NCBI GenBank assembly: GCA_041690105.1
Contig: JAWLHX010000003.1
Coordinates: 29,126 to 93,125 of the forward strand
Direction: 5' to 3'
Origin: Phycisphaerae bacterium
GTDB lineage: Bacteria > Planctomycetota > Phycisphaerae > FEN-1346 > JAACEH01
Length of the DNA: 64,000 nucleotides
Shown piece by piece: positions 1 to 64,000 of the stretch. The position numbers were made by a program, and so were the translations under genes. The notes under the pieces are model-generated. The model did no database searches. It was not told the DNA's origin and saw only the letters and a list, made by a program, of their open reading frames with translations. Position 1 is the stretch's first letter. Each line of letters starts with the position of its first letter.

Positions 1-1521
1 GCCATCCATGTCGGCTGTGCGGTTAACATCGCCCGCGGCGGAATCAATGGCCGGCGAAGTGCTGCGCAGGCGGTAGTCGGGCTTTGTGCTGGTGGGCTCC
101 GCGCCCCAGTTATAGATCAGCACCATCTGGCCCTTCATCGACACGTCGGTCGGCGGATCAAACTCAAGCTCCTTGCCCTCCACCCTGACCACCTTGCGCA
201 GCACGCCATCGCGCGGCCGGCCATCGGCAATCAGAATCTCCACCTGGTCGCCCAGCGCAATTTTGCCCTCGAGCGTTTCGCGGGCCGAGAGGCGGCGGTC
301 GGTAAACTGCTCCTTGGCGCCCTTGCCCCAGTAGTCGCACTTGGTGAAAAACTTCGGGGCGTTGACGAATTGAGGATCGATCCCCGCAAGGTCGCTCTCG
401 TCGAAGACCTGCTTTCGCTTCTCGCTATCGCCGCTCTTTTCCATCCACAGGTTATGGTCGGCCCGTTCGGTGCCCTCCACCGGCAGCGAACCATCGCGAA
501 AAATGTTGTTTCGGACAATGCTGCCGGTGCATTTCGACAAGGTTACCGAGCCCTGCGGAAAGGTATTGTTGATCACCGCCAGGCCGTCGGTCTGAACAAT
601 AGTGCAGACGTGCGGCGTGTAGACGTCGTAAATCAGGTTGCCCTCTATCCGCCAGTTTTTGCGCTCGCCCTCTTTAAGGTTGAAGGCCCCGATTGCCTGC
701 GAGACGTTATGAATAACGCTATTACGCACGGTCAGGTTGTTCGATCCGTAGACCACCTGAATGGCGTCGACATGGCCGGTTTTGCGGCCCCGGTTGCCGG
801 CGTTGCTTATGCGGCAGCCATCTATCAGCACCGGTCCTTCGCACTGCATGACGCGGATGCCGTCTTCGTGGCTCCAGGGGCCGATGGTCAGGTTACGGGC
901 CGTGCAGTTGGTGCTCTGGTAGAACGAAATGCCAAAATAAACGTGATGGATGTTGCTGTCGCGCACCATGACGCCGTCGCTGCGAGTGACCGAAACGGCC
1001 AGCCCCGCGTAAACTTCGCGCTCCGCCTGGTCAGCAATTTCGCAGTCTGCAACCTCCACGTTCTTGCTCTGCGAAATGTCAATAAACGGTGTCATGCCCC
1101 GCTTGGGCCGAGTCTCCTCGGTCCAGCCAAAGCGCAAATTCTGCAGGCTGATGTTCTTGCTCTCTGCGATGGCAACGCCGCCGGTCATCACGGCCTTGCC
1201 GGCATTGGCTGCTCGAACTGTTACAGTTTGAGGAAAATCTTTGCTGATGGCCACTGCCGGGTAGTTTCCGTCGGCCAGGGTGATTATCTCGCCGCCACTG
1301 CATTTTCCCAGCGCTGCGTCGATGGTCTTAAGCGGCGCTTCGGCCGAGCCTGCGGCCGCATCGTCACCCTCCAGCGGATTGACATGAATTGCCACCGGCG
1401 GCGGTTCGGCCACGTTGCCGCCGGCCTCGTGGCCTGCATCGGTGGCCAGAGCCTGGGCCGCAATGGCGGACGCCATAAGTGCTACGATCAGCATCGACAG
1501 GGGCAGGGCGGGGGTCTTCAT
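1..1521 (-). CDS. Secreted right-handed parallel beta-helix repeat protein (pectate-lyase-fold), C-terminus cut by window edge; 507 aa in window
   Basis: Own translation of the minus strand from ATG at 1521 (GAGGA RBS upstream): MKTPALPLSMLIVALMASAIAAQA signal peptide, then repeated N-x-x-[IV]-x-N / NNLTVRNSVIHN beta-helix turns. Open to position 1 with no stop, so absent from the ORF track. The listed plus ORF 370..1551 is its antisense shadow. Confidence 0.7.
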   Translation of the reverse strand, partial: MKTPALPLSMLIVALMASAIAAQALATDAGHEAGGNVAEPPPVAIHVNPLEGDDAAAGSAEAPLKTIDAALGKCSGGEIITLADGNYPAVAISKDFPQTVTVRAANAGKAVMTGGVAIAESKNISLQNLRFGWTEETRPKRGMTPFIDISQSKNVEVADCEIADQAEREVYAGLAVSVTRSDGVMVRDSNIHHVYFGISFYQSTNCTARNLTIGPWSHEDGIRVMQCEGPVLIDGCRISNAGNRGRKTGHVDAIQVVYGSNNLTVRNSVIHNVSQAIGAFNLKEGERKNWRIEGNLIYDVYTPHVCTIVQTDGLAVINNTFPQGSVTLSKCTGSIVRNNIFRDGSLPVEGTERADHNLWMEKSGDSEKRKQVFDESDLAGIDPQFVNAPKFFTKCDYWGKGAKEQFTDRRLSARETLEGKIALGDQVEILIADGRPRDGVLRKVVRVEGKELEFDPPTDVSMKGQMVLIYNWGAEPTSTKPDYRLRSTSPAIDSAAGDVNRTADMDG

Positions 1522-1825
1522 TTCGGTTTCCTCGTGCTGGAATGGAAGTGAATTGCGGCAGCAACCATCGGCGATGGCCGCGGCCTCTTCTGATCATAAC
1601 ACGCCCGGAATCGGCAGGAGTCGCAGAAAAGCCACGCCGCATACTGCATATTAGCGCAACCGCCCATCTAATGCAGTCGCTTGACGTCCAAGCACCTTGC
1701 CATCGTGTGACAATTTTGTGCTGGTGCAGAGGCCTCGCCATTTCTAAACTTGATGCGGCAACCTGCCCGGTCGATGTCATACTTGGTCGTTAGGCATTTG
1801 GTCCATTGAGTGAGGCGGAAAGAAC

Positions 1826-3262
1826 GTGAACAAAGACAGTCTGCTGTTGCCCGAAGACGAAGCCGAAGAGACTGAGCCAACGCAACAGGCAGTACTTAAA
1901 GAGTCTGCCCCGCAGGCTGAGCCCGACGGCATCAGTGGCAGTGTGGGTGGCATTATTCAGTTTCTGGGTGGGCTCCATCCGTCCAAAATAGCCCTTCTTG
2001 GCTATTTATCGTATGTGGTCATCGGGTGGCTGGTGTTATGCCTTCCGATGGTGCAAGCCAGCAAGCCCATATCGGCCCTCGACAATTTGTTTACCGCCAC
2101 CTCCGCAGTCTCAACAACAGGTCTGGTAACGCTGAGCATCTCGGATAACTACAATTTCGCCGGGCAACTGATCGTGCTCGTGTTGTTCCAGCTTGGTGGC
2201 CTTGGATATATGACTTTCGGTTCTTTTGTCGTACTGTCGCGCAAAACACCCTTATCTGCAGCTCGTCAGGAGGTCGGACGAACTGTTTTCAGCCTGCCCG
2301 AATCATTCAGAATCGACAAATTCATCCGCAGTGTAATTACCTTTGCCTTTCTGATAGAGTTGCTTGGGGTGTTGGCGCTTTACCCGATATTTCGAGATGC
2401 CGGCGATCCTAATCCCATCTGGAGCGCCATCTTCCATAGCGTCTCGGCCTTTTGCACTGCCGGCTTCAGTCTGAACAACAGCAGCTTTGAAGCATACTCC
2501 GGCAACTTCTGGCTGAATGCTGTAATCGGCGGCCTGAGCTACATGGGAGCAATCGGTTTCATCGTTTTTGTAGACTACTGGCGAATGCTCCGGGGCAAGA
2601 TCAAAAGCGTGACGCTAACAAGCAAGATCATTATCTGGAGTAGCCTTTGGCTGATGCTGGCTGGCACTATTCTCCTGTTCGTCTCGGAGCCGAGCGTCCA
2701 GAATCTGCCGACCGAAGAACGATTGATGGCCTCTTTCTTTCAGTCTATGACTGCCATGACCACTGTCGGTTTTAATACGATTGGCATTTCGGGGATTTCA
2801 CGCGCCGCATTGCTGGTAATCATCGTACTGATGATCATTGGCGCATCACCATCAGGTACTGGCGGCGGACTCAAGACAACCACTTTTTCGGCCATGATAG
2901 GTGTTGTTCGCAGCGCTCTTCGAGGAGAGCATCAGGTTCGTTTCTGGGGTCGCGCAGTCCCGCTCGAGCGGGTGTGGCTTGCAATTGCAGGGCTTGGCCT
3001 GTACCTGTTCCTGCTGATAAGCGGCATCTATTTGCTGGAACTGACGGAGACGCTGGAATTCGAGCAACTGTTTTTTGAAGCTGCTTCCGCCCTGGGTACC
3101 GTGGGACTCAGTATGGGTATTACCTCGCAGCTTTCGGCCATAGGCAAAATTATTATCATCTTCCTGATGTTCTGCGGTCGACTTGGCCCACTGACCTTTG
3201 GCATTGCTCTGTTTACCCGCCCAGTGAACGAAACTGGTCATGATAACGACCTGGCCATCTAG
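1826..3262 (+). CDS. trkH: TrkH/KtrB-family potassium uptake transporter, membrane subunit
   Basis: 478 aa polytopic protein with repeated M1PM2 pore motifs and the GGGLKTTTF selectivity-like motif typical of the TrkH/KtrB/HKT superfamily. Confidence 0.85.
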   Translation: MNKDSLLLPEDEAEETEPTQQAVLKESAPQAEPDGISGSVGGIIQFLGGLHPSKIALLGYLSYVVIGWLVLCLPMVQASKPISALDNLFTATSAVSTTGLVTLSISDNYNFAGQLIVLVLFQLGGLGYMTFGSFVVLSRKTPLSAARQEVGRTVFSLPESFRIDKFIRSVITFAFLIELLGVLALYPIFRDAGDPNPIWSAIFHSVSAFCTAGFSLNNSSFEAYSGNFWLNAVIGGLSYMGAIGFIVFVDYWRMLRGKIKSVTLTSKIIIWSSLWLMLAGTILLFVSEPSVQNLPTEERLMASFFQSMTAMTTVGFNTIGISGISRAALLVIIVLMIIGASPSGTGGGLKTTTFSAMIGVVRSALRGEHQVRFWGRAVPLERVWLAIAGLGLYLFLLISGIYLLELTETLEFEQLFFEAASALGTVGLSMGITSQLSAIGKIIIIFLMFCGRLGPLTFGIALFTRPVNETGHDNDLAI

Positions 3263-3287
3263 TTTCGGGTAGAGCGAATCGTTCCGG

Positions 3288-3908
3288 CTATTCGCTCAGC
3301 GTCTCCAGATAATCGGTCAGGCTGGAGACGCGACCATCGGCGTAGACGCAGCGGCCCGGCTTCATCTTGCCCAGTTTCTCGTACAGGAGGTGCACATAGC
3401 TCTCGGTCAGGGTCTCGGCCTGCTGGCGGCCAAGTTGCTCGATGATGCTATGCACGGTTTGCTCGTCGGCGGCTTCGACTTCGGCAAACTGGCCCACCAA
3501 CGGCACCTGGTCCAGGGTAATCTCGCTGCCGTCGAGGTTCCATCGCCGGCGAATCTTCTGATAGCAGAAGACCTCAAAGTAGTTCATCCAGTGAAGGATG
3601 TCGCGCATGCCGCTGACGTCCGGCACCTCAACCTCGTGCTCCACCCGCACCTTCAGGTCGCCCACCTCGCGCGGGCCCTTGCAGGTAAGTCGCGGCGAAT
3701 GGTCGCCTTGCCGGGCGGCCTCGTCCAGTGGAACATCGAGCCGCATGCGCAGGGCCATGTCCTGCTCTATCAGCCTCTGCTCGGGGTGGTCGAAGAAGAT
3801 GTCCGTCTCCGACCAGGCGCCCCGATAGGTGGCTCCCAGCCGATCAATGGCCGCAACAAAGGCCGCCTCATCGTCAACACGCACTTTGGTCTCAATCTCT
3901 TTTCCCAT
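3288..3908 (-). CDS. CYTH-domain protein (class IV adenylate cyclase / triphosphatase-like)
   Basis: N-terminal EIETKVRV matches the CYTH ExExK signature; ~200 aa is typical of CYTH proteins. Confidence 0.6.
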   Translation of the reverse strand: MGKEIETKVRVDDEAAFVAAIDRLGATYRGAWSETDIFFDHPEQRLIEQDMALRMRLDVPLDEAARQGDHSPRLTCKGPREVGDLKVRVEHEVEVPDVSGMRDILHWMNYFEVFCYQKIRRRWNLDGSEITLDQVPLVGQFAEVEAADEQTVHSIIEQLGRQQAETLTESYVHLLYEKLGKMKPGRCVYADGRVSSLTDYLETLSE

Positions 3909-4107
3909 AGCGGCATTTTAGACCCCTTTGCCGCCAGGCAGCAAACAGAAAAAGAGGCGCCAGGCATCAGGGGTGCGGTCCCAACCGGCGGTCAGGTGTA
4001 ACACCAAAATAAAACGGCGGATCGCAGGACCCGCCGTGGAACAATTGATTCTGGCACTTTCAGTGTCGCAGGAGCTTGACGATTCGCATCGTGCGCGGTC
4101 TGGAGCT

Positions 4108-5175
4108 TCAGGAAATACGGACTTCGCGGCCCGTCTGGCTCGACTTATACAGACCGTCAATCACCTTCTGCACAATCAGCGCCTCTTCGCCCGGAATCGG
4201 CACCGGCTTGTCCTCCAGCAGGGCCTCGGCAAAGCCGGCAATGGCTGCCCCGTGCGGCTGGCGGCGGTCCTTGACGAATTGCGGCGTGCATTCCATCAGG
4301 TAGCCATTCTCTTCCAGAGTAATCTTCAGCGGACTGATGCTGGCCCCGCCCTTGTCGCCGACAATTTCGGCCGAAAACTTCTCTTCGCTCAGGTTGACGC
4401 AGAAGGCGCTCTCGATCATCATTGTCTGCCCGCCCTCGAAACGCACCAGGGCCACGGCAAAATCCTCAACGTCGTACGTGCTCCAGTCCCACGGACCAAA
4501 GGCCCCGATATGCCCGGGCGTCTTGCCAATGGTCTCGTAATACTGGCCGCTCACGCTGACGGGTTTCGGTTTGCCCATCAGGTACCAAGCCATGTCGATG
4601 CTGTGCACGCCGATGTCGATCAGCGGGCCGCCGCCCTGTAGCTTTTTCTGGCCGAAGACGCCCCAGCTCGGAACGCCGCGGCGGCGGATGCTGTAGCTGC
4701 GCGAATAATATATGTTGCCCAGTTTGCCAGCGTCGACCATGTCCTTGATGCACTCGACCTCGCCGCGGAACCGATTGTGCAGGCCGATCATCAGCTTTTT
4801 GCCGGCCTTCTTGGCGGCGGCAACCATGCTGGCGCCCTCTTTGCCGGTCAGGGCCATCGGCTTTTCGCAGTAAACATGCTTGCCGGCGGCAAAGGCTGCC
4901 AGGGCGGTCGGTTTATGGTCGTAGTTGGGCGTGCAGATGTCAATGACGTCGATCGACTTGTCGCTGAGCATCTCCTTCAGGCTCTTGCAGACGGTCGGAA
5001 TCTTGAACTCGGCGGCCATGGTCTCGGCCCTGCTCAGGTCAATGTCGAAGCAGGAGACAACCTTGGCGTTGGCAACATTGGCCCAGCCCGGCAGATGAGT
5101 TCCGCGAGCAATGGCACCGGTACCGACCAGACCAACACGAAGCTGCGTATCCATTATCAGCCTTTCTTTTTGCAA
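4108..5175 (-). CDS. Gfo/Idh/MocA-family NAD(P)-dependent oxidoreductase
   Basis: N-terminal Rossmann LRVGLVGTGAIARGTHLPGW and the EKP motif (HVYCEKPMALT) typical of Gfo/Idh/MocA dehydrogenases; 355 aa. Confidence 0.85.
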   Translation of the reverse strand: MQKERLIMDTQLRVGLVGTGAIARGTHLPGWANVANAKVVSCFDIDLSRAETMAAEFKIPTVCKSLKEMLSDKSIDVIDICTPNYDHKPTALAAFAAGKHVYCEKPMALTGKEGASMVAAAKKAGKKLMIGLHNRFRGEVECIKDMVDAGKLGNIYYSRSYSIRRRGVPSWGVFGQKKLQGGGPLIDIGVHSIDMAWYLMGKPKPVSVSGQYYETIGKTPGHIGAFGPWDWSTYDVEDFAVALVRFEGGQTMMIESAFCVNLSEEKFSAEIVGDKGGASISPLKITLEENGYLMECTPQFVKDRRQPHGAAIAGFAEALLEDKPVPIPGEEALIVQKVIDGLYKSSQTGREVRIS

Positions 5176-5325
5176 TGTGCCGCCCGCTGACAGCCAGAGT
5201 TCAATGCCACGCCCAGTTTCATTTCATCGCCCGTTGCACTGGAAAAGTCCATGAAAAATGGACGCCCCATGATGAGGCGCCCCCTGCGAATCTGAATCAG
5301 CGAAATAATGATGCCAACCGGACCG

Positions 5326-5472
5326 TCAAGCTACGTTAGGAAGCTTGCGACCCATGCTGCGACGGCGGTTGATCATCTTGCGGCCGGCCGGTGTCTTCAT
5401 CCGGCTGCGGAAGCCGCACTGCCGCTTACGTTTGATATAGCTCTTGCGAGGCTCTCTGTGACTGAATCCCAT
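5326..5472 (-). CDS. rpmH: 50S ribosomal protein L34
   Basis: Own translation of minus strand: MGFSHREPRKSYIKRKRQCGFRSRMKTPAGRKMINRRRSMGRKLPNVA. Matches the L34 consensus (KRxxxHGFRxRMxTxxGRxxLxRRRxKGRKxL); AAGGAG RBS 8 nt upstream. Too short for the ORF track. Confidence 0.85.
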   Translation of the reverse strand: MGFSHREPRKSYIKRKRQCGFRSRMKTPAGRKMINRRRSMGRKLPNVA

Positions 5473-5695
5473 CGCTGCTTCTCCTTCCGTATCAACACTA
5501 CGCCAACTTCGCGGATAATTGCGAGTCCGGCATTCTATCGACCTTGCCAGAGGCTGTCAAGCGCCAGTTTCGGTCCAATTGTTTTAGTTGCGTTGACCTG
5601 CGGCTCAACAATCCCTTATAATCCCCATCATCCACATGACGACGTCCGGCAGTTCCCGGTTTCGTCGCATAACAGTCTGAAGCGGGGGCAGAAGC

Positions 5696-8071
5696 ATGCG
5701 TAACCAGCAGTTTTTAAACCACAAGTTGATTCATCGGTCAGTAAGTCGCCAGGCAGCAGCGTTTATTGCCGCCCTGCTGTCGCTGGTGCTGCTGCCTGAA
5801 CCTGCAACCGGCCAGATTCCTCTCCCCCCGCCCCCCGGGCATCCGCAAGGCCCTGCGGTGGCGGCACCAAGGGGGCCCAGCAACAATCTCAATACAAATG
5901 ATAAAAGCAACCCCAGCAACTCGCGCAGCACGGTTGACGCCAAAGAGCTTGCCAAAGCCATCGAAAAAGGCGCTAACTGGTTGCTCCAGCAGCAGTTGAA
6001 TGATGGCAGCATCAATGGCAGCGATGATGATACAGTTTTTGCCGCCATTGCAATGCTGGAGTGCGGGGCCACGGTGCGTTCGCCGGCAATTCAAAAAATG
6101 CTGGCCTACCTGGCCGCCCAGCGCAGCCGCGAGACGCGCTTTATTGCTCTGCGGGCAGAAGCCTTTGCCCTGGCCGCGGCAAGCGGAGGCCCGGCTGCCC
6201 GCCGCATATACGAACCGCTCGTAGCAGCCGATTTCAAAGTAATCCGCGAAAATCAGGACGAAAATGGCCTGTGGCAATATCGCGCCAGGCGAAATGCCGA
6301 CGTCGGGGTAACTTTCGATGTCGTGTGTGCAGTGCAATCGTGCGCCGCCGAAGGCTATCGCCTGCCCGATGCTGCCCTCCAGAACGTCATTGCTGCTTAC
6401 TTTTCGCTGCAGAACCGCAATGGTGGCTGGAGCTACAGTCCGGACGGGCCGGACCGGCAGATGAGTTTCCCCGACAGCACCATGAGCGCCCTTGCCTGCC
6501 TCATGGCCTACGGCCTCGACCCGAGCGGGACCGACGACGCCACCCGGCTCAACGACAAGCTGCAAACATCCATACAGTCGGGACTTACGTTCATGACAAA
6601 ATCGATCTCGCTGCGCGATGAAGCAAGGGGGCGGGACGATCGCGACCGAGGCTTCTATTCTCGTGCCTACATCATCGGCCGCATGCTCAAATACGTGGAC
6701 CTTGAGTCGCTGAGCAACGCCAAAATCGTTGCCGAGTGGGTGAATCCGGTAATGGCTCGCCAGCAGGACGATGGCCGCTGGCGCGGAGTCCGCGAGACGG
6801 CCTTCGTGCTCTACATGCTGGGCCAGCTCCGGCCGACGCCCATTATCGCCGAGATTACCGACACAACCAAGCCCCCCACCGCCAACCGCCTGCTGGTCAA
6901 CCAGACCAAAAGCCTGTCGCGGGCCCTGCCGCAACCTGTAACCTATTGCCGCGCAAGGCTTTCGGAGGACGAGCGGTACATGGACCTGCCCCTGATTGTG
7001 CTGGACGTGCCGGAGGACTGGAAACTGGCCGCCGAGGAGAGGCAGAACCTTATCGATTACGTGGCCGGTGGCGGAACGATTCTGCTGATTGCCCCCCTCC
7101 AGCAGCGCGAGGAGGCCGCCGCCCTGGCCGAAAAGCTGGCCGAGTTGTGGCCCCAGACGCCTCTGGAGGCCCTGCAGCGTAACGACCCCATGTGGACCGC
7201 TCGCGAGACGCCCAGCACAAAACCCATCTGCCATGGCCTCAGCGATGGCGTCCGCACGTTTCTGTTTGCCCTGAACAGGCACACGGCCATCGAGCTGGCT
7301 TTCGGCCGCTACGGTACGCGTGGCAGCAACATGGCCACCATCAACAACATTCTGGCCTATGCCTCCGAGGGCCGCTTCGAGTCCGGGCAGTTGCTGGCCG
7401 AAGAGCCTGCCGATACCGCCGAGCCGCAAATTGGCCCGCAGAAGATCGTGGCCATCGGGGCGGCGACGGCCGAAGAATCCGATTTTCAGAAGCTTGGCCT
7501 GCCCGTTGCTCCGTACAACGGTTTTGCCGCGGCCGCCGGCCTGTTGCCCGCCAGCGCCGGTGTGAAGGTGCTGGGGCCCAAAGCCATCAATGCCGCCGAT
7601 GAGAATCTGGGTCTGTGTGACCTGCTTTACGTGCCCATTTCGTCCAGCACGGATTTCAGTCAGGATGAGCTCGACGGCTTGAAGAAGTACATTGCCGAGG
7701 GCGGTTTCGTCTTCATCGAGGGCCGTGCCGGCGAGCTTGCCGCCGACCGTAACACGAAGAAAATCATCGACTCCCTTGGCCTGAAGGCCGAGAGCGTCCG
7801 CGACCACAGCCTGCTTTCCGGCCAGTTTGCCGACCCGGCCAGGGGCTACAACGTGCAGCAACTGGCCGTCCGGCAAGATGGCAAACTGCTCCCGGCCCGC
7901 AATACCGACCTCCGGGTGCTCAAATCCGGCGAGCTCATTGTCGGCGTTTACAGTCCGCTGGATCTGGTCGTCTCGGCCAGCGGCATACCCTGCTTCGGCC
8001 TCCGCGGCTACGCCACCAACGACGCCCGCCGCATACTGGCCAACCTGATTATCCACCGCACCACGCGCTGA
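5696..8071 (+). CDS. Large secreted two-domain protein: N-terminal prenyltransferase/squalene-cyclase-like alpha-toroid repeats, C-terminal DUF4159-like (class-I glutamine-amidotransferase-like fold) domains
   Basis: Signal-peptide-like N-terminus (AAFIAALLSLVLLPEPATG). KAIEKGANWLLQQQLNDGS and repeated GxW / Q-W motifs of the terpenoid cyclase/prenyltransferase repeat family. C-terminal LIVLDVPEDW...GGTILLIAP and YIAEGGFVFIEG blocks resemble DUF4159 / ThuA-like domains common in Planctomycetes. The antisense 772-aa ORF is a shadow. Confidence 0.6.
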   Translation: MRNQQFLNHKLIHRSVSRQAAAFIAALLSLVLLPEPATGQIPLPPPPGHPQGPAVAAPRGPSNNLNTNDKSNPSNSRSTVDAKELAKAIEKGANWLLQQQLNDGSINGSDDDTVFAAIAMLECGATVRSPAIQKMLAYLAAQRSRETRFIALRAEAFALAAASGGPAARRIYEPLVAADFKVIRENQDENGLWQYRARRNADVGVTFDVVCAVQSCAAEGYRLPDAALQNVIAAYFSLQNRNGGWSYSPDGPDRQMSFPDSTMSALACLMAYGLDPSGTDDATRLNDKLQTSIQSGLTFMTKSISLRDEARGRDDRDRGFYSRAYIIGRMLKYVDLESLSNAKIVAEWVNPVMARQQDDGRWRGVRETAFVLYMLGQLRPTPIIAEITDTTKPPTANRLLVNQTKSLSRALPQPVTYCRARLSEDERYMDLPLIVLDVPEDWKLAAEERQNLIDYVAGGGTILLIAPLQQREEAAALAEKLAELWPQTPLEALQRNDPMWTARETPSTKPICHGLSDGVRTFLFALNRHTAIELAFGRYGTRGSNMATINNILAYASEGRFESGQLLAEEPADTAEPQIGPQKIVAIGAATAEESDFQKLGLPVAPYNGFAAAAGLLPASAGVKVLGPKAINAADENLGLCDLLYVPISSSTDFSQDELDGLKKYIAEGGFVFIEGRAGELAADRNTKKIIDSLGLKAESVRDHSLLSGQFADPARGYNVQQLAVRQDGKLLPARNTDLRVLKSGELIVGVYSPLDLVVSASGIPCFGLRGYATNDARRILANLIIHRTTR

Positions 8072-8395
8072 CCGGCGGCCGTTGTCGTTCTAAAGCCCCC
8101 TGCACTGCAGGGGGATGTCGTTGCCGTTGCTTCTTTTGATTTAAACTCGCGGAGTTGCTGCGTTTCGATCCCCCGGCAATGCCGGGGGCTTCAAAAGGCC
8201 TTCGCCACGGTGGGCGTTGCCGTTGCCGCGGCCGTTGTCGTTCTAAAGCCCCCTGCACTGCAGGGGGATGTCGTTACCGTTGCTTTCTTTTGATTTAAAA
8301 CTCGCGGAGTTGCTGCGTTGCGATCCCCCGGCAATGCCGGGGGCTTCAAAGGCAACGGCAATGGCAAAGGCAACAGAAACGGGCCGAGGGGCCAG
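8072..8395. repeat. Tandem duplication (2 x ~150 bp) of a GC-rich two-hairpin intergenic repeat element (type 1)
   Basis: Unit GGCCGTTGTCGTTCTAAAGCCCCCTGCACTGCAGGGGGATGTCGTTGCCGTTGCTTCTTTTGATTTAAACTCGCGGAGTTGCTGCGTTTCGATCCCCCGGCAATGCCGGGGGCTTCAAA occurs at ~8077-8215 and ~8229-8365 at >90% identity. Contains two 9-bp-stem hairpins (CCCCCTGCA/TGCAGGGGG and CCCCCGGCA/TGCCGGGGG) and GTTGCCGTTG / CAACGGCAA runs. Confidence 0.8.
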
Positions 8396-8462
8396 ATGCC
8401 CCCCGGCACTCACGGCCAGGATGGCCGTGCCACCGGGTGAAGAAGCATTGCCGATGGTGCGT

Positions 8463-9596
8463 TTAATCGGCCGTTGCGGTGCTCCAGGTGATGGTGACTG
8501 GTTGGCCGTCGGGCATTATGTCTACCAGTATGTTGCCCTCGGCGATGCGCGTGGTCAGGGCATTTGCCGGGGCGGCGTCGCCCTGGACTGTGGCCCGGGC
8601 GCTGGTGGCCTGTGGGGCGGGGATGACTACGGTCAGCGGCACCTGGAAGACGTCGGCCGGCTCAAGACGGGTGGCAATGCTGAGGCGGATTGAATTCTCA
8701 CCGCGTTCGATAACCTCCAGCCTGGCTGCCTCGCGGGCCCGAATGTAACGGCCAATCGTCCCCATGGGCGCTATCCAGATGGTATCTTTCTGCGAATCGA
8801 GCCACTGGCAGTGAGTGCGGAATTCGTCTTTGCTCTTAAAGGGCGACCAGCCGGCACCGACGATGGAATGAATGATGGCCACAAACCAGCCGCCCTCGTC
8901 GCGGCAGGCGATGATTCTCTGCCGTGTCCGCTCGTCGTCCCACTGCCGCCTGTCGGTATTGCCGTAGCCGGCGGTTGTCATAATCGGAAATTGAGCCGAA
9001 CTGCGGATGAAGTAATGCTTTTCGAGGATCTTCCGTCGCACGTTTTCGGTGGCCCTTGAGCCGCCTGGCAGAGCATAGGTTACGGGCGTGACATCGGTCT
9101 TCTCCCTGATCAGCCGCCAGGACTCGTTAATCAGGAAACCGAGCCGCTCGTCGGTGGCCTCGTGCAGCTTTTCTTTGATGGCCCCATGGGTGCCGATTTC
9201 GTGCCCGGCGGCATGCAATTCCTTGGCCTGCTGCCAGGAGATCATGTTGCCGCCCATGGCCGGGTTTTCCATGTGCATGGGGATGAGAAAGAAGGTGCCC
9301 TTCAGGCCTAGAGGATCGAGAATTTCGCGGGCGTCGGCCACCTCCTGCCGAAAGCCATCGTCGAAGGTCAGGCTGAGTGCGCCCCGGCGATTTCCGTAAT
9401 AGTCGGCAATTCTCGGCATGATCTGCTCCTTCTGGCCTTCATCTTGGGGCGCAGCCAGTTTAACGACGGGCGCTGCGGCCGTGGCCAGCGCGGGATCGGT
9501 GCTGGCGGTGGTCCCGGCATCATCGGGCCGGCATCCTGTGCTTACGATACTGAACAATACGACCATCATGGCCAGCGTTGCGATAGTTCTCAGCAT
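8463..9596 (-). CDS. Polysaccharide deacetylase (CE4 / NodB-homology) lipoprotein
   Basis: NodB motif LTFDDGFRQ; N-terminal lipoprotein-like signal (LFSIVSTGC). Confidence 0.8.
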   Translation of the reverse strand: MLRTIATLAMMVVLFSIVSTGCRPDDAGTTASTDPALATAAAPVVKLAAPQDEGQKEQIMPRIADYYGNRRGALSLTFDDGFRQEVADAREILDPLGLKGTFFLIPMHMENPAMGGNMISWQQAKELHAAGHEIGTHGAIKEKLHEATDERLGFLINESWRLIREKTDVTPVTYALPGGSRATENVRRKILEKHYFIRSSAQFPIMTTAGYGNTDRRQWDDERTRQRIIACRDEGGWFVAIIHSIVGAGWSPFKSKDEFRTHCQWLDSQKDTIWIAPMGTIGRYIRAREAARLEVIERGENSIRLSIATRLEPADVFQVPLTVVIPAPQATSARATVQGDAAPANALTTRIAEGNILVDIMPDGQPVTITWSTATAD

Positions 9597-10471
9597 GGTG
9601 TTCCTTCTTCAATAAGCCTGGCGATAGCTATGCCGCTCTCTCCGGCGCAGCTATACAGCAGAAAAGTCTGGTTATCATCCTCGAAAATACACGGATCGCG
9701 CAGTTGGCGGACGCGACCTGGGGCCGCAGCGTAGCGCGACTCCTCCAGCGGCAGGTCGGCACCCTCGTAATCGGTCTCGGGCTCCAGCAGCGAGACAGGC
9801 TCGGTGGTCTGCCATTTGTGCCAGTCGCCCTCAAGAGAAACCGTCGTCAGCAGCAGATGTTCCGGGCAATCGCCCGCCCTGGAAAAGATGATCCGCAGAA
9901 TGTTGCCGCACTTCTGCACGGCTACGTGACGTTGTCGCGGCAGAATGGCCGGACCGGGTTCAAACGCGGTATGGCCATCGGGTGAGCGCATAATCAGCCC
10001 GCTCTTGTGGCCGCCCATGGTAACGCAATAAAAGGCACCCTGATGCTGGAATACGCGGAAGTAGCTTGGGCCGAGGTCGACCGTGTCGGCGGTGAAGTTC
10101 AGACCATCGGCCGAGCTGGCCAGAAAGGTGCGCTGGGCCCCGGGCACCGGCACATGAAAATACATGCGCAGCTGGCGGGCCTGATGATCGAGATGCACGT
10201 CGGGCGAGGCCACGTGGCTGTAACCGCAGGTCTGCTCGAGCCGCAAGGTGCCGGGGCGGTAGATGCGCCACGGTCCGGCAATGTCGTCGGCGTAGGCCAG
10301 GCGTATGTACTGCCCGCCATGGTGGGCGAAGTAGAGGTAGTAGCGGCCAAGGGGCTTGGGCAGCCAGTTGGGCACCCTGATGAGCGAAGGCCCGTTAATG
10401 TTGGGGCCGATGGAATCGTCGAGAGCGGGATGAATTATCGGATTTACGGGCAGGCGTTCTACCGTCAGCAA
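9590..10471 (-). CDS. Glycoside-hydrolase-like beta-propeller protein (GH43/GH130-like fold), probable non-ATG (TTG) start
   Basis: Only the C-terminal ~290 aa of track ORF 9590..11110 look protein-like (PVNPIIHPALDDSIGPNINGPSLIRVP...YLYFAHHGGQYIRLAYADDIAGPWRIY...RDPCIFEDDNQTFLLYSC). The upstream part overlaps uppP and is H/R/P-rich nonsense. First in-frame start after the uppP stop is TTG at ~10471; the stop overlaps the deacetylase start by 7 nt. Confidence 0.45.
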   Translation of the reverse strand: MLTVERLPVNPIIHPALDDSIGPNINGPSLIRVPNWLPKPLGRYYLYFAHHGGQYIRLAYADDIAGPWRIYRPGTLRLEQTCGYSHVASPDVHLDHQARQLRMYFHVPVPGAQRTFLASSADGLNFTADTVDLGPSYFRVFQHQGAFYCVTMGGHKSGLIMRSPDGHTAFEPGPAILPRQRHVAVQKCGNILRIIFSRAGDCPEHLLLTTVSLEGDWHKWQTTEPVSLLEPETDYEGADLPLEESRYAAAPGRVRQLRDPCIFEDDNQTFLLYSCAGESGIAIARLIEEGTPC

Positions 10472-10491
10472 TGCAGGTACTCCGTGAATTT

Positions 10492-11421
10492 CTAGAGGGT
10501 AAGAAGCAGGAAAAGGGCCCCCGCCGCCCAGCAATAGTAGGCGAAGACGTGGAAGTTCTGGTGTCGCAGCAGGGCCAGGAAGAAGCGGATGGCCAGTATG
10601 CCGCTGATCATGGCGGCCAGGGCCCCGACCAGCAGCGGCACGAAGCCGATTGATGCTCCGCTTTCCATGGCGTCCGGAACTTTGAGCAGGCCGGCCCCGC
10701 CAATTGCAATTACCGACATCAGGAACGAGAACTCGGCCGCGGCCACAGGGTCGATGCGCCGCCAGGTGCCGGTGATTACGGTGGTGCCCGAACGCGTAAT
10801 GCCGGGCAGAATGGAGATGGCCTGGCCGATGCCCATCAGCAGGGCAGCCATCCAGGTAGGTTTCGATTGCCAGTCGTCGGTTGCGGTGGTACGGGCGACG
10901 GCCAGCAGCAGGGTGATGATGGCCAGGACGATGAGAAAGGGAATGATCGTTCCGGCAATCAGCGAGACAATGCCCACCAGGGCTATGGGCAGAATCTCCA
11001 GCGGGGTGATGCGGGTTTTTTGCCGGGCCCAGCGGATGGACCAGACCAGGCAGCCGCTGATCATGATCATGGTGGCGGCAAAGTGTGGCTCCTCGAAGCG
11101 GGCCTCGCACCAGTCCTTGAACATAATGCCGATGAAACCGGCCGGCACGCTGGCCAGCAGAAGCTTCAGCACGTAGCGCCAGGCCTGCTTATCGCCTCCT
11201 GGCCGGCCGAGCATGCCCAGCCCCAGCCGCCAGATGCGCTGACGGTAAACAATCAAAACCGAAAGCAGGGTAGCCATGTGCACGGCCACCTCAAAAAAGA
11301 TGCCGGGGATGTCGAGCCCGAGCACCGCTTTGCCCAGTACCAGGTGGCCGGAGCTGGAGACGGGGAAGAATTCCGTCAGCCCTTGCAGCACACCGAGAAT
11401 CAGCGCATCCAACCAGGTCAT
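10492..11421 (-). CDS. uppP: Undecaprenyl-diphosphate phosphatase
   Basis: LTEFFPVSSSGHL motif, 8 TM helices, 309 aa: classic BacA/UppP. Confidence 0.9.
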   Translation of the reverse strand: MTWLDALILGVLQGLTEFFPVSSSGHLVLGKAVLGLDIPGIFFEVAVHMATLLSVLIVYRQRIWRLGLGMLGRPGGDKQAWRYVLKLLLASVPAGFIGIMFKDWCEARFEEPHFAATMIMISGCLVWSIRWARQKTRITPLEILPIALVGIVSLIAGTIIPFLIVLAIITLLLAVARTTATDDWQSKPTWMAALLMGIGQAISILPGITRSGTTVITGTWRRIDPVAAAEFSFLMSVIAIGGAGLLKVPDAMESGASIGFVPLLVGALAAMISGILAIRFFLALLRHQNFHVFAYYCWAAGALFLLLTL

Positions 11422-11616
11422 GGCAGTTCTGTTCCACTGTGGCAGCGAATTTAAGTCAGATGGTCACGAGGCGCGGGCCGACTTTGGTCAGCCCTTCGCA
11501 ACGGCAGGCAGACAGCATAGAATCCTGTAATGGTGGGGTCAAGGAATTAGGCGGGCGCCCGAGAAGGCGCAGGCAGTGGATCGGCCGGATGCGGCAGCGG
11601 GGCGGCGCCTGGTTGA

Positions 11617-12471
11617 TCAGCCGGCGGACTTGTTGGTCAACAGGCAATCCATAACTTCCATCATCCAGGCCACGTCGGTCTCGCCGACCACGCAGTAGGT
11701 AAAGCCACCGGCCTCGGCGGCCACAATGGCGTTACTGGCGAAGGAGCCGACATGATAGCTGCGACCTTCGGCGCTGCCGGCCGTGCTGCCCAGGGCCAGG
11801 CTTTGCACCTTTTCCCGCACGACAATTACGGATATTACGCCGCGATCGCTGTTGAGCACGTAGCTGCCGACCGGCCGATTGCGGAAGTAAGCCGTGCAGC
11901 AACCTCGCAGGTCCATGCCGGCTCCAAGCTCCGGAAAGGCAGGCGTGAAACCCAGTTCCTTCTTAAAAAAGGCGGCCACGGTGGCCGGGTCGGCTGCTTC
12001 GTGCAGCGTCCGGTGCGACGAGAGGTTAGCCTGGTGGATGCCGGCCAGTTCGGCCGATGCGGCCACGGCTGCTTGCGGCGAGCTCAGCTGAAAACCGATC
12101 AGTATGGCGATGGCCACCAGGGCAGCCAGGGCGGCAACGCGCGGAGCAGTGGTCCGAGCAAAGCTATATATCCGCGGTCGCAGCGGTTGCTTGCGATGGT
12201 TGGCGGTCGCGGGCTTGGCGGCGGCAGGTGCGGCGGCCATATTTTCAGCGACTGTGTTCGGTGAAAAGACCGTGCCTCGGATGGCCCCGAGCACGCTCTG
12301 CTTCAGGCCATCATCGGCCCTGATGCTGCCAAAGGCCGACCTGAGCCGGCCGCGCAGAGCCTGCGCCTGTTCGACTTTCTGTCGGCACTGCGTGCAATGC
12401 AGCAGGTGTTCCGGCTGGCTGGCGCCATCGGTCAGAGTCTGCTCGATTTCTTCGGCTGTCAGGTGCGACAT
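11617..12471 (-). CDS. Anti-sigma factor (zinc-finger, single TM)
   Basis: N-terminal HxxxCxxC zinc motif (LLHCTQCRQK), central TM segment; immediately downstream of, and 13 nt overlapping, the ECF sigma gene. Confidence 0.65.
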   Translation of the reverse strand: MSHLTAEEIEQTLTDGASQPEHLLHCTQCRQKVEQAQALRGRLRSAFGSIRADDGLKQSVLGAIRGTVFSPNTVAENMAAAPAAAKPATANHRKQPLRPRIYSFARTTAPRVAALAALVAIAILIGFQLSSPQAAVAASAELAGIHQANLSSHRTLHEAADPATVAAFFKKELGFTPAFPELGAGMDLRGCCTAYFRNRPVGSYVLNSDRGVISVIVVREKVQSLALGSTAGSAEGRSYHVGSFASNAIVAAEAGGFTYCVVGETDVAWMMEVMDCLLTNKSAG

Positions 12472-13061
12472 GAGCGTCTCTCCAGAAATCCCATTTCCCG
12501 GGCATAATCTTCAAGTTTCTCGCGAAGCATCGCCCGCGCCCGGCTGACGCGGCTCTTTACCGTGCCGACGGCAACGCCAAGCACCTCGGCCACCTCCTCC
12601 TGGCTCAGCCCTTCGACATCCGAAAGAAACAGGGCCATGCGGTGCATCTCGGGCAATTCCATCAGCGTGCTTATTACCTGCTGGTCGCTGAACTGTTCCA
12701 GCATGGTGGAAAAATCGGACGTCCCCGCCTCGCCGCCAGTGCCGGGCGAAGGTTCGGCGGCGCTTGGCAGCAGGGTTTCGTCGACGCTCAGCTCGGTGCC
12801 GACGATTTTGCGATGACGCACGCGATCGATCCAGGCATTCCGCATTATTCGCATCATCCATGCCTTGAAGTTGCTTCCCGGCCTGAAGCGCCCGAAGCTC
12901 TCCAGTGCCTTCAGGCAGGCAGCCTGAACCAGATCGCGGGCATCGTGATCGTTGGCCGTCAGGGCGCGAGCCGTGCGCAACAGCGAGTCGAGGTGCGGCA
13001 TTAAAAGCGCCTCGAACTGCTCAGCCCCGTTGGCTGCATCTGGTTGCCTGCTCATACTCAT
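12459..13061 (-). CDS. ECF (sigma-70 family, group 4) RNA polymerase sigma factor
   Basis: Sigma-70 region 2 (DLVQAACLKALESFGRF...AWMMRIMRNAWIDRVR) and region 4 HTH (LSQEEVAEVLGVAVGTVKSRVSRAR). Confidence 0.85.
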   Translation of the reverse strand: MSMSRQPDAANGAEQFEALLMPHLDSLLRTARALTANDHDARDLVQAACLKALESFGRFRPGSNFKAWMMRIMRNAWIDRVRHRKIVGTELSVDETLLPSAAEPSPGTGGEAGTSDFSTMLEQFSDQQVISTLMELPEMHRMALFLSDVEGLSQEEVAEVLGVAVGTVKSRVSRARAMLREKLEDYAREMGFLERRSCRT

Positions 13062-13090
13062 AAACGATTCAGAGCCCCAATAAGTTCCCC
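13061..13090 (-). promoter_or_regulatory. Candidate ECF-type autoregulatory promoter (GGAAC-N17-CGTT) abutting the sigma-factor start; possible leaderless transcript
   Basis: Minus-strand reads GGGGAACTTATTGGGGCTCTGAATCGTTTATGAGTATGAGC: the AAC-N17-CGTT layout resembles ECF promoters, and the -10-like element directly precedes two ATGs. Confidence 0.25.
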
Positions 13091-13326
13091 GTGTGTGTTG
13101 CAGATGATGATGCCGGCCAACTATCTGCAGTCGGGAATTCTATGCCGCCCGGGCGGGCAAGGCAAACCGTTAATCAAAACTCCGTCAATCAAACGCACGC
13201 AGCGGGATGTGCTCCGCTGCGTGCGCCATCGGTTGGACCATGGCAACTTTCAACAGTGCCGGCTGAGGTGCCAGCAACAAGTTTCAGTCGCGCCACTCGT
13301 GCGACAGGTAAACTGGCGCGGGATAC

Positions 13327-14013
13327 TTAGTGATGAGCCGGCCTGGTGGCTGGGGCCGGTGCGTCATGGCCGGTTTTCTGGGCATCGAGCCGGGCCTGTT
13401 TCTCGGCATCGGTCAGGGCGTCCCACTTATCGGGGCAGCCGGCGCAGCAGAAGGCGATTGTCTGGCCCTTGTACTGCCGCGTCAGCTCGGGCTTTACCTT
13501 GTCAGGATCGATGCGGCCTTCCATGATCGGGCAAAGCTTGTTGGCCGGAGCGGCGGCATGGCGACCCATCGGGCAGTTCTTCATCTGCTCCTTCAGGCCG
13601 GTCATGACAGCCTGGGCCTTAACCAACTCAGCGGTCGCGGTCTGGGCATCGCCACCGGCGGCTGCCTTATGGGCCGAATTAATCAGCGTCTCGAGTTCGG
13701 CAATCTTTTTGTGCGGCGACATCGGACACTTCTGGCACTGCTCTCCTTCGCACTTTTTGGCGTCCTCGGCCTTGTCGCCATCGGCTTTAGCGGCCATCAT
13801 CGGACAACCCTTTTTGCCCTCGTCGGTGGCGGCCTTGGCCGGGCAACAGCCCTTTGCTTGCTCGGCCGCGCCTTCTTTGGCTACTGCCTGGTGTCCGCCG
13901 TGGCCTCTGGCCGCGGGTTCCACAGCACCGGTGCTGATGGTCCAGAAAGCGCCAATGGCCAGAGCCAAGGCGATCATGCTCAGCAGCATCATTTTCCCAT
14001 TCGGAATTCTCAT
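13327..14013 (-). CDS. Secreted metal-binding protein with Cys-Pro-Met (CPM) repeats and a C-terminal YHS/TRASH domain (putative copper-binding chaperone)
   Basis: Start chosen at internal ATG 14013 (GGAGG RBS 9 nt upstream; MRIPNGKMMLLSMIALALAIGAFW signal peptide). Motifs GCCPAK, GCPMMAAK, CQKCPMS, NCPMGRH and a C-terminal CPIMEGRIDPDKV...YKGQTIAFCCAGCPDKW (YHS-like). Divergent from the efflux operon. Confidence 0.6.
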   Translation of the reverse strand: MRIPNGKMMLLSMIALALAIGAFWTISTGAVEPAARGHGGHQAVAKEGAAEQAKGCCPAKAATDEGKKGCPMMAAKADGDKAEDAKKCEGEQCQKCPMSPHKKIAELETLINSAHKAAAGGDAQTATAELVKAQAVMTGLKEQMKNCPMGRHAAAPANKLCPIMEGRIDPDKVKPELTRQYKGQTIAFCCAGCPDKWDALTDAEKQARLDAQKTGHDAPAPATRPAHH

Positions 14014-14174
14014 CGTGTGTAACCTCCTGCTAATGCTCAAGGTAAGAACCTGCTTCCGGCCCCCCGTGAGACCGGACTTCTGTCTGCTCGACCTCCAAAA
14101 CGTGCGGCGGGACGGAAAGGTTCCAATATTTTTCAGGAACATTCTGGCCCGGCCTGTCCGTTGATGATGATAGC

Positions 14175-15740
14175 ATGAAGACTCACATGGTCCGTTTTCA
14201 CCAGGAGGAGGAGCTTCCGCTAATGGCGAACCGCCTTTACCCGATCATCATAATGACTGCCATTCTGACTGTCGCCGCCGGCTGCACCGAAGGTTTCGGT
14301 CCTTCCAGAGCCGGGGCGGGCGAGCCTTCAACCTTGCACTATAGTCGCGCAGCCTCCGAGCGGCCGCGCACAAATATGGCTTCACGGGTGGCAGAGCTTG
14401 GGCCACAGTCGACGCTCGACGATTACATCCAGCACGCCCTGCTGAACAATCCGCAGCTTGAGGCCCAGTTCAAACGGTGGAAGGCGGCCCTGGAAGGCGG
14501 CACCATCGAGGGCACGCTGCCCGATCCGCAGTTCACCTATACCTACTTTATTGTACGCATGGGGGCCGGCCCGGCCATGGAGCAGCGGCAGCGCATGGCC
14601 CTGACGCAGGTCTTTCCGTGGTTCGGCAAGTTGCGGCTGCGCAGCCAGCAGGCCATGGACCTGGCCGCCGCCGAGGAGCAGAGGTTCCAGGCTCAGCGTC
14701 TGCAGCTCATCTACCAGGTTGCCGATGCCTGGTACGATTATTATTATCTGGCCCGCTCGGTGGAGAATACCCGGCAGGTGCGCCAGTTGACCGAGCACAT
14801 GGAAGGCGTGGCCCGGGCCCGCTACAGGGCTGCCGATACGGATCATGCCGATGTCATCCGAGCCCAGATAGAGCTGGGCCGCCTGGATGATCAGCTGGCT
14901 TCGCAGGAGGATTTGCGTCGCCCGCTGGTGGCCAGGCTGAATGCTCTGCTTAACCGGCCGACGGGGGCAGAGCTGCCCGTGCCGCCGGCCATGGAGCCGG
15001 CCCAGGTGCAGCTTGACGAGGAGCAGTTGCTGCAGTTAGCCGACAGGGCGAACCCCGAGTTGCAGGCCATTGATCATGAGAATGCGAGTCGCCGACGGGC
15101 GGTCGATCTGGCTCGCAAGCAGTATTATCCGGATGTAATGCTGGGCCTGGAGTGGATGGACATGACCGTAATGCCCGGCAGGCGTGGCGTATCCAGCGAA
15201 GACAATTGGACGTTAATGGCGGGCATCAACGTGCCCATCTGGCGGCACAAGTACGCGGCCCAGGAGCGTCAGGCCCGTTTCAGGCACATGGCCGGGCAGC
15301 GCCAGCGGGAGAATGCAGCCAATCAGCTTCAGGCCGAATTGCGGCGTGTGTTCTACGACATCCGCGACGCCGAGCGGCGCATCAACCTCTACGGCGACAC
15401 CCTGTTGCCGCGAGCCCGCGATTCGGTGCAGGTGACCGAGGCCGGCTTCCGGGCCGGTACGTCCACATTCCTTGATCTGCTGGATTCGCTGCGCGTACTG
15501 CTGGAGTTCGAATTGTCGTATCAGCAGGCCGTTGCCATGCATGGCCGCCGTCTGGCCGAGTTGCAGAAGCTGAGCGGCAGCACGGCCGCGCCTTTTTCCG
15601 GGAACGTTCCAGAGTCCCCGTCCGTTCAGACAGGTGATGCCGGCTTGCAGGCAGAGCCGGTGAAGGTGGATTCTATTGTTCCGGAAGAAGGTGGCGATGA
15701 ACTTCGAGTGGATGAACGGACTGTTACGGAAGGGCAGTAA
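14175..15740 (+). CDS. Outer-membrane efflux protein (TolC/CusC/CzcC family)
   Basis: Lipoprotein signal (LTVAAGCTEG; the true start may be the internal ATG ~14223). Two long coiled-coil/helical repeats typical of outer-membrane factors; first gene of the efflux operon. Confidence 0.75.
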   Translation: MKTHMVRFHQEEELPLMANRLYPIIIMTAILTVAAGCTEGFGPSRAGAGEPSTLHYSRAASERPRTNMASRVAELGPQSTLDDYIQHALLNNPQLEAQFKRWKAALEGGTIEGTLPDPQFTYTYFIVRMGAGPAMEQRQRMALTQVFPWFGKLRLRSQQAMDLAAAEEQRFQAQRLQLIYQVADAWYDYYYLARSVENTRQVRQLTEHMEGVARARYRAADTDHADVIRAQIELGRLDDQLASQEDLRRPLVARLNALLNRPTGAELPVPPAMEPAQVQLDEEQLLQLADRANPELQAIDHENASRRRAVDLARKQYYPDVMLGLEWMDMTVMPGRRGVSSEDNWTLMAGINVPIWRHKYAAQERQARFRHMAGQRQRENAANQLQAELRRVFYDIRDAERRINLYGDTLLPRARDSVQVTEAGFRAGTSTFLDLLDSLRVLLEFELSYQQAVAMHGRRLAELQKLSGSTAAPFSGNVPESPSVQTGDAGLQAEPVKVDSIVPEEGGDELRVDERTVTEGQ

Positions 15741-18519
15741 GGCGCGAAAAGTGGCTTCGCTGGTCCTGCTGGCGGCAATTGCCCTGCTGGTAGGCTACGC
15801 GCTTTATCCGATTGTCGCTCCTCGGACCTCCGATGAGGGTGATAGTCATGACCATGTTGCCGTCGGCGAGTCCAAGACCGTCTGGACCTGCTCCATGCAC
15901 CCGCAGATCCAGTTTACCGAGCCAGGCCTCTGCCCCATATGCTTCATGGATCTTATTCCGTTGAAAGACGGCGGCGATAAAGCTGCCATGCGGCGAATCA
16001 GCGTCAGCCAGGAGGCGGCCAAGCTGCTCGATATCGAGACGGCGCTGGTTGCGCGTCGCCCGGTCACTCGCCCGGTGCGTATGGTGGGGCAGGTGGATTA
16101 CGACGAGACGCGGCTGAAGGAAATTACCGCCTGGGTCGGTGGACGACTCGACCGGCTTTACGTCGACTTTACCGGCGTCACGGTCCGCCAGGGCGACCAC
16201 TTGGCCGAACTCTACAGCCCGGAACTGCTCGGCGCCCAGCAGGAACTGCTGCAAGCGGTGCAGAGCGTGCGCGAACTCGACGCCCGCGGCCAGTCCGGCA
16301 ACCAGGGAATTGTGGCCGCATCGGTACGCGGCACCTTGGAGGCCAGTCGCGACAAGCTGCGCCTTCTGGGGCTCTCGGACGACCAGATACGCCAGATTGA
16401 AAGCTCCGGCCAGGCCAGCGATCACGTTACCATCAGCTCGCCCATCAGCGGCATTGTCATCGAAAAAAACGTGCAGCAGGGCACCTACGTGGAGACCGGC
16501 ACGCCTATCTACAAGGTGGCCGACCTGTCGCAGGTGTGGGTCAGGCTGGATGCCTACGAGGCCGATCTGCCGTGGCTGCGTTACGGTCAGCAGGTCAGCT
16601 TTACCAGCGAGTCGCTGCCCGGCGAGGAGTTCCAGGGCACCATCACTTTTATTGATCCCGTGCTGACCGAGCAGACGCGGACGGTGAAGCTGCGCGTGAA
16701 CGTGGCCAACCCCGATCTGCGGCTGAAGCCGGGCATGTTTGTGCGGGCCGTGGTCGAAAGCTCGCTGAATGCCGCGGGCGCGGCCTCGGGCCCGGATCTG
16801 ACCGGAAAATGGATTTCGCCGATGCACCCCGAGATCATCAAAGACGGTCCCGGCGAGTGCGACGTTTGCGGCATGCCGCTGGTGCCGGCCGAGTCGCTTG
16901 GCCTTGCCGGTTCGGCTTCCGACGACAACGGGCTTCCGCTGGCCATTCCGGCCTCGGCCGTCCTACAGACTGGCAAGCGGGCCGTGGTCTACGTGCAGGT
17001 CGATCCGTTTCGTTTCGATGCGGCCAGCGTGACCGATTGGCCGGAGCTTGTGGCCCGTCTGCGGAAGTTCGGCCAAGGCCAGCATGGCGGCAATTCCGAC
17101 ATCCCGGCCGACCCGGCCCTGCGACTGTGGCAGATGATCGACCCTGATATTCGCCGGGCGGTAGTGGACTGGAATCCGGACTCCGAGCCGTCGCCGGAAC
17201 TTAAGCGGGCTCTTCTGGCCGACTTCAACCGCTTGCTCCAGCGGCGCGATCTGTATCAGCCGCAACACTGGCAAAACATCAGCCTGAGCGACCAGGCCCA
17301 AGGGCTGCTGCGGCGCGGCGTCGATAACTTGCCGCACGATCGTCTCGCGCGGCTCAATCGTCTGCTGATAGAGTCGGCCCTGCCTGATCAGCTGGCCTCC
17401 AGTGTCGATCGGCCCACTTTCGAAGGTCGGCAAATTGTCCTGGGGCCGCGGGCCGGCGATCATTTTATTGTCGCTCATGGTTTGCACGAAGGGCAGCGCG
17501 TAGTGACTCGCGGGCAGTTCAAGCTGGACAGCGAGCTTCAGATCAAGGCCAAGCCCAGCATGATGTCGCCCGAAGCTGGCAGCGGGGCGGCGGCTGGCGC
17601 TGGTCACGATCATGGTGGCGGCGAGGCCACTGAAGCGCCCGCAGCGACCGCACCGTCTCCGTCTGGAAAGGTTGAGTTGCCCGGGCTGGTCCGGCCGCAG
17701 ATGCGGGCGGTTGTGCAGGCCGGGCAGGAGTTGCAGGAGGCTGCCGGGGGCGATGATCTTGCGGCCCTGCACGGGGCGTTTGCCGAGTTGGCCCGGGCCG
17801 TCGAGCAGGTGGCCATCGAGAACCTGAGCGGCGAGTCGCTGGGCTGGTGGCGCGAGTACGCCATGCTGCTGGGCAACGATATTTTCGAAGGCCGTCAGGC
17901 CGGCGACCTGCAGCAGGCGCGGCAACTGGCCGCCCAGGCCGAAAAGCATCTGGCAGCCATGCAGAGCACGTTTGGTCTGGATGAGCACGGTGCGGCCGGC
18001 GGCGCGGCCAATCCTCAATTCAATCGGCAGCTTGATGCCGTGGTCCAGAACTACCTGTCCATGCAGGAGTCGCTGGCCCACGACGAGCCGGTGGCCCGCA
18101 GCAAGGAAATTGCAGCCGCCATGAGCCAGGCTATTGCCGCAGTCGACATGAAGCTGCTGAAGGGCGAGGACCACGATGTCTGGATGCAGCGTTCGGGCGC
18201 AATGAACCAGGCCCTCGGTAAGATGGCCGGCACTGAGGATATTGAGGCCGCACGTGTGCGCTTTGAGACTATCAGCGATGCACTGATTGTTTTGCTGCAG
18301 CGCTTCGGTGCACCGGGCGGCAAGGAGTTGTACATCGCCCATTGCCCGATGGCCTTTGACAATGCCGGGGCCGACTGGATTCAGGCCCAGCAACGCATTT
18401 TGAATTCTTACGAAGGCGAGCGCATGCTCCGCTGCGGGTCGATCAAGGACGTTATCGCTCCCTCGGCCGAGGCCGCCGATGGCGCCGCCACCGCCACGGA
18501 CGAGCACCAGGGGCATTAG
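15676..18519 (+). CDS. Heavy-metal efflux membrane fusion protein (CusB/CzcB-like) with two heavy-metal-binding domains and a C-terminal DUF3347-like extension
   Basis: The track start is an alternative codon; a likely ATG start is at ~15698 (MNFEWMNG...). N-terminal TM. Two HMBD motifs (WTCSMHPQIQFTEPGLCPICFMDL and WISPMHPEIIKDGPGECDVCGMPL), HlyD-like beta-barrel/lipoyl region, then a ~380-aa tail ending ...YIAHCPMAFDNAGADWIQ, typical of DUF3347. Confidence 0.7.
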   Translation: MFRKKVAMNFEWMNGLLRKGSKARKVASLVLLAAIALLVGYALYPIVAPRTSDEGDSHDHVAVGESKTVWTCSMHPQIQFTEPGLCPICFMDLIPLKDGGDKAAMRRISVSQEAAKLLDIETALVARRPVTRPVRMVGQVDYDETRLKEITAWVGGRLDRLYVDFTGVTVRQGDHLAELYSPELLGAQQELLQAVQSVRELDARGQSGNQGIVAASVRGTLEASRDKLRLLGLSDDQIRQIESSGQASDHVTISSPISGIVIEKNVQQGTYVETGTPIYKVADLSQVWVRLDAYEADLPWLRYGQQVSFTSESLPGEEFQGTITFIDPVLTEQTRTVKLRVNVANPDLRLKPGMFVRAVVESSLNAAGAASGPDLTGKWISPMHPEIIKDGPGECDVCGMPLVPAESLGLAGSASDDNGLPLAIPASAVLQTGKRAVVYVQVDPFRFDAASVTDWPELVARLRKFGQGQHGGNSDIPADPALRLWQMIDPDIRRAVVDWNPDSEPSPELKRALLADFNRLLQRRDLYQPQHWQNISLSDQAQGLLRRGVDNLPHDRLARLNRLLIESALPDQLASSVDRPTFEGRQIVLGPRAGDHFIVAHGLHEGQRVVTRGQFKLDSELQIKAKPSMMSPEAGSGAAAGAGHDHGGGEATEAPAATAPSPSGKVELPGLVRPQMRAVVQAGQELQEAAGGDDLAALHGAFAELARAVEQVAIENLSGESLGWWREYAMLLGNDIFEGRQAGDLQQARQLAAQAEKHLAAMQSTFGLDEHGAAGGAANPQFNRQLDAVVQNYLSMQESLAHDEPVARSKEIAAAMSQAIAAVDMKLLKGEDHDVWMQRSGAMNQALGKMAGTEDIEAARVRFETISDALIVLLQRFGAPGGKELYIAHCPMAFDNAGADWIQAQQRILNSYEGERMLRCGSIKDVIAPSAEAADGAATATDEHQGH

Positions 18520-18654
18520 ACCGGATGGGTTGCCGAGTCAAGCATCAGGGGCAGGATGCCCATGCCACTGAAAACGGCCGCAACAAATAAAGACCAGTTG
18601 CACGCCGTGTCGGTTGCCGCCACTGATGGCAACTGACCGCAGTGCGACACGAAA

Positions 18655-21600
18655 ATGAGGTTTGGTACATTGTCTGATAACCTGCAGCAGAACAACCTGA
18701 CGCCTGAGCAGCGTGGCCTTATCGGTCGCCTTATCGGCTTCTGCCTGAAGAACCGCCTGGTGGTCTTTCTGTCCACGCTGCTGATTGCCGGCCTGGGCCT
18801 GCTTGTGGCTCCGTTCGACTGGCAGATTGAGGGCGTGGCCCGCTATCCGATTCCCGTCGACGCCATTCCGGATATTGGCGAAAATCAGCAGATTGTCTTC
18901 ACCTCCTGGCCAGGCCGCTCGCCGCAGGATGTCGAGGATCAGGTCACTTACCCGCTGACGGTCGCCCTGCAGGGTTTGCCGCAGGTAAAGGTAGTGCGCA
19001 GCGTGTCGATGTTCGGCTTCTCGTCAATCTACGTGATCTTCAATGACAATGTCGACTTCTACTGGTCGCGCTCGCGGGTGCTGGAAAAGCTGCGCAGTCT
19101 GCAGGCCGACACATTGCCCGACGACGTGCGCCCGGTGCTCGGCCCCGACGCCACGCCGCTGGGGCAGATTTACTGGTATACGCTGCAGGGTCGCGATGCC
19201 GACGGCAATCCCGCCGGCGGCTGGGACCTGGAAGAGTTGCGCACGCTGCAGGACTGGTATGTGCGCTATTGGCTGCAGGCGGCGGAAGGCGTGTCGGAAG
19301 TGGCCAGCGTGGGTGGCTATCAGCGCGAGTACCAGATTGACGTCGACCCCGATGCCATGCGGGCCTACGGCGTTACGCTGAACGATGTTTACCGGGCCGT
19401 CAAGGGCTCCAACCTGGATGTCGGGGCCCGATCGGTAGAAATTAACCGCGTCGAGTACTTCATACGCGGCATCGGTTTTATCAAGGACACCTCGGACATC
19501 GAAGACAGCGTCATCCGGGTCAACGCCGACAATGTGCCGGTGGTGGTGAGCAACGTGGCCCGGGTCAGCCTGGGGCCGGCCGAGCGTCGCGGGGCGCTGG
19601 ACAAAGGCGGATCGCAGGCCGTTGGCGGCGTGGTCGTGGCTCGTTATGGCAGCAATCCGCTGGCTGTCATTCGCAACGTAAAGCAGCGCATAGAGGAAAC
19701 TCGCGAGAGTCTGCCGACCAAGGCCGTGGTCGACTTCGGCCAGGTGGACCGCCGACAGGTGGCCGATTATGCAGCCGAGCACGGCTTCAGGGCCTTCGCC
19801 GACGATCGCTCGATGGATCACGAGGCCTGGCTTGCTCATCTGCGGAGCCAGCCGCGCGAGCAGTGGCCGGCCTGGGTCAATACCAGCACGGTTACTGTGG
19901 TGCCTTTCTACGACCGCACGGGGCTGATTTACGAGACCCTTGGCACGCTGAATTCGGCCCTTGTGCAGCAGGTGCTCATCTGCACGATTGTCGTCATCCT
20001 GATGGTCATGCACCTGCGCAGCAGCATCCTCATCAGCGGTATGCTGCCTCTGAGCATTCTGCTGACTTTCATCGGCATGCGCCTGGTGGGGGTTGACGCG
20101 AATGTGGTATCGCTGGCCGGCATTGCCATTGCCATAGGCACGGTGGTCGACGTGGGCATTGTTATTGTCGAAAACATGCTGCGCCATCTCAGCGAGGCCG
20201 CGCCCGAGGAGTCGCGCCTCAATGTGCTGCACCGGGCGGCCGCCGAGCATGGTGGGGCGGTTGTCACGGCTTCGCTGACCACCATCATCGGCTTTCTGCC
20301 AGTCTTTACGCTCACGGCGGCCGAGGGCAAAATGTTCCGCCCGCTGGCCTGGACCAACACGCTGGCCTCGGTTGCCTCCATCATCATCGCCCTGACCATA
20401 CTGCCGGCCGCGGCCTACGTGCTTTTCTGCATCAAACACCAGGACGCCAAGCTGCGGCGTCATGTTCTGCATGGACTGCTGGTGGCGGTGGGCGTGGTTG
20501 TGGGTTTCCTGCTTTCGTGGTGGGCGGGGCTGGCCCTGCTGTTTTTCGGCAGCTTCTACATTATCCGCGACATACTGCCGCAAAGGGCCGCCCGTTGGGC
20601 TCCGCGGCTGGCCAACCTGCTGGCCGTGGCCTTTGTGGGCATACTGCTGAGCTGGTATTGGGAACCACTGGGCGTGGAGCGCGGTTTGCTGCGCAATATC
20701 ATTTTCGTCGGTGGCATCCTGGGCCTGCTGCTGGGCAGCGCCTGGCTGTTTCAGCACTACTACACGCGGATTCTGGCCTGGTGCCTCGATCATAAGGCGG
20801 CCTTTCTGTCGCTGCCATTGGCCATTGCCGTGGCCGGCCTGCTGATCTGGCTGGGGCCGAAGATGTTTCTGGGCCCGCTCGACGCCACGCCGCAAATGAG
20901 CGACGCCCAGTATCAGCAGGCCTCGCTTCTGGAGCGCGGCCGCTATAACTGGAACCGAAGTGTCGACCGGGTTATCGGCGGCTTCAAAAAGGACCTCGCC
21001 CAGATTCGCAACGAGCCCTGGGCCGATGATTCGGCTCCGGCCGACCGCTGGATCAGCAATCGCGGCATTGTGGCCCGATTTAAGTGGACGCTGGCTCGCG
21101 CCTGGAACGGTATTGGCCGCGAATTCATGCCGCCGCTGGATGAGGGCTCGTACCTTTACATGCCCACCACCATGGCCCACGCCTCCATTGGCGAGGTGCT
21201 GGATGCCATGGGCAAGCAGGATATGGCCTTCCAGAATATTCCGGAAGTCGAGTCGGTGGTCGGCAAGCTGGGGCGGGCAGAGTCGGCCCTGGACCCGGCA
21301 CCTACCAGCATGATCGAGACGGTCATCAACTATAAGAGCGAGTACATTACCGACCGCAATGGCCGGCGGGTCAACTTCCGCTACGACCGATCCAGCGGCC
21401 AGTTTGCCCGCGACGACCGTGGCGAGCTGATCCCCGACCCGCGCGGCCGGCCGTTCCGCCAGTGGCGCGACCATATCCGCACGCCGGACGACATCTGGGA
21501 CGAAATCCTGATGGCTGCCGAAATTACCGGCACCACCTCGGCCCCGCGCCTGCAACCGATTGCTGCCCGTATTGTGATGCTGCAGAGCGGCATGCGGGCG

Positions 21601-22776
21601 CCCATGGGTGTAAAGGTGACCGGGCCCAGCCTGGAGGCCATCGAAGACTTTGCCCGGCAGATCGAAACTCATCTGAAGGACGTGCCGACCGTCATGGCCG
21701 ATGCCGTAGTGGCCGACCGTATTGTCGGTACGCCATACCTGGAGATTGTGCCCGACCGCAACGCCCTTAAGCGCTACGGCGTCACCATCGACGCTTTTCA
21801 GCAGGTGGTGGAGGTGGCCATCGGCGGCCGCCCGGTAACCCGCACAGTGGAGGGCCGCGAACGTTTCCCGGTACGCGTCCGTTACCCGCGCGAGTTGCGC
21901 AGTTCGGTCGATGATATCGACGGCATTCTCTTCAGCGGGTCGGGCGGGGCCCAGATTCCGCTGGCCCAACTGGCCGAGATTCGCTACGTCCGCGGCCCGC
22001 AGATGATCCGCAGCGAAGACACCTTCCTGACCGGCTACGTGCTGTTCGACATGCTGCCGGGCAATGCCGAGGTGGACGTGGTAGAGGCGGCCCGCGATCA
22101 TCTGCAAAAAATGGAAGAGCAGGGCCGCTTGCTGCGCCCACGCGGAGTGAGCTACGAGTTTGCCGGCTCCTACCAGAACCAGGTGCGGGCCTCGCAGCGG
22201 CTCATGCTTATACTGCCGCTGGCCCTGCTGGTGATCTTCCTGATCATTTACCTGCAGTTTCGCCGCACGACGACCACGCTGCTGGTCTTCTCGGGCATTG
22301 CTGTCGCCTGGGCCGGCGGATTCATCATGCTGTGGCTCTACGATCAGCCCTGGTTCCTGGAGTTCAGCGTCTTCGGGGTGCCCATGCGAACGCTCTTTCA
22401 GGTGGGCACGGTCAACCTGAGCGTGGCCGTCTGGGTAGGCTTTCTGGCCCTTTTCAGCATTGCTACCGACGACGGCGTGGTCATGGGAACTTACCTGGAA
22501 CAGGTCTTCCGCGAAGATCGCCCGCGCAGCATCAGCGACATACGCAAAATGGTCGTGCTGGCCGGCAGTCGCCGCGTTCGGGCCTGCCTGATGACCACCC
22601 TGACCACCACGCTGGCCCTGCTGCCGGTCATGACCTCGCAGGGACGGGGCAGCGACATCATGTTGCCCATGGCCATACCCACCTTTGGCGGCATGACCAT
22701 CGCCATCATCACCATGCTGGTGGTGCCGGTGCTTTACGGCTGGCTCCAGGAGCGCAAGTTCCGCCGCTCGCAGTAG
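18655..22776 (+). CDS. Heavy-metal efflux RND permease (CusA/CzcA, HME family), unusually long (1373 aa)
   Basis: 12-TM RND architecture with HME-family blocks (VVENMLRHL, AIAIGTVVDVGIVIVEN); about 330 extra residues in periplasmic loops compared with ~1045-aa CusA/CzcA. The antisense 1027-aa ORF is a shadow. Confidence 0.85.
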   Translation: MRFGTLSDNLQQNNLTPEQRGLIGRLIGFCLKNRLVVFLSTLLIAGLGLLVAPFDWQIEGVARYPIPVDAIPDIGENQQIVFTSWPGRSPQDVEDQVTYPLTVALQGLPQVKVVRSVSMFGFSSIYVIFNDNVDFYWSRSRVLEKLRSLQADTLPDDVRPVLGPDATPLGQIYWYTLQGRDADGNPAGGWDLEELRTLQDWYVRYWLQAAEGVSEVASVGGYQREYQIDVDPDAMRAYGVTLNDVYRAVKGSNLDVGARSVEINRVEYFIRGIGFIKDTSDIEDSVIRVNADNVPVVVSNVARVSLGPAERRGALDKGGSQAVGGVVVARYGSNPLAVIRNVKQRIEETRESLPTKAVVDFGQVDRRQVADYAAEHGFRAFADDRSMDHEAWLAHLRSQPREQWPAWVNTSTVTVVPFYDRTGLIYETLGTLNSALVQQVLICTIVVILMVMHLRSSILISGMLPLSILLTFIGMRLVGVDANVVSLAGIAIAIGTVVDVGIVIVENMLRHLSEAAPEESRLNVLHRAAAEHGGAVVTASLTTIIGFLPVFTLTAAEGKMFRPLAWTNTLASVASIIIALTILPAAAYVLFCIKHQDAKLRRHVLHGLLVAVGVVVGFLLSWWAGLALLFFGSFYIIRDILPQRAARWAPRLANLLAVAFVGILLSWYWEPLGVERGLLRNIIFVGGILGLLLGSAWLFQHYYTRILAWCLDHKAAFLSLPLAIAVAGLLIWLGPKMFLGPLDATPQMSDAQYQQASLLERGRYNWNRSVDRVIGGFKKDLAQIRNEPWADDSAPADRWISNRGIVARFKWTLARAWNGIGREFMPPLDEGSYLYMPTTMAHASIGEVLDAMGKQDMAFQNIPEVESVVGKLGRAESALDPAPTSMIETVINYKSEYITDRNGRRVNFRYDRSSGQFARDDRGELIPDPRGRPFRQWRDHIRTPDDIWDEILMAAEITGTTSAPRLQPIAARIVMLQSGMRAPMGVKVTGPSLEAIEDFARQIETHLKDVPTVMADAVVADRIVGTPYLEIVPDRNALKRYGVTIDAFQQVVEVAIGGRPVTRTVEGRERFPVRVRYPRELRSSVDDIDGILFSGSGGAQIPLAQLAEIRYVRGPQMIRSEDTFLTGYVLFDMLPGNAEVDVVEAARDHLQKMEEQGRLLRPRGVSYEFAGSYQNQVRASQRLMLILPLALLVIFLIIYLQFRRTTTTLLVFSGIAVAWAGGFIMLWLYDQPWFLEFSVFGVPMRTLFQVGTVNLSVAVWVGFLALFSIATDDGVVMGTYLEQVFREDRPRSISDIRKMVVLAGSRRVRACLMTTLTTTLALLPVMTSQGRGSDIMLPMAIPTFGGMTIAIITMLVVPVLYGWLQERKFRRSQ

Positions 22777-22780
22777 AAGC

Positions 22781-23040
22781 CCCGTTCCTCTTCTCCTCCC
22801 GCCCTGAGCCCTGTCGAAGGGCTTGACGGGAGAGGAGTTTCTTTACACTTCTCCCTTGACGGGAGAAGGTGGACCGTAGGGCCGGATGAGGGTGCGGCCG
22901 TGGGCGCAAGAGCGAGCAATTTTCCGCGCAGCCGTCACCCCCACCTGTCTCCGGCATGTGCCGGAGACATCCTCCCCCGTCAAGGGGGAGGGGTTAGCGG
23001 CAACGGCAACGACGAACGGCAACGGCAATTGCTCTTGACA
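22781..23040. repeat. Type-2 GC-rich intergenic repeat element (copy A, with internal 40-bp duplication) plus CAACGGCAACG run
   Basis: Shares with 38750-38950: CCCGCCCTGAGC...CGAAGGGCTTGACGGGAGA...AGGTGGNCCGTAGGGCCGGATGAGGGTG...CACCCCCACCTGTCTCCG...CGGAGACATCCTCCCCCGTCAAGGGGGAGGGGTT...GGCAACGGC. Contains the hairpin CCTCCCCC-GTCAA-GGGGGAGG and the palindrome GTCTCCGGCATGTGCCGGAGAC. Confidence 0.75.
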
Positions 23041-23229
23041 GTGCGGTCGTCGCGATAACTTGTATCTGCCCCGTCAAAGCCGCCGGAGAGCGAGTTGGCC
23101 GCCCCCCGGCCGGCTTAGTCCGCTGCAAAGCGAATGCTGCAACTCGCCGCTCGCCTATTGTTCCGAACCTTTGTGACTGTATAATAAACCGACCATATTT
23201 GTTGTCTATCATCGAAGGGAAGCCTCGTA

Positions 23230-23325
23230 ATGGCCCGCGGGGCAATTATTGGAGCACTCAGCCTTTACCTGGATTTCATCAACCTCTTCCTGCTGCTGCT
23301 GCGGATTTTCGGCCGCAGGCGGTAA
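23230..23325 (+). CDS. Candidate small hydrophobic protein (31 aa, single TM, C-terminal RRR)
   Basis: ATG at 23230 with GAAGGGA purine-rich region ~12 nt upstream; encodes MARGAIIGALSLYLDFINLFLLLLRIFGRRR; ends 54 nt before the ubiD-like start. Below the ORF-track size cut-off. Confidence 0.3.
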   Translation: MARGAIIGALSLYLDFINLFLLLLRIFGRRR

Positions 23326-23379
23326 CAGGGTGCAATTTCCGAGGCAGAACGTTCGGCTGCAGCAAGTTGGAGGCGCCCC

Positions 23380-24837
23380 GTGCATTACGACAATCTGCAA
23401 CAGCTTCTGCAACGTTACGAGGCGGCCGGCGAGGTCTGCCGCATTACGGCCGAGGTCGACCCGGAGCTGGAGATTACCGAAATTGCCGACCGCCAGGTAA
23501 AGAGCGGCGGGCCGGTGCTGTGGTTCGACCGGGTTCGCGGCTCGTCCATGCCGCTGGTTATTAACACCTTCGCCTCGGCCCGTCGCACGGCCTGGGCCTT
23601 GGGAGTCGAGCATTGCGATGAGATCGGCCGGCGTATCGGCGAGTTGCTCAAGCCCCGGCGCCCTGAAGGCCTGGTCGATAAGGTCCGCAGTCTGGCCGAG
23701 GTGGTTGAACTGTCGCGCTGGGGGCCGCGACTGACCGACCGGGCCCCATGCCAGGAGGTGGTCCTGACCGGCTCCGAGGCATCGCTCGACTTACTGCCCA
23801 TACTCAAGTGCTGGCCCGGCGATGGCGGCCGATTCATCACCCTGGGCGGAGTTTACACTGCTCCTCCCGGCGGTGGCCCGCTGAATGCCGGAATGTACCG
23901 GCTTCAGGTTTACGATGCCCGCACAACCGGCATGCACATCCATGCTCATCATGACGGCTGGCGGCACTACCGGCAATGGGAACAGGCCGGCGAGCCGATG
24001 CCTGCGGCCGTGGTGCTTGGCGGCGATCCGGCGGTCATTTATGCCGCCACCGCGCCCATGCCACCGGGCCTGGACGAAATGCTGCTGGCCGGCTTCATTC
24101 GGCGAAAAGCAGTCGACATGGTCCGCTGCAAAACCGTTGACCTGCAGGTGCCGGCCCAGGCCGAGATTGTCATCGAGGGCACCGTGGCCGCCGGCGAGCG
24201 ACGCACCGAAGGCCCCTTTGGCGATCACACCGGCTATTACAGTCTGAAGGATGAGTACCCGATTTTCCGCGTCTCGGCCATTACCCATCGCCGCGATGCC
24301 ATCTACCCCACAACCATTGTCGGCCGCCCGCCAATGGAAGATTGCTTCCTGGGCAAGGCCACCGAGCGAATCTTCCTGCCGATGATGCGGACCATTCTGC
24401 CGGAGGTGGTCGATTACGACCTGCCGCTGTTTGGCGTCTTCCACAACTTCGTCTTCGTCGCCATTCGCAAGGCCTACGCTTACCATGCCCGCAAAGTCAT
24501 GCACGCCCTGTGGGGCATGGGGCAGATGATGCTGAGCAAGTTCATCATCGTGGTGGATGACGATACCGACGTGCACAGCGTGGACGAGGTTATGTGGCGG
24601 GTGGGCAACAATGTCGATCCGGAGCGCGACATCGAGTTTACGCGCGGCCCGCTCGATGCCCTGGATCATGCCAGTCCGCAGCCGCTGGCCGGATCGAAGA
24701 TGGGTATCGACGCCACCCGAAAATGGCAGGGCGAGGGCCAGGTGCGGCCGTGGCCGGACGATATTCGCATGAAGCCGGAGATTGTCGACCTGGTGACGCG
24801 CCGCTGGAAGGAATACGGTTTCGATGGCCAGGGCTGA
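23380..24837 (+). CDS. ubiD: UbiD-family decarboxylase (menaquinone/ubiquinone biosynthesis; futalosine-pathway late step)
   Basis: 485 aa with the UbiD N-terminal block (EVCRITAEVDPELEITEIADR...GGPVLWFD) and prFMN-binding region; operon context with UbiX, UbiA and UbiE. Confidence 0.85.
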   Translation: MHYDNLQQLLQRYEAAGEVCRITAEVDPELEITEIADRQVKSGGPVLWFDRVRGSSMPLVINTFASARRTAWALGVEHCDEIGRRIGELLKPRRPEGLVDKVRSLAEVVELSRWGPRLTDRAPCQEVVLTGSEASLDLLPILKCWPGDGGRFITLGGVYTAPPGGGPLNAGMYRLQVYDARTTGMHIHAHHDGWRHYRQWEQAGEPMPAAVVLGGDPAVIYAATAPMPPGLDEMLLAGFIRRKAVDMVRCKTVDLQVPAQAEIVIEGTVAAGERRTEGPFGDHTGYYSLKDEYPIFRVSAITHRRDAIYPTTIVGRPPMEDCFLGKATERIFLPMMRTILPEVVDYDLPLFGVFHNFVFVAIRKAYAYHARKVMHALWGMGQMMLSKFIIVVDDDTDVHSVDEVMWRVGNNVDPERDIEFTRGPLDALDHASPQPLAGSKMGIDATRKWQGEGQVRPWPDDIRMKPEIVDLVTRRWKEYGFDGQG

Positions 24838-25594
24838 CGAAACAGGCGCAAAGTCGGCGGCCGACGTGCAACAGATGTTCGACCAGATTGCGCCGCGGTA
24901 CGATCTGCTGAATCATCTGCTGAGCGGCGGCCTGGATGTGCTGTGGCGGAGGCGGGCGGCCCGGCTGGCCAGCCAGGGGCTCGTCGGTCAAGCGGGCGAG
25001 GCGCCGCTGGTAATCGATTTGTGTTGCGGCACTGGCGATTTATCGGCCGCCCTGGCTCGACGACTGGCGTCATCGGGCGGGGCCGCGGGGCGAGTGATAG
25101 GGCTGGATTTTTCGCCGGCCATGGTGGCCCAGGCCGTGCGAAAGTTCCGCCGGCATCGGAACTTGGAGTTTCTGGTGGGCGATGCCCTGGCGGTTCCGCT
25201 GGCGGACGGCTCGGCCAGCGCCGTGACCTGTGCCTTCGGCATGCGCAACGTGGCCAGCGTGGAATTGTTCGTCCGGCAGTGCTGTCGCCTGCTGCGTCCG
25301 GGCGGCCGGCTGGTGGTGCTGGAGTTTTTTCGCCGCCGGCGAGGTTTGCGACAATCGCTTTTCGACTTCTATTTCCGGCGCATTGTTCCTATTCTGGGGC
25401 GATGCGTATCGGGGCACCGGTCGGCTTACAGTTATCTGCCGAGCTCGGTTGCCGGATTTCTCTCGGCCGATGATTTTGCAGAAATGCTGAAGGCCGCGGG
25501 ATTGCAGCAGATTGAGACCAGAACATTGGCGGGCGGCGCGGCAACAATTGTTTGCGGCGTCACTGCAACTGATGCCGAAGGAGGCTGCAAGTGA
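24824..25594 (+). CDS. ubiE: Demethylmenaquinone/ubiquinone C-methyltransferase (UbiE/MenG family)
   Basis: FDQIAPRYDLLNHLLSGGLDVLWRR and SAM-binding VIDLCCGTGD motifs; overlaps the ubiD-like gene by 14 nt. Confidence 0.85.
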   Translation: MARADETGAKSAADVQQMFDQIAPRYDLLNHLLSGGLDVLWRRRAARLASQGLVGQAGEAPLVIDLCCGTGDLSAALARRLASSGGAAGRVIGLDFSPAMVAQAVRKFRRHRNLEFLVGDALAVPLADGSASAVTCAFGMRNVASVELFVRQCCRLLRPGGRLVVLEFFRRRRGLRQSLFDFYFRRIVPILGRCVSGHRSAYSYLPSSVAGFLSADDFAEMLKAAGLQQIETRTLAGGAATIVCGVTATDAEGGCK

Positions 25595-27507
25595 GTGGCA
25601 TGGAGTGTCCGCGCTGCTATTTTGACGAGCAAGGTGAGGCTTCAGGCGGCAGTCGGCCCTGCGGCGCGTGCGGCCGAAGCTATCGACCGGCGGTTAACGT
25701 CTACCTGGGCGTCGTCAGCCTGATCTACCTGGTTTTCGTCCGCTACATCAGCTACATACTCACCGGCGAATTCTTCAAGCTGGGCACCTGGCCGCCGCAA
25801 ACGGTCTTCGACTGGGCCCAATGGCCCATCAACGTGCAATACCGGCCCGAGTGGCACCTTATTCTCGGCGCCTTCCTTGCTCTGCTGGTGCTGGTGCCTG
25901 TCGTCATGGGATTATTGTACGGCAAGCGAGGCGGGTATCTGCTGGCTTTCATCGCCCTGGTGGCCGGCCCCTCGTGGGTGGTAGCCCTGATGCTGTTCTT
26001 CTGCGTCTGGCTGGCCGGCGGCTGGACCCTGCGCCTGCACAACAAGGTGGCCTCGGTCATCATAGGTTGCATGCCGGTCTGGATTTATTACCTTGTGACC
26101 AGTCGCCCGACCACCGAGGTGACACTGCCGGGTGCCTATTTTGTGCCGGCCGTGCTGTCCATCGTCTTCAGCCTGCTGCTCATAGCGCTGATTATCGCCC
26201 CCCTGCGCTCGCTGCGCTGGAATACGCGGGTGGTGGGCATTGCCCTGGTTGTCCTGCTGGCCTCTCCGGTCGTCTCCTACAAAATGTTTGTCGGCGAAGA
26301 CTCCATGCAGTACGCCTTTCTGGCCCGCGACTATGGCATGGACGGCGATACCTTCCGCGACTCGCATAACAGTCAGATCATTCAGGACTTGCTGGCTACG
26401 GCCGAAAAGCAGGTGGACGAGAAGCTGAGCAAGCTGGCCGCCGAGCAGGCCGACTTCGGCACCGAGCCCGACATGACAACGCCGCAGGAACGTCAGCAGA
26501 TGGTTGAGGGCGAGCTTGGCGTGCTGAAGATCGACTTCGTCATCGGCTTCCGGGCCGAGATGGATCGCCGCCGCCGGGCCGTCATCGAGCAGTCCGAGGC
26601 GTTCCTGGCCCGTTACCCCGACAGCCGCCACGTGCCGGACGTGCTTTACACAATTGCCCAGGCCCAGGACATGGAGATCGACACAAGCGCCCTGTCCGAG
26701 GCTCGGGCCGTGGCCCTGCCCATTCGCTTCGATCCGTCGCGGGCGGTGGCCGAGACCGAGACCATCTGGCAGCGTCTGCTGAAGGAGTTCGGCCAGACGA
26801 AGTACGCGGCCACGGCCATGGTCAAGCTAGCCGATCTGCAAGCCCGCCGCGGCGACTTTGCCGAAGCCGTCGGCATGTACAACGCCATGATCGAGCGCTT
26901 CGGCGACGAAATCAGGCAGCCGCTGCCCGATACCAGCAGCCTCTCGGTTTTTACCGATCTGCTGAGCGTGGGCCAGCGCCTGAAGCAGGCCCGCCGCGTG
27001 CGGCATCTGGAAGACCAGTATCGCCTGGCCCAGGCTCATCGGGCCCTGCTGCTGGCAAATTCCGACTGCCCGGCCTGTGGCGGCGAATTGCTGAAGAAAT
27101 ACCTGGGCCTTGGCCGCTACCAACCGCCGCACGAGCGACAGGCACTGCTCGGGAAGCTGATGGTCGAGTGTCCGACCGACCCGCTGGTCGATAATCTGGC
27201 TTACGAAATAGCTTTGCTGCAACCCAACGACCGGCTGCGGATGGAGGCTCTGGAGCAGGCCGTGCAGCAATATGCCGGCACCGATGGGGCCGCCCTCAGC
27301 CTTTACGAAATGGCCCGCCTGGACAGCGCCGCCGAAGACGCCTCGGCCCGCCGGTTGGAGCGAGCCCTGCGGCACTATTACGATTTGCGGCAACAGTACC
27401 CGACATTCTACCTGGCGCCGATGGTGGACAAGCAGATTGCCGTGCTGGAGCATGCCGTGCGGCGGGCCTCCTCCGGCGCAGCCAACGAATTCAGGGGTGG
27501 ACTGTGA
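25591..27507 (+). CDS. Uncharacterised 638-aa membrane protein: N-terminal Zn-ribbon, ~8 TM helices, C-terminal ~380-aa helical-repeat (TPR-like) domain; embedded in the menaquinone operon
   Basis: CPRCYFDEQ...CGACGRSY zinc ribbon; multiple hydrophobic helices between aa 30 and 260; helical repeats (YAATAMVKLADLQARRGDFAEAVGMYNAMIE...). ATGA start/stop overlaps with ubiE upstream (25591-25594) and ubiX downstream (27504-27507). Confidence 0.6.
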   Translation: MSGMECPRCYFDEQGEASGGSRPCGACGRSYRPAVNVYLGVVSLIYLVFVRYISYILTGEFFKLGTWPPQTVFDWAQWPINVQYRPEWHLILGAFLALLVLVPVVMGLLYGKRGGYLLAFIALVAGPSWVVALMLFFCVWLAGGWTLRLHNKVASVIIGCMPVWIYYLVTSRPTTEVTLPGAYFVPAVLSIVFSLLLIALIIAPLRSLRWNTRVVGIALVVLLASPVVSYKMFVGEDSMQYAFLARDYGMDGDTFRDSHNSQIIQDLLATAEKQVDEKLSKLAAEQADFGTEPDMTTPQERQQMVEGELGVLKIDFVIGFRAEMDRRRRAVIEQSEAFLARYPDSRHVPDVLYTIAQAQDMEIDTSALSEARAVALPIRFDPSRAVAETETIWQRLLKEFGQTKYAATAMVKLADLQARRGDFAEAVGMYNAMIERFGDEIRQPLPDTSSLSVFTDLLSVGQRLKQARRVRHLEDQYRLAQAHRALLLANSDCPACGGELLKKYLGLGRYQPPHERQALLGKLMVECPTDPLVDNLAYEIALLQPNDRLRMEALEQAVQQYAGTDGAALSLYEMARLDSAAEDASARRLERALRHYYDLRQQYPTFYLAPMVDKQIAVLEHAVRRASSGAANEFRGGL

Positions 27508-28181
27508 GCAAGTCCCGGGGCAATCCGCCGATTGTCATCGGCATCAGCGGGGCCAGTGGCGGCTGCTATGCGGTGCGGCTGGTGGCCGAGTTGCTGCGCC
27601 TGGAGGTGCCCGTGGCCCTCGTCGTCTCACGGCAGGGTCTGGCCATGCTAATCAGCGAATGCGGTCTTGAGGTTGACGCCGACGGCCGCCCGCGATGGCA
27701 GTCGTTATGGCCCCAGGCCGACACCCCCGCGGGGTTGCTGCGCTGGTACCCGAACGATCAGCTTGATGTCAGCATAGCCAGCGGCAGCAGGCCATCGGCC
27801 GGCATGGTCGTCTGCCCGGCATCGCTGAACACGGTGGGGGCCTTGGCCGCAGGCATGGCCGGCACTCTTATGCACCGCGCCGCCCAGGTGGCCCTGAAGG
27901 AGCGCCGCAAGCTGGTTATTGTGCTGCGCGAGACTCCGCTGGCCACGCTGCATCTGGAGAAGCTGGTTGATCTTTCGCGCAGCGGAGCGGTTATTCTGCC
28001 GGCCATTCCGGCCTTTTACGATAAGCCGCAAACGCTGGACGAGGTAGTCGATTTCGTCGTAGCTCGCATTCTTGACCAGTTCGCCCTGGAGCACCACATT
28101 GGCCGGCGATGGCAGGCGACGGACGAGGCTAGCCCGGGCCGGTCAGCAGTTGACTCACCAAGCGAGGATCCCACTTCTTGA
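27504..28181 (+). CDS. ubiX: Flavin prenyltransferase UbiX (prFMN synthase)
   Basis: PIVIGISGASGGCYAVRLVAELL N-terminal flavoprotein motif, ~200 aa core. Confidence 0.85.
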   Translation: MSKSRGNPPIVIGISGASGGCYAVRLVAELLRLEVPVALVVSRQGLAMLISECGLEVDADGRPRWQSLWPQADTPAGLLRWYPNDQLDVSIASGSRPSAGMVVCPASLNTVGALAAGMAGTLMHRAAQVALKERRKLVIVLRETPLATLHLEKLVDLSRSGAVILPAIPAFYDKPQTLDEVVDFVVARILDQFALEHHIGRRWQATDEASPGRSAVDSPSEDPTS

Positions 28182-29152
28182 GCGGCAAGAAGGGACATGA
28201 TCATCAGTCGCCGTCCGGCAATAGCGGACAAAAGTCACCTGGCCGGCGGGGGCAGGGGCGGTTGGCTCGCCTGGCTCTTGTGCTCGAGACCATAAAATTC
28301 AGCCATACACTTTTTGCTCTGCCATTTGCTGCCGTCGGCGCGGTCTGGGCCCGGCAAGGCGTGCCGGGGCTGTACGAAAGCCTGCTGCTCCTTTTGGCGA
28401 TGGTGGCCGCCCGCACCTGTGCCATGTCGTTCAATCGGGTAATCGATGCCCGCCTGGATGCCGCCAACCCTCGAACCAGCAGCCGGGCCATTCCTGCCGG
28501 GTTGCTAAGTCGTCGCTATGTGCTCGCACTCGGCATAATCAGCGGCTCGATATTCCTGGCCGCGGCCGCTGCGTTCTGGCCACTGCTGGGTAACCCCTGG
28601 CCGGCCATGCTGGCTCTGCCCGTGCTGGGGCTGCTCATCGGCTACAGTTACACCAAGCGCTTCACGATGTTGTCGCACTATGTGCTTGGCGCCTCGCTGG
28701 GCCTGGCGCCGGTTGGCGCCTGGGTCGCCCTTACCGGCGGCATCGGCTGGATGCCCGTCATGCTGGGGACGGCGGTTATCTTCTGGACGGCCGGTTTCGA
28801 CATCCTTTACAGCCTGCAGGATATGGACCACGACCGTCGCAGTGGGCTGCGCAGCATTCCCGCGCGGCTGGGGCCGGAGCGCAGTCTGCTCATGGCCGAG
28901 TTCAACCATCTGCTGAGCATGGGCCTGCTGCTGGCGCTCTACCATTTAAGGCTCGATGATTACATCGACGGTCCGCGGCTCGGCTGGCTCTACATGGGCG
29001 GGGCCATCGTCTTTTATGCCCTCATATTTTACGAACACCGGCTGCTGAAGCCCGACAACCTCAGCCGCCTGAACCGGGCATTCTTCCACGCCAACGCAAT
29101 GGGCAGCATGCTGTTTGCCGCATTTGCCGTGGCCGATGTTCTGTTAGTATGA
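28178..29152 (+). CDS. UbiA-family polyprenyltransferase (4-hydroxybenzoate / 1,4-dihydroxy-6-naphthoate prenyltransferase; MqnP-like)
   Basis: NRVIDARLDAANPRTSSR aspartate-rich motif, 8-9 TM helices; ATGA overlap with ubiX. Confidence 0.8.
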   Translation: MSGKKGHDHQSPSGNSGQKSPGRRGQGRLARLALVLETIKFSHTLFALPFAAVGAVWARQGVPGLYESLLLLLAMVAARTCAMSFNRVIDARLDAANPRTSSRAIPAGLLSRRYVLALGIISGSIFLAAAAAFWPLLGNPWPAMLALPVLGLLIGYSYTKRFTMLSHYVLGASLGLAPVGAWVALTGGIGWMPVMLGTAVIFWTAGFDILYSLQDMDHDRRSGLRSIPARLGPERSLLMAEFNHLLSMGLLLALYHLRLDDYIDGPRLGWLYMGGAIVFYALIFYEHRLLKPDNLSRLNRAFFHANAMGSMLFAAFAVADVLLV

Positions 29153-29179
29153 TGCTGAACCAGTTGGAGACCGTAAGTT

Positions 29180-30328
29180 TTGACTCGACCGACAGAGCAG
29201 TTGCACGATGATATTCACCAGGAACTGACCGATCCGGCCCTGCACCCCATAGCCGACGCCGTGGCCGAAGGCCGACGACTCTCGGCCGAGCAAGGCCTGC
29301 TGCTGGCCCGCACGCACGACTTGCTGACCCTGGGCCGCCTGGCCAGCATTGCTCGCCGCAGGCGCAGCGGGGGCACAACCTGGTACATCGTCAACAGGCA
29401 CATCAACTACAGCAACATCTGCAGCAACAAGTGCCGCTTCTGCGCCTTTCGCCGCACGGCCGAGGCCAAAGACGCTTACGTCATGGAACTGCAAACGATT
29501 ATGCTGGAGGCCGAGCGGGCCGCCGAGCAGGGCGCCACCGAACTGCACATTGTGGGCAGCCTGCATCCTGATTTGCCATTCGATTATTACCTGAAGATGA
29601 TCGGCGGGCTGCATCAGAAGCACCCCCAGATTCATCTGCAGGCCTTCACCGCCGTCGAGATTGCCCACCTTGCCGAGCGTGCCGGAAGCGACACGCAACA
29701 GGTGCTCGCCCAGCTCAAGCAGGCCGGGCTTGGCTCGCTGCCCGGCGGAGGGGCGGAGGTTTTCAGCCCGCGCGTCAGGCAGATTGTCTGCCCCGAAAAG
29801 CTGCCGGGCGACCAGTGGCTGCGCATCATGGGCGAGGCTCACCAGCTTGGCTTGCCGAGCAACGCCACCATGCTCTATGGTCATGTGGAGACCGTTGAGG
29901 AATGGGTTGACCACCTGCTGGCCCTGCGCAGTCAGCAGGATGCCAGCGGCGGATTCATGACCTTTATCCCCCTGGCTTTTCATCCGCGAAATACCGACCT
30001 GCCCGAGGCCCGCGGCACGACCGGCATGATGGACCTCAGGATGATGGCCCTGGGGCGGCTGATGCTGGACAACATCCCGCACGTCAAGGCCTTCTGGATC
30101 ATGCTCGGCCTGCCGCTGGCCCAGCTTACTCAGCACTTCGGGGCCGATGACATCGACGGCACCGTGGTCCAGGAACGCATCACCCACGCCGCCGGGGCCA
30201 CCACCCCGCAGGCTCTCACGGTCGAGGACCTGCGCCAGCTTATCCGCGAGGCCGGCTTCCAGCCGCAGGAACGCAACACCGTCTACCGGCAGGTCGTCCG
30301 CCAAGGCTCTTCCTGGCACCTCGCCTGA
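29180..30328 (+). CDS. Radical SAM enzyme of the MqnC/MqnE (CofH-like) family, futalosine-pathway menaquinone biosynthesis
   Basis: CxxxCxxC cluster motif in HINYSNICSNKCRFCAF; ~380 aa; context with the late-step mqn genes. Confidence 0.7.
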   Translation: MTRPTEQLHDDIHQELTDPALHPIADAVAEGRRLSAEQGLLLARTHDLLTLGRLASIARRRRSGGTTWYIVNRHINYSNICSNKCRFCAFRRTAEAKDAYVMELQTIMLEAERAAEQGATELHIVGSLHPDLPFDYYLKMIGGLHQKHPQIHLQAFTAVEIAHLAERAGSDTQQVLAQLKQAGLGSLPGGGAEVFSPRVRQIVCPEKLPGDQWLRIMGEAHQLGLPSNATMLYGHVETVEEWVDHLLALRSQQDASGGFMTFIPLAFHPRNTDLPEARGTTGMMDLRMMALGRLMLDNIPHVKAFWIMLGLPLAQLTQHFGADDIDGTVVQERITHAAGATTPQALTVEDLRQLIREAGFQPQERNTVYRQVVRQGSSWHLA

Positions 30329-30506
30329 TATATTGCCGCTGCTCCCCGTGCGGGGCCACCCGAATTACGCCGCGTGTCTTGCCGCCCAACGCCATTGGCA
30401 TTATCCTGCAAGTGCGACTATTGCCTGCGTCGTGCGGCAAATGTCGCAGTAGCAGACGGGCCGGGGGGCAGATGTTCGCTCCGGCGGCAACAGGGGGGCA
30501 TTCGCT

Positions 30507-31133
30507 ATGGCGACCAGCATTCAGGTCATTTTCTACAGCACTTACGGGCACGTCTATAAACTGGCCGAGGCCGTGGTGGACGGAGCCAGGTCCATCGCCG
30601 ACACCGACGTCCAGTTGCTGCGGGTGGCCGAGACGCTGTCGGAGGAGATTCTGGGCAAAATGAATGCCATTGAAGCACAGAAGGCCTTCGCCCACGTGCC
30701 TGTGGCCCGCCCCGAAAAGCTGCCCGAGGCCGATGGCATTATCCTCGGTTCGCCCACACGCTTCGGCAACGTGACGGCCCAGATGCGTGCTTTTCTTGAT
30801 GCCACCGGCGACTCCTGGGTGAGCGGCAAGCTGATTGGCAAGGTCGGGTCCGGCTTCACCAGCACGGCCAGCCAGCACGGCGGGCAGGAGACCACTCTGC
30901 TGACGCTCTCCACCTTCTTCTTCCACCAGGGCATGCTGATTGCCGGGGTGCCTTACAGCTCGAAGGGATTGCTGACGCTCGAGGAGATGAGCGGGGGCAC
31001 ACCATACGGCGCCAGCACCATTGCCGGGGCCAAGGGCGAGCGCTGGCCATCGCAGAACGAGCTTGAAATCGCCAGGGCCCAGGGGCGTCACGTGGCCCGG
31101 GCAGCCAAGGCCATGAAGACTTATGCCGGTTAG
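30507..31133 (+). CDS. wrbA: NAD(P)H:quinone oxidoreductase WrbA (flavodoxin-like)
   Basis: [20 protein letters not shown]...[18 protein letters not shown]...[28 protein letters not shown] closely parallels E. coli WrbA. Confidence 0.9.
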
Positions 31134-31161
31134 TATGCTTCCAGGTCAGCATGAAAAAATG

Positions 31162-31196
31162 GCCCACACTCCCGCTTTGGGGATGTGTGGGCTTTC
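31162..31196 (+). terminator. Candidate intrinsic terminator downstream of wrbA
   Basis: GCCCACAC-(15 nt loop)-GTGTGGGC followed by TTTC; 29 nt after the wrbA stop. Confidence 0.4.
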
Positions 31197-31299
31197 AGCT
31201 TGGACCCGCTTGCCGGCAGGGGGGGATTAGCCGAATCAAGCGAGCCACAACGAATTGTTTTTTAACGCCAGCCAGCCCGCCTGCAAAAAAACTCATCCT

Positions 31300-31644
31300 T
31301 CAGGCGCAGCGGCCATTCTGGCCCTGGCGGCGAGCCACCAGCAGGCCCAGCCCGATGCCAAGCAGAGCCATGGTGCTGGGCTCGGGTATTATCATCGAAA
31401 CCGTGCCCCCGGTGCCCATGGCCATTGCTAATTGCCCGGTTGCTGCAAACTTTGGCGATGGTGCTTTCAGTTCTTCGGCGCCAGCAAAAGCGGGGTTGCT
31501 GACAGAGGCTATTACCGGATTGGCCTGAGCAGAGGCGCTTGCGGCCGCCGCCAGAAACAGGGCCGGCAGCATCAGCAGGCAGAGAGTGGTCGTCAGTAAC
31601 TGCAGAATCGTCCTGGCGCGGCAACGGACGTGGGTACGGGACAT
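31300..31644 (-). CDS. Small secreted PEP-CTERM-anchored protein (~114 aa)
   Basis: Start at internal ATG 31644 (GGAGG RBS; MSRTHVRCRARTILQLLTTTLCLLMLPALFLAAAASASA signal peptide). C-terminal IPEPSTMALLGIGLGLLVARRQ = PEP motif + TM + basic cluster. Confidence 0.65.
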   Translation of the reverse strand: MSRTHVRCRARTILQLLTTTLCLLMLPALFLAAAASASAQANPVIASVSNPAFAGAEELKAPSPKFAATGQLAMAMGTGGTVSMIIPEPSTMALLGIGLGLLVARRQGQNGRCA

Positions 31645-31947
31645 AGCAGAGCTACCTCCATGTAGTCTGAACCTGGCCACCAAGACCCCGCCGACGCTTT
31701 CCAGCCCACCGTGCGAGCCTGCCTTGCAGCCACTGACTTAGAGTCTGCCGATGGCCCCGGCGGTGTCAAATGAACCCGGCGGCAACGACACGTAAGGCGT
31801 TGCCGTGTAGCATGTTAGATAGAAATAAAAAATCTTCGGCAGAGGCTGGTCTGAGGCCAGAAAGCTAGCGTTTTATGGCTGGAAACACTCTTGGTGGGCG
31901 ACTTGACTGTTTTATGCGGCGGGGTGCGGCGGGCGCTGGTGCTTCCG

Positions 31948-31979
31948 TAAAAATGCCACGACGGGCAAGCCCGCCGTGG
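31948..31979 (-). terminator. Candidate intrinsic terminator for rny (minus strand)
   Basis: Plus strand AAAAA-GCCACGACGGGCAAGCCCGCCGTGGC; read on the minus strand this is a GC hairpin followed by a U-tract, ~70 nt after the rny stop. Confidence 0.4.
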
Positions 31980-32047
31980 CACATTACGCATTTCAGTTTC
32001 CGTCTGCAGCCGTCGGGTTGACGTCCGCGGTGAGTTGAAGCGGTGCT

Positions 32048-33640
32048 TTACGAGACATACCTGGCATATTCCACCGCTCGCTTTTCGCGCAGGACGGTCA
32101 CCTGGATTTCGCCGGGGAAGGTCAGTTCGCTTTCGATCTTCAGGGCGATATCGCGGGCCAGTTTCATCGTCTCGGTGTCGGTGCTGCGATTGGCGTCCAC
32201 CATGACGCGGATTTCCCGGCCGGCCTGGATGGCAAAGGCCGACTCCACGCCCTGCTCGCGGAACGCCATGGCAATGGACTCCAGCTTCTCCAGTCGCTGC
32301 AGGTACCGTTCCAGCGATTCGCGGCGGGCGCCCGGTCGCGAGGCGCTGACGGCATCGGCCGCACTTACTATCCAACTGTAAATGTTGGTCGTGGGCTTCA
32401 GGTCGTGATGAGCGCTGGCTGCATCGACCACCTCCGGCGGTTCGCCGTAGCGGCGGCACAGGTCGCCGCCAATTTCCGGATGGCCGCCTTCCACCTCGTG
32501 ATCGACAGCCTTGCCGACGTCGTGCAGCAATCCGCAGCGGGTGGCCAACTGCGAATCCAGCCCAAGTTCCTCGGCTATCATGCCTGACAGGTGGGCTACC
32601 TCCACGGCGTGCTGCAGAACATTCTGCCCGTAGCTGGTGCGGAACTGCAGGCGTCCCAGCAGGGGGATAAGCTTGTTGTTGAGGCCGCGGATTTTCAGAT
32701 CGTGGACGACCTGCTTGCCGCCCTCGAGTATCTGCTGGTCAACCTCCTTGCGTGTCTCGGCCACCACCTCCTCGATGCGGGCGGGGTGAATGCGACCGTC
32801 AACTATCAGCTTGCTCATGGCCCGGCGGCCAATTTCGCGTCGCACGCTGTCGTGCCCGCTGACAATGACCACGCCCGGCGTGTCGTCAACTATCACGTCA
32901 ACTCCGGTGGCTTTCTCGAAGGCCCGGATGTTGCGACCTTCGCGGCCAATGACGCGGCCCTTCATCTCGTCGCTCGGAATATCGACCGACGAAACCGTGG
33001 CTTCGCTGGTGATGTCGCTGGCCATCCGCTGGATGCTCTGCACAATGATGTTGCGGGCCCGCTCTTCGCCCTCTTCGTTGGCCCGGTCGACGTGGTGGCG
33101 GATAATCTCGCCCTCTTCGTGCTCCATCTCCTGCGAAATCCGGGTAATAAACAACTCGCGGGCCTGCTCCTGACTCAGTCCGCTCAGTTCCTGCAGCTTC
33201 TGGGCCTGCTCGCCCAGGGCCTGCTGAACCTTCTGTTCGTTCTCCTGCAACTGCTGTTCCCGATCGCTCAGGCGGCGTTCGATGCTCTCGATGGTCTTTT
33301 CTTTGCGCAGCAGCAGTTCGCTCTGCTCGGTAACGCTGTCCTCGCGTTTGCTCAGGCGGCGCTCGAGTTCCTTGAGTTCGTTTCGGGTGCCTTCGGTCTC
33401 GCGCTGGAAGCTGTCCTTGCTCTTCAGCAGCCAGTCGCGGGCTTCAAGCTCGGATTCCTTCTTGATCTGATCGGCATCTCGCTTGGCCTGATCGACAATA
33501 CTCTGGGCCGACTGGTGCTTTTGTTTGAACTCGTTAAGTTTGCCTTTGGTATACAGCCAGAGTGCAACCAGGGCGACGACGATGATGGCCGCCAGGCTGG
33601 AGACAACGATAAGAGGCACATTTGCAACGGTGGTCAGCAT
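32048..33640 (-). CDS. rny: Ribonuclease Y
   Basis: N-terminal TM helix, long coiled coil, KH domain ([25 protein letters not shown]) and HD domain ([19 protein letters not shown]...LLHDVGKA); 530 aa. Confidence 0.9.
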
Positions 33641-34641
33641 GGATTCGATCCCCTTTCTGCCGCGCGGGGCCCGTTATGGGCAGCGCTTCGGCCGTGCCAG
33701 TGTGGCAGAGGATCGCCGGCGATGGGGCAGGGGCTTTTGGCTGAAGCTCGAAAAATCGCTGTGGGAGCGACCACTTGAGCAGGCCAATTAACTGCTACCG
33801 TCTCGCATTCTGGAGATGGAGGCCTAACAGTCGCCAGGAGATAGACTTAGGCATCATGCAACAAGGATTAATGGACGGTCGCCTCGATCTTTGCCGCAGC
33901 TATCGGGCTGCAGCAACCCCGCAGTTCCCCCGGCGATAACGTCTCCGCCGCAGAGGATTGGTGTCGGAAAGATGCGGTACGATTGCGACTTCAATGGATC
34001 CGGCCCCTTTTGATCAGTGGTTTCAGGTACAGAAACCGTTTATGAGGGCTTTACTTTTGAATTACGTCCATTTACTCGCTGATGATCATTAAATCTATCG
34101 TGCGGCGGTTGCAGCTCCAGCCCCAGGTTCGCCGGCCGCGGCTCCTGTATATCAGAATACCGTTGCCCGGGCGAACTTCAGCGACTCCGCGAATTGGCCG
34201 AATCGGCCCGGCGGCGTCGATTAACCAAGTTCGGACGCGGTGTCGCGGCATTCTGCCGCCAAGCCCCTGGCAAATTCCAGAGCGGGCCCAAATCCGAACC
34301 TTATTTAGAACAACCAGACAAATCGAATCAAACTTTATGACTTTTTAGTGTCTACGTCAAGCGCAAAGCGGCCACAGGCCGGCGGCGGGTGGGCCGCAGG
34401 GAGTGTCGGCGGTTACCTGCTTGCCGCTCAATGCCCGGCTGCGACTGTGTTTGATGCTTGTCAGCAGGGCGGCGGAACCCTACAATCCACGTATTCCAAG
34501 CGTGTGTTCGGGGTCGAATAATATATCCGCCGGCTGCTGCCGGATGCGGGCGGTTCTGTCGGCTCTGCTTTCAATTTGAGCAAATCCGGTGCTTTTTGCG
34601 GGGGCCTGCCGTGTGCCTCGCCTGGAAAGAGATGAAAAACG

Positions 34642-35493
34642 ATGAGTTTTCGCACCCTGATGATAGGCGACATTGTCGGCAAACCCGGCCGCAGTGCAGT
34701 AGAAGCAATGGTTGGCAACCTGATCAAGAGCGAGCAGATCGACCTGGTAATTGCCAACGCCGAGAACAGTGCCGCCGGCTCCGGAATTACTCCTTCAATA
34801 TATGATGGCCTTCGCCAGGCCGGTGTGGACGTCATTACCATGGGCGACCACTGCTACCGGAAGAAGGAATCGATCCCCCTTTACGAGACCAAGGACCGCT
34901 TGCTGCGCCCGGGTAACCTGCCTGAGGTGGCGGCCGGACGCGGCTGGTGCGTGATCGAGACCCGCAACGGCTCGCACGTGGCGGTCATCAACATGCAGGG
35001 TCGCACCTTCATGAAGCCCATCGATTGCCCATTTGCGGCCATGGATCGGGCCCTGGAGGAGATCGGGCAGATGACGCAGCTGGTGTTTGTCGATTTCCAT
35101 GCCGAAGCCACCAGCGACAAGATGGCCATGGGCTGGTTTCTGGATGGCCGGGTGACGGCCCTGGTGGGCACACATACCCATGCCCAGACGGCCGATGAGC
35201 GGGTGCTGCCGGGCGGCACGGCCTTTATCAGCGACCTGGGCATGAGCGGGCCGTACGACAGTGTGCTGGGCCGCCGCAAGGACCGTGTTATCCGCCATTT
35301 GACTACGGGCATGCCGACCTTCTTCGAGGTTGCCACCGGCGACGTACGCGTCTGCGGGGCGATTATCACCGCCGATGAGCAGACGGGGCGGGCTACGAGC
35401 ATTCGCCGTATAAATCTCTCGTACGTGGCCGAAGCCGACCAGGCCTACGACGCTGCCGACGGCAAGGGTGGCGGCGGAGGAGACGAGATCTGA
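34642..35493 (+). CDS. ymdB: YmdB-family metallophosphoesterase (2',3'-cyclic-nucleotide phosphodiesterase-like, TIGR00282)
   Basis: MSFRTLMIGDIVGKPGR...ANAENSAAGSGIT...GDHCY...GTHTHAQTADE metallophosphatase motifs typical of YmdB; classic genomic partner of rny (divergent here). Confidence 0.8.
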   Translation: MSFRTLMIGDIVGKPGRSAVEAMVGNLIKSEQIDLVIANAENSAAGSGITPSIYDGLRQAGVDVITMGDHCYRKKESIPLYETKDRLLRPGNLPEVAAGRGWCVIETRNGSHVAVINMQGRTFMKPIDCPFAAMDRALEEIGQMTQLVFVDFHAEATSDKMAMGWFLDGRVTALVGTHTHAQTADERVLPGGTAFISDLGMSGPYDSVLGRRKDRVIRHLTTGMPTFFEVATGDVRVCGAIITADEQTGRATSIRRINLSYVAEADQAYDAADGKGGGGGDEI

Positions 35494-35746
35494 AGCCAGG
35501 AAACTTCGGAGCGTAGCAGTAACTGGCGCGCGGCGGAAATTTGAGGGACAGAAATGGTCAATCTGGATTTGCGAGGAAGCCTCTGGTTCAAGATTGGATT
35601 CTTCTTCGGACTGGGTTTGACTGCGTCAGGGGTGCTTGCCTGGGTTGTAGTTTATGTAGCAACCTGGGTATTTTCATTCTGGTTCTTATAAAGCAATACG
35701 GTCGGTGGGGGCGCCCACCGGTGTCGGTATTGAATGATAATAGAGT

Positions 35747-37486
35747 ATGGCCAAGAAGAAGCGACAGAACAGTCTGTTTGACGATGTGCCGCTGTTTGAT
35801 CCCCAACGGGTCAAGCTGCCCGATGATGCCCCTGCGCCCACGGGCGATGATGATGACGATGCAGGCGGTAGTGCCGGCAAGGTTGGCAGTGGCGGCGGTA
35901 GTGCGGCGGGTGGCAAGGTGCGGGGGCGTAAGGGCGGCAGGCGACGGAAATCGGCCAGTGTCTCGCTGGTGCCGGAGTCGGACGAGTCCTCTTCTGCAGA
36001 GTCCACATCGGGCGCAGAGGGCGGGGCGGCTTTGGTGGCGGCCAATGGTTCGCGCGAGCAGCCACTTACGGTCAGCCAGCTATCCCAAGGCATTGCCGAT
36101 GTGCTGGAGGTCTGCCTGTCGCGCGTCTGGGTGGTGGGCGAGGTGAGCGGCCTTAAGCGGGCGGCCAGCGGGCATTTGTATTTCGATCTGAAGGACGGCG
36201 AGTCGCTTATCTCATGCGTCATGTGGCGGAGCGATGCCGGACGGTTGCGGATGGACGTGGAGGACGGGCTTGAGGTTCTGGCTCAGGCCCGGGTGGGCTA
36301 CTACGGGCGGAGCGGGCGGCTTCAGTTATATGTCAGCCTGCTGGAGATGCGCGGGGCGGGCCTGCTGGAGCTTCGATTCCGGCAGATGAAGGAGCGGCTT
36401 GAGGCCGAGGGCCTGTTTGCCGCGGAGCGCAAGCGTGCCCTGCCTGAGTTTCCTTCGACCATTGGCGTGGTGACCAGCGGAACGGGGGCGGCTGTTCGGG
36501 ATATTTTTCACGTTCTGCGTCGGCGGTGGCCGGCAGTGCGGGTGATTCTGGCTCCGGTACGGGTGCAGGGCGAGGGTGCCCGGGAAGAGATTGCCGCCGC
36601 GGTGCGTGCCTTCGACCGGCATCTGTCGGACGTGGTGGACGTGCTGATTGTGGGACGCGGTGGCGGCAGCCTGGAGGACTTGTGGGCCTTCAACGAGGAG
36701 TGCGTGGCCCGGGCGATAGCCGATTGCAGCATTCCGGTGGTAAGCGCAGTGGGGCACGAGACCGATTTTTCGATCAGCGACTTCGTGGCCGATGTTCGTG
36801 CTCCGACTCCTTCGGCGGCGGCCGAAATCGTGGTGCCCGATTGCCGGGAATTCCAGCGGCGGCTGGGCAGTCATGCGGGCCGACTGGTGCGGGCCATGAC
36901 CGGCCTGCTTCAGACAGCGGGCCATCGGCTGCATCGGCTGGCGGAACATCGCTTTTTCAAGTATCCTGAGGAGATTGCCGGACAGGCAGCCATCAGGCTG
37001 GACGATTTGCAGCAACGGCTGAATCATGCGCTGGTTGGACGAATTGTCCGCCAGGGCGAGCGACTGACGAACATCGAGCGCCGCCTGTTGCAGCAACGGC
37101 CCAGTCGGCAACTGGCTCTGCGGGTGGCAGCCCTTGAGCAACTTGCCGGACGACACCGCTCGCAGGCCGATCGTCTGCTGGAGCGGGCCCGGGCCCGGGT
37201 TGACCGGCTCGGCGACCGGCTGGAGGCCCTGAGTCCGCTGGCGGTGCTGGGGCGCGGCTACAGTATTACCCTCAACCGGAGCAGCGGACGAGCGGTGCGA
37301 CGAGCGGCCGATGTTGAAGCAGGGCTTGAACTTGAGACGCTGCTGGCTGATGGCGATCGGATTCGCAGCACGGTCAGCGACAGCGAGGCTGGCCGCGACG
37401 GGCGGCCGACGGCGGCTCCGGACAATGCGGGCACTAATGAACGCGGCGGAATGGACGACGAAGACGGGAGCAGGCGAGATGGCTAA
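35747..37486 (+). CDS. xseA: Exodeoxyribonuclease VII large subunit, with ~110-aa low-complexity N-terminal extension
   Basis: OB-fold and catalytic core (VWVVGEVSGLKRAASGHLYFDLKD...GVVTSGTGAAVRDI...VIVGRGGGSLEDLWAFNEE). N-terminal Gly/Asp/Lys/Arg-rich tail before the OB fold. The antisense 401-aa ORF is a shadow. Confidence 0.85.
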   Translation: MAKKKRQNSLFDDVPLFDPQRVKLPDDAPAPTGDDDDDAGGSAGKVGSGGGSAAGGKVRGRKGGRRRKSASVSLVPESDESSSAESTSGAEGGAALVAANGSREQPLTVSQLSQGIADVLEVCLSRVWVVGEVSGLKRAASGHLYFDLKDGESLISCVMWRSDAGRLRMDVEDGLEVLAQARVGYYGRSGRLQLYVSLLEMRGAGLLELRFRQMKERLEAEGLFAAERKRALPEFPSTIGVVTSGTGAAVRDIFHVLRRRWPAVRVILAPVRVQGEGAREEIAAAVRAFDRHLSDVVDVLIVGRGGGSLEDLWAFNEECVARAIADCSIPVVSAVGHETDFSISDFVADVRAPTPSAAAEIVVPDCREFQRRLGSHAGRLVRAMTGLLQTAGHRLHRLAEHRFFKYPEEIAGQAAIRLDDLQQRLNHALVGRIVRQGERLTNIERRLLQQRPSRQLALRVAALEQLAGRHRSQADRLLERARARVDRLGDRLEALSPLAVLGRGYSITLNRSSGRAVRRAADVEAGLELETLLADGDRIRSTVSDSEAGRDGRPTAAPDNAGTNERGGMDDEDGSRRDG

Positions 37487-37751
37487 GAAGGCGCAAAACG
37501 AGCGGCAGTCGGAGGCGACATTTGCCTGCAATCTGCGCGAGCTGGAACAGATTGTGGCGGCTCTGGAGCGGGGCGAGGTGGAGTTGGAAAAGAGCCTGGA
37601 GCTTTACGAGCGCGGAGCAGCACTTATAGGCTGTTGCCGCAAACAATTGCAGCAGGCCGAGATGCGCATCGAGAAGATGCAGATCGGCAAGCAGGGCGTG
37701 AGCCTGGAGGCTGTCGAAGAAGAGGGCGGTGATGACGAGGACCAGTCATGA
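37479..37751 (+). CDS. xseB: Exodeoxyribonuclease VII small subunit
   Basis: ATG at ~37479 (8-nt overlap with xseA): MAKKAQNERQSEATFACNLRELEQIVAALERGEVELEKSLELYERGAALIGCCRKQLQQAEMRIEKM matches the XseB helical-hairpin family; the track ORF 37311.. is the same frame extended upstream. Confidence 0.8.
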   Translation: MAKKAQNERQSEATFACNLRELEQIVAALERGEVELEKSLELYERGAALIGCCRKQLQQAEMRIEKMQIGKQGVSLEAVEEEGGDDEDQS

Positions 37752-38722
37752 GCGCGGGCGGAGAGTCTTCCGGCGCCGGCCAGGCTGGCGGCAAGCCAAT
37801 TGTGGGGGCGGCCGAGTCGGCATCGCGCGGCAGCCGTGGTGCGGTCGATCTGAAGGCGGTGCTTGGTGAGGTTTCGGGCTTGGTTGACAATCGGCTCGGG
37901 GAGTTGCTGAAGTCGCCCGATCCGCAGTGCGCAAGCATTTATGAGGCCATGTTTTACAGCCTGATGGCGGGCGGCAAACGGTTCCGGCCGGCACTTGTTC
38001 TCTTGACCAGTCGCATGCTTGGGGCAGCCGATGATGTTGCTTTGCCGGCGGCCTGCGCCATCGAGATGGTTCATACTTACAGCCTGATTCACGATGATCT
38101 GCCGGCCATGGATAATGACGACCTGCGTCGCGGCCGGCCGACAAGTCACAAGGTTTTCGGCGAGGCCATGGCTATTCTGGCCGGCGATGCCCTGCTGACG
38201 GAGGCATTCGTGGTGCTTTCGACGCGAGTGGCCGATGGGCAGCGGTCGGCCGCCCTGGTGCGGGAATTGTCGACTGCGGCCGGCGCGTGCGGCATGGTAG
38301 GCGGCCAGGTGCTGGACCTGGAGAGCGAGGGCCGTGAGGGCCGGGACTGGCCGGTGGAGTCGATTCATCGGCGGAAGACGGGGCAGCTTATTCTGGCGGC
38401 AGTGCGGCTGGGGGCTGTCTCGGCGGGTGCTGATGAGGGGACACTGGATCGGCTTAGCGAATACGGTAGGCAGGTTGGGCTGGCTTTTCAGATTGCCGAT
38501 GACGTTCTGGATGCTCGGGGTACGGCCGAGAGCCTGGGCAAGACGGCGGGCAAGGACGCTGCCAGCGGCAAACGGACCTATGTTTCGGTATATGGCCTGG
38601 AGGAGTCGGAGCGGCGGGCCGATGCCGCCCTGGCGGCAGCAATCGAGGCTTTGGAGCCATTCGGGGCGGCTGCGGAGCCCCTCAGGGCTCTGGCCCGTTT
38701 TTGTGTGGAGCGAAAGAGCTAG
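37748..38722 (+). CDS. ispA: Polyprenyl diphosphate synthase (farnesyl/geranylgeranyl diphosphate synthase, IspA family)
   Basis: FARM motif LIHDDLPAMDNDDLRRG and second DDxxD motif (FQIADDVLD); ATGA overlap with xseB; classic xseB-ispA-dxs order. Confidence 0.85.
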   Translation: MSAGGESSGAGQAGGKPIVGAAESASRGSRGAVDLKAVLGEVSGLVDNRLGELLKSPDPQCASIYEAMFYSLMAGGKRFRPALVLLTSRMLGAADDVALPAACAIEMVHTYSLIHDDLPAMDNDDLRRGRPTSHKVFGEAMAILAGDALLTEAFVVLSTRVADGQRSAALVRELSTAAGACGMVGGQVLDLESEGREGRDWPVESIHRRKTGQLILAAVRLGAVSAGADEGTLDRLSEYGRQVGLAFQIADDVLDARGTAESLGKTAGKDAASGKRTYVSVYGLEESERRADAALAAAIEALEPFGAAAEPLRALARFCVERKS

Positions 38723-38749
38723 AAGTCGTACCATATTGCTGGTCGGCTT

Positions 38750-38950
38750 CTGTCGTTACCCTTCTCACCCGCCCTGAGCTCCGCCGAAGGGCTTGACGGG
38801 AGAAGGTGGCCCGTAGGGCCGGATGAGGGTGAGGTTGTTGAGAGGGCGAAGAGCTTTCCTCGCGGCCGACACCCCCACCTGTCTCCGCTTCGCGGAGACA
38901 TCCTCCCCCGTCAAGGGGGAGGGGTTTAACGGCAACGGCTGAGGCTGAGA
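38750..38950. repeat. Type-2 GC-rich intergenic repeat element (copy B) between ispA and dxs
   Basis: ~85% identical over shared blocks to 22781-23040, including the CCTCCCCC-GTCAA-GGGGGAGG hairpin, the CACCCCCACCTGTCTCCG block and the terminal AACGGCAACGGC. Confidence 0.75.
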
Positions 38951-39018
38951 GGGCTTGGCCGCCATGACTATTATGTGCCTGATCTGGGGCACTCATTAAC
39001 AGGTAAGCGAGCATAAGG

Positions 39019-40941
39019 TTGATTCTTGAACAGATAAAATCTCCAGAGGACCTTGGCGGGCTGACTGCGGCTCAGTTGCAGAGTCTGGCAGGCGAGATCC
39101 GTCAGCGGATAACCGACGTCGTGGCTCAGACCGGTGGTCATCTGGCTAGCAATCTGGGTGTGGTCGAACTTACCCTGGCCCTGCATCGGGTGTTCGACTT
39201 CAAGCAGGACCACCTGGTTTTCGATGTCGGTCATCAGTGCTACACTCATAAACTGCTGACGGGTCGCGAGGCCGAATTCAACACTCTGCGTCAGGAGGGC
39301 GGGCTGAGCGGCTTCCCGAACCGGCGCGAGAGTCCGCTCTACGATCGGTTTACCACCGGCCATGCGGGGGTCAGCATTTCGACCGCCCTGGGGTTGGCCC
39401 TGGCCGATAAGGCCGCCGGCCGGCCGCATCGTACGGTGGCGGTCATTGGCGATGGGGCCCTGGGCAGCGGCGTGGCTCTGGAAGGCCTGAACCATGCCGG
39501 CAGCGTGAAGGCGAATCTGCTGGTTATCCTGAATGACAATAAGATGTGCATCAGCGGGACGGTGGGGGCTCTGGCTCATGCCTTCACCCGGGCCCGGACG
39601 AGCGATTTGTATCGCGACTTCAGCAAAGAGGTCCGGCGGATGGTGCAGACCATGCCGGTCATCGGCAGCCAGTTGCGGCAAACGCTATCGACGGTAAAGG
39701 ATGCCATCAAGGACGTGATTGTGCCGGACCATGCTTTCGAGCACTTCGGCTTTCGGGTTCTGGGGCCGGTCAACGGTCATAATCTGCGGGAGTTGCTGCG
39801 GACGCTGGAAGAGGTGCGGACGATAAGCGGCCCGATAATGCTGCACGTCTGCACGGAGAAGGGTCACGGATTTGACCCTGCGGTGCGCAATCCGGCCGAT
39901 TATCATAGCGCTTCGCCCTTCATCGAGCAGAATGGCAAGGTTGTTCCGCGTGCGGCGGCCTCACAACAACCGGCCTGGGGCGATGCGGCTGCTCGGATCA
40001 TTCTGGAGATGGCTTCTGCGGATGAGCGGGTAATGGCCATAACCGCGGCCATGCCGGCCGGCACGGGGCTTTGTGCCTTCGAGGAGCAGTATCCGGAGCG
40101 TTTTTTCGATGCCGGCATAGCCGAGAGCCACGCCGTGGCCATGGCCGCTGGTCTGGCGGCCGGCGGCATGCGTCCGGTGTGCGCCATTTATTCCACCTTC
40201 CTGCAGCGATCGTACGATCAGTTGTTCCACGAGCTTGCCCTGAACGAGAATCTGCCTGTGCTGATGCTGGTGGACCGGGCCGGGCTGGTTGGGGCCGACG
40301 GCATGACGCACCAGGGGCTTTACGACATTGCCTACATGCGGAGTCTGCCGAACCTTGTTCTGGCGGCTCCGGCCGATGAGGGGGAGCTTGGGGGTTTGAT
40401 TCGCCTGGGGCTGGAGATTGAGCAGTCGATGGCCATTCGTTATCCGCGTGACGTTGTTCCTGCCGGCGACCTGTGCCAGGCCGAGGGCGAGCATCCGATG
40501 CGCCTGGGTCGGGCGGCAGTCATTCGCCCTGGTACCGACGGGGCTATTGTGGCCTATGGTTCGACCGTTCCGGCGGCCCTTGGTGCTGCTGACTTACTGG
40601 CCGCCGAGGGGCTGAAGGTGGCGGTCATCAGCGGGCGTTTTGCCAAACCGCTGGACGAGGATTTGATGGCCGAACTGGCCGAGGTGCAGCCCTGGCTGAT
40701 AACGGTTGAGGACGGTTGCCAGGCGGGTGGTTTCGGCAGTGCCGTTCTGGAATCGCTTCAGCGGCGGGGCTTGGCCGGCAAGCTGGCCGATATTGTGGCT
40801 GTGCCGGATGAGCTTGTTGAGCATGCCTCGCGGGGCGTATTGCTGGAACGATTTGATATGACGGCCACGGGCCTGGCGCGGCGGGCCAGGCGGGTAATGG
40901 CCGCAAGCGACGACGTAAAGCAGTCCGGCGACAACAAATAG
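39019..40941 (+). CDS. dxs: 1-deoxy-D-xylulose-5-phosphate synthase
   Basis: N-terminal Dxs signature (ILEQIKSPEDL...GGHLASNLGVVELTLALHRVFD...DHLVFDVGHQCYTHKLLTGR), TPP-binding GDG motif, 640 aa. Confidence 0.9.
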   Translation: MILEQIKSPEDLGGLTAAQLQSLAGEIRQRITDVVAQTGGHLASNLGVVELTLALHRVFDFKQDHLVFDVGHQCYTHKLLTGREAEFNTLRQEGGLSGFPNRRESPLYDRFTTGHAGVSISTALGLALADKAAGRPHRTVAVIGDGALGSGVALEGLNHAGSVKANLLVILNDNKMCISGTVGALAHAFTRARTSDLYRDFSKEVRRMVQTMPVIGSQLRQTLSTVKDAIKDVIVPDHAFEHFGFRVLGPVNGHNLRELLRTLEEVRTISGPIMLHVCTEKGHGFDPAVRNPADYHSASPFIEQNGKVVPRAAASQQPAWGDAAARIILEMASADERVMAITAAMPAGTGLCAFEEQYPERFFDAGIAESHAVAMAAGLAAGGMRPVCAIYSTFLQRSYDQLFHELALNENLPVLMLVDRAGLVGADGMTHQGLYDIAYMRSLPNLVLAAPADEGELGGLIRLGLEIEQSMAIRYPRDVVPAGDLCQAEGEHPMRLGRAAVIRPGTDGAIVAYGSTVPAALGAADLLAAEGLKVAVISGRFAKPLDEDLMAELAEVQPWLITVEDGCQAGGFGSAVLESLQRRGLAGKLADIVAVPDELVEHASRGVLLERFDMTATGLARRARRVMAASDDVKQSGDNK

Positions 40942-41053
40942 CATCTGCCAGCGGGCACCGGGCGGATGAGCGACAACGACAGGCGGACAATCGGCAGCAT
41001 GGCCAAAACCGGGGCGAATTATCGGCCCTGGCGGGTGCAGGCGGATAAATAGG

Positions 41054-41905
41054 ATGAAAACGGTCAGGAAAATCCTGGTTGTCGGGCACCGGTCGCGGCC
41101 GCAGGTATCGGGCACGATTGACGAGCTGCGCCCGTTGCTGGAATCCGAGGGTGAGGTCGAGGTGCTCGACCTGGAGGATCTGGAGGGTCGGCGGGGTAAT
41201 CTTGTGGCTGATTTGGCCCTGATCGTCGGGGGCGACGGTTCGATTCTCAGGGCGGCCCGCAGCCTGGCTCCGGCGGGCGTGCCCTGCATGGGCGTGAACA
41301 TGGGGCGGCTGGGTTTTCTGGCCAGCTATCAGAAGTCGGACATGGCTGAATCTTTTCCGGGGCTGATGAACGGCGGCGGGCGGCGGGTTGAGCGGATGAT
41401 GCTGAACGTGCGCATCGAGTCGGCGGGCGGCAACTGCCAGGAGATTCCGGCCCTGAACGACGTTCTGATCAGCCATGGCGAGCGCCATCGGATGATCGGG
41501 CTGGTGCTTGACATCGATGGCCAGTCGGTGGCCACGTTCCATGGCGATGGAGCGCTGGTCAGCACGCCGACTGGTTCGACGGGGCATAATCTGGCTGCCG
41601 GCGGGCCGATTCTGGAGTCCCGGCTGGAGTCGATGGTGATAACGCCGGTTTGTCCGCACACGCTCAGCAATCGTTCGATAGTGATTGGCGGGCAGTCCTG
41701 CGTGCGCGTGAGCCTGGCCAGCCATGATCGCGAAGCCACTTGCATTGTCGATGGGCAGGTTCAGCTGCCGATTGTGCGGGGCGACGTGGTGCAGATAGAG
41801 AAGGCCGTGGAGAAGTTCGTACTGATCGAGAACCCTCGTCGGACGGGCTACGACACGTTGCGCGAGAAGCTTCACTGGAGCCAGGCTCCGCATTACAGCA
41901 AGTGA
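41054..41905 (+). CDS. nadK: NAD+ kinase
   Basis: GGDGSILRAAR and NMGRLGFL motifs, ~280 aa. Confidence 0.85.
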   Translation: MKTVRKILVVGHRSRPQVSGTIDELRPLLESEGEVEVLDLEDLEGRRGNLVADLALIVGGDGSILRAARSLAPAGVPCMGVNMGRLGFLASYQKSDMAESFPGLMNGGGRRVERMMLNVRIESAGGNCQEIPALNDVLISHGERHRMIGLVLDIDGQSVATFHGDGALVSTPTGSTGHNLAAGGPILESRLESMVITPVCPHTLSNRSIVIGGQSCVRVSLASHDREATCIVDGQVQLPIVRGDVVQIEKAVEKFVLIENPRRTGYDTLREKLHWSQAPHYSK

Positions 41906-41918
41906 GGCAGAAGAGGAG

Positions 41919-42218
41919 TTGGTGCTGATGGCAGAAATTAGAATCAGTGGTTATTACTGCAAGGGCTGCGGGCTGTGCATCGATGCCTGCCCGTCGCAGT
42001 GCCTGCGCATAAGTTCGTCGCTGAATGACACCGGCGTACAGGTGGCCGAGGTAGTCGATGGCGGCATATGCAGGGGCTGCCTGCAATGTCATGCCGTCTG
42101 CCCGGATGCCGCAATCGAGATCCTGGTGGCTGCCAGAAAATCGCAGAAGGCGGCCGCATCGGCCGGCAGTGTCGGCGGGGGACAGAAGAAGTCGGAGGGA
42201 GCCGCCGGTGATAGATAA
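41919..42218 (+). CDS. 2-oxoacid:ferredoxin oxidoreductase delta subunit (2x[4Fe-4S] ferredoxin)
   Basis: Two CxxCxxCxxxCP motifs (CKGCGLCIDACP; CRGCLQCHAVCP); first of four por-like genes. Confidence 0.75.
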   Translation: MVLMAEIRISGYYCKGCGLCIDACPSQCLRISSSLNDTGVQVAEVVDGGICRGCLQCHAVCPDAAIEILVAARKSQKAAASAGSVGGGQKKSEGAAGDR

Positions 42219-43287
42219 TGGTTCCGCAACAAGCGAACTGATTCTGATGGCCGGTAACGTGGCCGCGGCCGAGGGCGCTGTGCGTGCCGGCTGCCGGCAT
42301 TACTTCGGCTATCCGATAACGCCGCAAAACGATCTGCCGGAATACATGTCGTCGCGCATGCCGGAGATTGGCGGCACGTTCATCCAGGCCGAGAGCGAAT
42401 TGGCAGCCATCAGCATGGTGCACGGTGCGGCCGCGGCCGGTGCTCCAGCAATGACCAGCAGCAGCAGTCCGGGTATCAGCCTGAAGCAGGAAGGGCTGAG
42501 CTACATGGCTGGCAGCCAGTTGCCCTGCCTGCTTGTGAACGTGCAGCGTGCGGGGCCGGGTCTGGGCGACGTGCGATGTGCCCAGGGCGATTATTTTCAG
42601 GCCACCCGGGGCGGCGGTCACGGCGATTACTATCATCCGGTGCTCGCCCCATATACGGTGCAGGAGACTTACGACCTGGCCTACGAGGGCCTGCTGATGG
42701 CCATGCGTTACCGCACGCCGGTCATGATTCTGTCCGATCAGCAGTTAGGCCAGATGATGGAGCCGGTGGAACTGAGCCCGATGCGTCCGCTGCCTGACAA
42801 ATGGCCTGATTGGGCTTTGACCGGGGCTGCCGGCGGGCGTCCGCGAAATTACATCCACAGTTACTGCGGGCGGCCCGGCGAGCTGGTGGCTCTTAATCGG
42901 ACGCTGATGGATAAGTGCGAGCAGATGAGCCGGGACCTGTTGCGATTTGAATCGGTTGCTACAGACGACGCCGAACTTGTTTTAGTGGCTTATGGCACCA
43001 GTGCCCGGCTGGCCAAGGCGGCGGTGGCTCGCTGCCGGGCGGCCGGGTTGAAGGTTGGTCTTTTGCGGCCGATTACCTTGTGGCCCTTCCCGAGCGATGA
43101 GCTTGCAGCCCTGGCCGAAAAGGGCAAGCGCATGCTGGTGGTTGAGATGAGTTGGGGCCAGATGGTGCAGGACGTGCGGCTGGCGGTTAATGGTGTGGTG
43201 TCGGTTGGTTTGGAAAACACCTTTGGCGGCGATGTGCCGAGCATCGGCAGCATTGTTCAGCGGATTAAGCAGGAACTTGGCGCTTAG
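42208..43287 (+). CDS. 2-oxoacid:ferredoxin oxidoreductase alpha subunit
   Basis: Probable GTG start ~42208 (the track ORF begins further upstream in the same frame, overlapping the delta gene). ELILMAGNVAAAEGAVRAGCRHYFGYPITPQNDL is the canonical PorA/KorA/VorB N-terminus. Confidence 0.75.
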   Translation: MIDNGSATSELILMAGNVAAAEGAVRAGCRHYFGYPITPQNDLPEYMSSRMPEIGGTFIQAESELAAISMVHGAAAAGAPAMTSSSSPGISLKQEGLSYMAGSQLPCLLVNVQRAGPGLGDVRCAQGDYFQATRGGGHGDYYHPVLAPYTVQETYDLAYEGLLMAMRYRTPVMILSDQQLGQMMEPVELSPMRPLPDKWPDWALTGAAGGRPRNYIHSYCGRPGELVALNRTLMDKCEQMSRDLLRFESVATDDAELVLVAYGTSARLAKAAVARCRAAGLKVGLLRPITLWPFPSDELAALAEKGKRMLVVEMSWGQMVQDVRLAVNGVVSVGLENTFGGDVPSIGSIVQRIKQELGA

Positions 43288-43289
43288 TG

Positions 43290-43575
43290 GTGCTTGCGGC
43301 GGTAGATTAAGAGGCAAGGCAACGGCAGAAGAAACTTGCGTTTTTTGGCGTGCGGACATGGCAGATAAGCACCCACAAACGAGTTTGTGGGTGGCACCCG
43401 CGGGGGATTAATACGGCAACGGCAGAAGAAACGGCGTCCCCCGGCAGTGCCGGGGGCTTCAACGGCAACATCAACGGCAACGGCAACAGCAGCAACAATC
43501 GCAGAGCAGCAATAATCGCAGAGCAGCGGCAGTCGCAGAGATGCAGCAGCGCTTGGTATGGCGGTGGCAATTAGC
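43290..43575. repeat. ~290-bp repeat-rich intergenic region inside the por operon (type-1 hairpin fragment, direct repeats, 11-bp-stem hairpin)
   Basis: GCACCCACAAACGAGTTTGTGGGTGGC perfect hairpin; CAACGGCAGAAGAAAC x2; CCCCCGGCAGTGCCGGGGGCTTCAACGGCAAC (type-1 hairpin); AATCGCAGAGCAGC x2; CAACGGCAAC runs. Confidence 0.75.
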
Positions 43576-43585
43576 CTGATTCGAG

Positions 43586-44356
43586 GTGGTTATGTCGGAA
43601 GATATGGTATTAAAGGCAGGTCGTCCGCAGTCGATGTCGGAAGCCCGGACTCATTATTGCCCCGGTTGCGGCCATGGCATCGCCCATCGGCTGATAATGG
43701 AACTGGTTGACGAGATGGACCTGCGCGAGCGCATAATCGGCATAGCGCCAGTGGGCTGCGCGGTGGTGGCTTATCATTACTTTGACCTGGACATGTGCGA
43801 GGCCGCTCATGGCCGGGCTCCGGCGGTGGCCACGGGCATAAAGCGGGTGCATCCGGACAAGCTGGTATTCAGTTACCAGGGCGACGGCGATCTGGCGGCC
43901 ATCGGCACCAACGAAATAATTCATGCGGCCAACCGCGGCGAGCTGATAAGCGTGATCTTCGTCAACAATACCTGCTACGGGATGACCGGCGGCCAGATGG
44001 CTCCGACCACGATTGTGGGCCAGAAGACCAGCACCACGCCGCACGGTCGTAACCTGCTGAGCGAGGGGCCGCCGTTGCGCGTATCGGAGATGCTGGCCCA
44101 GTTGGAGCGGGTGGTTTATGCCGAGCGCTGCATGCTGACTACGGCCCGTGAGATCGGCAAGGCCAAGAAGGCCATTGCCCGCAGTTTGCGCTGCCAGATG
44201 GAAGGCAAGGGCTTCAGCATTGTTGAATTGCTGTCGGCCTGCCCGACCCACTGGCGTATGAACCCGAGCGATGCCCGCGATTACATTGAATCGCGACTGA
44301 CGAAGGATTTTCCGCTGGGCGTGATCAAAAATACTGCCTGGCCGGATGAGGCCTGA
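43586..44356 (+). CDS. 2-oxoacid:ferredoxin oxidoreductase beta subunit (TPP-binding)
   Basis: HYCPGCGHGIAHRL cysteine motif and TPP-binding GDGD region typical of PorB/KorB. Confidence 0.8.
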   Translation: MVMSEDMVLKAGRPQSMSEARTHYCPGCGHGIAHRLIMELVDEMDLRERIIGIAPVGCAVVAYHYFDLDMCEAAHGRAPAVATGIKRVHPDKLVFSYQGDGDLAAIGTNEIIHAANRGELISVIFVNNTCYGMTGGQMAPTTIVGQKTSTTPHGRNLLSEGPPLRVSEMLAQLERVVYAERCMLTTAREIGKAKKAIARSLRCQMEGKGFSIVELLSACPTHWRMNPSDARDYIESRLTKDFPLGVIKNTAWPDEA

Positions 44357-44471
44357 ACATGTTGTGCCCCGCCCCGGGGAGGGTCGCGGGAGGGGGGGCG
44401 GCAAGGGCCGCCGGCGGCGCAATGGCGGCTGATGCGAAGAGGAATTTCAGGTAAACAAGCGGCCGAATCAG

Positions 44472-45056
44472 GTGCCGACGAGAGACGATAGTGAAGGACG
44501 GATCAGCATGGACGAACGTATTCTTCTGGCTGGGGCAGGTGGGCAGGGGGCGCTGACAATCGGCAAGTTTATCGCCGAGCTGCTGATGAGCAAGCACCGG
44601 GTGACCTGGTTTCCGAGCTATGGGGCGGAGGTCCGCGGGGGCACGGCCCACTGCCATGTGGTGATCAGCGATGATGAGATTGCCAACCCGGTGGTTGAGG
44701 AGGCGACGGCCCTGCTGATGATGAATCAGCCGAGTTACCTGCGCTTTCGCCAGCGACTGCAGAGCGATGGCGTGCTGGTGACGAATTCGTCGATGATTGT
44801 GCTCGATCCGCCAACGCCGGCATCGGTTGTGGTGGAGGTTGCAGCCTCGGAGCTGGCCAGCAAAATGGGCGACATCCGGGTGGCGAACATGATCATGCTC
44901 GGGGCCCTGAACCAGGTGAAGCCGCTGATGACGGTGGACGAGCTTAACGGCATGGTCGACAAAGTGCTCGGCACATCACCATCGAAAGCCCGCATAAGTG
45001 ACCTGAACAAACAGGCCTTTCTGGTAGGGCAGAAAGAAGCAGCGGTGGAGCTTTAA
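44472..45056 (+). CDS. 2-oxoacid:ferredoxin oxidoreductase gamma subunit
   Basis: ILLAGAGGQGALTIGKFIAELL N-terminus typical of the POR gamma domain. A likelier start is the internal ATG ~44508 (GAAGGA RBS). Confidence 0.75.
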   Translation: MPTRDDSEGRISMDERILLAGAGGQGALTIGKFIAELLMSKHRVTWFPSYGAEVRGGTAHCHVVISDDEIANPVVEEATALLMMNQPSYLRFRQRLQSDGVLVTNSSMIVLDPPTPASVVVEVAASELASKMGDIRVANMIMLGALNQVKPLMTVDELNGMVDKVLGTSPSKARISDLNKQAFLVGQKEAAVEL

Positions 45057-45069
45057 CGGGCATGGGCTG

Positions 45070-45400
45070 ACTTCGTCAGACCATGGCACAGATTTATCCT
45101 TCTTCTAACCATCTTCCGTTTGGCCTTTGAAGCCCCCGGCACTGCCGGGGGATTCGAATGTCAGCAAACTCCGCGGGTCCAAAACAAAGAAGCAACGGCA
45201 ACGACATCCCCCTGCAGTGCAGGGGGCTTTAGAACGACAACGGCCGCGACAACGGCAAGGGCCTCCCGCGGCGAATTGTTTTAAGCCCCCGGCACTGCCG
45301 GGGGATCGAACGTCAGCATTCTCTGCAATTCGAATGAGCACCCGGCGGCACAAAACATTAACGTCAACAGCAACAATCAACGGTCGCGGCGGCGGTAGAG
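45070..45400. repeat. Type-1 two-hairpin repeat element in reverse orientation, plus a second partial copy
   Basis: 45121-45250 is the reverse complement (~85-90% identity) of the 8077-8215 unit (GAAGCCCCCGGCACTGCCGGGGGAT...AAGAAGCAACGGCAACGACATCCCCCTGCAGTGCAGGGGGCTTTAGAACGACAACGGCC). A second hairpin copy lies at ~45285-45310 (AAGCCCCCGGCACTGCCGGGGGATCGAACG), and CAACAGCAACAATCAACGG runs follow. Confidence 0.8.
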
Positions 45401-45401
45401 G

Positions 45402-46775
45402 TCAGCTTGCCGGTACGATTTGTGGCGGGGTTTCGCCTGCTTCGGTCATGCGCTTAATGAGTCGGGCGGCCAGTTCGGTCCGGACATCGGCCAGTGCCGG
45501 ATCGGCAACAAGATTGTTCTTTTGATGCGGATCGGCCAGATTGTCGTAGAGGTAGTCTTCGGCGTAGAGGTCACTGTCGGGATAGTCGACTCCGCTGAGC
45601 TCCGGGGCCCTGACGCTGTAGGTCCAGCGGTGGGTGCGGATGGCCCGGCCGACGTGGCTTTCGCTTATCTGGACAAAGACGTCGTCGGGCCAGTCGGCGG
45701 GGGCTTCGCCGCAGGCCAGGGCTTGCAGCGGCCGGCCCTGCATGGTTGGCAGAGGCTGACGGCCACCGGCGGTCAGCACGGTTGGCGGCAGGTCGATCAG
45801 GCTGACCAGTTGCTCCACCACTTTGCCGCCGGTAAAGCCTGGGCCGCGGATTATCATCGGGATACGCAGGCAACTGTCGTGACAGGATCGCTTGTATTCC
45901 CCGTTGCGGGTGCGGAAGTGGCAGCCGTGGTCGCTGGTATAGATGATCAGCGTATTGTCCAGAATGCCCTGCCGCTGGAGTTCCTGGCGGATTCGTCCGA
46001 AGTTGGCGTCGAGACTGGCGCAGCAGCCGAGGTAGTCCGGATAGTTTTCGCGCCAATCGCCATCGGTTCCGCGGAGATCGCCGGGTACGTCAAAATCGGC
46101 GAATCGCTGTTTGCTGCCTTCGGGCCCTTCGAAACGGTTGTGGTCGTTCTGGTGGTGCGGCTCGATGTATGACAGAAACATGAAGAATGGCTGGCTTTGG
46201 CCCTCGCGGCTGCGCAGATACTGCAGGGCAAAATCGGTCTGGCAATCGGCCCGATAGCCCTTGAATTCCACCTTGTTCATCTCGGCGTCAAACATGAATC
46301 CATCGTAGCCATGGCTGGTTGATTCCAGGGTATCGGCCGCCATCCAGAACTCGTTCCACCCGCCGCGGCGCTCGGGCGGGGTGGCCACGGTGCGGTAATT
46401 CTGCTCCGGAATCTGCTGCTGGCCGACTTTGCCGCCACTTGAGGCCAGGTGCCATTTGCCGACGTAGGCCAGGCTGTAATCGGAATCGGCCATTTCGTGG
46501 GCGATGGTGCGCTCGTCTTGCGGCAGGGCGATATGGTTGCGGAAGCAGCCGATCTCGGTGGCGTATCGGCCGGTCTGGAGGCACGAGCGGGCCGGGCCGC
46601 AGACGGGCTGACAGGTGAAGGCCCGGTCGAATCGGACGCCCTCGGCTGCCAACTGGTCCAGGTTTGGCGTTATGTTCAGCCTTTGGCCGTAGCAGCCCAT
46701 GGTGTCCCAGCGTTGTTGATCGGAGAAGACGAAAAGGATGCTGGGCCGGGAGTCGGGGGCGGTCATAATTGTCAT
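45402..46775 (-). CDS. Sulfatase (formylglycine-dependent arylsulfatase family)
   Basis: SILFVFSDQQRWDTMGCYGQ and the C-x-P-x-R formylglycine motif (CQPVCGPARSCLQTG); 457 aa. Confidence 0.85.
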   Translation of the reverse strand: MTIMTAPDSRPSILFVFSDQQRWDTMGCYGQRLNITPNLDQLAAEGVRFDRAFTCQPVCGPARSCLQTGRYATEIGCFRNHIALPQDERTIAHEMADSDYSLAYVGKWHLASSGGKVGQQQIPEQNYRTVATPPERRGGWNEFWMAADTLESTSHGYDGFMFDAEMNKVEFKGYRADCQTDFALQYLRSREGQSQPFFMFLSYIEPHHQNDHNRFEGPEGSKQRFADFDVPGDLRGTDGDWRENYPDYLGCCASLDANFGRIRQELQRQGILDNTLIIYTSDHGCHFRTRNGEYKRSCHDSCLRIPMIIRGPGFTGGKVVEQLVSLIDLPPTVLTAGGRQPLPTMQGRPLQALACGEAPADWPDDVFVQISESHVGRAIRTHRWTYSVRAPELSGVDYPDSDLYAEDYLYDNLADPHQKNNLVADPALADVRTELAARLIKRMTEAGETPPQIVPAS

Positions 46776-47116
46776 TCCTGATGAAGGTTGTGGTGACCAA
46801 ACGTCTTGGCAGGACAGAAAATAACAGATGGCGGCCGGCTGGTCAATGTAATCGGCAGGGCGCGCCCTGGCGGGCTCAGGTGTCCAGCGGAGGCGGGCAA
46901 AAACTGCCTCTGGGCAAAGGTCGTATTATATTCCCGGCTAAAGACTTAGGGGGATTCAGGCAAAATGCGATTGGTTGGCTGCGGGTAGTCATGGTAAAAT
47001 AGATAAGGAGAAAGTAGGATTCAGTCCGATAAGCATAGGAGGCGATACGTTTGTCGTCCGCTTGCCGGTGGTGCTACCGGCCGAAGTCGGACTGGGATGT
47101 TTCCGGGAGGTGCAAG

Positions 47117-48664
47117 ATGAAGGCCATGAGAATAGCGGCTATTGTGGCGATCGTGGGTATTGTGGCGACGCCGGCCTTCTCCCAGTTGCAGCAGCCCGAC
47201 AGGCGTCTGGACCTGAGCACGCAGCCGACGTACGCTCCGTTCGGCCAGATGCCGCAGGATTATCGCGACTCGCCCAGCCTCTATTCCAGCGGCAATGTGC
47301 GTTACGGGCGAGCCTTTACGGGCAACCGCAATTTTCTTGAAGACCGTTACTTCAGTTCGCCCATCACCCGTTTCCAGCGCGACAGTTTTGGTTCGTACGA
47401 CGTTTATGGCGGCGGCAGGCAGTTTGGTGCGGCCCAGCCGTATTACGCTCCGGGCAGCCTTGTTTCGCGGGGCGACCTTGGCCGTGGAGCTACGGAGGTT
47501 GGCAGGCGGCCAGATCCATTCGGCATCGCGGCATCGCCTCCGCCGTCGTTTGCCGGTCCGGTCGATCCGGAACTGGACCGTCGGGTGATCGTGCCTGGTT
47601 CGGGGCCCCGGGCTTACACCCTTGAGCCATCCGCCGACAATGAGGATGCCTACGGCTTTGCTCCGCGGACGGAAGTGCCTTGGATGAACCAGGAGGGCAT
47701 GAGAAATCTGCAGGCAGCCATTGCGGCCCAGGAAGCTGTCAGTGATATGTTCGGACGCGGGCCCTTCGGCACGCCTCTGCCGCTGCAATGGCAGATGGAT
47801 CCGACTGCCGGCAGCGTTGAGGGCGAATTGCCGAACCCGTGGATTCTTCTGCCGGAGGAGGTTCGCCAGGGTTTGACGCCGGAGGAGGTCGAGCCGCCGC
47901 AGAATGGCGATCCGATGGCCGGCATCCGCCAGCGGTATTGGGAGGATCAGGAGCAGTTGGAGGCGGATTCGCTTCCGCCGTGGATGACTCCGGGCGAAGG
48001 GCGTTCGATGGAGGACCGTCTGCGCGAGGGCGAGGCTGAGCGTGACTCGTTTGGCGAGACCAATGGCGAAGAGCGTTCGGCTCTGACGCCTGACGAGATG
48101 TTGCCGCAGGGCGGCCCGCTGCACCCGGCCAATTTCGGCCAGAGGGCGATCAGGGTCGGGCGGATCAATCTGCAGGTTGGGCTTTATCGGCAGGCCATTG
48201 AGCAATTCGAGCGTGCGGCCACCTTCGACCGGAGCCTGCGCGAGGAGGCCAACAGGTTGGAAGGCCATGCCCACCTGCTGATCAGGGGCAACCGGATGGC
48301 GGCCCTGCTGATAAGCGACAGCATTGAGAATAGTCCGGAGCTTTACGGGCGCGATTATCGCCTGACCACTATTGTGGAAAACCAGGAGTTGTGGCAGCAG
48401 GCGGTCGAGCGAATTGGCCGGCAGGCCGACGATATGCCGCGGGCTACCATGTACCAGTTTCTGCACGGGTACCTGCTTTATGGGCTGGGGCGGCACGGGG
48501 AGGCCGAGCCCTACCTGAAGGCGGCAGCAGTGGAAGGCAGCCAATATGCCGAGGCAGCCCGAGCGCTGCTGAAGCAGGGTGAAGCGCAGGAGCAGGGTCA
48601 GGAACAGGCGCCGGAGCAAGGTCAGGAGCAGTCGCAGGATGCGGCCGAACCGGTGACGGAATAG
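47117..48664 (+). CDS. Secreted protein with long Pro/Gly-rich disordered region, C-terminal helical (TPR-like) domain and a QEQG low-complexity tail
   Basis: Likely start at internal ATG ~47117 (MKAMRIAAIVAIVGIVATPAFSQ signal peptide); the track ORF begins at 47051 in the same frame. The antisense 576-aa ORF is a shadow. Confidence 0.55.
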   Translation: MKAMRIAAIVAIVGIVATPAFSQLQQPDRRLDLSTQPTYAPFGQMPQDYRDSPSLYSSGNVRYGRAFTGNRNFLEDRYFSSPITRFQRDSFGSYDVYGGGRQFGAAQPYYAPGSLVSRGDLGRGATEVGRRPDPFGIAASPPPSFAGPVDPELDRRVIVPGSGPRAYTLEPSADNEDAYGFAPRTEVPWMNQEGMRNLQAAIAAQEAVSDMFGRGPFGTPLPLQWQMDPTAGSVEGELPNPWILLPEEVRQGLTPEEVEPPQNGDPMAGIRQRYWEDQEQLEADSLPPWMTPGEGRSMEDRLREGEAERDSFGETNGEERSALTPDEMLPQGGPLHPANFGQRAIRVGRINLQVGLYRQAIEQFERAATFDRSLREEANRLEGHAHLLIRGNRMAALLISDSIENSPELYGRDYRLTTIVENQELWQQAVERIGRQADDMPRATMYQFLHGYLLYGLGRHGEAEPYLKAAAVEGSQYAEAARALLKQGEAQEQGQEQAPEQGQEQSQDAAEPVTE

Positions 48665-48686
48665 TCTGAAGTTCAGAATTTTGCAC

Positions 48687-48715
48687 AAGGGCGGGCCATG
48701 CAGGCTCGCCCTTTT
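48687..48715 (+). terminator. Candidate intrinsic terminator between convergent genes
   Basis: AAGGGCG-GGCCATGCAGGCT-CGCCCTT followed by TTTCG, 23 nt after the 47117..48664 stop. Confidence 0.5.
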
Positions 48716-48908
48716 CGCATGGACTCGGGACCAGTGTGTGAAGCGTTCCACACCGAGAAGCCGCCTCTTGCCTCTTCACACTTTGGCGCCTGCTTCGCCA
48801 TTCGACAGGCTCATGACAGGCAGTCGCTCCAAAGTGTGGCACCCAAATTGCGACTCGATGGTGACACCCAAGCTGCGCCTCGATTTTGACCCACTCACCA
48901 GCGGGCGA

Positions 48909-51026
48909 CTATCGTTGCAGTAGCAGGATTGCTGTTGCCACCGCTGCGCCGAGGAGCAGGGCCAGCAGTATCCAGCGTCCGAGGCGATGCGTGCCCAGCG
49001 ATCCCGGCGGGTATTTTGGACGCCTGGTGAAGTAAAGTCGCTGGGTGCGGCTGAGTCGCATGCGGGCATTGATGGCCCAACCCGACCCTTCGAGTATGGC
49101 GCTGAGGTCGCGTCGTCGCAACTTGACGAGGGCCACGATGCTGGTTGGCAGCATGACGGCCAGGATGGCTCCGCCGAGTCCCGCCAGTATGATCCACCAG
49201 TTAAGGCCGGCCAGGGTACGGGTGATGAAGGCGGTGGCCGAGCCGAGGGCTGCCACGGCAATTCCGCCGCCCATCAGGAGATTTCCTGAGATTGCTGCCC
49301 GCTGTGCCTGGGGCGGGGCGGGTTCGGCTGCCGCGGCCTGCTGCGGGGCGGTTCCTTCCACCTGGGCAAAGGCCGTAGTGCCGGCGACGTCGAGCTTTTT
49401 TTCGGCCTCGGTGGTCATGGATTCGATTTTGCCGGTCAGCAGGCGGCCCAGTCTCTGGAATGGGGCCCAGATGGCCTCGGCCAGGCTGATCGGGTTTTCG
49501 ATGATCTGCAGTGTGCGGGCATCGAACTCGCGTCCAGTAATGTCGAGGAAAATGCCGCGCTTGCCTACGGCCAGGTTGCCCTTGTCGCCGCTTGTTACGG
49601 GAATGGCCACTTCGTACGGCGGATTTGCCGCCACCTCCAGATACATGACATACATGTTGCTGGTTTTGGAGAGCTCGATGTGCTGCGGGCGACTGTCGAC
49701 GCGGACAGCGAAGTTGAATCGTCGGCCATCCATGATCAGCGTGCCCATTTCGAACATAGCCCGGCTGGCTGGCTGATAAAGGTGCGGGAAGCTGACGAAG
49801 TTGTTGGCCAGGTCAATCATGTGAGCCTGGTAAAGGATCAGCTTTTCGGTCAGTCTGATGGTATCGAGGGCGAAGGCGGTGGCGGCACTTTCGGCCAGCA
49901 GGCTTTCGGCGGCTTCGGCATATTCCGGGCGGAGGAACATTCTCAGGGCATCGCGGCCCAGGGGCTCGACGGCGGGGCCTGCCTTGCTTTCCAGCCAAGC
50001 TTCGTGCGGGGCCAGTGCCGCGGCAATTCGCCTATAGTCGTCTTCCGACAGTTGGCTGACGTTTCGCTCCAGTATGGGCTCGGCGACCTTGGTGCGGAAT
50101 TCCTCCAGCCGCTGCCTGTACCACGGATTAAGAGGGGCGGCAAGGTCGAGTATGCCATCGGTTCGCAGGTCGGTCAGCGGGCTGCGCTTTAAGAGGTCGG
50201 CAATGGCCTCGGAATTCTCGAAGTCGGTCTGCTCAAGCTGGGCCGCAGGGGGCTTTACCTGGGCGGTTACCCGCGGATCGAAAGCGGCGGCCCGGCTCTG
50301 GGCGTAATATTTTTCCAGCTGATCTCGGATGGCCATCCAGGCGGCCATTGCCGCGGGGGTCTGCTCGGCCAGAGGCATTATTGCGGTGGGCGTCTCGGGT
50401 GCGGGCAAATCGGCCTTGGCTGCCCAGTCAAGGTAGCTCCTGGCTTCCTGCAGAAACCCGGTGATGTGCTGTCGCGTCACGCCCTGTTTTCCGCCCGGAT
50501 GCGCAGTCCCGCCAACGGTATCGAGCACGGCCTTCAGGAACTGTCGGACTTTTTCATCATCGGCGGCCTCGGGCAGGGCAATGCCTCCCTCGCTGACCGG
50601 CGTCTGGGTCACCTGCTGCTTTATCTGCCGCACCTCGTCCAGGGAGACGGTCTGCTCGTCCGGACGTCCGGCCCGGATGAGTATCCGCCTGACGGCCTCG
50701 AGAATGGTGCGACCGTCGGGGTGCGAGGTGTTGATGTCGGCAATGGTCAGGGTGAGCTTTTTATCGGTTACAGGCTGATGATTCTGCAGAAGTTGCAGGA
50801 GCCAGCTGATGGCGGTCCGCATGTCGTCGCAGGTTATGCGGCCATCGCTATCGATGTCGATGAGCGAAAGGAGCGTGGCATCGGCCCCCAGCATATTGAG
50901 CGGAGCGCTGGTGGCGACCCAAAGGGCCTTGTCGAGCTGCAGTATGTGCTGCAATTCATCGGCCGATTTGATGCTGAGGTGCAGAGAGCGTCCGAATCGT
51001 CGGAATCGCATGTGTCGTTGCGGCAT
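48909..51026 (-). CDS. Uncharacterised 705-aa protein with an N-terminal EF-hand Ca2+-binding loop and C-terminal membrane anchor (2-3 TM helices)
   Basis: DIDSDGRITCDD fits the canonical 12-residue EF-hand loop; C-terminal hydrophobic segments (GNLLMGGGIAVAALGSATAFI..., WWIILAGLGGAILAVMLPTSIVALV, WILLALLLGAAVATAILLL). Confidence 0.55.
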   Translation of the reverse strand: MPQRHMRFRRFGRSLHLSIKSADELQHILQLDKALWVATSAPLNMLGADATLLSLIDIDSDGRITCDDMRTAISWLLQLLQNHQPVTDKKLTLTIADINTSHPDGRTILEAVRRILIRAGRPDEQTVSLDEVRQIKQQVTQTPVSEGGIALPEAADDEKVRQFLKAVLDTVGGTAHPGGKQGVTRQHITGFLQEARSYLDWAAKADLPAPETPTAIMPLAEQTPAAMAAWMAIRDQLEKYYAQSRAAAFDPRVTAQVKPPAAQLEQTDFENSEAIADLLKRSPLTDLRTDGILDLAAPLNPWYRQRLEEFRTKVAEPILERNVSQLSEDDYRRIAAALAPHEAWLESKAGPAVEPLGRDALRMFLRPEYAEAAESLLAESAATAFALDTIRLTEKLILYQAHMIDLANNFVSFPHLYQPASRAMFEMGTLIMDGRRFNFAVRVDSRPQHIELSKTSNMYVMYLEVAANPPYEVAIPVTSGDKGNLAVGKRGIFLDITGREFDARTLQIIENPISLAEAIWAPFQRLGRLLTGKIESMTTEAEKKLDVAGTTAFAQVEGTAPQQAAAAEPAPPQAQRAAISGNLLMGGGIAVAALGSATAFITRTLAGLNWWIILAGLGGAILAVMLPTSIVALVKLRRRDLSAILEGSGWAINARMRLSRTQRLYFTRRPKYPPGSLGTHRLGRWILLALLLGAAVATAILLLQR

Positions 51027-51186
51027 GATGTGTTGGCCTCATCGAGCTCCGGGCACGCGGCCGGCCCGCACGGGCATCTGGGCTTGTGCGGGTGCAAGCT
51101 TAAGTGCACAGTTGGCCGCTTGTCAAGGCAGCAGTGCGAAAGTGGTGCGAAGAGTTGCGGCCGGAAAGGCTGTCGGCAGCAACGTC

Positions 51187-52575
51187 TTACAGGCATTCCG
51201 GCAGGTTAATGCTGTCGGAGCCGGGCTGCAGGATGCTTCGCAGTTGGTAGAATCGCTGCTCCAGGCGATGGCGATCGTAAGGTTCGGCAAGGGCGGCGCC
51301 GACCCGTTGGGTCATCAGTCCTTGGTGCCAGAGGACCTCTTTTCGGTCGGGCAGGGTGGTGCGACGGGCGATGCGTATAAGGTTTTCCATGATGCGCACC
51401 AGAGTTGCCGGTGAACGGGTAGCGTTGTGGCGGATCTGGTCAAAAGATATGTCGCAGAGACCGCGGAAGTCAGTCCGCCTCATTATTACTCGGAGCCGCC
51501 CCTGCTGGTCGCGCAGTCCGGACGGAGGCATGTGGCGTTGAGCAATTCGCAGCATGGCGTCGCCGATGTAGTCGAGAGCATTGCCGGCCGTAAAGGGATC
51601 GTTAATGCTGGGCGAGAGAGCCCGCAAGGCCACTTCGACCAGTTCCTGGATGACGAAGTCAAGATCCTGCGTGGCGCTTCGCTGGGCCCCGATGTAAAGG
51701 CTGTCATGCAGCTTGCGGGTCAGCTCGTCGCTTAGCTGTTGGGCCGGCAGCAGCCTGATGAGCGGCTCGTCCTGGACGACAAAGTCGCCGGGTTGGCATA
51801 CCAGGCGTATCTGCAGATCGTGTTTGACGGCCAGCGACATCAGGATCTTGAGGTCGACGGCCTGCAGATATCCGGTATCGGGTGCGCTTACACTTGCGGC
51901 CTCGCTCCATGGCGGTTCGGTAATAGGTACCTCAGTCTCTGGGGCACTGTCGGGACGGGAATTAGCCGGGCCGTCGCTCCTGTGTTCGTCCAGGCAGTCG
52001 GGCAGCACACGGTCGATGGTCTGGCGCAATTCTTTGGAAACGACCATCAGCACATGCGGGGCCTGGATGCTCTTGGCCAGGTGGTGCATGAAGTAGATGA
52101 GCATAGCCAGGCTGATCAGGCCGAGCAGCAGGGCGACCATGGTAGTCAGCTGAGGCAACCTTTTGGGGTCCGAAGTAATAACGCGCTCCATAGCCAGCAA
52201 CAGAACCTGGAAGTAGATGAAGGTGGCGACGAAAACGCCGAGAACCAATTGGTTGACCTTGTCGCGCATAAAGTTGCGCAGCAGTCGCGGGCCGAGCTGA
52301 CTTGCGGCCAGGGTCAGGGCCACGATTGTTATGGAAAACACCACGCCCAGGACAGTGATGATTGAAGCGGCCATGGATGAGAAGAGAGCCCTGGAGCTGT
52401 CGATGTCGGTAATTGACATCCACTGGTTGACCCACTCAGGCCAGGCCAGTTTCAGGTATTCATCGATGTATAGTAAAGCGAACGCCAACAGTAGGGCGGC
52501 CGCGGCCATGGCTGCCGGCACAAACCAGAAACTGGTGGTTAGCCTGTCGGCCAGTTGCTGTAGCCAGGTTTTCAT
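51187..52575 (-). CDS. DUF2254-family membrane protein
   Basis: N-terminal 4-5 TM helices followed by a ~250-aa soluble domain; overall layout and size (462 aa) match DUF2254. Confidence 0.5.
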   Translation of the reverse strand: MKTWLQQLADRLTTSFWFVPAAMAAAALLLAFALLYIDEYLKLAWPEWVNQWMSITDIDSSRALFSSMAASIITVLGVVFSITIVALTLAASQLGPRLLRNFMRDKVNQLVLGVFVATFIYFQVLLLAMERVITSDPKRLPQLTTMVALLLGLISLAMLIYFMHHLAKSIQAPHVLMVVSKELRQTIDRVLPDCLDEHRSDGPANSRPDSAPETEVPITEPPWSEAASVSAPDTGYLQAVDLKILMSLAVKHDLQIRLVCQPGDFVVQDEPLIRLLPAQQLSDELTRKLHDSLYIGAQRSATQDLDFVIQELVEVALRALSPSINDPFTAGNALDYIGDAMLRIAQRHMPPSGLRDQQGRLRVIMRRTDFRGLCDISFDQIRHNATRSPATLVRIMENLIRIARRTTLPDRKEVLWHQGLMTQRVGAALAEPYDRHRLEQRFYQLRSILQPGSDSINLPECL

Positions 52576-53054
52576 GGCTGGTGCTAACCTTTCCTTTAAG
52601 CAAAAACCGGTCGAACAACTGAACTATGGCACGAGCTGCGTCTGTTGTCCAGACCTACGATGGCCCAAGTGCCTTGCTTCAGCTTGCTGATGATGGGAGC
52701 CGGGCGCTGTGGTCCGGAAAAATCCCGTAGGGGAAATCATCCAAAGCCCTAGGCCACGTTGCGGAAGAAGCCTGTAGTGGCGAAAATGCAGGCGTACGAG
52801 GCTGGTGTTAGACTCGGAGTGCGGAGGCATGAAGGACAGTGAAGCAGTACCACCCTTGAGTTGCAGCAAAATCCGGATGCCATAGGCTGAACTGCGGGTC
52901 GGCCTGTTTGAGAGGTCGGGCCCCACATGAGACAGCGGTCGTGCAGTCGCCCAGTCGAGCGAGTGCTGACCGGCGGCAGCCGGAGTCACAAAGTGCTGTC
53001 GGCATCGTGGATGAAGGCAGGAGGCCAGGACGGTGGTGTTGAAGGGGGGGACGT

Positions 53055-53714
53055 ATGCCGGAGCCTGTAACCATTATCGGGTTTGGAGCTGGTGTGCTGG
53101 GTGTGGCCACTCATTTGGCCAGGCGCTACTTTGATTCGGCGAAGGAGGTGTTCGACATCATACTTGGTTGCATGCTTTTTGTGGCCATATTGCCGCTCAT
53201 GCTGCTGTGTGCGTTGCTGATCAAAATCAGCGACCGCCATGGTCCGGTGATTTTCTCACAGGTCAGGACGGGACGCAACGGCAAGCCGTTCACGATGTAC
53301 AAGCTTCGCTCGATGTACCGTAATGCGGAGTCGGCCAGCGGGGCCGTGTGGGCTGAGCGTGACGATCCGCGGATCATGCGTCTGTGCCGCTGGATGCGTT
53401 GGAGCCACGTTGACGAGTTTCCGCAGCTGATCAACGTGATCAAAGGCGATATGTCGATTGTCGGGCCACGACCCGAGCGTCCGGAAATCATGGCCGAGCT
53501 GGAGAAGGTATATCCGGAGGTTCGCAAGCGTCTGGCGGTTCGGCCCGGCATTACTGGCCTGGCCCAGGTGCGTAACGGGTACGACACAAGCGTTGAGGCT
53601 TTTCGTCACAAGCTGCTGAGCGATCTGGAGTACATTGAGACGCGTCGCTGGAGCAGCGAATTAAGGATCCTGGCCGCCACGGCGACCAAGCTGGTCGACC
53701 GAACGGCCCATTGA
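53055..53714 (+). CDS. Bacterial sugar transferase (polyprenyl-phosphate glycosyl-1-phosphate transferase, WbaP/EpsB-like C-terminal domain)
   Basis: GPVIFSQVRTGRNGKPFTMYKLRSM...DEFPQLINVIKGDMSIVGPRPERPE is the PF02397 signature; first gene of the PEP-CTERM-associated EPS locus. Confidence 0.85.
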   Translation: MPEPVTIIGFGAGVLGVATHLARRYFDSAKEVFDIILGCMLFVAILPLMLLCALLIKISDRHGPVIFSQVRTGRNGKPFTMYKLRSMYRNAESASGAVWAERDDPRIMRLCRWMRWSHVDEFPQLINVIKGDMSIVGPRPERPEIMAELEKVYPEVRKRLAVRPGITGLAQVRNGYDTSVEAFRHKLLSDLEYIETRRWSSELRILAATATKLVDRTAH

Positions 53715-53901
53715 AGGGCGGATTATCAGGCTGTCGTGCTGGTGTTTCGGAGACGCTGCACGACGGCAGTCGAGACAAGTTGAGCTGTCATGGGGGCTGC
53801 CAACGGCTTCCGGGTTTTGCGGCAGTGTTCAGCATCGGGATAGTTGGCCGGAGGCGATGGTATCGCTGCCGGAAAGAGGGACCTGAGGGGGAGGATTTAA
53901 T

Positions 53902-54600
53902 ATGAAGTATGCAACTGGGGCCGTCGGAATCGTGTTGTTGCTGCTGGTAGCAACTGGCAGCGCTTCCGGGGCTTTGACCGACTGGGGCAGCGGTCAGGTC
54001 AGAATGGTAACTGACGCCGATGAAGGGTTCATGCCGGGGCGTGAGATTTTACAGGCCTGGCACAAATACGATGCCGGCACGCACTATTTCCGGATTGACC
54101 TGGAGACGGCGCCCATGGGGCCGCCGCATTTGCCGCCGAGCTTTGCCGGCATTTATGGCTTTGCCATCAATACGGACCTTGCCAGCGGGGCCGACGGCTT
54201 TCATCCGTACCTGGCTTATGCCCCGAACGTGCAGAACATCGATTATCTGATCGATGCCCACTATGAATCGTTTTCGCCGTACCCGAATCCGGCCCAGTTG
54301 CTGTACAGCCATTATCACGACTGGGAGGATACGGCGTTTGCGGTCGAGCCGCTGGACAGCGTTGGCGGGCAGTTCCAGCGCAGCGGACCGAGCACGCTGG
54401 AGTGGTCCATTGCGGATGATCTGATCGGCAGCCCGGGAGCCACGAGGTTCAGCTGGTGCGCCTACAGTCTGGATGCCGGCAGCGAGACGGCCAAGTATGA
54501 CCTGGCCTGCTCGTTCATACCGGAACCTCTGACAATGCTGGCTTTCGGTATGGGGCTGGCTGGCGTGGGCGGTTATGTGCGCCGCAGGATTAAAGGCTGA
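53902..54600 (+). CDS. PEP-CTERM-anchored secreted protein, paralog A (uncharacterised ~200-aa domain)
   Basis: Signal peptide (VGIVLLLLVATGSASGA); C-terminal IPEPLTMLAFGMGLAGVGGYVRRRIKG PEP-CTERM sorting signal; ~55% identical to paralog B. Confidence 0.75.
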   Translation: MKYATGAVGIVLLLLVATGSASGALTDWGSGQVRMVTDADEGFMPGREILQAWHKYDAGTHYFRIDLETAPMGPPHLPPSFAGIYGFAINTDLASGADGFHPYLAYAPNVQNIDYLIDAHYESFSPYPNPAQLLYSHYHDWEDTAFAVEPLDSVGGQFQRSGPSTLEWSIADDLIGSPGATRFSWCAYSLDAGSETAKYDLACSFIPEPLTMLAFGMGLAGVGGYVRRRIKG

Positions 54601-55380
54601 AGATGAGAGTTTTGTGAAGAGGTTGAAACTTGCCGACCCGGCCGCGGGAGCAGTGTCCCGGGGGTCGGCAAGAGCTTGGAGTGGTGCAGGCTGTAACGTG
54701 CTGCGAGTGCTGTACATCAGAATGCGGCATTGAAGCGTAGGACTATGGGGATAGTTGCTGCAAGCGCTTTGAATGCCTGTCGTACGAGGGAAAACCGAGG
54801 GGGACTGCGGCCGGCGTTTCTGGTTGCTGCCTGGCGACTTGTGCCATTGTGGTGCGGGTTGCGGCAGTGCCGAAAGCCGTCGGTCGCGGGCGACGGAAGA
54901 ATCTTCGCCTGCTGTCATCTGGGGCGGAGGCCGATCGGAACGGAGCGATCGGTTTGGCGTGTCCGTCGTCGGGTGCGACTGCGGAAAAGGATTTTGCGCA
55001 GTTCACCGTCTTGCTGAGTGCGGGTGACTGATTCTGCTGAAGTTACTGGCAGGGTTGGCGCCGCCGGCATGGCCGCAGAGCGGCCGGAATGGTTCCTTCG
55101 TACGAAAGGCGTTGACATGAGCGTGATGTTCGGCAGGAAACTTACCAGCATTACAGTTGCCCGCCATCGCGAGTACCCTCTGTGGGTATGGCCACGCCGC
55201 GTACGAGTGTGTGAACCTGACCAGCCAATCGAAGCCGAAGCATCAGTTGGACAGACGGCCTGTGTTTGTGGAGGGTCTGCCTGCTGGAAAACTCTGCGCA
55301 GAACATCGGCCGGGGATAAACTCACTTGCGGTCACGACGGGCGTGGCCAGAAGAAACAACTCGTTAAGGGGGACACTGTA

Positions 55381-56079
55381 ATGAACAAACTGCGTGTACT
55401 GACAACTTTGATTGTGCTGTTGCTGATGTGTAGCCCATCGTGGGCGGCGTTGACAGATTGGGGCGTTGGAGCTGTTGAGCATGTTGCCGATCCGGATGAG
55501 GGCTTCATGGCCGGCCGCGAAATTCTTAATGCGTGGCACAAGTACGACGTGGAGAGCCAGATGCATTTCTTCAAGATGGAGCTGAAGGCTGCTCCGATGG
55601 GGCCTGTCCATCTGGAGCCGAGCTTCGCCGGCATCTACGGATTTGCCCTGAATACCGACCTTGGCACGGGTATTGACGGCTTTACGCCGGGCTTGACCTA
55701 TGCTCCGAATGTGCCTTCGATTGACTATTTGATTGACGCGCATTACGAGTACGCGGGCATTCTGGCTGCTCCGCCTGCCTTCCAGGTTGCCCATTATCAT
55801 GAATGGGACGAGCCGCTTTTTGTTACCGAGAATCTGCTCTCGATTGGCGGCGACTATGCACGCACCGGCAAAGTTCTGGAATGGGCCGTGCCAGACAGCC
55901 TGATCGGCAACCCCGGTTCCGAGCGGTTCTCCTGGTGCGCCTACACGCTTGACGGCGGCAGCGAGACGGCCAAGTATGACGTGGCCTGCTCGGTTATTCC
56001 GGAGCCGCTGACCATGGCTGGTCTTGGTCTGGGGCTGGCCGGCGTAGCGGGCTACCTGCGTCGTCGCAAAGCGGCCTGA
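55381..56079 (+). CDS. PEP-CTERM-anchored secreted protein, paralog B
   Basis: Start at ATG 55381 (MNKLRVLTTLIVLLLMCSPSWAALTDWG; AGGGGGA RBS); the track ORF begins at 55018 in the same frame. C-terminal IPEPLTMAGLGLGLAGVAGYLRRRKAA. Shared blocks with A: ALTDWG, EGFMxGREILxAWHKYD, PSFAGIYGFAxNTDL, IDYLIDAHYE, RFSWCAYxLDxGSETAKYD. Confidence 0.75.
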   Translation: MNKLRVLTTLIVLLLMCSPSWAALTDWGVGAVEHVADPDEGFMAGREILNAWHKYDVESQMHFFKMELKAAPMGPVHLEPSFAGIYGFALNTDLGTGIDGFTPGLTYAPNVPSIDYLIDAHYEYAGILAAPPAFQVAHYHEWDEPLFVTENLLSIGGDYARTGKVLEWAVPDSLIGNPGSERFSWCAYTLDGGSETAKYDVACSVIPEPLTMAGLGLGLAGVAGYLRRRKAA

Positions 56080-56372
56080 TGTTTCGGTCTGCTGCTGTTG
56101 CGTCTCGCGCCCGAAAGGGGGCGCGGGGCGCAGAGGTCCGTGCATGTAACGAACTGTGACTACAGAAGGCTGGGACGGGCGTCTCCTTATACGGGTCAGG
56201 GGGGCGTCCGTCTGGCACACCTCTGGCTCCGGCGGCCATGCGAGCCCTGAAGTATTGTTGATCACTCTGGCATTATTTACAGACCGCCGGAAAATTTTTC
56301 AATGGTCGGGCGCGCTTGTACGCAGATCGTGTTAGAGTAAAGCGACGCCAGTAGTACGGTTTCTGACATCCC

Positions 56373-57302
56373 ATGGACCCGCTGTTCAGCCTGTCATTTG
56401 CAAGGGGGGGAACCCAAATGAACGAGAGGCCTTATTTACTCCGTGCGCTATCTGTGGTGACAGCAGTCATGTTGCTGGGCGGGTTGCTCGGCGGTTGCGA
56501 AGCGCCTGAGCGAGATTCGGAGATGCTGGCTCGCTTCATGCAGACGCCACGTTCGCCGATTTCGGGTGTCAACTACAAGGTTTTGCCGCCCGATGTGCTA
56601 TCGGTGCAATCGCGCTTTGTTCCCGAAATACACGACGTGGTCCAGCAGGTGCGGCCAGATGGTATGGTCAATCTGCCGCTGGTGGGCGAAATATATGTTG
56701 CCGGCCTGACGCCACGAGAGATCGAGCAGCAGATCATCAAAGCGGCCGGCCGCTACTACGAAGACGCCGACGCCACCATCAGCGTGGCCCAATACAACTC
56801 GCAGCGAATTTACGTGTTTGGTCAGGTCTCGGCACCAGGTCCGCAGCAATGGACCGGCACGAATACCCTGCTGGATGTACTGGCACGCAGTCAGCCGACC
56901 AACCTGGCCTGGCCCGAGCGTATACGGCTGGTGCGTGGGCAATCGCCAAAGCGCGGTGGTTATCTGACGGCTGAGGACCAGGAGCAACTGGCCAGGGTTG
57001 TCAACGATGGCCTTGTGCCTGTCGAGGCAGTTCCGGCCGATGAGGGGTCGCGCAGCGACGTAGCCACCAACGGCTGGGTCGAAGAGCCCATGGTCATGGA
57101 AATCAACCTCAAGAAGATGGTTGAGACTGGCGACCTTTCGCAGAACGTTTTGCTGCAACCAGACGACGTGGTTTACGTGCCGGCCAATCCTCTGGCCGCG
57201 GTTGGTCTGACAATTCAGCAACTGCTGTTCCCGATACGCCCGGCGGTGGAGACGATACGTACGCCGGCCACCATCAGCGGCAGTACGGATTTGATTCCCT
57301 GA
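56373..57302 (+). CDS. Polysaccharide export protein (Wza/EpsA-like, Poly_export + SLBB domains)
   Basis: VRPDGMVNLPLVGEIYVAGLTPREIEQQI matches the Poly_export PF02563 core; lipoprotein-like LLGGC (start may be internal ATG ~56418). Confidence 0.8.
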   Translation: MDPLFSLSFARGGTQMNERPYLLRALSVVTAVMLLGGLLGGCEAPERDSEMLARFMQTPRSPISGVNYKVLPPDVLSVQSRFVPEIHDVVQQVRPDGMVNLPLVGEIYVAGLTPREIEQQIIKAAGRYYEDADATISVAQYNSQRIYVFGQVSAPGPQQWTGTNTLLDVLARSQPTNLAWPERIRLVRGQSPKRGGYLTAEDQEQLARVVNDGLVPVEAVPADEGSRSDVATNGWVEEPMVMEINLKKMVETGDLSQNVLLQPDDVVYVPANPLAAVGLTIQQLLFPIRPAVETIRTPATISGSTDLIP

Positions 57303-57342
57303 TCATCAGAGAGCTCGAAGATAACCAGAGGAGTGAAGGCTC

Positions 57343-59016
57343 ATGAAACAGCACGGCAAGACACCGCGCGACATACTGCGGATAGTTTTCAGGCGCAGGT
57401 GGTTGTTTGTCTTCAGCAGCATCGTGTTAATGCTGATCATACTGGGCAGCGTGCCTTACTGGCCGCGGCAGTATACGGGCGAGGCGATTTTCGAGACCAG
57501 TACCGATCCGGCCTCGGACGACCTGATGCAGCAGGGCAGCCATTCGTTTGAAGCGGTGCAGGGCACCTTGCGGCAGGAGCTTTCGGGTCGCAGCGCCATC
57601 GAAGAAGCGCTGCAGACTCTGAAGAAGACCGAGGGCCTGCCGCGCGAGCCGGGCAGCAACCAGCTTACCGACCAGGGCATGATGATGTTTCAGGAGATGG
57701 TGCGCGAAGTGCAGAGCCGCGTGGTGGTCTCGACCGACGTTCCGGGCCGCAGCGTGAATTACATTCGCGTCAGGTACACGGATTCTGATCCGAAGCTGGC
57801 CCAGGACCTGCCTAATCAGCTTGTTTTCCAGTACCGCGTGCGTAAGCCCGAGGAGCGCCTGAAGAGTCTCGAGGGCAGCCGCGAGTTTCTGCTGAGCCGG
57901 GCCCAATCGATCGAAAAAGCTCTGCGCGAGCTGGAGAAACAGCGGGACGATATGGAATCGAAGAACCGGGGCATTATGCCCGACAGCCTGGCCTCGCTGA
58001 CTAAACAACTGGAGGATCTGCGAACCGAATTGCGGGTGGCTACCACGCAGCGTGATGCGGCCCGGCAGCGGGTGGCCGGTCTGAAGGAGGTACTCGACAG
58101 GGCATCGAGCCAGACCGAACCGATCCAGGAGACGCGTGGGCCTAATCCTGAGTTGCAGGACCTTCGCGAGCAACTTCGCCAAAGCCGCCGCATGCTGGAA
58201 GGCATGGTTCCCCCGGTGGGGCGGATGAAGGAAGAGCATCCGGACGTAATCGCCCTGCGCAGCAGCATCGAGCAGATGGAATTGCGGCTGCAGGATCTGC
58301 CGGACGAGGTGGTAATTACCAAGGTCTATGGCACGCCGGAATCGGTGGCCGTGTATCGCATGCAACTGGCGGCAGCCGAGGCCGATTACAACACGCGTAA
58401 CGATGAAATTGAGCGAATGGAAGCCCGGCTTGCGGCCCTGGAGGATCTGAGCACGAACTACCTGCCGGTTCGGCAGCAGTTTCACGAGTTGTCATCGCAG
58501 ATAGCTCGCCGGCAGACGGAGATGGAGGAAGCCCAGGAGCAGTTGCGCGAAATCGAACGCCACGTGGATGCCGAGGTGCGCCATCGGGCCCTGCGACTGC
58601 AGACCATTCAAGACGCCCAGAAGCAGTATCTGCCGAGTTTTCCGCAGCTGTGGCACATATTGGCGGCGGCCATCATCGGCGGACTGTCGGCCGGTGCGGG
58701 CCTGGTGTTTCTGGCCCATGCCGTCGATCGCACGGTCGGCACCAGCGACGAGGCCGACGAGGAGTTTGGCGTGCCGGTTTGCGGCGTAGTGAGCGAAATT
58801 GTGACACCGCGCCAGCGAATTGCCCGGCGGCTTGTTTTCTGGGGGCTCGGGCCGGCTGTAACAGCGGTGCTGATGCTGGCCATGGGGGCGGTCTTCCTGA
58901 ACGCCATGCTGTGGCTGCAGTATCCGGAGGAATACGCCCAGTGGCGGCACAACCCGCTTGGTTATGTTTCGCGTCAGGTGGACACGCAGATCGATCGCCT
59001 GCAGCAATTGCGATAG
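57343..59016 (+). CDS. Polysaccharide chain-length determinant protein (Wzz/GumC family, PEP-CTERM-locus subfamily)
   Basis: N- and C-terminal TM helices flanking a long coiled-coil periplasmic domain; 557 aa; locus context. Confidence 0.75.
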   Translation: MKQHGKTPRDILRIVFRRRWLFVFSSIVLMLIILGSVPYWPRQYTGEAIFETSTDPASDDLMQQGSHSFEAVQGTLRQELSGRSAIEEALQTLKKTEGLPREPGSNQLTDQGMMMFQEMVREVQSRVVVSTDVPGRSVNYIRVRYTDSDPKLAQDLPNQLVFQYRVRKPEERLKSLEGSREFLLSRAQSIEKALRELEKQRDDMESKNRGIMPDSLASLTKQLEDLRTELRVATTQRDAARQRVAGLKEVLDRASSQTEPIQETRGPNPELQDLREQLRQSRRMLEGMVPPVGRMKEEHPDVIALRSSIEQMELRLQDLPDEVVITKVYGTPESVAVYRMQLAAAEADYNTRNDEIERMEARLAALEDLSTNYLPVRQQFHELSSQIARRQTEMEEAQEQLREIERHVDAEVRHRALRLQTIQDAQKQYLPSFPQLWHILAAAIIGGLSAGAGLVFLAHAVDRTVGTSDEADEEFGVPVCGVVSEIVTPRQRIARRLVFWGLGPAVTAVLMLAMGAVFLNAMLWLQYPEEYAQWRHNPLGYVSRQVDTQIDRLQQLR

Positions 59017-59026
59017 GAGTAAGTAA

Positions 59027-59869
59027 ATGTACTTGTCTCATTATCAGCTTGAGCAGTATCCGTTTGCTCTGGCCTTCGAGCCCGCATTTTTCTTCGAGAG
59101 CACGATCCACGGGGAAGCTCTGGCCAACATGGTTTACGCCGTTCAGCAGCGCAAGGGCATGGTACTGGTGACCGGTGAGGTCGGGGCTGGCAAGACCTTC
59201 GTGGGCAATGTGCTGTGCGAACGTCTGGGGCCCTCTGCCATTGCCATCATGCTGAAGAATCCGCCGCAATCCGCCAAACAGTTGCTTCGCGTGGTGGCCC
59301 AGCGTACGGGTCTTAATGTTCGTGGCGGGGCAGACAGGATGGACCTGGCGGAATCGCTGGAGAATCATCTTTCGCGGCTGAATTCCCGCGGACGCCTGGT
59401 GGCCCTGGTGATGGACGAGTCGCAGGAGCTTGGCGGGCCGACCTTGGAGGAGCTGCGTCTGATGTGGAACTGGGAGGACCGGGGTCAGCGCCTGCTGCAG
59501 ATGGTGCTGCTCGGGCAGCCCGAACTGCGTCAGAGAATCCAGGAGCCGCGCTGGGAGCCTTTGCGGCAACGCATTGTGCTCAGCTATCACCTTGGTCGGC
59601 TGACGGCCGAGGATGTTGCCCGCTACGTTGATCATCGCATTCGCATGGCTGGCGGCCGCGACGAGATGATTGGTTTTGACGAGGAGGCCCTGAACGCCAT
59701 TTACATGGCCACCGAAGGTACGCCCCGCCTGATCAACGTGCTGTGCGACAACGCCCTGCTGGTTGGCTATACGCGGGGTCTGCATCGGCTTGATCGGGAT
59801 GTTGTTGAAGACGTACTGCGAGACATGACCTGCTGGGGCCTGAACGTTTCGCAGAGTTCGGCTGTCTGA
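59027..59869 (+). CDS. ExeA-like AAA ATPase (PEP-CTERM/XrtA-system-associated ATPase, TIGR03015-like)
   Basis: N-terminal PF/FF motif, Walker A VLVTGEVGAGKTF, Walker B LVMDESQ; conserved position in PEP-CTERM EPS loci. Confidence 0.75.
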   Translation: MYLSHYQLEQYPFALAFEPAFFFESTIHGEALANMVYAVQQRKGMVLVTGEVGAGKTFVGNVLCERLGPSAIAIMLKNPPQSAKQLLRVVAQRTGLNVRGGADRMDLAESLENHLSRLNSRGRLVALVMDESQELGGPTLEELRLMWNWEDRGQRLLQMVLLGQPELRQRIQEPRWEPLRQRIVLSYHLGRLTAEDVARYVDHRIRMAGGRDEMIGFDEEALNAIYMATEGTPRLINVLCDNALLVGYTRGLHRLDRDVVEDVLRDMTCWGLNVSQSSAV

Positions 59870-59904
59870 CATCGATTGCCACTTCATACTCGAAGGAGCA
59901 TAGC

Positions 59905-60897
59905 GTGGGACACGTGCGTGACGCCATGAATAAGTTTGACTCGGAGACGGTTGAGCCCAAGCGGCCGAACGGTGGCGGGAAGAGCGAGAGCGATTCCGGT
60001 GCTCGCCCATCCGCGGTATCGCGGGCGGTGCAGCAGGCCGAACGCGAGCGGGAGCAGTCGTCGTACGCCGCCGGGCTGGACGCTTGTTCGGTTGGCAGCC
60101 GCGGGCAAAACTTTTCGGCATCGGAAGGCCTGGCCGAGGATAACGTAAAACCAGTGGCTGCAGCCATTGCGGCAGGTGTGGCCACGCGTCGCTCTTCGTC
60201 GACCGTTTCGACCAAGGCTCAGCCGGCACCGCGCTTTGCCGAAGCGGCGGTCGTCCAGCGGGAGAAGGGTTCTATGATCAGCGAACAATACAGAATATTG
60301 CGGACCAATCTGATGGCCCGTTTCGAGGATCGACGCTTCTGCGTCATGGTAACTTCGGCCGAGGCCGGCGAGGGCAAGAGCGTGACCACGGTCAACCTGG
60401 CCCTGGCTCTGGCCGAGTTGCAGGAAGGGCGAACGCTGATTGTCGATTGCGACCTGCGCAAAGGTCGCCTGGCCAAGCTTTGCCGCGGACCGGAAGCACC
60501 CGGCGTGTACGAAGTGCTTCGCGGACAGGCCGAGCTGCGTACAGCCTTGCATCCGACTGGCGTGCCGAACCTGGACATACTGCCTGCGGGCCGACTGTCG
60601 CCGAACGATGCCGGTGAACTCCTGGGCCGGCCGGAACTGGCGGAGATGGTCTGCGCCCTGCGTCGCCAGTACGAGTTTGTCCTGGTCGATACGCCACCGG
60701 TCAATCGTGTGAGCGATGTTGGCATGATTGGCCGTTGCGCCGGCGATGCCCTGATGGTAGTGCGGATGAATCGGACCAGTCGCGAGGCGGTCAACAAGGC
60801 CATGCGTCTGCTGCACGCAGTAAACATAAATGTTGCCGGTCTGGCCCTGACGCATCAGAAATACTTCATTCCGAATTACATTTACAAGTACGCCTAG
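59905..60897 (+). CDS. Exopolysaccharide tyrosine-protein kinase (BY-kinase cytoplasmic domain, MinD/ParA-like)
   Basis: Walker A-like VMVTSAEAGEGKSVTTVNLALALA, Walker A' LIVDCDLRKG, Walker B FVLVDTPP; Tyr-rich C-terminus NYIYKYA. Confidence 0.8.
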   Translation: MGHVRDAMNKFDSETVEPKRPNGGGKSESDSGARPSAVSRAVQQAEREREQSSYAAGLDACSVGSRGQNFSASEGLAEDNVKPVAAAIAAGVATRRSSSTVSTKAQPAPRFAEAAVVQREKGSMISEQYRILRTNLMARFEDRRFCVMVTSAEAGEGKSVTTVNLALALAELQEGRTLIVDCDLRKGRLAKLCRGPEAPGVYEVLRGQAELRTALHPTGVPNLDILPAGRLSPNDAGELLGRPELAEMVCALRRQYEFVLVDTPPVNRVSDVGMIGRCAGDALMVVRMNRTSREAVNKAMRLLHAVNINVAGLALTHQKYFIPNYIYKYA

Positions 60898-60962
60898 AGG
60901 CGGCTGATGGTGGAGTCGCCGCGTCGGGTCGCGGGCGAACTATTTGCGAGAGATAACAACAT

Positions 60963-62021
60963 GTGCGCAGGGGGGCTGCCGGCATGCTGGAGGTGGGCGC
61001 TTTTCAACCAGATGAGCGAACGGAGTGGCAGGACTATGTGCTGGCCCATCCGTCGGCCACAGTTTTTCATCGGCTGCAGTGGAGCGATGCCGTGGTCGAG
61101 GCCTATGGTCATCGGCAGGTGCACCTGACGGCCAGACGGAAGGGCAGGCTTGTCGGCATACTGCCCCTGATGGAAGTGCGCAGCATGCTGGCCGGCCGGG
61201 CACTGGTGAGCATACCCTATGCCACCTACGGCGGAGTGCTGGCCGACGACGCCGAGGCGGGCCGTAAGCTACTGCAGGCGGCCCAGCAGAAGTGTCGCCA
61301 GGACAAGTGGAAGCTGCTGGAGCTCAGGCATCGTGACAAATCGGGCCTGGACCTTCCGACAATCGACCGTTACGACACTTTCCGCAAGCGCCTGCCTGAG
61401 AAGATCGAGCAGGTGCTGGATGGTTTGCCGCGCAAGGCTCGTGCTGCAGCCCGCAAGGGTCGGCGCGAACTGCCGGCCGATGCCGTTGTCATCGGGCCGC
61501 AGTATCTGGACGATGTTTACAAGCTGTACACGGTGACCTTGCGACGGCTCGGATCCCCCAACTATCGGCGCAAACTTTTCCAGGCTTTGCAGCGGAGCTA
61601 TGGCTCGGACTGTGTGGTGCTGCTGGTGCGCGACGGGCAGCGTCCGATTGCAGGCGTGGTGAGCTTTATTTTCCGCGACGAGATTGTGCCTTACTTTTCC
61701 GGCAGCGTCGAGGCCGGCATGTCGCGCAATGCCAACAATGTCATGTACGTTCACCTGATGGAGTATGCGGTGCGGCGGGGGCTGAAGTGGTTCGACTTCA
61801 ACCGCACCCGTCGCGACAACCAGGGGCCGTACGATTTCAAGCGGCACCATGGCTTCGAGCCCACGCCACTGCAGTACCAGGTGTGGCTCTCCAATGGCGG
61901 CGAGGCCCCGAACATCAGCCCGAGCAATCCGACCTTTGCTCTTGCCGGGCAGGTGTGGCGGCGGATGCCTCTATGGCTGACGCAGGCGGCCGGCGAACGG
62001 GTCACCAAGTGGATACCGTGA
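60963..62021 (+). CDS. FemAB-related GNAT-fold protein, PEP-CTERM-system-associated (TIGR03019-like)
   Basis: WQDYVLAHPSATVFHRLQWSDAV...YATYGGVLADD...KWKLLELR layout characteristic of FemAB-like acyltransferases in XrtA loci. Confidence 0.65.
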   Translation: MRRGAAGMLEVGAFQPDERTEWQDYVLAHPSATVFHRLQWSDAVVEAYGHRQVHLTARRKGRLVGILPLMEVRSMLAGRALVSIPYATYGGVLADDAEAGRKLLQAAQQKCRQDKWKLLELRHRDKSGLDLPTIDRYDTFRKRLPEKIEQVLDGLPRKARAAARKGRRELPADAVVIGPQYLDDVYKLYTVTLRRLGSPNYRRKLFQALQRSYGSDCVVLLVRDGQRPIAGVVSFIFRDEIVPYFSGSVEAGMSRNANNVMYVHLMEYAVRRGLKWFDFNRTRRDNQGPYDFKRHHGFEPTPLQYQVWLSNGGEAPNISPSNPTFALAGQVWRRMPLWLTQAAGERVTKWIP

Positions 62022-62095
62022 TGGCCGACCGGCGTCATGTCCGCAGCCTCGGTGGCTGAAAAACAAGTGGTGCGAAGTTGGAATAAGAGAGAGAA

Positions 62096-63487
62096 ATGAA
62101 GCGTCTGCTGATGCTGACACATCGTCTACCGTATCCGCCTGACAAGGGTGAACGCGTGCGAGCCTTCGAGGCCCTGCGTGCCCTGTCGTCGCGCTTCGAT
62201 ATTGTGCTGGCCAGCCTGTCGGAGAGCCGGAACGAACTTGCCCGCGCGGCCGATGGCCTGCGGCCCTGGTGCCGGCAGGTGCTGGCGGCCCCGCTGCGCC
62301 GCAAACTGGCCCTGTGCCGGGGCGCCTGTCGCCTGGCCATGGGTGGGAGCGTCACCGAGGGCTATTTTGCCAGCCGCAGACTGTCCCGGCTTGTGCTGGA
62401 TGAGGCGTGTCGGCAGCCTTTCGACATCGTCTTGGGTTATTCTTCGGGCATGTTGCCGCTGGCCTTGCGCGTGCCGGCCGCGGGGCGCGTAATGGACCTG
62501 GTCGATGCCGATAGCGCCAAGTGGCGCAGTTATTCTCGGGCCGGGCGGGGAATGCTCTCCTGGGCCTATCAACGCGAGGCCCAGGGTGTTGCGGCACTGG
62601 AGCAGCAGGCGGTGCGGCAATGCCATGCCGTGCTGCTGATAAGCCAGGCGGAGGTGGCCGCACTGGGCATCCGCAGCGAGAGGCTGATGGCCGTCGGCAA
62701 CGGCGTTGACGCTGCGTTCTTTGATCCGGCGGCCCCATTCGATGACACGCGCGGCGAGGGAGACAAATCGTCGGCCGGGTCGCCTGAAAACGAAGGCCGG
62801 GCAGATGAGCAGTCCGACAGTGCAGGCGGGCGGCTTGTCTTTACCGGCACGATGAATTATCGGCCTAATGTCGAGGGCATCGGCTGGTTCGTCGAGCACG
62901 TCTGGCCGGCGGTGCGACGGCTGAGGCCCGCATGCCAACTGCAGATTGTGGGCCGCAACCCGACGCCTGCTGTTTGGCGGTTGGCAGATGCAGCGGGGGT
63001 GGAGGTAACCGGGGCCGTGGCCGATGTGCGGCCATATCTGCGCCAGGCCTCGCTGGCAGTTGCTCCGCTGCGGATTGCTCGCGGGGTGCAGAACAAGGTG
63101 CTTGAAGCGATGGCCATGGCCCGCCCGGTGGTAGCCTCGTCTGCGGCCATGGAGGGGCTTGAGGTGGAGGCGGGCCGGCATCTGCTGCGGGCCGATTCGC
63201 CGCAGGAATGGGTGCGGGCCGTGGACCAGGTGTTGAATGATCCGGCCGCAGCCCGCGAGTTTGGCCGCCGTGCCCGGCAGTGCGTGCTGGAACGTTATTC
63301 GTGGCCGTCGCGCATGTCGCCGCTGGTCGAGCTCTGTTGCCGCTTGTCGCAGCAGGCCGTTGGCGACGCAGCCTCGGCTATCCCCACGACCCGGGCGGAC
63401 CGCGCAGGTCACCTGTCGGGCCAGGCTGAGGCCGAGGATTGTTCGATGATGACTTTGTCGCCCAATGGCGAATTGGGGGGCAAATGA
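62096..63487 (+). CDS. Family-4 glycosyltransferase (PEP-CTERM/EpsH1-associated sugar transferase stp1-like)
   Basis: LTHRLPYPPDKGERVRAFE N-terminus and C-terminal GT-B E-x7-E region (VLEAMAMARPVVAS); 463 aa. Confidence 0.75.
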   Translation: MKRLLMLTHRLPYPPDKGERVRAFEALRALSSRFDIVLASLSESRNELARAADGLRPWCRQVLAAPLRRKLALCRGACRLAMGGSVTEGYFASRRLSRLVLDEACRQPFDIVLGYSSGMLPLALRVPAAGRVMDLVDADSAKWRSYSRAGRGMLSWAYQREAQGVAALEQQAVRQCHAVLLISQAEVAALGIRSERLMAVGNGVDAAFFDPAAPFDDTRGEGDKSSAGSPENEGRADEQSDSAGGRLVFTGTMNYRPNVEGIGWFVEHVWPAVRRLRPACQLQIVGRNPTPAVWRLADAAGVEVTGAVADVRPYLRQASLAVAPLRIARGVQNKVLEAMAMARPVVASSAAMEGLEVEAGRHLLRADSPQEWVRAVDQVLNDPAAAREFGRRARQCVLERYSWPSRMSPLVELCCRLSQQAVGDAASAIPTTRADRAGHLSGQAEAEDCSMMTLSPNGELGGK

Positions 63488-64000
63488 GCGCCAGGCGAAT
63501 TATGCGCAACGTGCTGACGAACTGGGCCGGCCACGGGCTGAACGTGGTGGTCCTGTTCTTCCTCACGCCGCTGATAATCGACACCCTGGGCAAAACTCAG
63601 TACGGCGTCTGGAGCACGGTCATAATGCTGACCGGCTACCTGGGCGTGCTGGACATTGGCATTCGCGGCAGTACGGGCCGGTACATCATCTACCACATCG
63701 GTCGGGGCGACGCCGACGGCGTAAACTCGGTGGTCCGCACGTCGCTCGGTTTCTTCAGTGTAACAGGCGTTGTCATGATGCTGGCGGCCGCGCTGCTGGG
63801 GATTGTAGCTCCCGGCTGGTTCAAGGGCCTTCCGGCCGACCTCGCCGGGCTGTTTCCTCTGCTCGTGCCGCTACTGGCCCTTAATACCTGGATGGCTGCC
63901 GTCTCTGTCATCTATTCCAACGTGCTGGCCGGGCACGACCGCTTCGACCTGACTCAGGGCGTCAACGTGGCGGTGCTGCTGGCCCGCTCGCTGGGCACAG
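63484..64000 (+). CDS. Polysaccharide biosynthesis flippase (Wzx/MOP family), N-terminal 172 aa; runs off window end
   Basis: Own translation from ATG 63484 (ATGA overlap with the GT4 stop): MSARRIMRNVLTNWAGHGLNVVVLFFLTPLIIDTLGKTQYGVWSTVIMLTGYLGVLDIGIRGSTGRY..., several TM helices, no stop before position 64000. Absent from the ORF track because it is open-ended. Confidence 0.6.
   Translation, partial: MSARRIMRNVLTNWAGHGLNVVVLFFLTPLIIDTLGKTQYGVWSTVIMLTGYLGVLDIGIRGSTGRYIIYHIGRGDADGVNSVVRTSLGFFSVTGVVMMLAAALLGIVAPGWFKGLPADLAGLFPLLVPLLALNTWMAAVSVIYSNVLAGHDRFDLTQGVNVAVLLARSLGT

Follow-up and report, generated by a model that had tools for sequence, protein, structure and literature searches.

Two paralogous secreted proteins with PEP-CTERM sorting tails, here called A and B, are encoded side by side within a planctomycete exopolysaccharide (EPS) locus, and their mature parts belong to a small, uncatalogued cargo family that is neither an orphan nor limited to this pair. 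The analysis covered a 64-kb stretch of DNA (hereafter the window) from a Phycisphaerae-like host, and established how the two genes are built, that both carry sorting tails, what type of locus surrounds them, how widely the family is spread, that the synteny is conserved and which fold is predicted. No new type of system emerges from it. The reading that we favour, and to which we would give an even chance of being right, is that A and B are exosortase-sorted, glycan-binding matrix proteins that hold slime to the cell.

Gene A (53902-54600, + strand) and gene B (55381-56079, + strand), defined by ORF calls and translation, each encode a protein of 232 amino acids. In A, a putative signal peptide (residues 1-23) is followed by a predicted beta-sandwich domain of about 180 residues (53971-54510) and a PEP-CTERM tail (54517-54597); B, on the same strand, is laid out in the same way (putative signal peptide, residues 1-22; domain, 55447-55989; tail, 55996-56076). 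Both N-termini have a basic start, a hydrophobic run and a SWA/A or ASG/A site, and in the AlphaFold2 model of the gene B protein residues 2-15 form a lone helix. The C-terminal tails read IPEPLTM...RRR and score above the cut-offs of both PF07589 (A, 22.3 bits; B, 25.0 bits; cut-off 20.7) and TIGR02595 (A, 17.9 bits; B, 22.8 bits; cut-off 16). An earlier note on this DNA, made from the sequence alone, had described such a pair of PEP-CTERM genes, and the five conserved sequence blocks and IPEPLTM tails that it listed were every one of them found in A and B. The relatedness that it proposed also stands, although its figure of about 55% identity was somewhat low, since BLASTP gives 131 identical residues in 208 (63%, E 8e-98) and identity over the full length is 59%. 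Direct reading of the sequence likewise located the AGGGGGA ribosome-binding site claimed for each gene, at 53886-53892 for A and at 55367-55373 for B (both + strand); the reading frame of B is open in the 5' direction as far as a GTG at 55018, and AGGGGGA precedes the ATG at 55381. The window encodes three PEP-CTERM proteins, namely A, B and a product of 31303-31737 on the minus strand.

The two genes are separated by a non-coding spacer (54601-55380) that is exactly 780 nt long, as had been noted, and that constitutes a long upstream region of gene B. PEP-CTERM genes typically have long non-coding stretches upstream of them (PMC1569441). The spacer has no codon-position GC periodicity, its GC content being flat across the three positions, and the flanking genes have a GC3 of 0.70-0.79. 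A decayed gene was rejected on the strength of this codon-position plot together with tblastn, which found no remnant of the 206-residue PEP-CTERM gene that occupies the equivalent position in a related contig (L002), and of a search of all six translated reading frames with the family HMM, which found no remnant of the A/B family. GC-rich hairpins lie 3' of both genes on the + strand. The one directly following A (54629-54672; RNA fold -38.2 kcal/mol, z -2.26) is a possible terminator, has no U-tract and was not called by the terminator scan; the one following B (56099-56132; -50 kcal/mol, z -4.07) is strong. Rfam returned zero family matches across the whole window, no sigma-70-like site was found upstream of A and B or in the spacer, and no sigma-54 -24/-12 or PrsR-type motif was found upstream of either gene. 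The presence of a ribosome-binding site and a hairpin for each gene is consistent with separate, possibly strong, expression.

The genes flanking the pair are those that the earlier note had described, a priming transferase upstream and a polysaccharide exporter downstream. The first gene of the EPS locus (53055-53714, + strand, as are all the genes that follow) encodes a small priming polyprenyl-phosphate sugar-phosphate transferase of 219 amino acids (PF02397 Bac_transf, E 1e-58), whose best NCBIfam matches, TIGR03025 and TIGR03013, are both under cut-off because the protein consists of the C-terminal catalytic part only. Downstream of B lie genes for a Wza-like outer-membrane polysaccharide export protein (56373-57302; PF02563 and PF22461, Poly_export/SLBB; best NCBIfam match TIGR03027, the XrtA/PEP-CTERM system export protein, under cut-off), a Wzz-like chain-length determinant (57343-59016; best NCBIfam match TIGR03007, 131.6 bits against a cut-off of 278.85), an AAA ATPase whose nearest family is XrtA-system-associated (59027-59869; TIGR03015, 238.2 bits against a cut-off of 324.5; PF13401) and a polysaccharide tyrosine autokinase (59905-60897) that passes TIGR01007 (131.3 bits, cut-off 108) and scores 136.7 bits, under cut-off, with TIGR03018. 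The XrtA-system models for exporter, chain-length determinant, ATPase and kinase are thus top matches that all fall under cut-off, as is to be expected for a distant phylum. Two further genes pass their curated cut-offs and define this as an XrtA-type EPS locus: one for a FemAB-family XrtA/PEP-CTERM system-associated protein (60963-62021; TIGR03019, 329.4 bits against 260.35), and one for a PEP-CTERM/XrtA system glycosyltransferase of the stp1 type (62096-63487; TIGR03087, 393.9 bits against 316.65). The start of an ORF with the look, by eye, of a Wzx-type flippase (63484-64000; translation MSARRIMRNVLTNWAGHGLNVVVLFFLTPLII...) runs off the window, and the locus continues past the window end at 64000.

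The gene order Bac_transf, A-type, B-type recurs in a related contig (L002/L003), where the upstream membrane-protein gene is included in the conserved arrangement and the transferase orthologue is 77% identical to that of the window at the nucleotide level. This argues for a dedicated rather than a random placement of A and B. The proposal in the earlier note that they are dedicated exosortase cargo therefore gains from the synteny and from the PEP-CTERM tails, but no exosortase gene was found in the 64-kb window (of the ORFs beyond the EPS locus, the scan covered the 27 largest), so that the attribution to an exosortase is drawn from the tail. In a phylogenetic tree, A-type and B-type sequences form separate clades, gene A grouping with the A-type gene of L002 and gene B with B_L002, P0002 and P0094; the duplication predates the split of the window lineage from its nearest sampled relative. 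Both genes are under purifying selection (dN/dS about 0.12 for A and about 0.13 for B) and hence probably have distinct or cooperating roles. The retention of both paralogues under such selection since before the lineage split, together with their separate ribosome-binding sites and hairpins, would also suit proteins that co-assemble as structural building blocks of a surface layer, sheath or fibre and bind no specific small ligand or glycan. We think this rather improbable, because repeats, a low-complexity linker and an oligomerisation motif are all absent, because the domain is globular, of small size and marked by a conserved polar cluster, and because another related contig (L010), cut off on its upstream side, carries a B-type gene with no visible A-type partner.

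An exhaustive HMMER search of 1.84 billion representatives gave 80 matches at E<=1e-3, three of which (P0026, P0065 and P0066) are long and repetitive and were discarded as repeat artefacts. This leaves about 77 genuine clusters in the family, spread over several phyla, with matches nearly all 210-250 amino acids in length. There are very few close relatives, about six sequences, and pattern scans with the close-clade alignment identified no further ones in GTDB species genomes or JGI metagenomes. A PEP-CTERM-type tail (PxP, transmembrane segment and basic residues) is present in 80 of the 91 relatives collected, the remainder being mostly fragments, so the homologues are not the tailless proteins that would have spoken against a sorting system. 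Nor do they always adjoin XrtA-type EPS loci, a question that the earlier note had raised: the synteny in L002/L003 follows this pattern, but relatives in Desulfobacteraceae lie within a type II secretion cluster, in Desulfobacula next to gspF, and have as neighbours the polysaccharide genes for a flippase, sulfate-activation enzymes and epimerases, and a distant relative in one Phycisphaerae MAG lies among unrelated ORFs, housekeeping by eye, with no polysaccharide genes near. One relative (P0030) combines the domain with cohesin and HYR domains, a fusion in keeping with an extracellular binding module.

At the sequence level the mature domain proved as hard to assign as the first reading of the DNA had suggested. 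Even with 33 family members at E<=10 it matched no Pfam or NCBIfam family, well known or otherwise, and the CBM9/DOMON/EB_dh profiles PF06452, PF16011, PF03351 and PF09459 gave no match under the same settings; a sequence/profile search of the PDB returned nothing significant, only the BH0236 protein (5t7a) at E 0.19-0.56. AlphaFold2 models were confident (mature part of the gene A protein, pLDDT 87.9 and pTM 0.87; gene B protein, pLDDT 88.3 and pTM 0.80) and predict a compact beta-sandwich with a remote likeness to CBM9/DOMON ligand-binding modules, and Foldseek found no structural match at E<=1e-3 for the A/B domain models. The domain differs from the CBM9/DOMON/ethylbenzene-dehydrogenase-gamma-like superfamily (1i82, 2ivf_C, 1d7c, 4zel, 1ulv) in sharing no profile similarity with it, in TM-scores of about 0.4, and in standing alone with a sorting tail, whereas the modules of that superfamily are attached to an enzyme. 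The informative structural neighbours are all non-catalytic binding modules or cofactor carriers. The remote predicted likeness fits the idea in the earlier note of a matrix or lectin-like component; that the domain binds sugar is what we infer.

Across 28-33 divergent members of the core family, the only invariant polar residues are H121 and H140 (B numbering), with D67, D115, D119, E167 and D200 kept in at least 90% of members. The sugar ligand residues of CBM9 are a Trp pair, and the haem ligands known in the superfamily are Met/His or Met/Lys. Two invariant histidines are more suggestive of a metal or haem site than of the aromatic platform typical for sugars, which counts against a glycan-binding role. 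The domain could instead be a metal- or haem-binding DOMON-type module rather than a lectin, with H121 and H140 as ligands, serving in an extracellular redox protein, an ion-handling protein or a metal-stabilised fold. We consider this unlikely: family members further removed (for example P0054, P0057, P0071 and P0072) have lost the histidines, and the neighbourhood is one of polysaccharide synthesis, with no genes for redox partners, haem handling or metal uptake. A precedent would be ZepA, a zinc-handling PEP-CTERM exoprotein of Anabaena, reported from the PVC superphylum too, which binds zinc via histidines (PMC10957091). It has a signal peptide, as A and B probably do, and it shares with them a beta-rich mature part, conserved histidines and a PEP-CTERM tail, but it has two domains, an H-X2-9-H-[FY]-H site near the N-terminus and Zur-regulated zinc neighbourhoods. 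Kinship was suspected because A and B carry an H-Y-H triplet, and was rejected when hhalign with the ZepA sequence from the supplement of that paper gave a probability of 23%, with only the tail aligning. An LPMO-like histidine brace was also rejected, as the mature N-terminus is Ala-Leu-Thr, not His. The invariant histidines and conserved Asp/Glu residues, in a protein encoded within a polysaccharide locus, might likewise be the catalytic residues of a small extracellular enzyme that modifies or cuts polysaccharide, such as a lyase, esterase or transglycosylase. This we regard as very improbable, given the non-catalytic nature of the structural neighbours, the lack of any enzyme-family match in Pfam and NCBIfam, and the failure of distant members to keep the histidines.

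In their setting, A and B resemble the PEP-CTERM/exosortase system (XrtA, EpsH; Haft et al. 2006, PMC1569441) in lying in an EPS locus that includes marker genes of the XrtA system, in having no further recognisable domain, and in being among several such proteins in one genome stretch. They differ in that no exosortase gene was found in this window, the host is a Phycisphaerae-like planctomycete, an upstream sigma-54/PrsR-type motif is lacking, and the mature domain belongs to none of the PEP-CTERM families that have been curated. PepA of Aquincola and Zoogloea (NF033554) is, like them, a small secreted PEP-CTERM protein tied to an EPS system, and is the experimentally studied model for a PEP-CTERM protein that keeps polysaccharide cell-bound: its overexpression in floc-forming Aquincola lowers soluble and raises cell-bound exopolysaccharide (PMC9850573). 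The mature domain of PepA is, however, unrelated to that of A and B, the sorting tail alone matching (NF033554 scores 18.4 and 19.3 bits against a cut-off of 80, over residues ~191-230 only), and PepA is sigma-54 regulated, adjoins prsT and lies outside the export operon.

If A and B are glycan-binding matrix proteins, as we favour, the tail would anchor the exported protein in the inner membrane, and an exosortase, presumably encoded further along the locus, would cut at the PEP motif. Cleavage would pass the domain of about 180 residues to the cell surface or slime layer, and the domain would bind the polysaccharide of its own locus, retaining or cross-linking slime on the cell. It is also conceivable, if distinctly doubtful, that A and B together form a protein component of the slime, the exosortase coupling their domains to the locus polysaccharide and the two-histidine site binding a metal or cofactor that cross-links the matrix or modifies it by redox chemistry.

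Although exosortase systems occur widely among environmental bacteria, a role is known for few of the proteins that they sort, and how such cargo relates to the co-encoded polysaccharide is a standing question. The A/B family is useful here in that its fold is predicted with confidence, two histidines form a conserved signature, and its place, between the initial step and the export step of the polysaccharide pathway, is fixed in one planctomycete lineage. In practical terms, annotation gains a new family model, and the link between cargo and polymer becomes testable. Were A and B a protein component of the slime, the closeness of cargo and polymer genes, together with the type II secretion operon that houses the Desulfobacteraceae relatives, could make the family a tractable model for the target to which exosortase cargo is attached and for its crossing of the outer membrane. 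As it stands, the pair offers a concrete candidate for the kind of protein by which slime is tethered to cells.

Genes A (53902-54600, +) and B (55381-56079, +) are open reading frames of 232 codons each, with a GC3 of 0.70-0.79 in both by codon-position GC analysis, and each is preceded by an AGGGGGA motif read directly from the sequence (53886-53892 and 55367-55373, both +). The reading frame of gene B extends upstream without a stop to a GTG at 55018. Since the motif at 55367-55373 is the same as that before A, we place the start of B at the ATG at 55381; upstream of this position, codon-position GC bias is absent. The C-termini of both proteins exceed the curated cut-offs of PF07589 (22.3 bits for A and 25.0 for B; cut-off 20.7) and TIGR02595 (17.9 and 22.8; cut-off 16), in agreement with an earlier note that described a tandem pair of 232-aa PEP-CTERM proteins, and every conserved sequence block quoted there was found in A and B. 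The two are also paralogous, as claimed, but the figure of ~55% identity was slightly low: BLASTP gave 63% (131/208; E 8e-98), or 59% full-length. Among signal peptides, a Cys seven residues before the ALTDW domain start is kept in the B-type clade (LLMC, LVAC, LLVC), namely in window gene B (55423-55446), the relative P0002 and the related contig L002 (6642-6710); only P0002 fits a canonical lipobox, and A-type signal peptides lack this Cys.

The pair follows the Bac_transf priming transferase of the EPS locus (219 aa; 53055-53714, +) and precedes, on the same strand, a Poly_export/SLBB exporter (56373-57302), a chain-length determinant (57343-59016), an AAA ATPase (59027-59869) and a tyrosine autokinase (59905-60897), each with an XrtA-system model as its best match, below cut-off. 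Next come a FemAB-family protein (60963-62021, +; TIGR03019, 329 bits, cut-off 260) and a glycosyltransferase (62096-63487, +; TIGR03087, 394 bits, cut-off 317), the curated XrtA/PEP-CTERM system markers that pass in this locus, and an ORF running off the window (63484-64000, +), judged by eye to be a flippase. A profile scan of the larger ORFs in the window's other 53 kb did not find an exosortase gene. The host is a Phycisphaerae-like planctomycete, with a Dxs protein that shares 66-67% identity with proteins from MAGs listed as 'Planctomycetes bacterium' and 'Phycisphaerae bacterium'. The N-terminus of the priming transferase (53055-53130, +), MPEPVTIIGFGAGVLGVATHLARR, in which a PEP motif and a hydrophobic helix precede an RR pair, resembles a sorting tail located at the wrong end of the protein; its match to the tail portion of the family HMM is weak (E 0.13), and L002 (3791-3860) keeps it as well.

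The spacer between A and B (54601-55380) is exactly the 780 bp of non-coding DNA first described: codon-position GC is flat, with no coding periodicity, similarity searches revealed no resemblance to the A/B family or any other PEP-CTERM gene, and neither an Rfam match nor a sigma-70-like or sigma-54-like promoter consensus was found within it. Haft et al. (PMC1569441) noted that over 65% of PEP-CTERM genes stand as single-gene units preceded by more than 200 nt of non-coding sequence, so such a spacer is typical of the class. GC-rich hairpins lie 3' of gene A (54629-54672; z -2.3) and gene B (56099-56132; z -4.1), which suggests that A and B are separate transcription units. A sigma-54-like -24/-12 element (TGGCAC-N5-TGGCT, 9/11 consensus positions) was seen at 56213-56228 (+), where it precedes the Wza-like gene by 145 nt; the window as a whole shows no enrichment of such matches, and A and B have none upstream.

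Directly upstream of the EPS locus are three large ORFs of 576, 705 and 462 aa (47021-52575, -) with no NCBIfam match; the shortest of them, a membrane protein (MKTWLQQLAD...), has a syntenic counterpart in L002. Elsewhere, the window holds an arylsulfatase (45402-46775) and a third small PEP-CTERM ORF (31303-31737, -; ~145 aa stop-to-stop; tail IIPEPSTMALLGIGLGLLVARR; PF07589, 26.2 bits), the mature part of which is unrelated to A and B. At 14175-22776 (+), an OEP, an HlyD protein bearing heavy-metal-binding domains and an AcrB-like pump of 1373 aa make up an RND efflux set of the heavy-metal type; after it comes a quinone-biosynthesis group (23380-30328, +) with UbiD, UbiE, flavoprotein, UbiA and MqnC-like radical SAM domains.

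Among 5.8 billion proteins, a word-indexed search returned no more than four sequences: A and B themselves, one Logan protein and one ENA protein. With a further, near-identical Logan sequence and an uncalled L002 gene, the close clade has ~6 members, to which pattern scans of GTDB species genomes and JGI metagenomes added none. An exhaustive HMMER search with a mature-domain profile gave 80 matches at E<=1e-3, of which 28 reach E<=1e-10 and 3 reach E<=1e-30. Three long matches were rejected as repeat artefacts; almost all of the others are 210-250 aa long and share the three-part architecture of signal peptide, mature domain and tail. A PxP motif (PEP or VPLPA-type variants), hydrophobic helix and basic cluster end 80 of the 91 collected members, and the other 11 are mostly truncated predictions. 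Exceptions include P0030 (978 aa), in which cohesin and HYR domains and a dockerin-like end come after the family domain, and P0073 (476 aa), with a long extension and a terminal PEF-type tail, which we take to be reminiscent of archaeosortase signals. Where members are named, they belong to Desulfobacula, Desulfobacteraceae and Sulfuricurvum MAGs, and their annotation goes no further than hypothetical or 'sorting domain-containing'. The earlier note could assign the domain to no known family, and this held across 33 members, for which Pfam and NCBIfam scans at E<=10 returned sorting-signal matches only and no domain match; the mature domain thus represents an uncurated family with a tight link to exosortase-type tails. 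PEP-CTERM cargo without an assigned function is a well-known category, with many such families already catalogued; the A/B family is not among them.

On L002 and L003, ENA contigs of a related organism whose transferase is 77% identical in DNA to that of the window, the upstream membrane-protein gene and Bac_transf are followed by an A-type gene, an unrelated PEP-CTERM gene of 206 aa (5436-6056 in L002) and a B-type gene. Where L002 has this cargo gene, the window has only non-coding DNA, and cargo genes seem to be gained or lost at this site. In a neighbour-joining tree, window A and L002 A form an A-type clade apart from a B-type clade of window B, L002 B, P0002 and P0094, so the duplication is older than the split of these lineages; orthologue dN/dS is ~0.12-0.13, with synonymous sites saturated. 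In contig L010, cut off on its upstream side, a response regulator and an alginate-export-type porin come after a B-type gene. In Desulfobacteraceae, homologues ~30-36% identical, at four distinct places, always lie directly downstream of gspF within a cluster for type II secretion (gspD/E/C/M/K/J), which in turn borders on polysaccharide genes (flippase, ATP sulfurylase/APS kinase, epimerases); seven Desulfobacula/Desulfobacteraceae contigs (L005, L006, L007, L008, L009, L011, L012) each have the match at 10001-10690. A distant member in a Phycisphaerae MAG (L013, JAWLCQ010000201.1, 4628-5281) has a normal PEP-CTERM tail and sits outside an EPS locus, near unrelated ORFs that by eye are thiC-like, PAP2-like and acyltransferase-like. 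Placement in the EPS locus is therefore kept in the close clade, but to the earlier note's question whether homologues always adjoin XrtA-type EPS loci the Desulfobacteraceae and L013 give a negative answer; the link to polysaccharide genes is recurrent, not universal.

AlphaFold2 models of full-length B, built with the family alignment (pLDDT 88.3, pTM 0.80), and of the mature domain of A (pLDDT 87.9, pTM 0.87) both predict a beta-sandwich of ~12 strands. Structural neighbours were the CBM26/CBM74 protein Sas6 (score 11.1, a poor global fit at 12 A rmsd), glucodextranase (10.3), ethylbenzene dehydrogenase gamma (9.5), the putative carbohydrate-binding protein 4jpq (9.3), CBM9 (8.4), the cellobiose dehydrogenase cytochrome domain and NxrC (7.8 each) and the DOMON domain of dopamine beta-hydroxylase (7.5). 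For both models Foldseek ranked the same proteins first (probabilities 0.91-1.0, TM-scores 0.34-0.43), with no match at E<=1e-3. These neighbours have been placed together in a single DOMON superfamily of sugar- or haem-binding proteins (PMC4846438). We conclude that the mature domain is distantly related in structure to this group, not a demonstrable member; a literature search found no paper linking PEP-CTERM with DOMON.

Over 28-33 divergent members (gene B protein numbering), I48, P72, H121 and H140 are invariant in the mature domain, and W27, D37, F64, R65, D67, Y86, G87, Y107, P109, D115, D119, G163, E167, W168 and D200 are at least 90% conserved; equivalents of H121 and H140 are missing in some more distant members. 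A Cys pair just before the PEP motif (C186 and C203), present in the close clade and a subset of other members, fits an extracytoplasmic disulfide. The two invariant histidines, together with haem-binding proteins among the neighbours of the predicted fold, suggest the main rival reading, a metal- or haem-binding DOMON-type function, which we nonetheless consider unlikely. The zinc-binding PEP-CTERM protein ZepA was compared as a candidate relative and rejected. That A and B serve as structural subunits we rate as improbable, and that the domain is an enzyme as very improbable.

In the best-supported mechanism, to which we give about an even chance, A and B would be exosortase-sorted surface or matrix proteins whose mature domain would bind the polysaccharide made by their own locus. 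This proposal is patterned on the experimentally supported behaviour of PepA, which when overexpressed raises cell-bound exopolysaccharide at the expense of the soluble fraction (PMC9850573). The analysis adds a family definition and a confident fold prediction for the A/B domain, evidence for a conserved pair fixed within an EPS locus, and Desulfobacteraceae members inside a type II secretion operon, where placement next to gspF may hint at the route by which such cargo leaves the cell.
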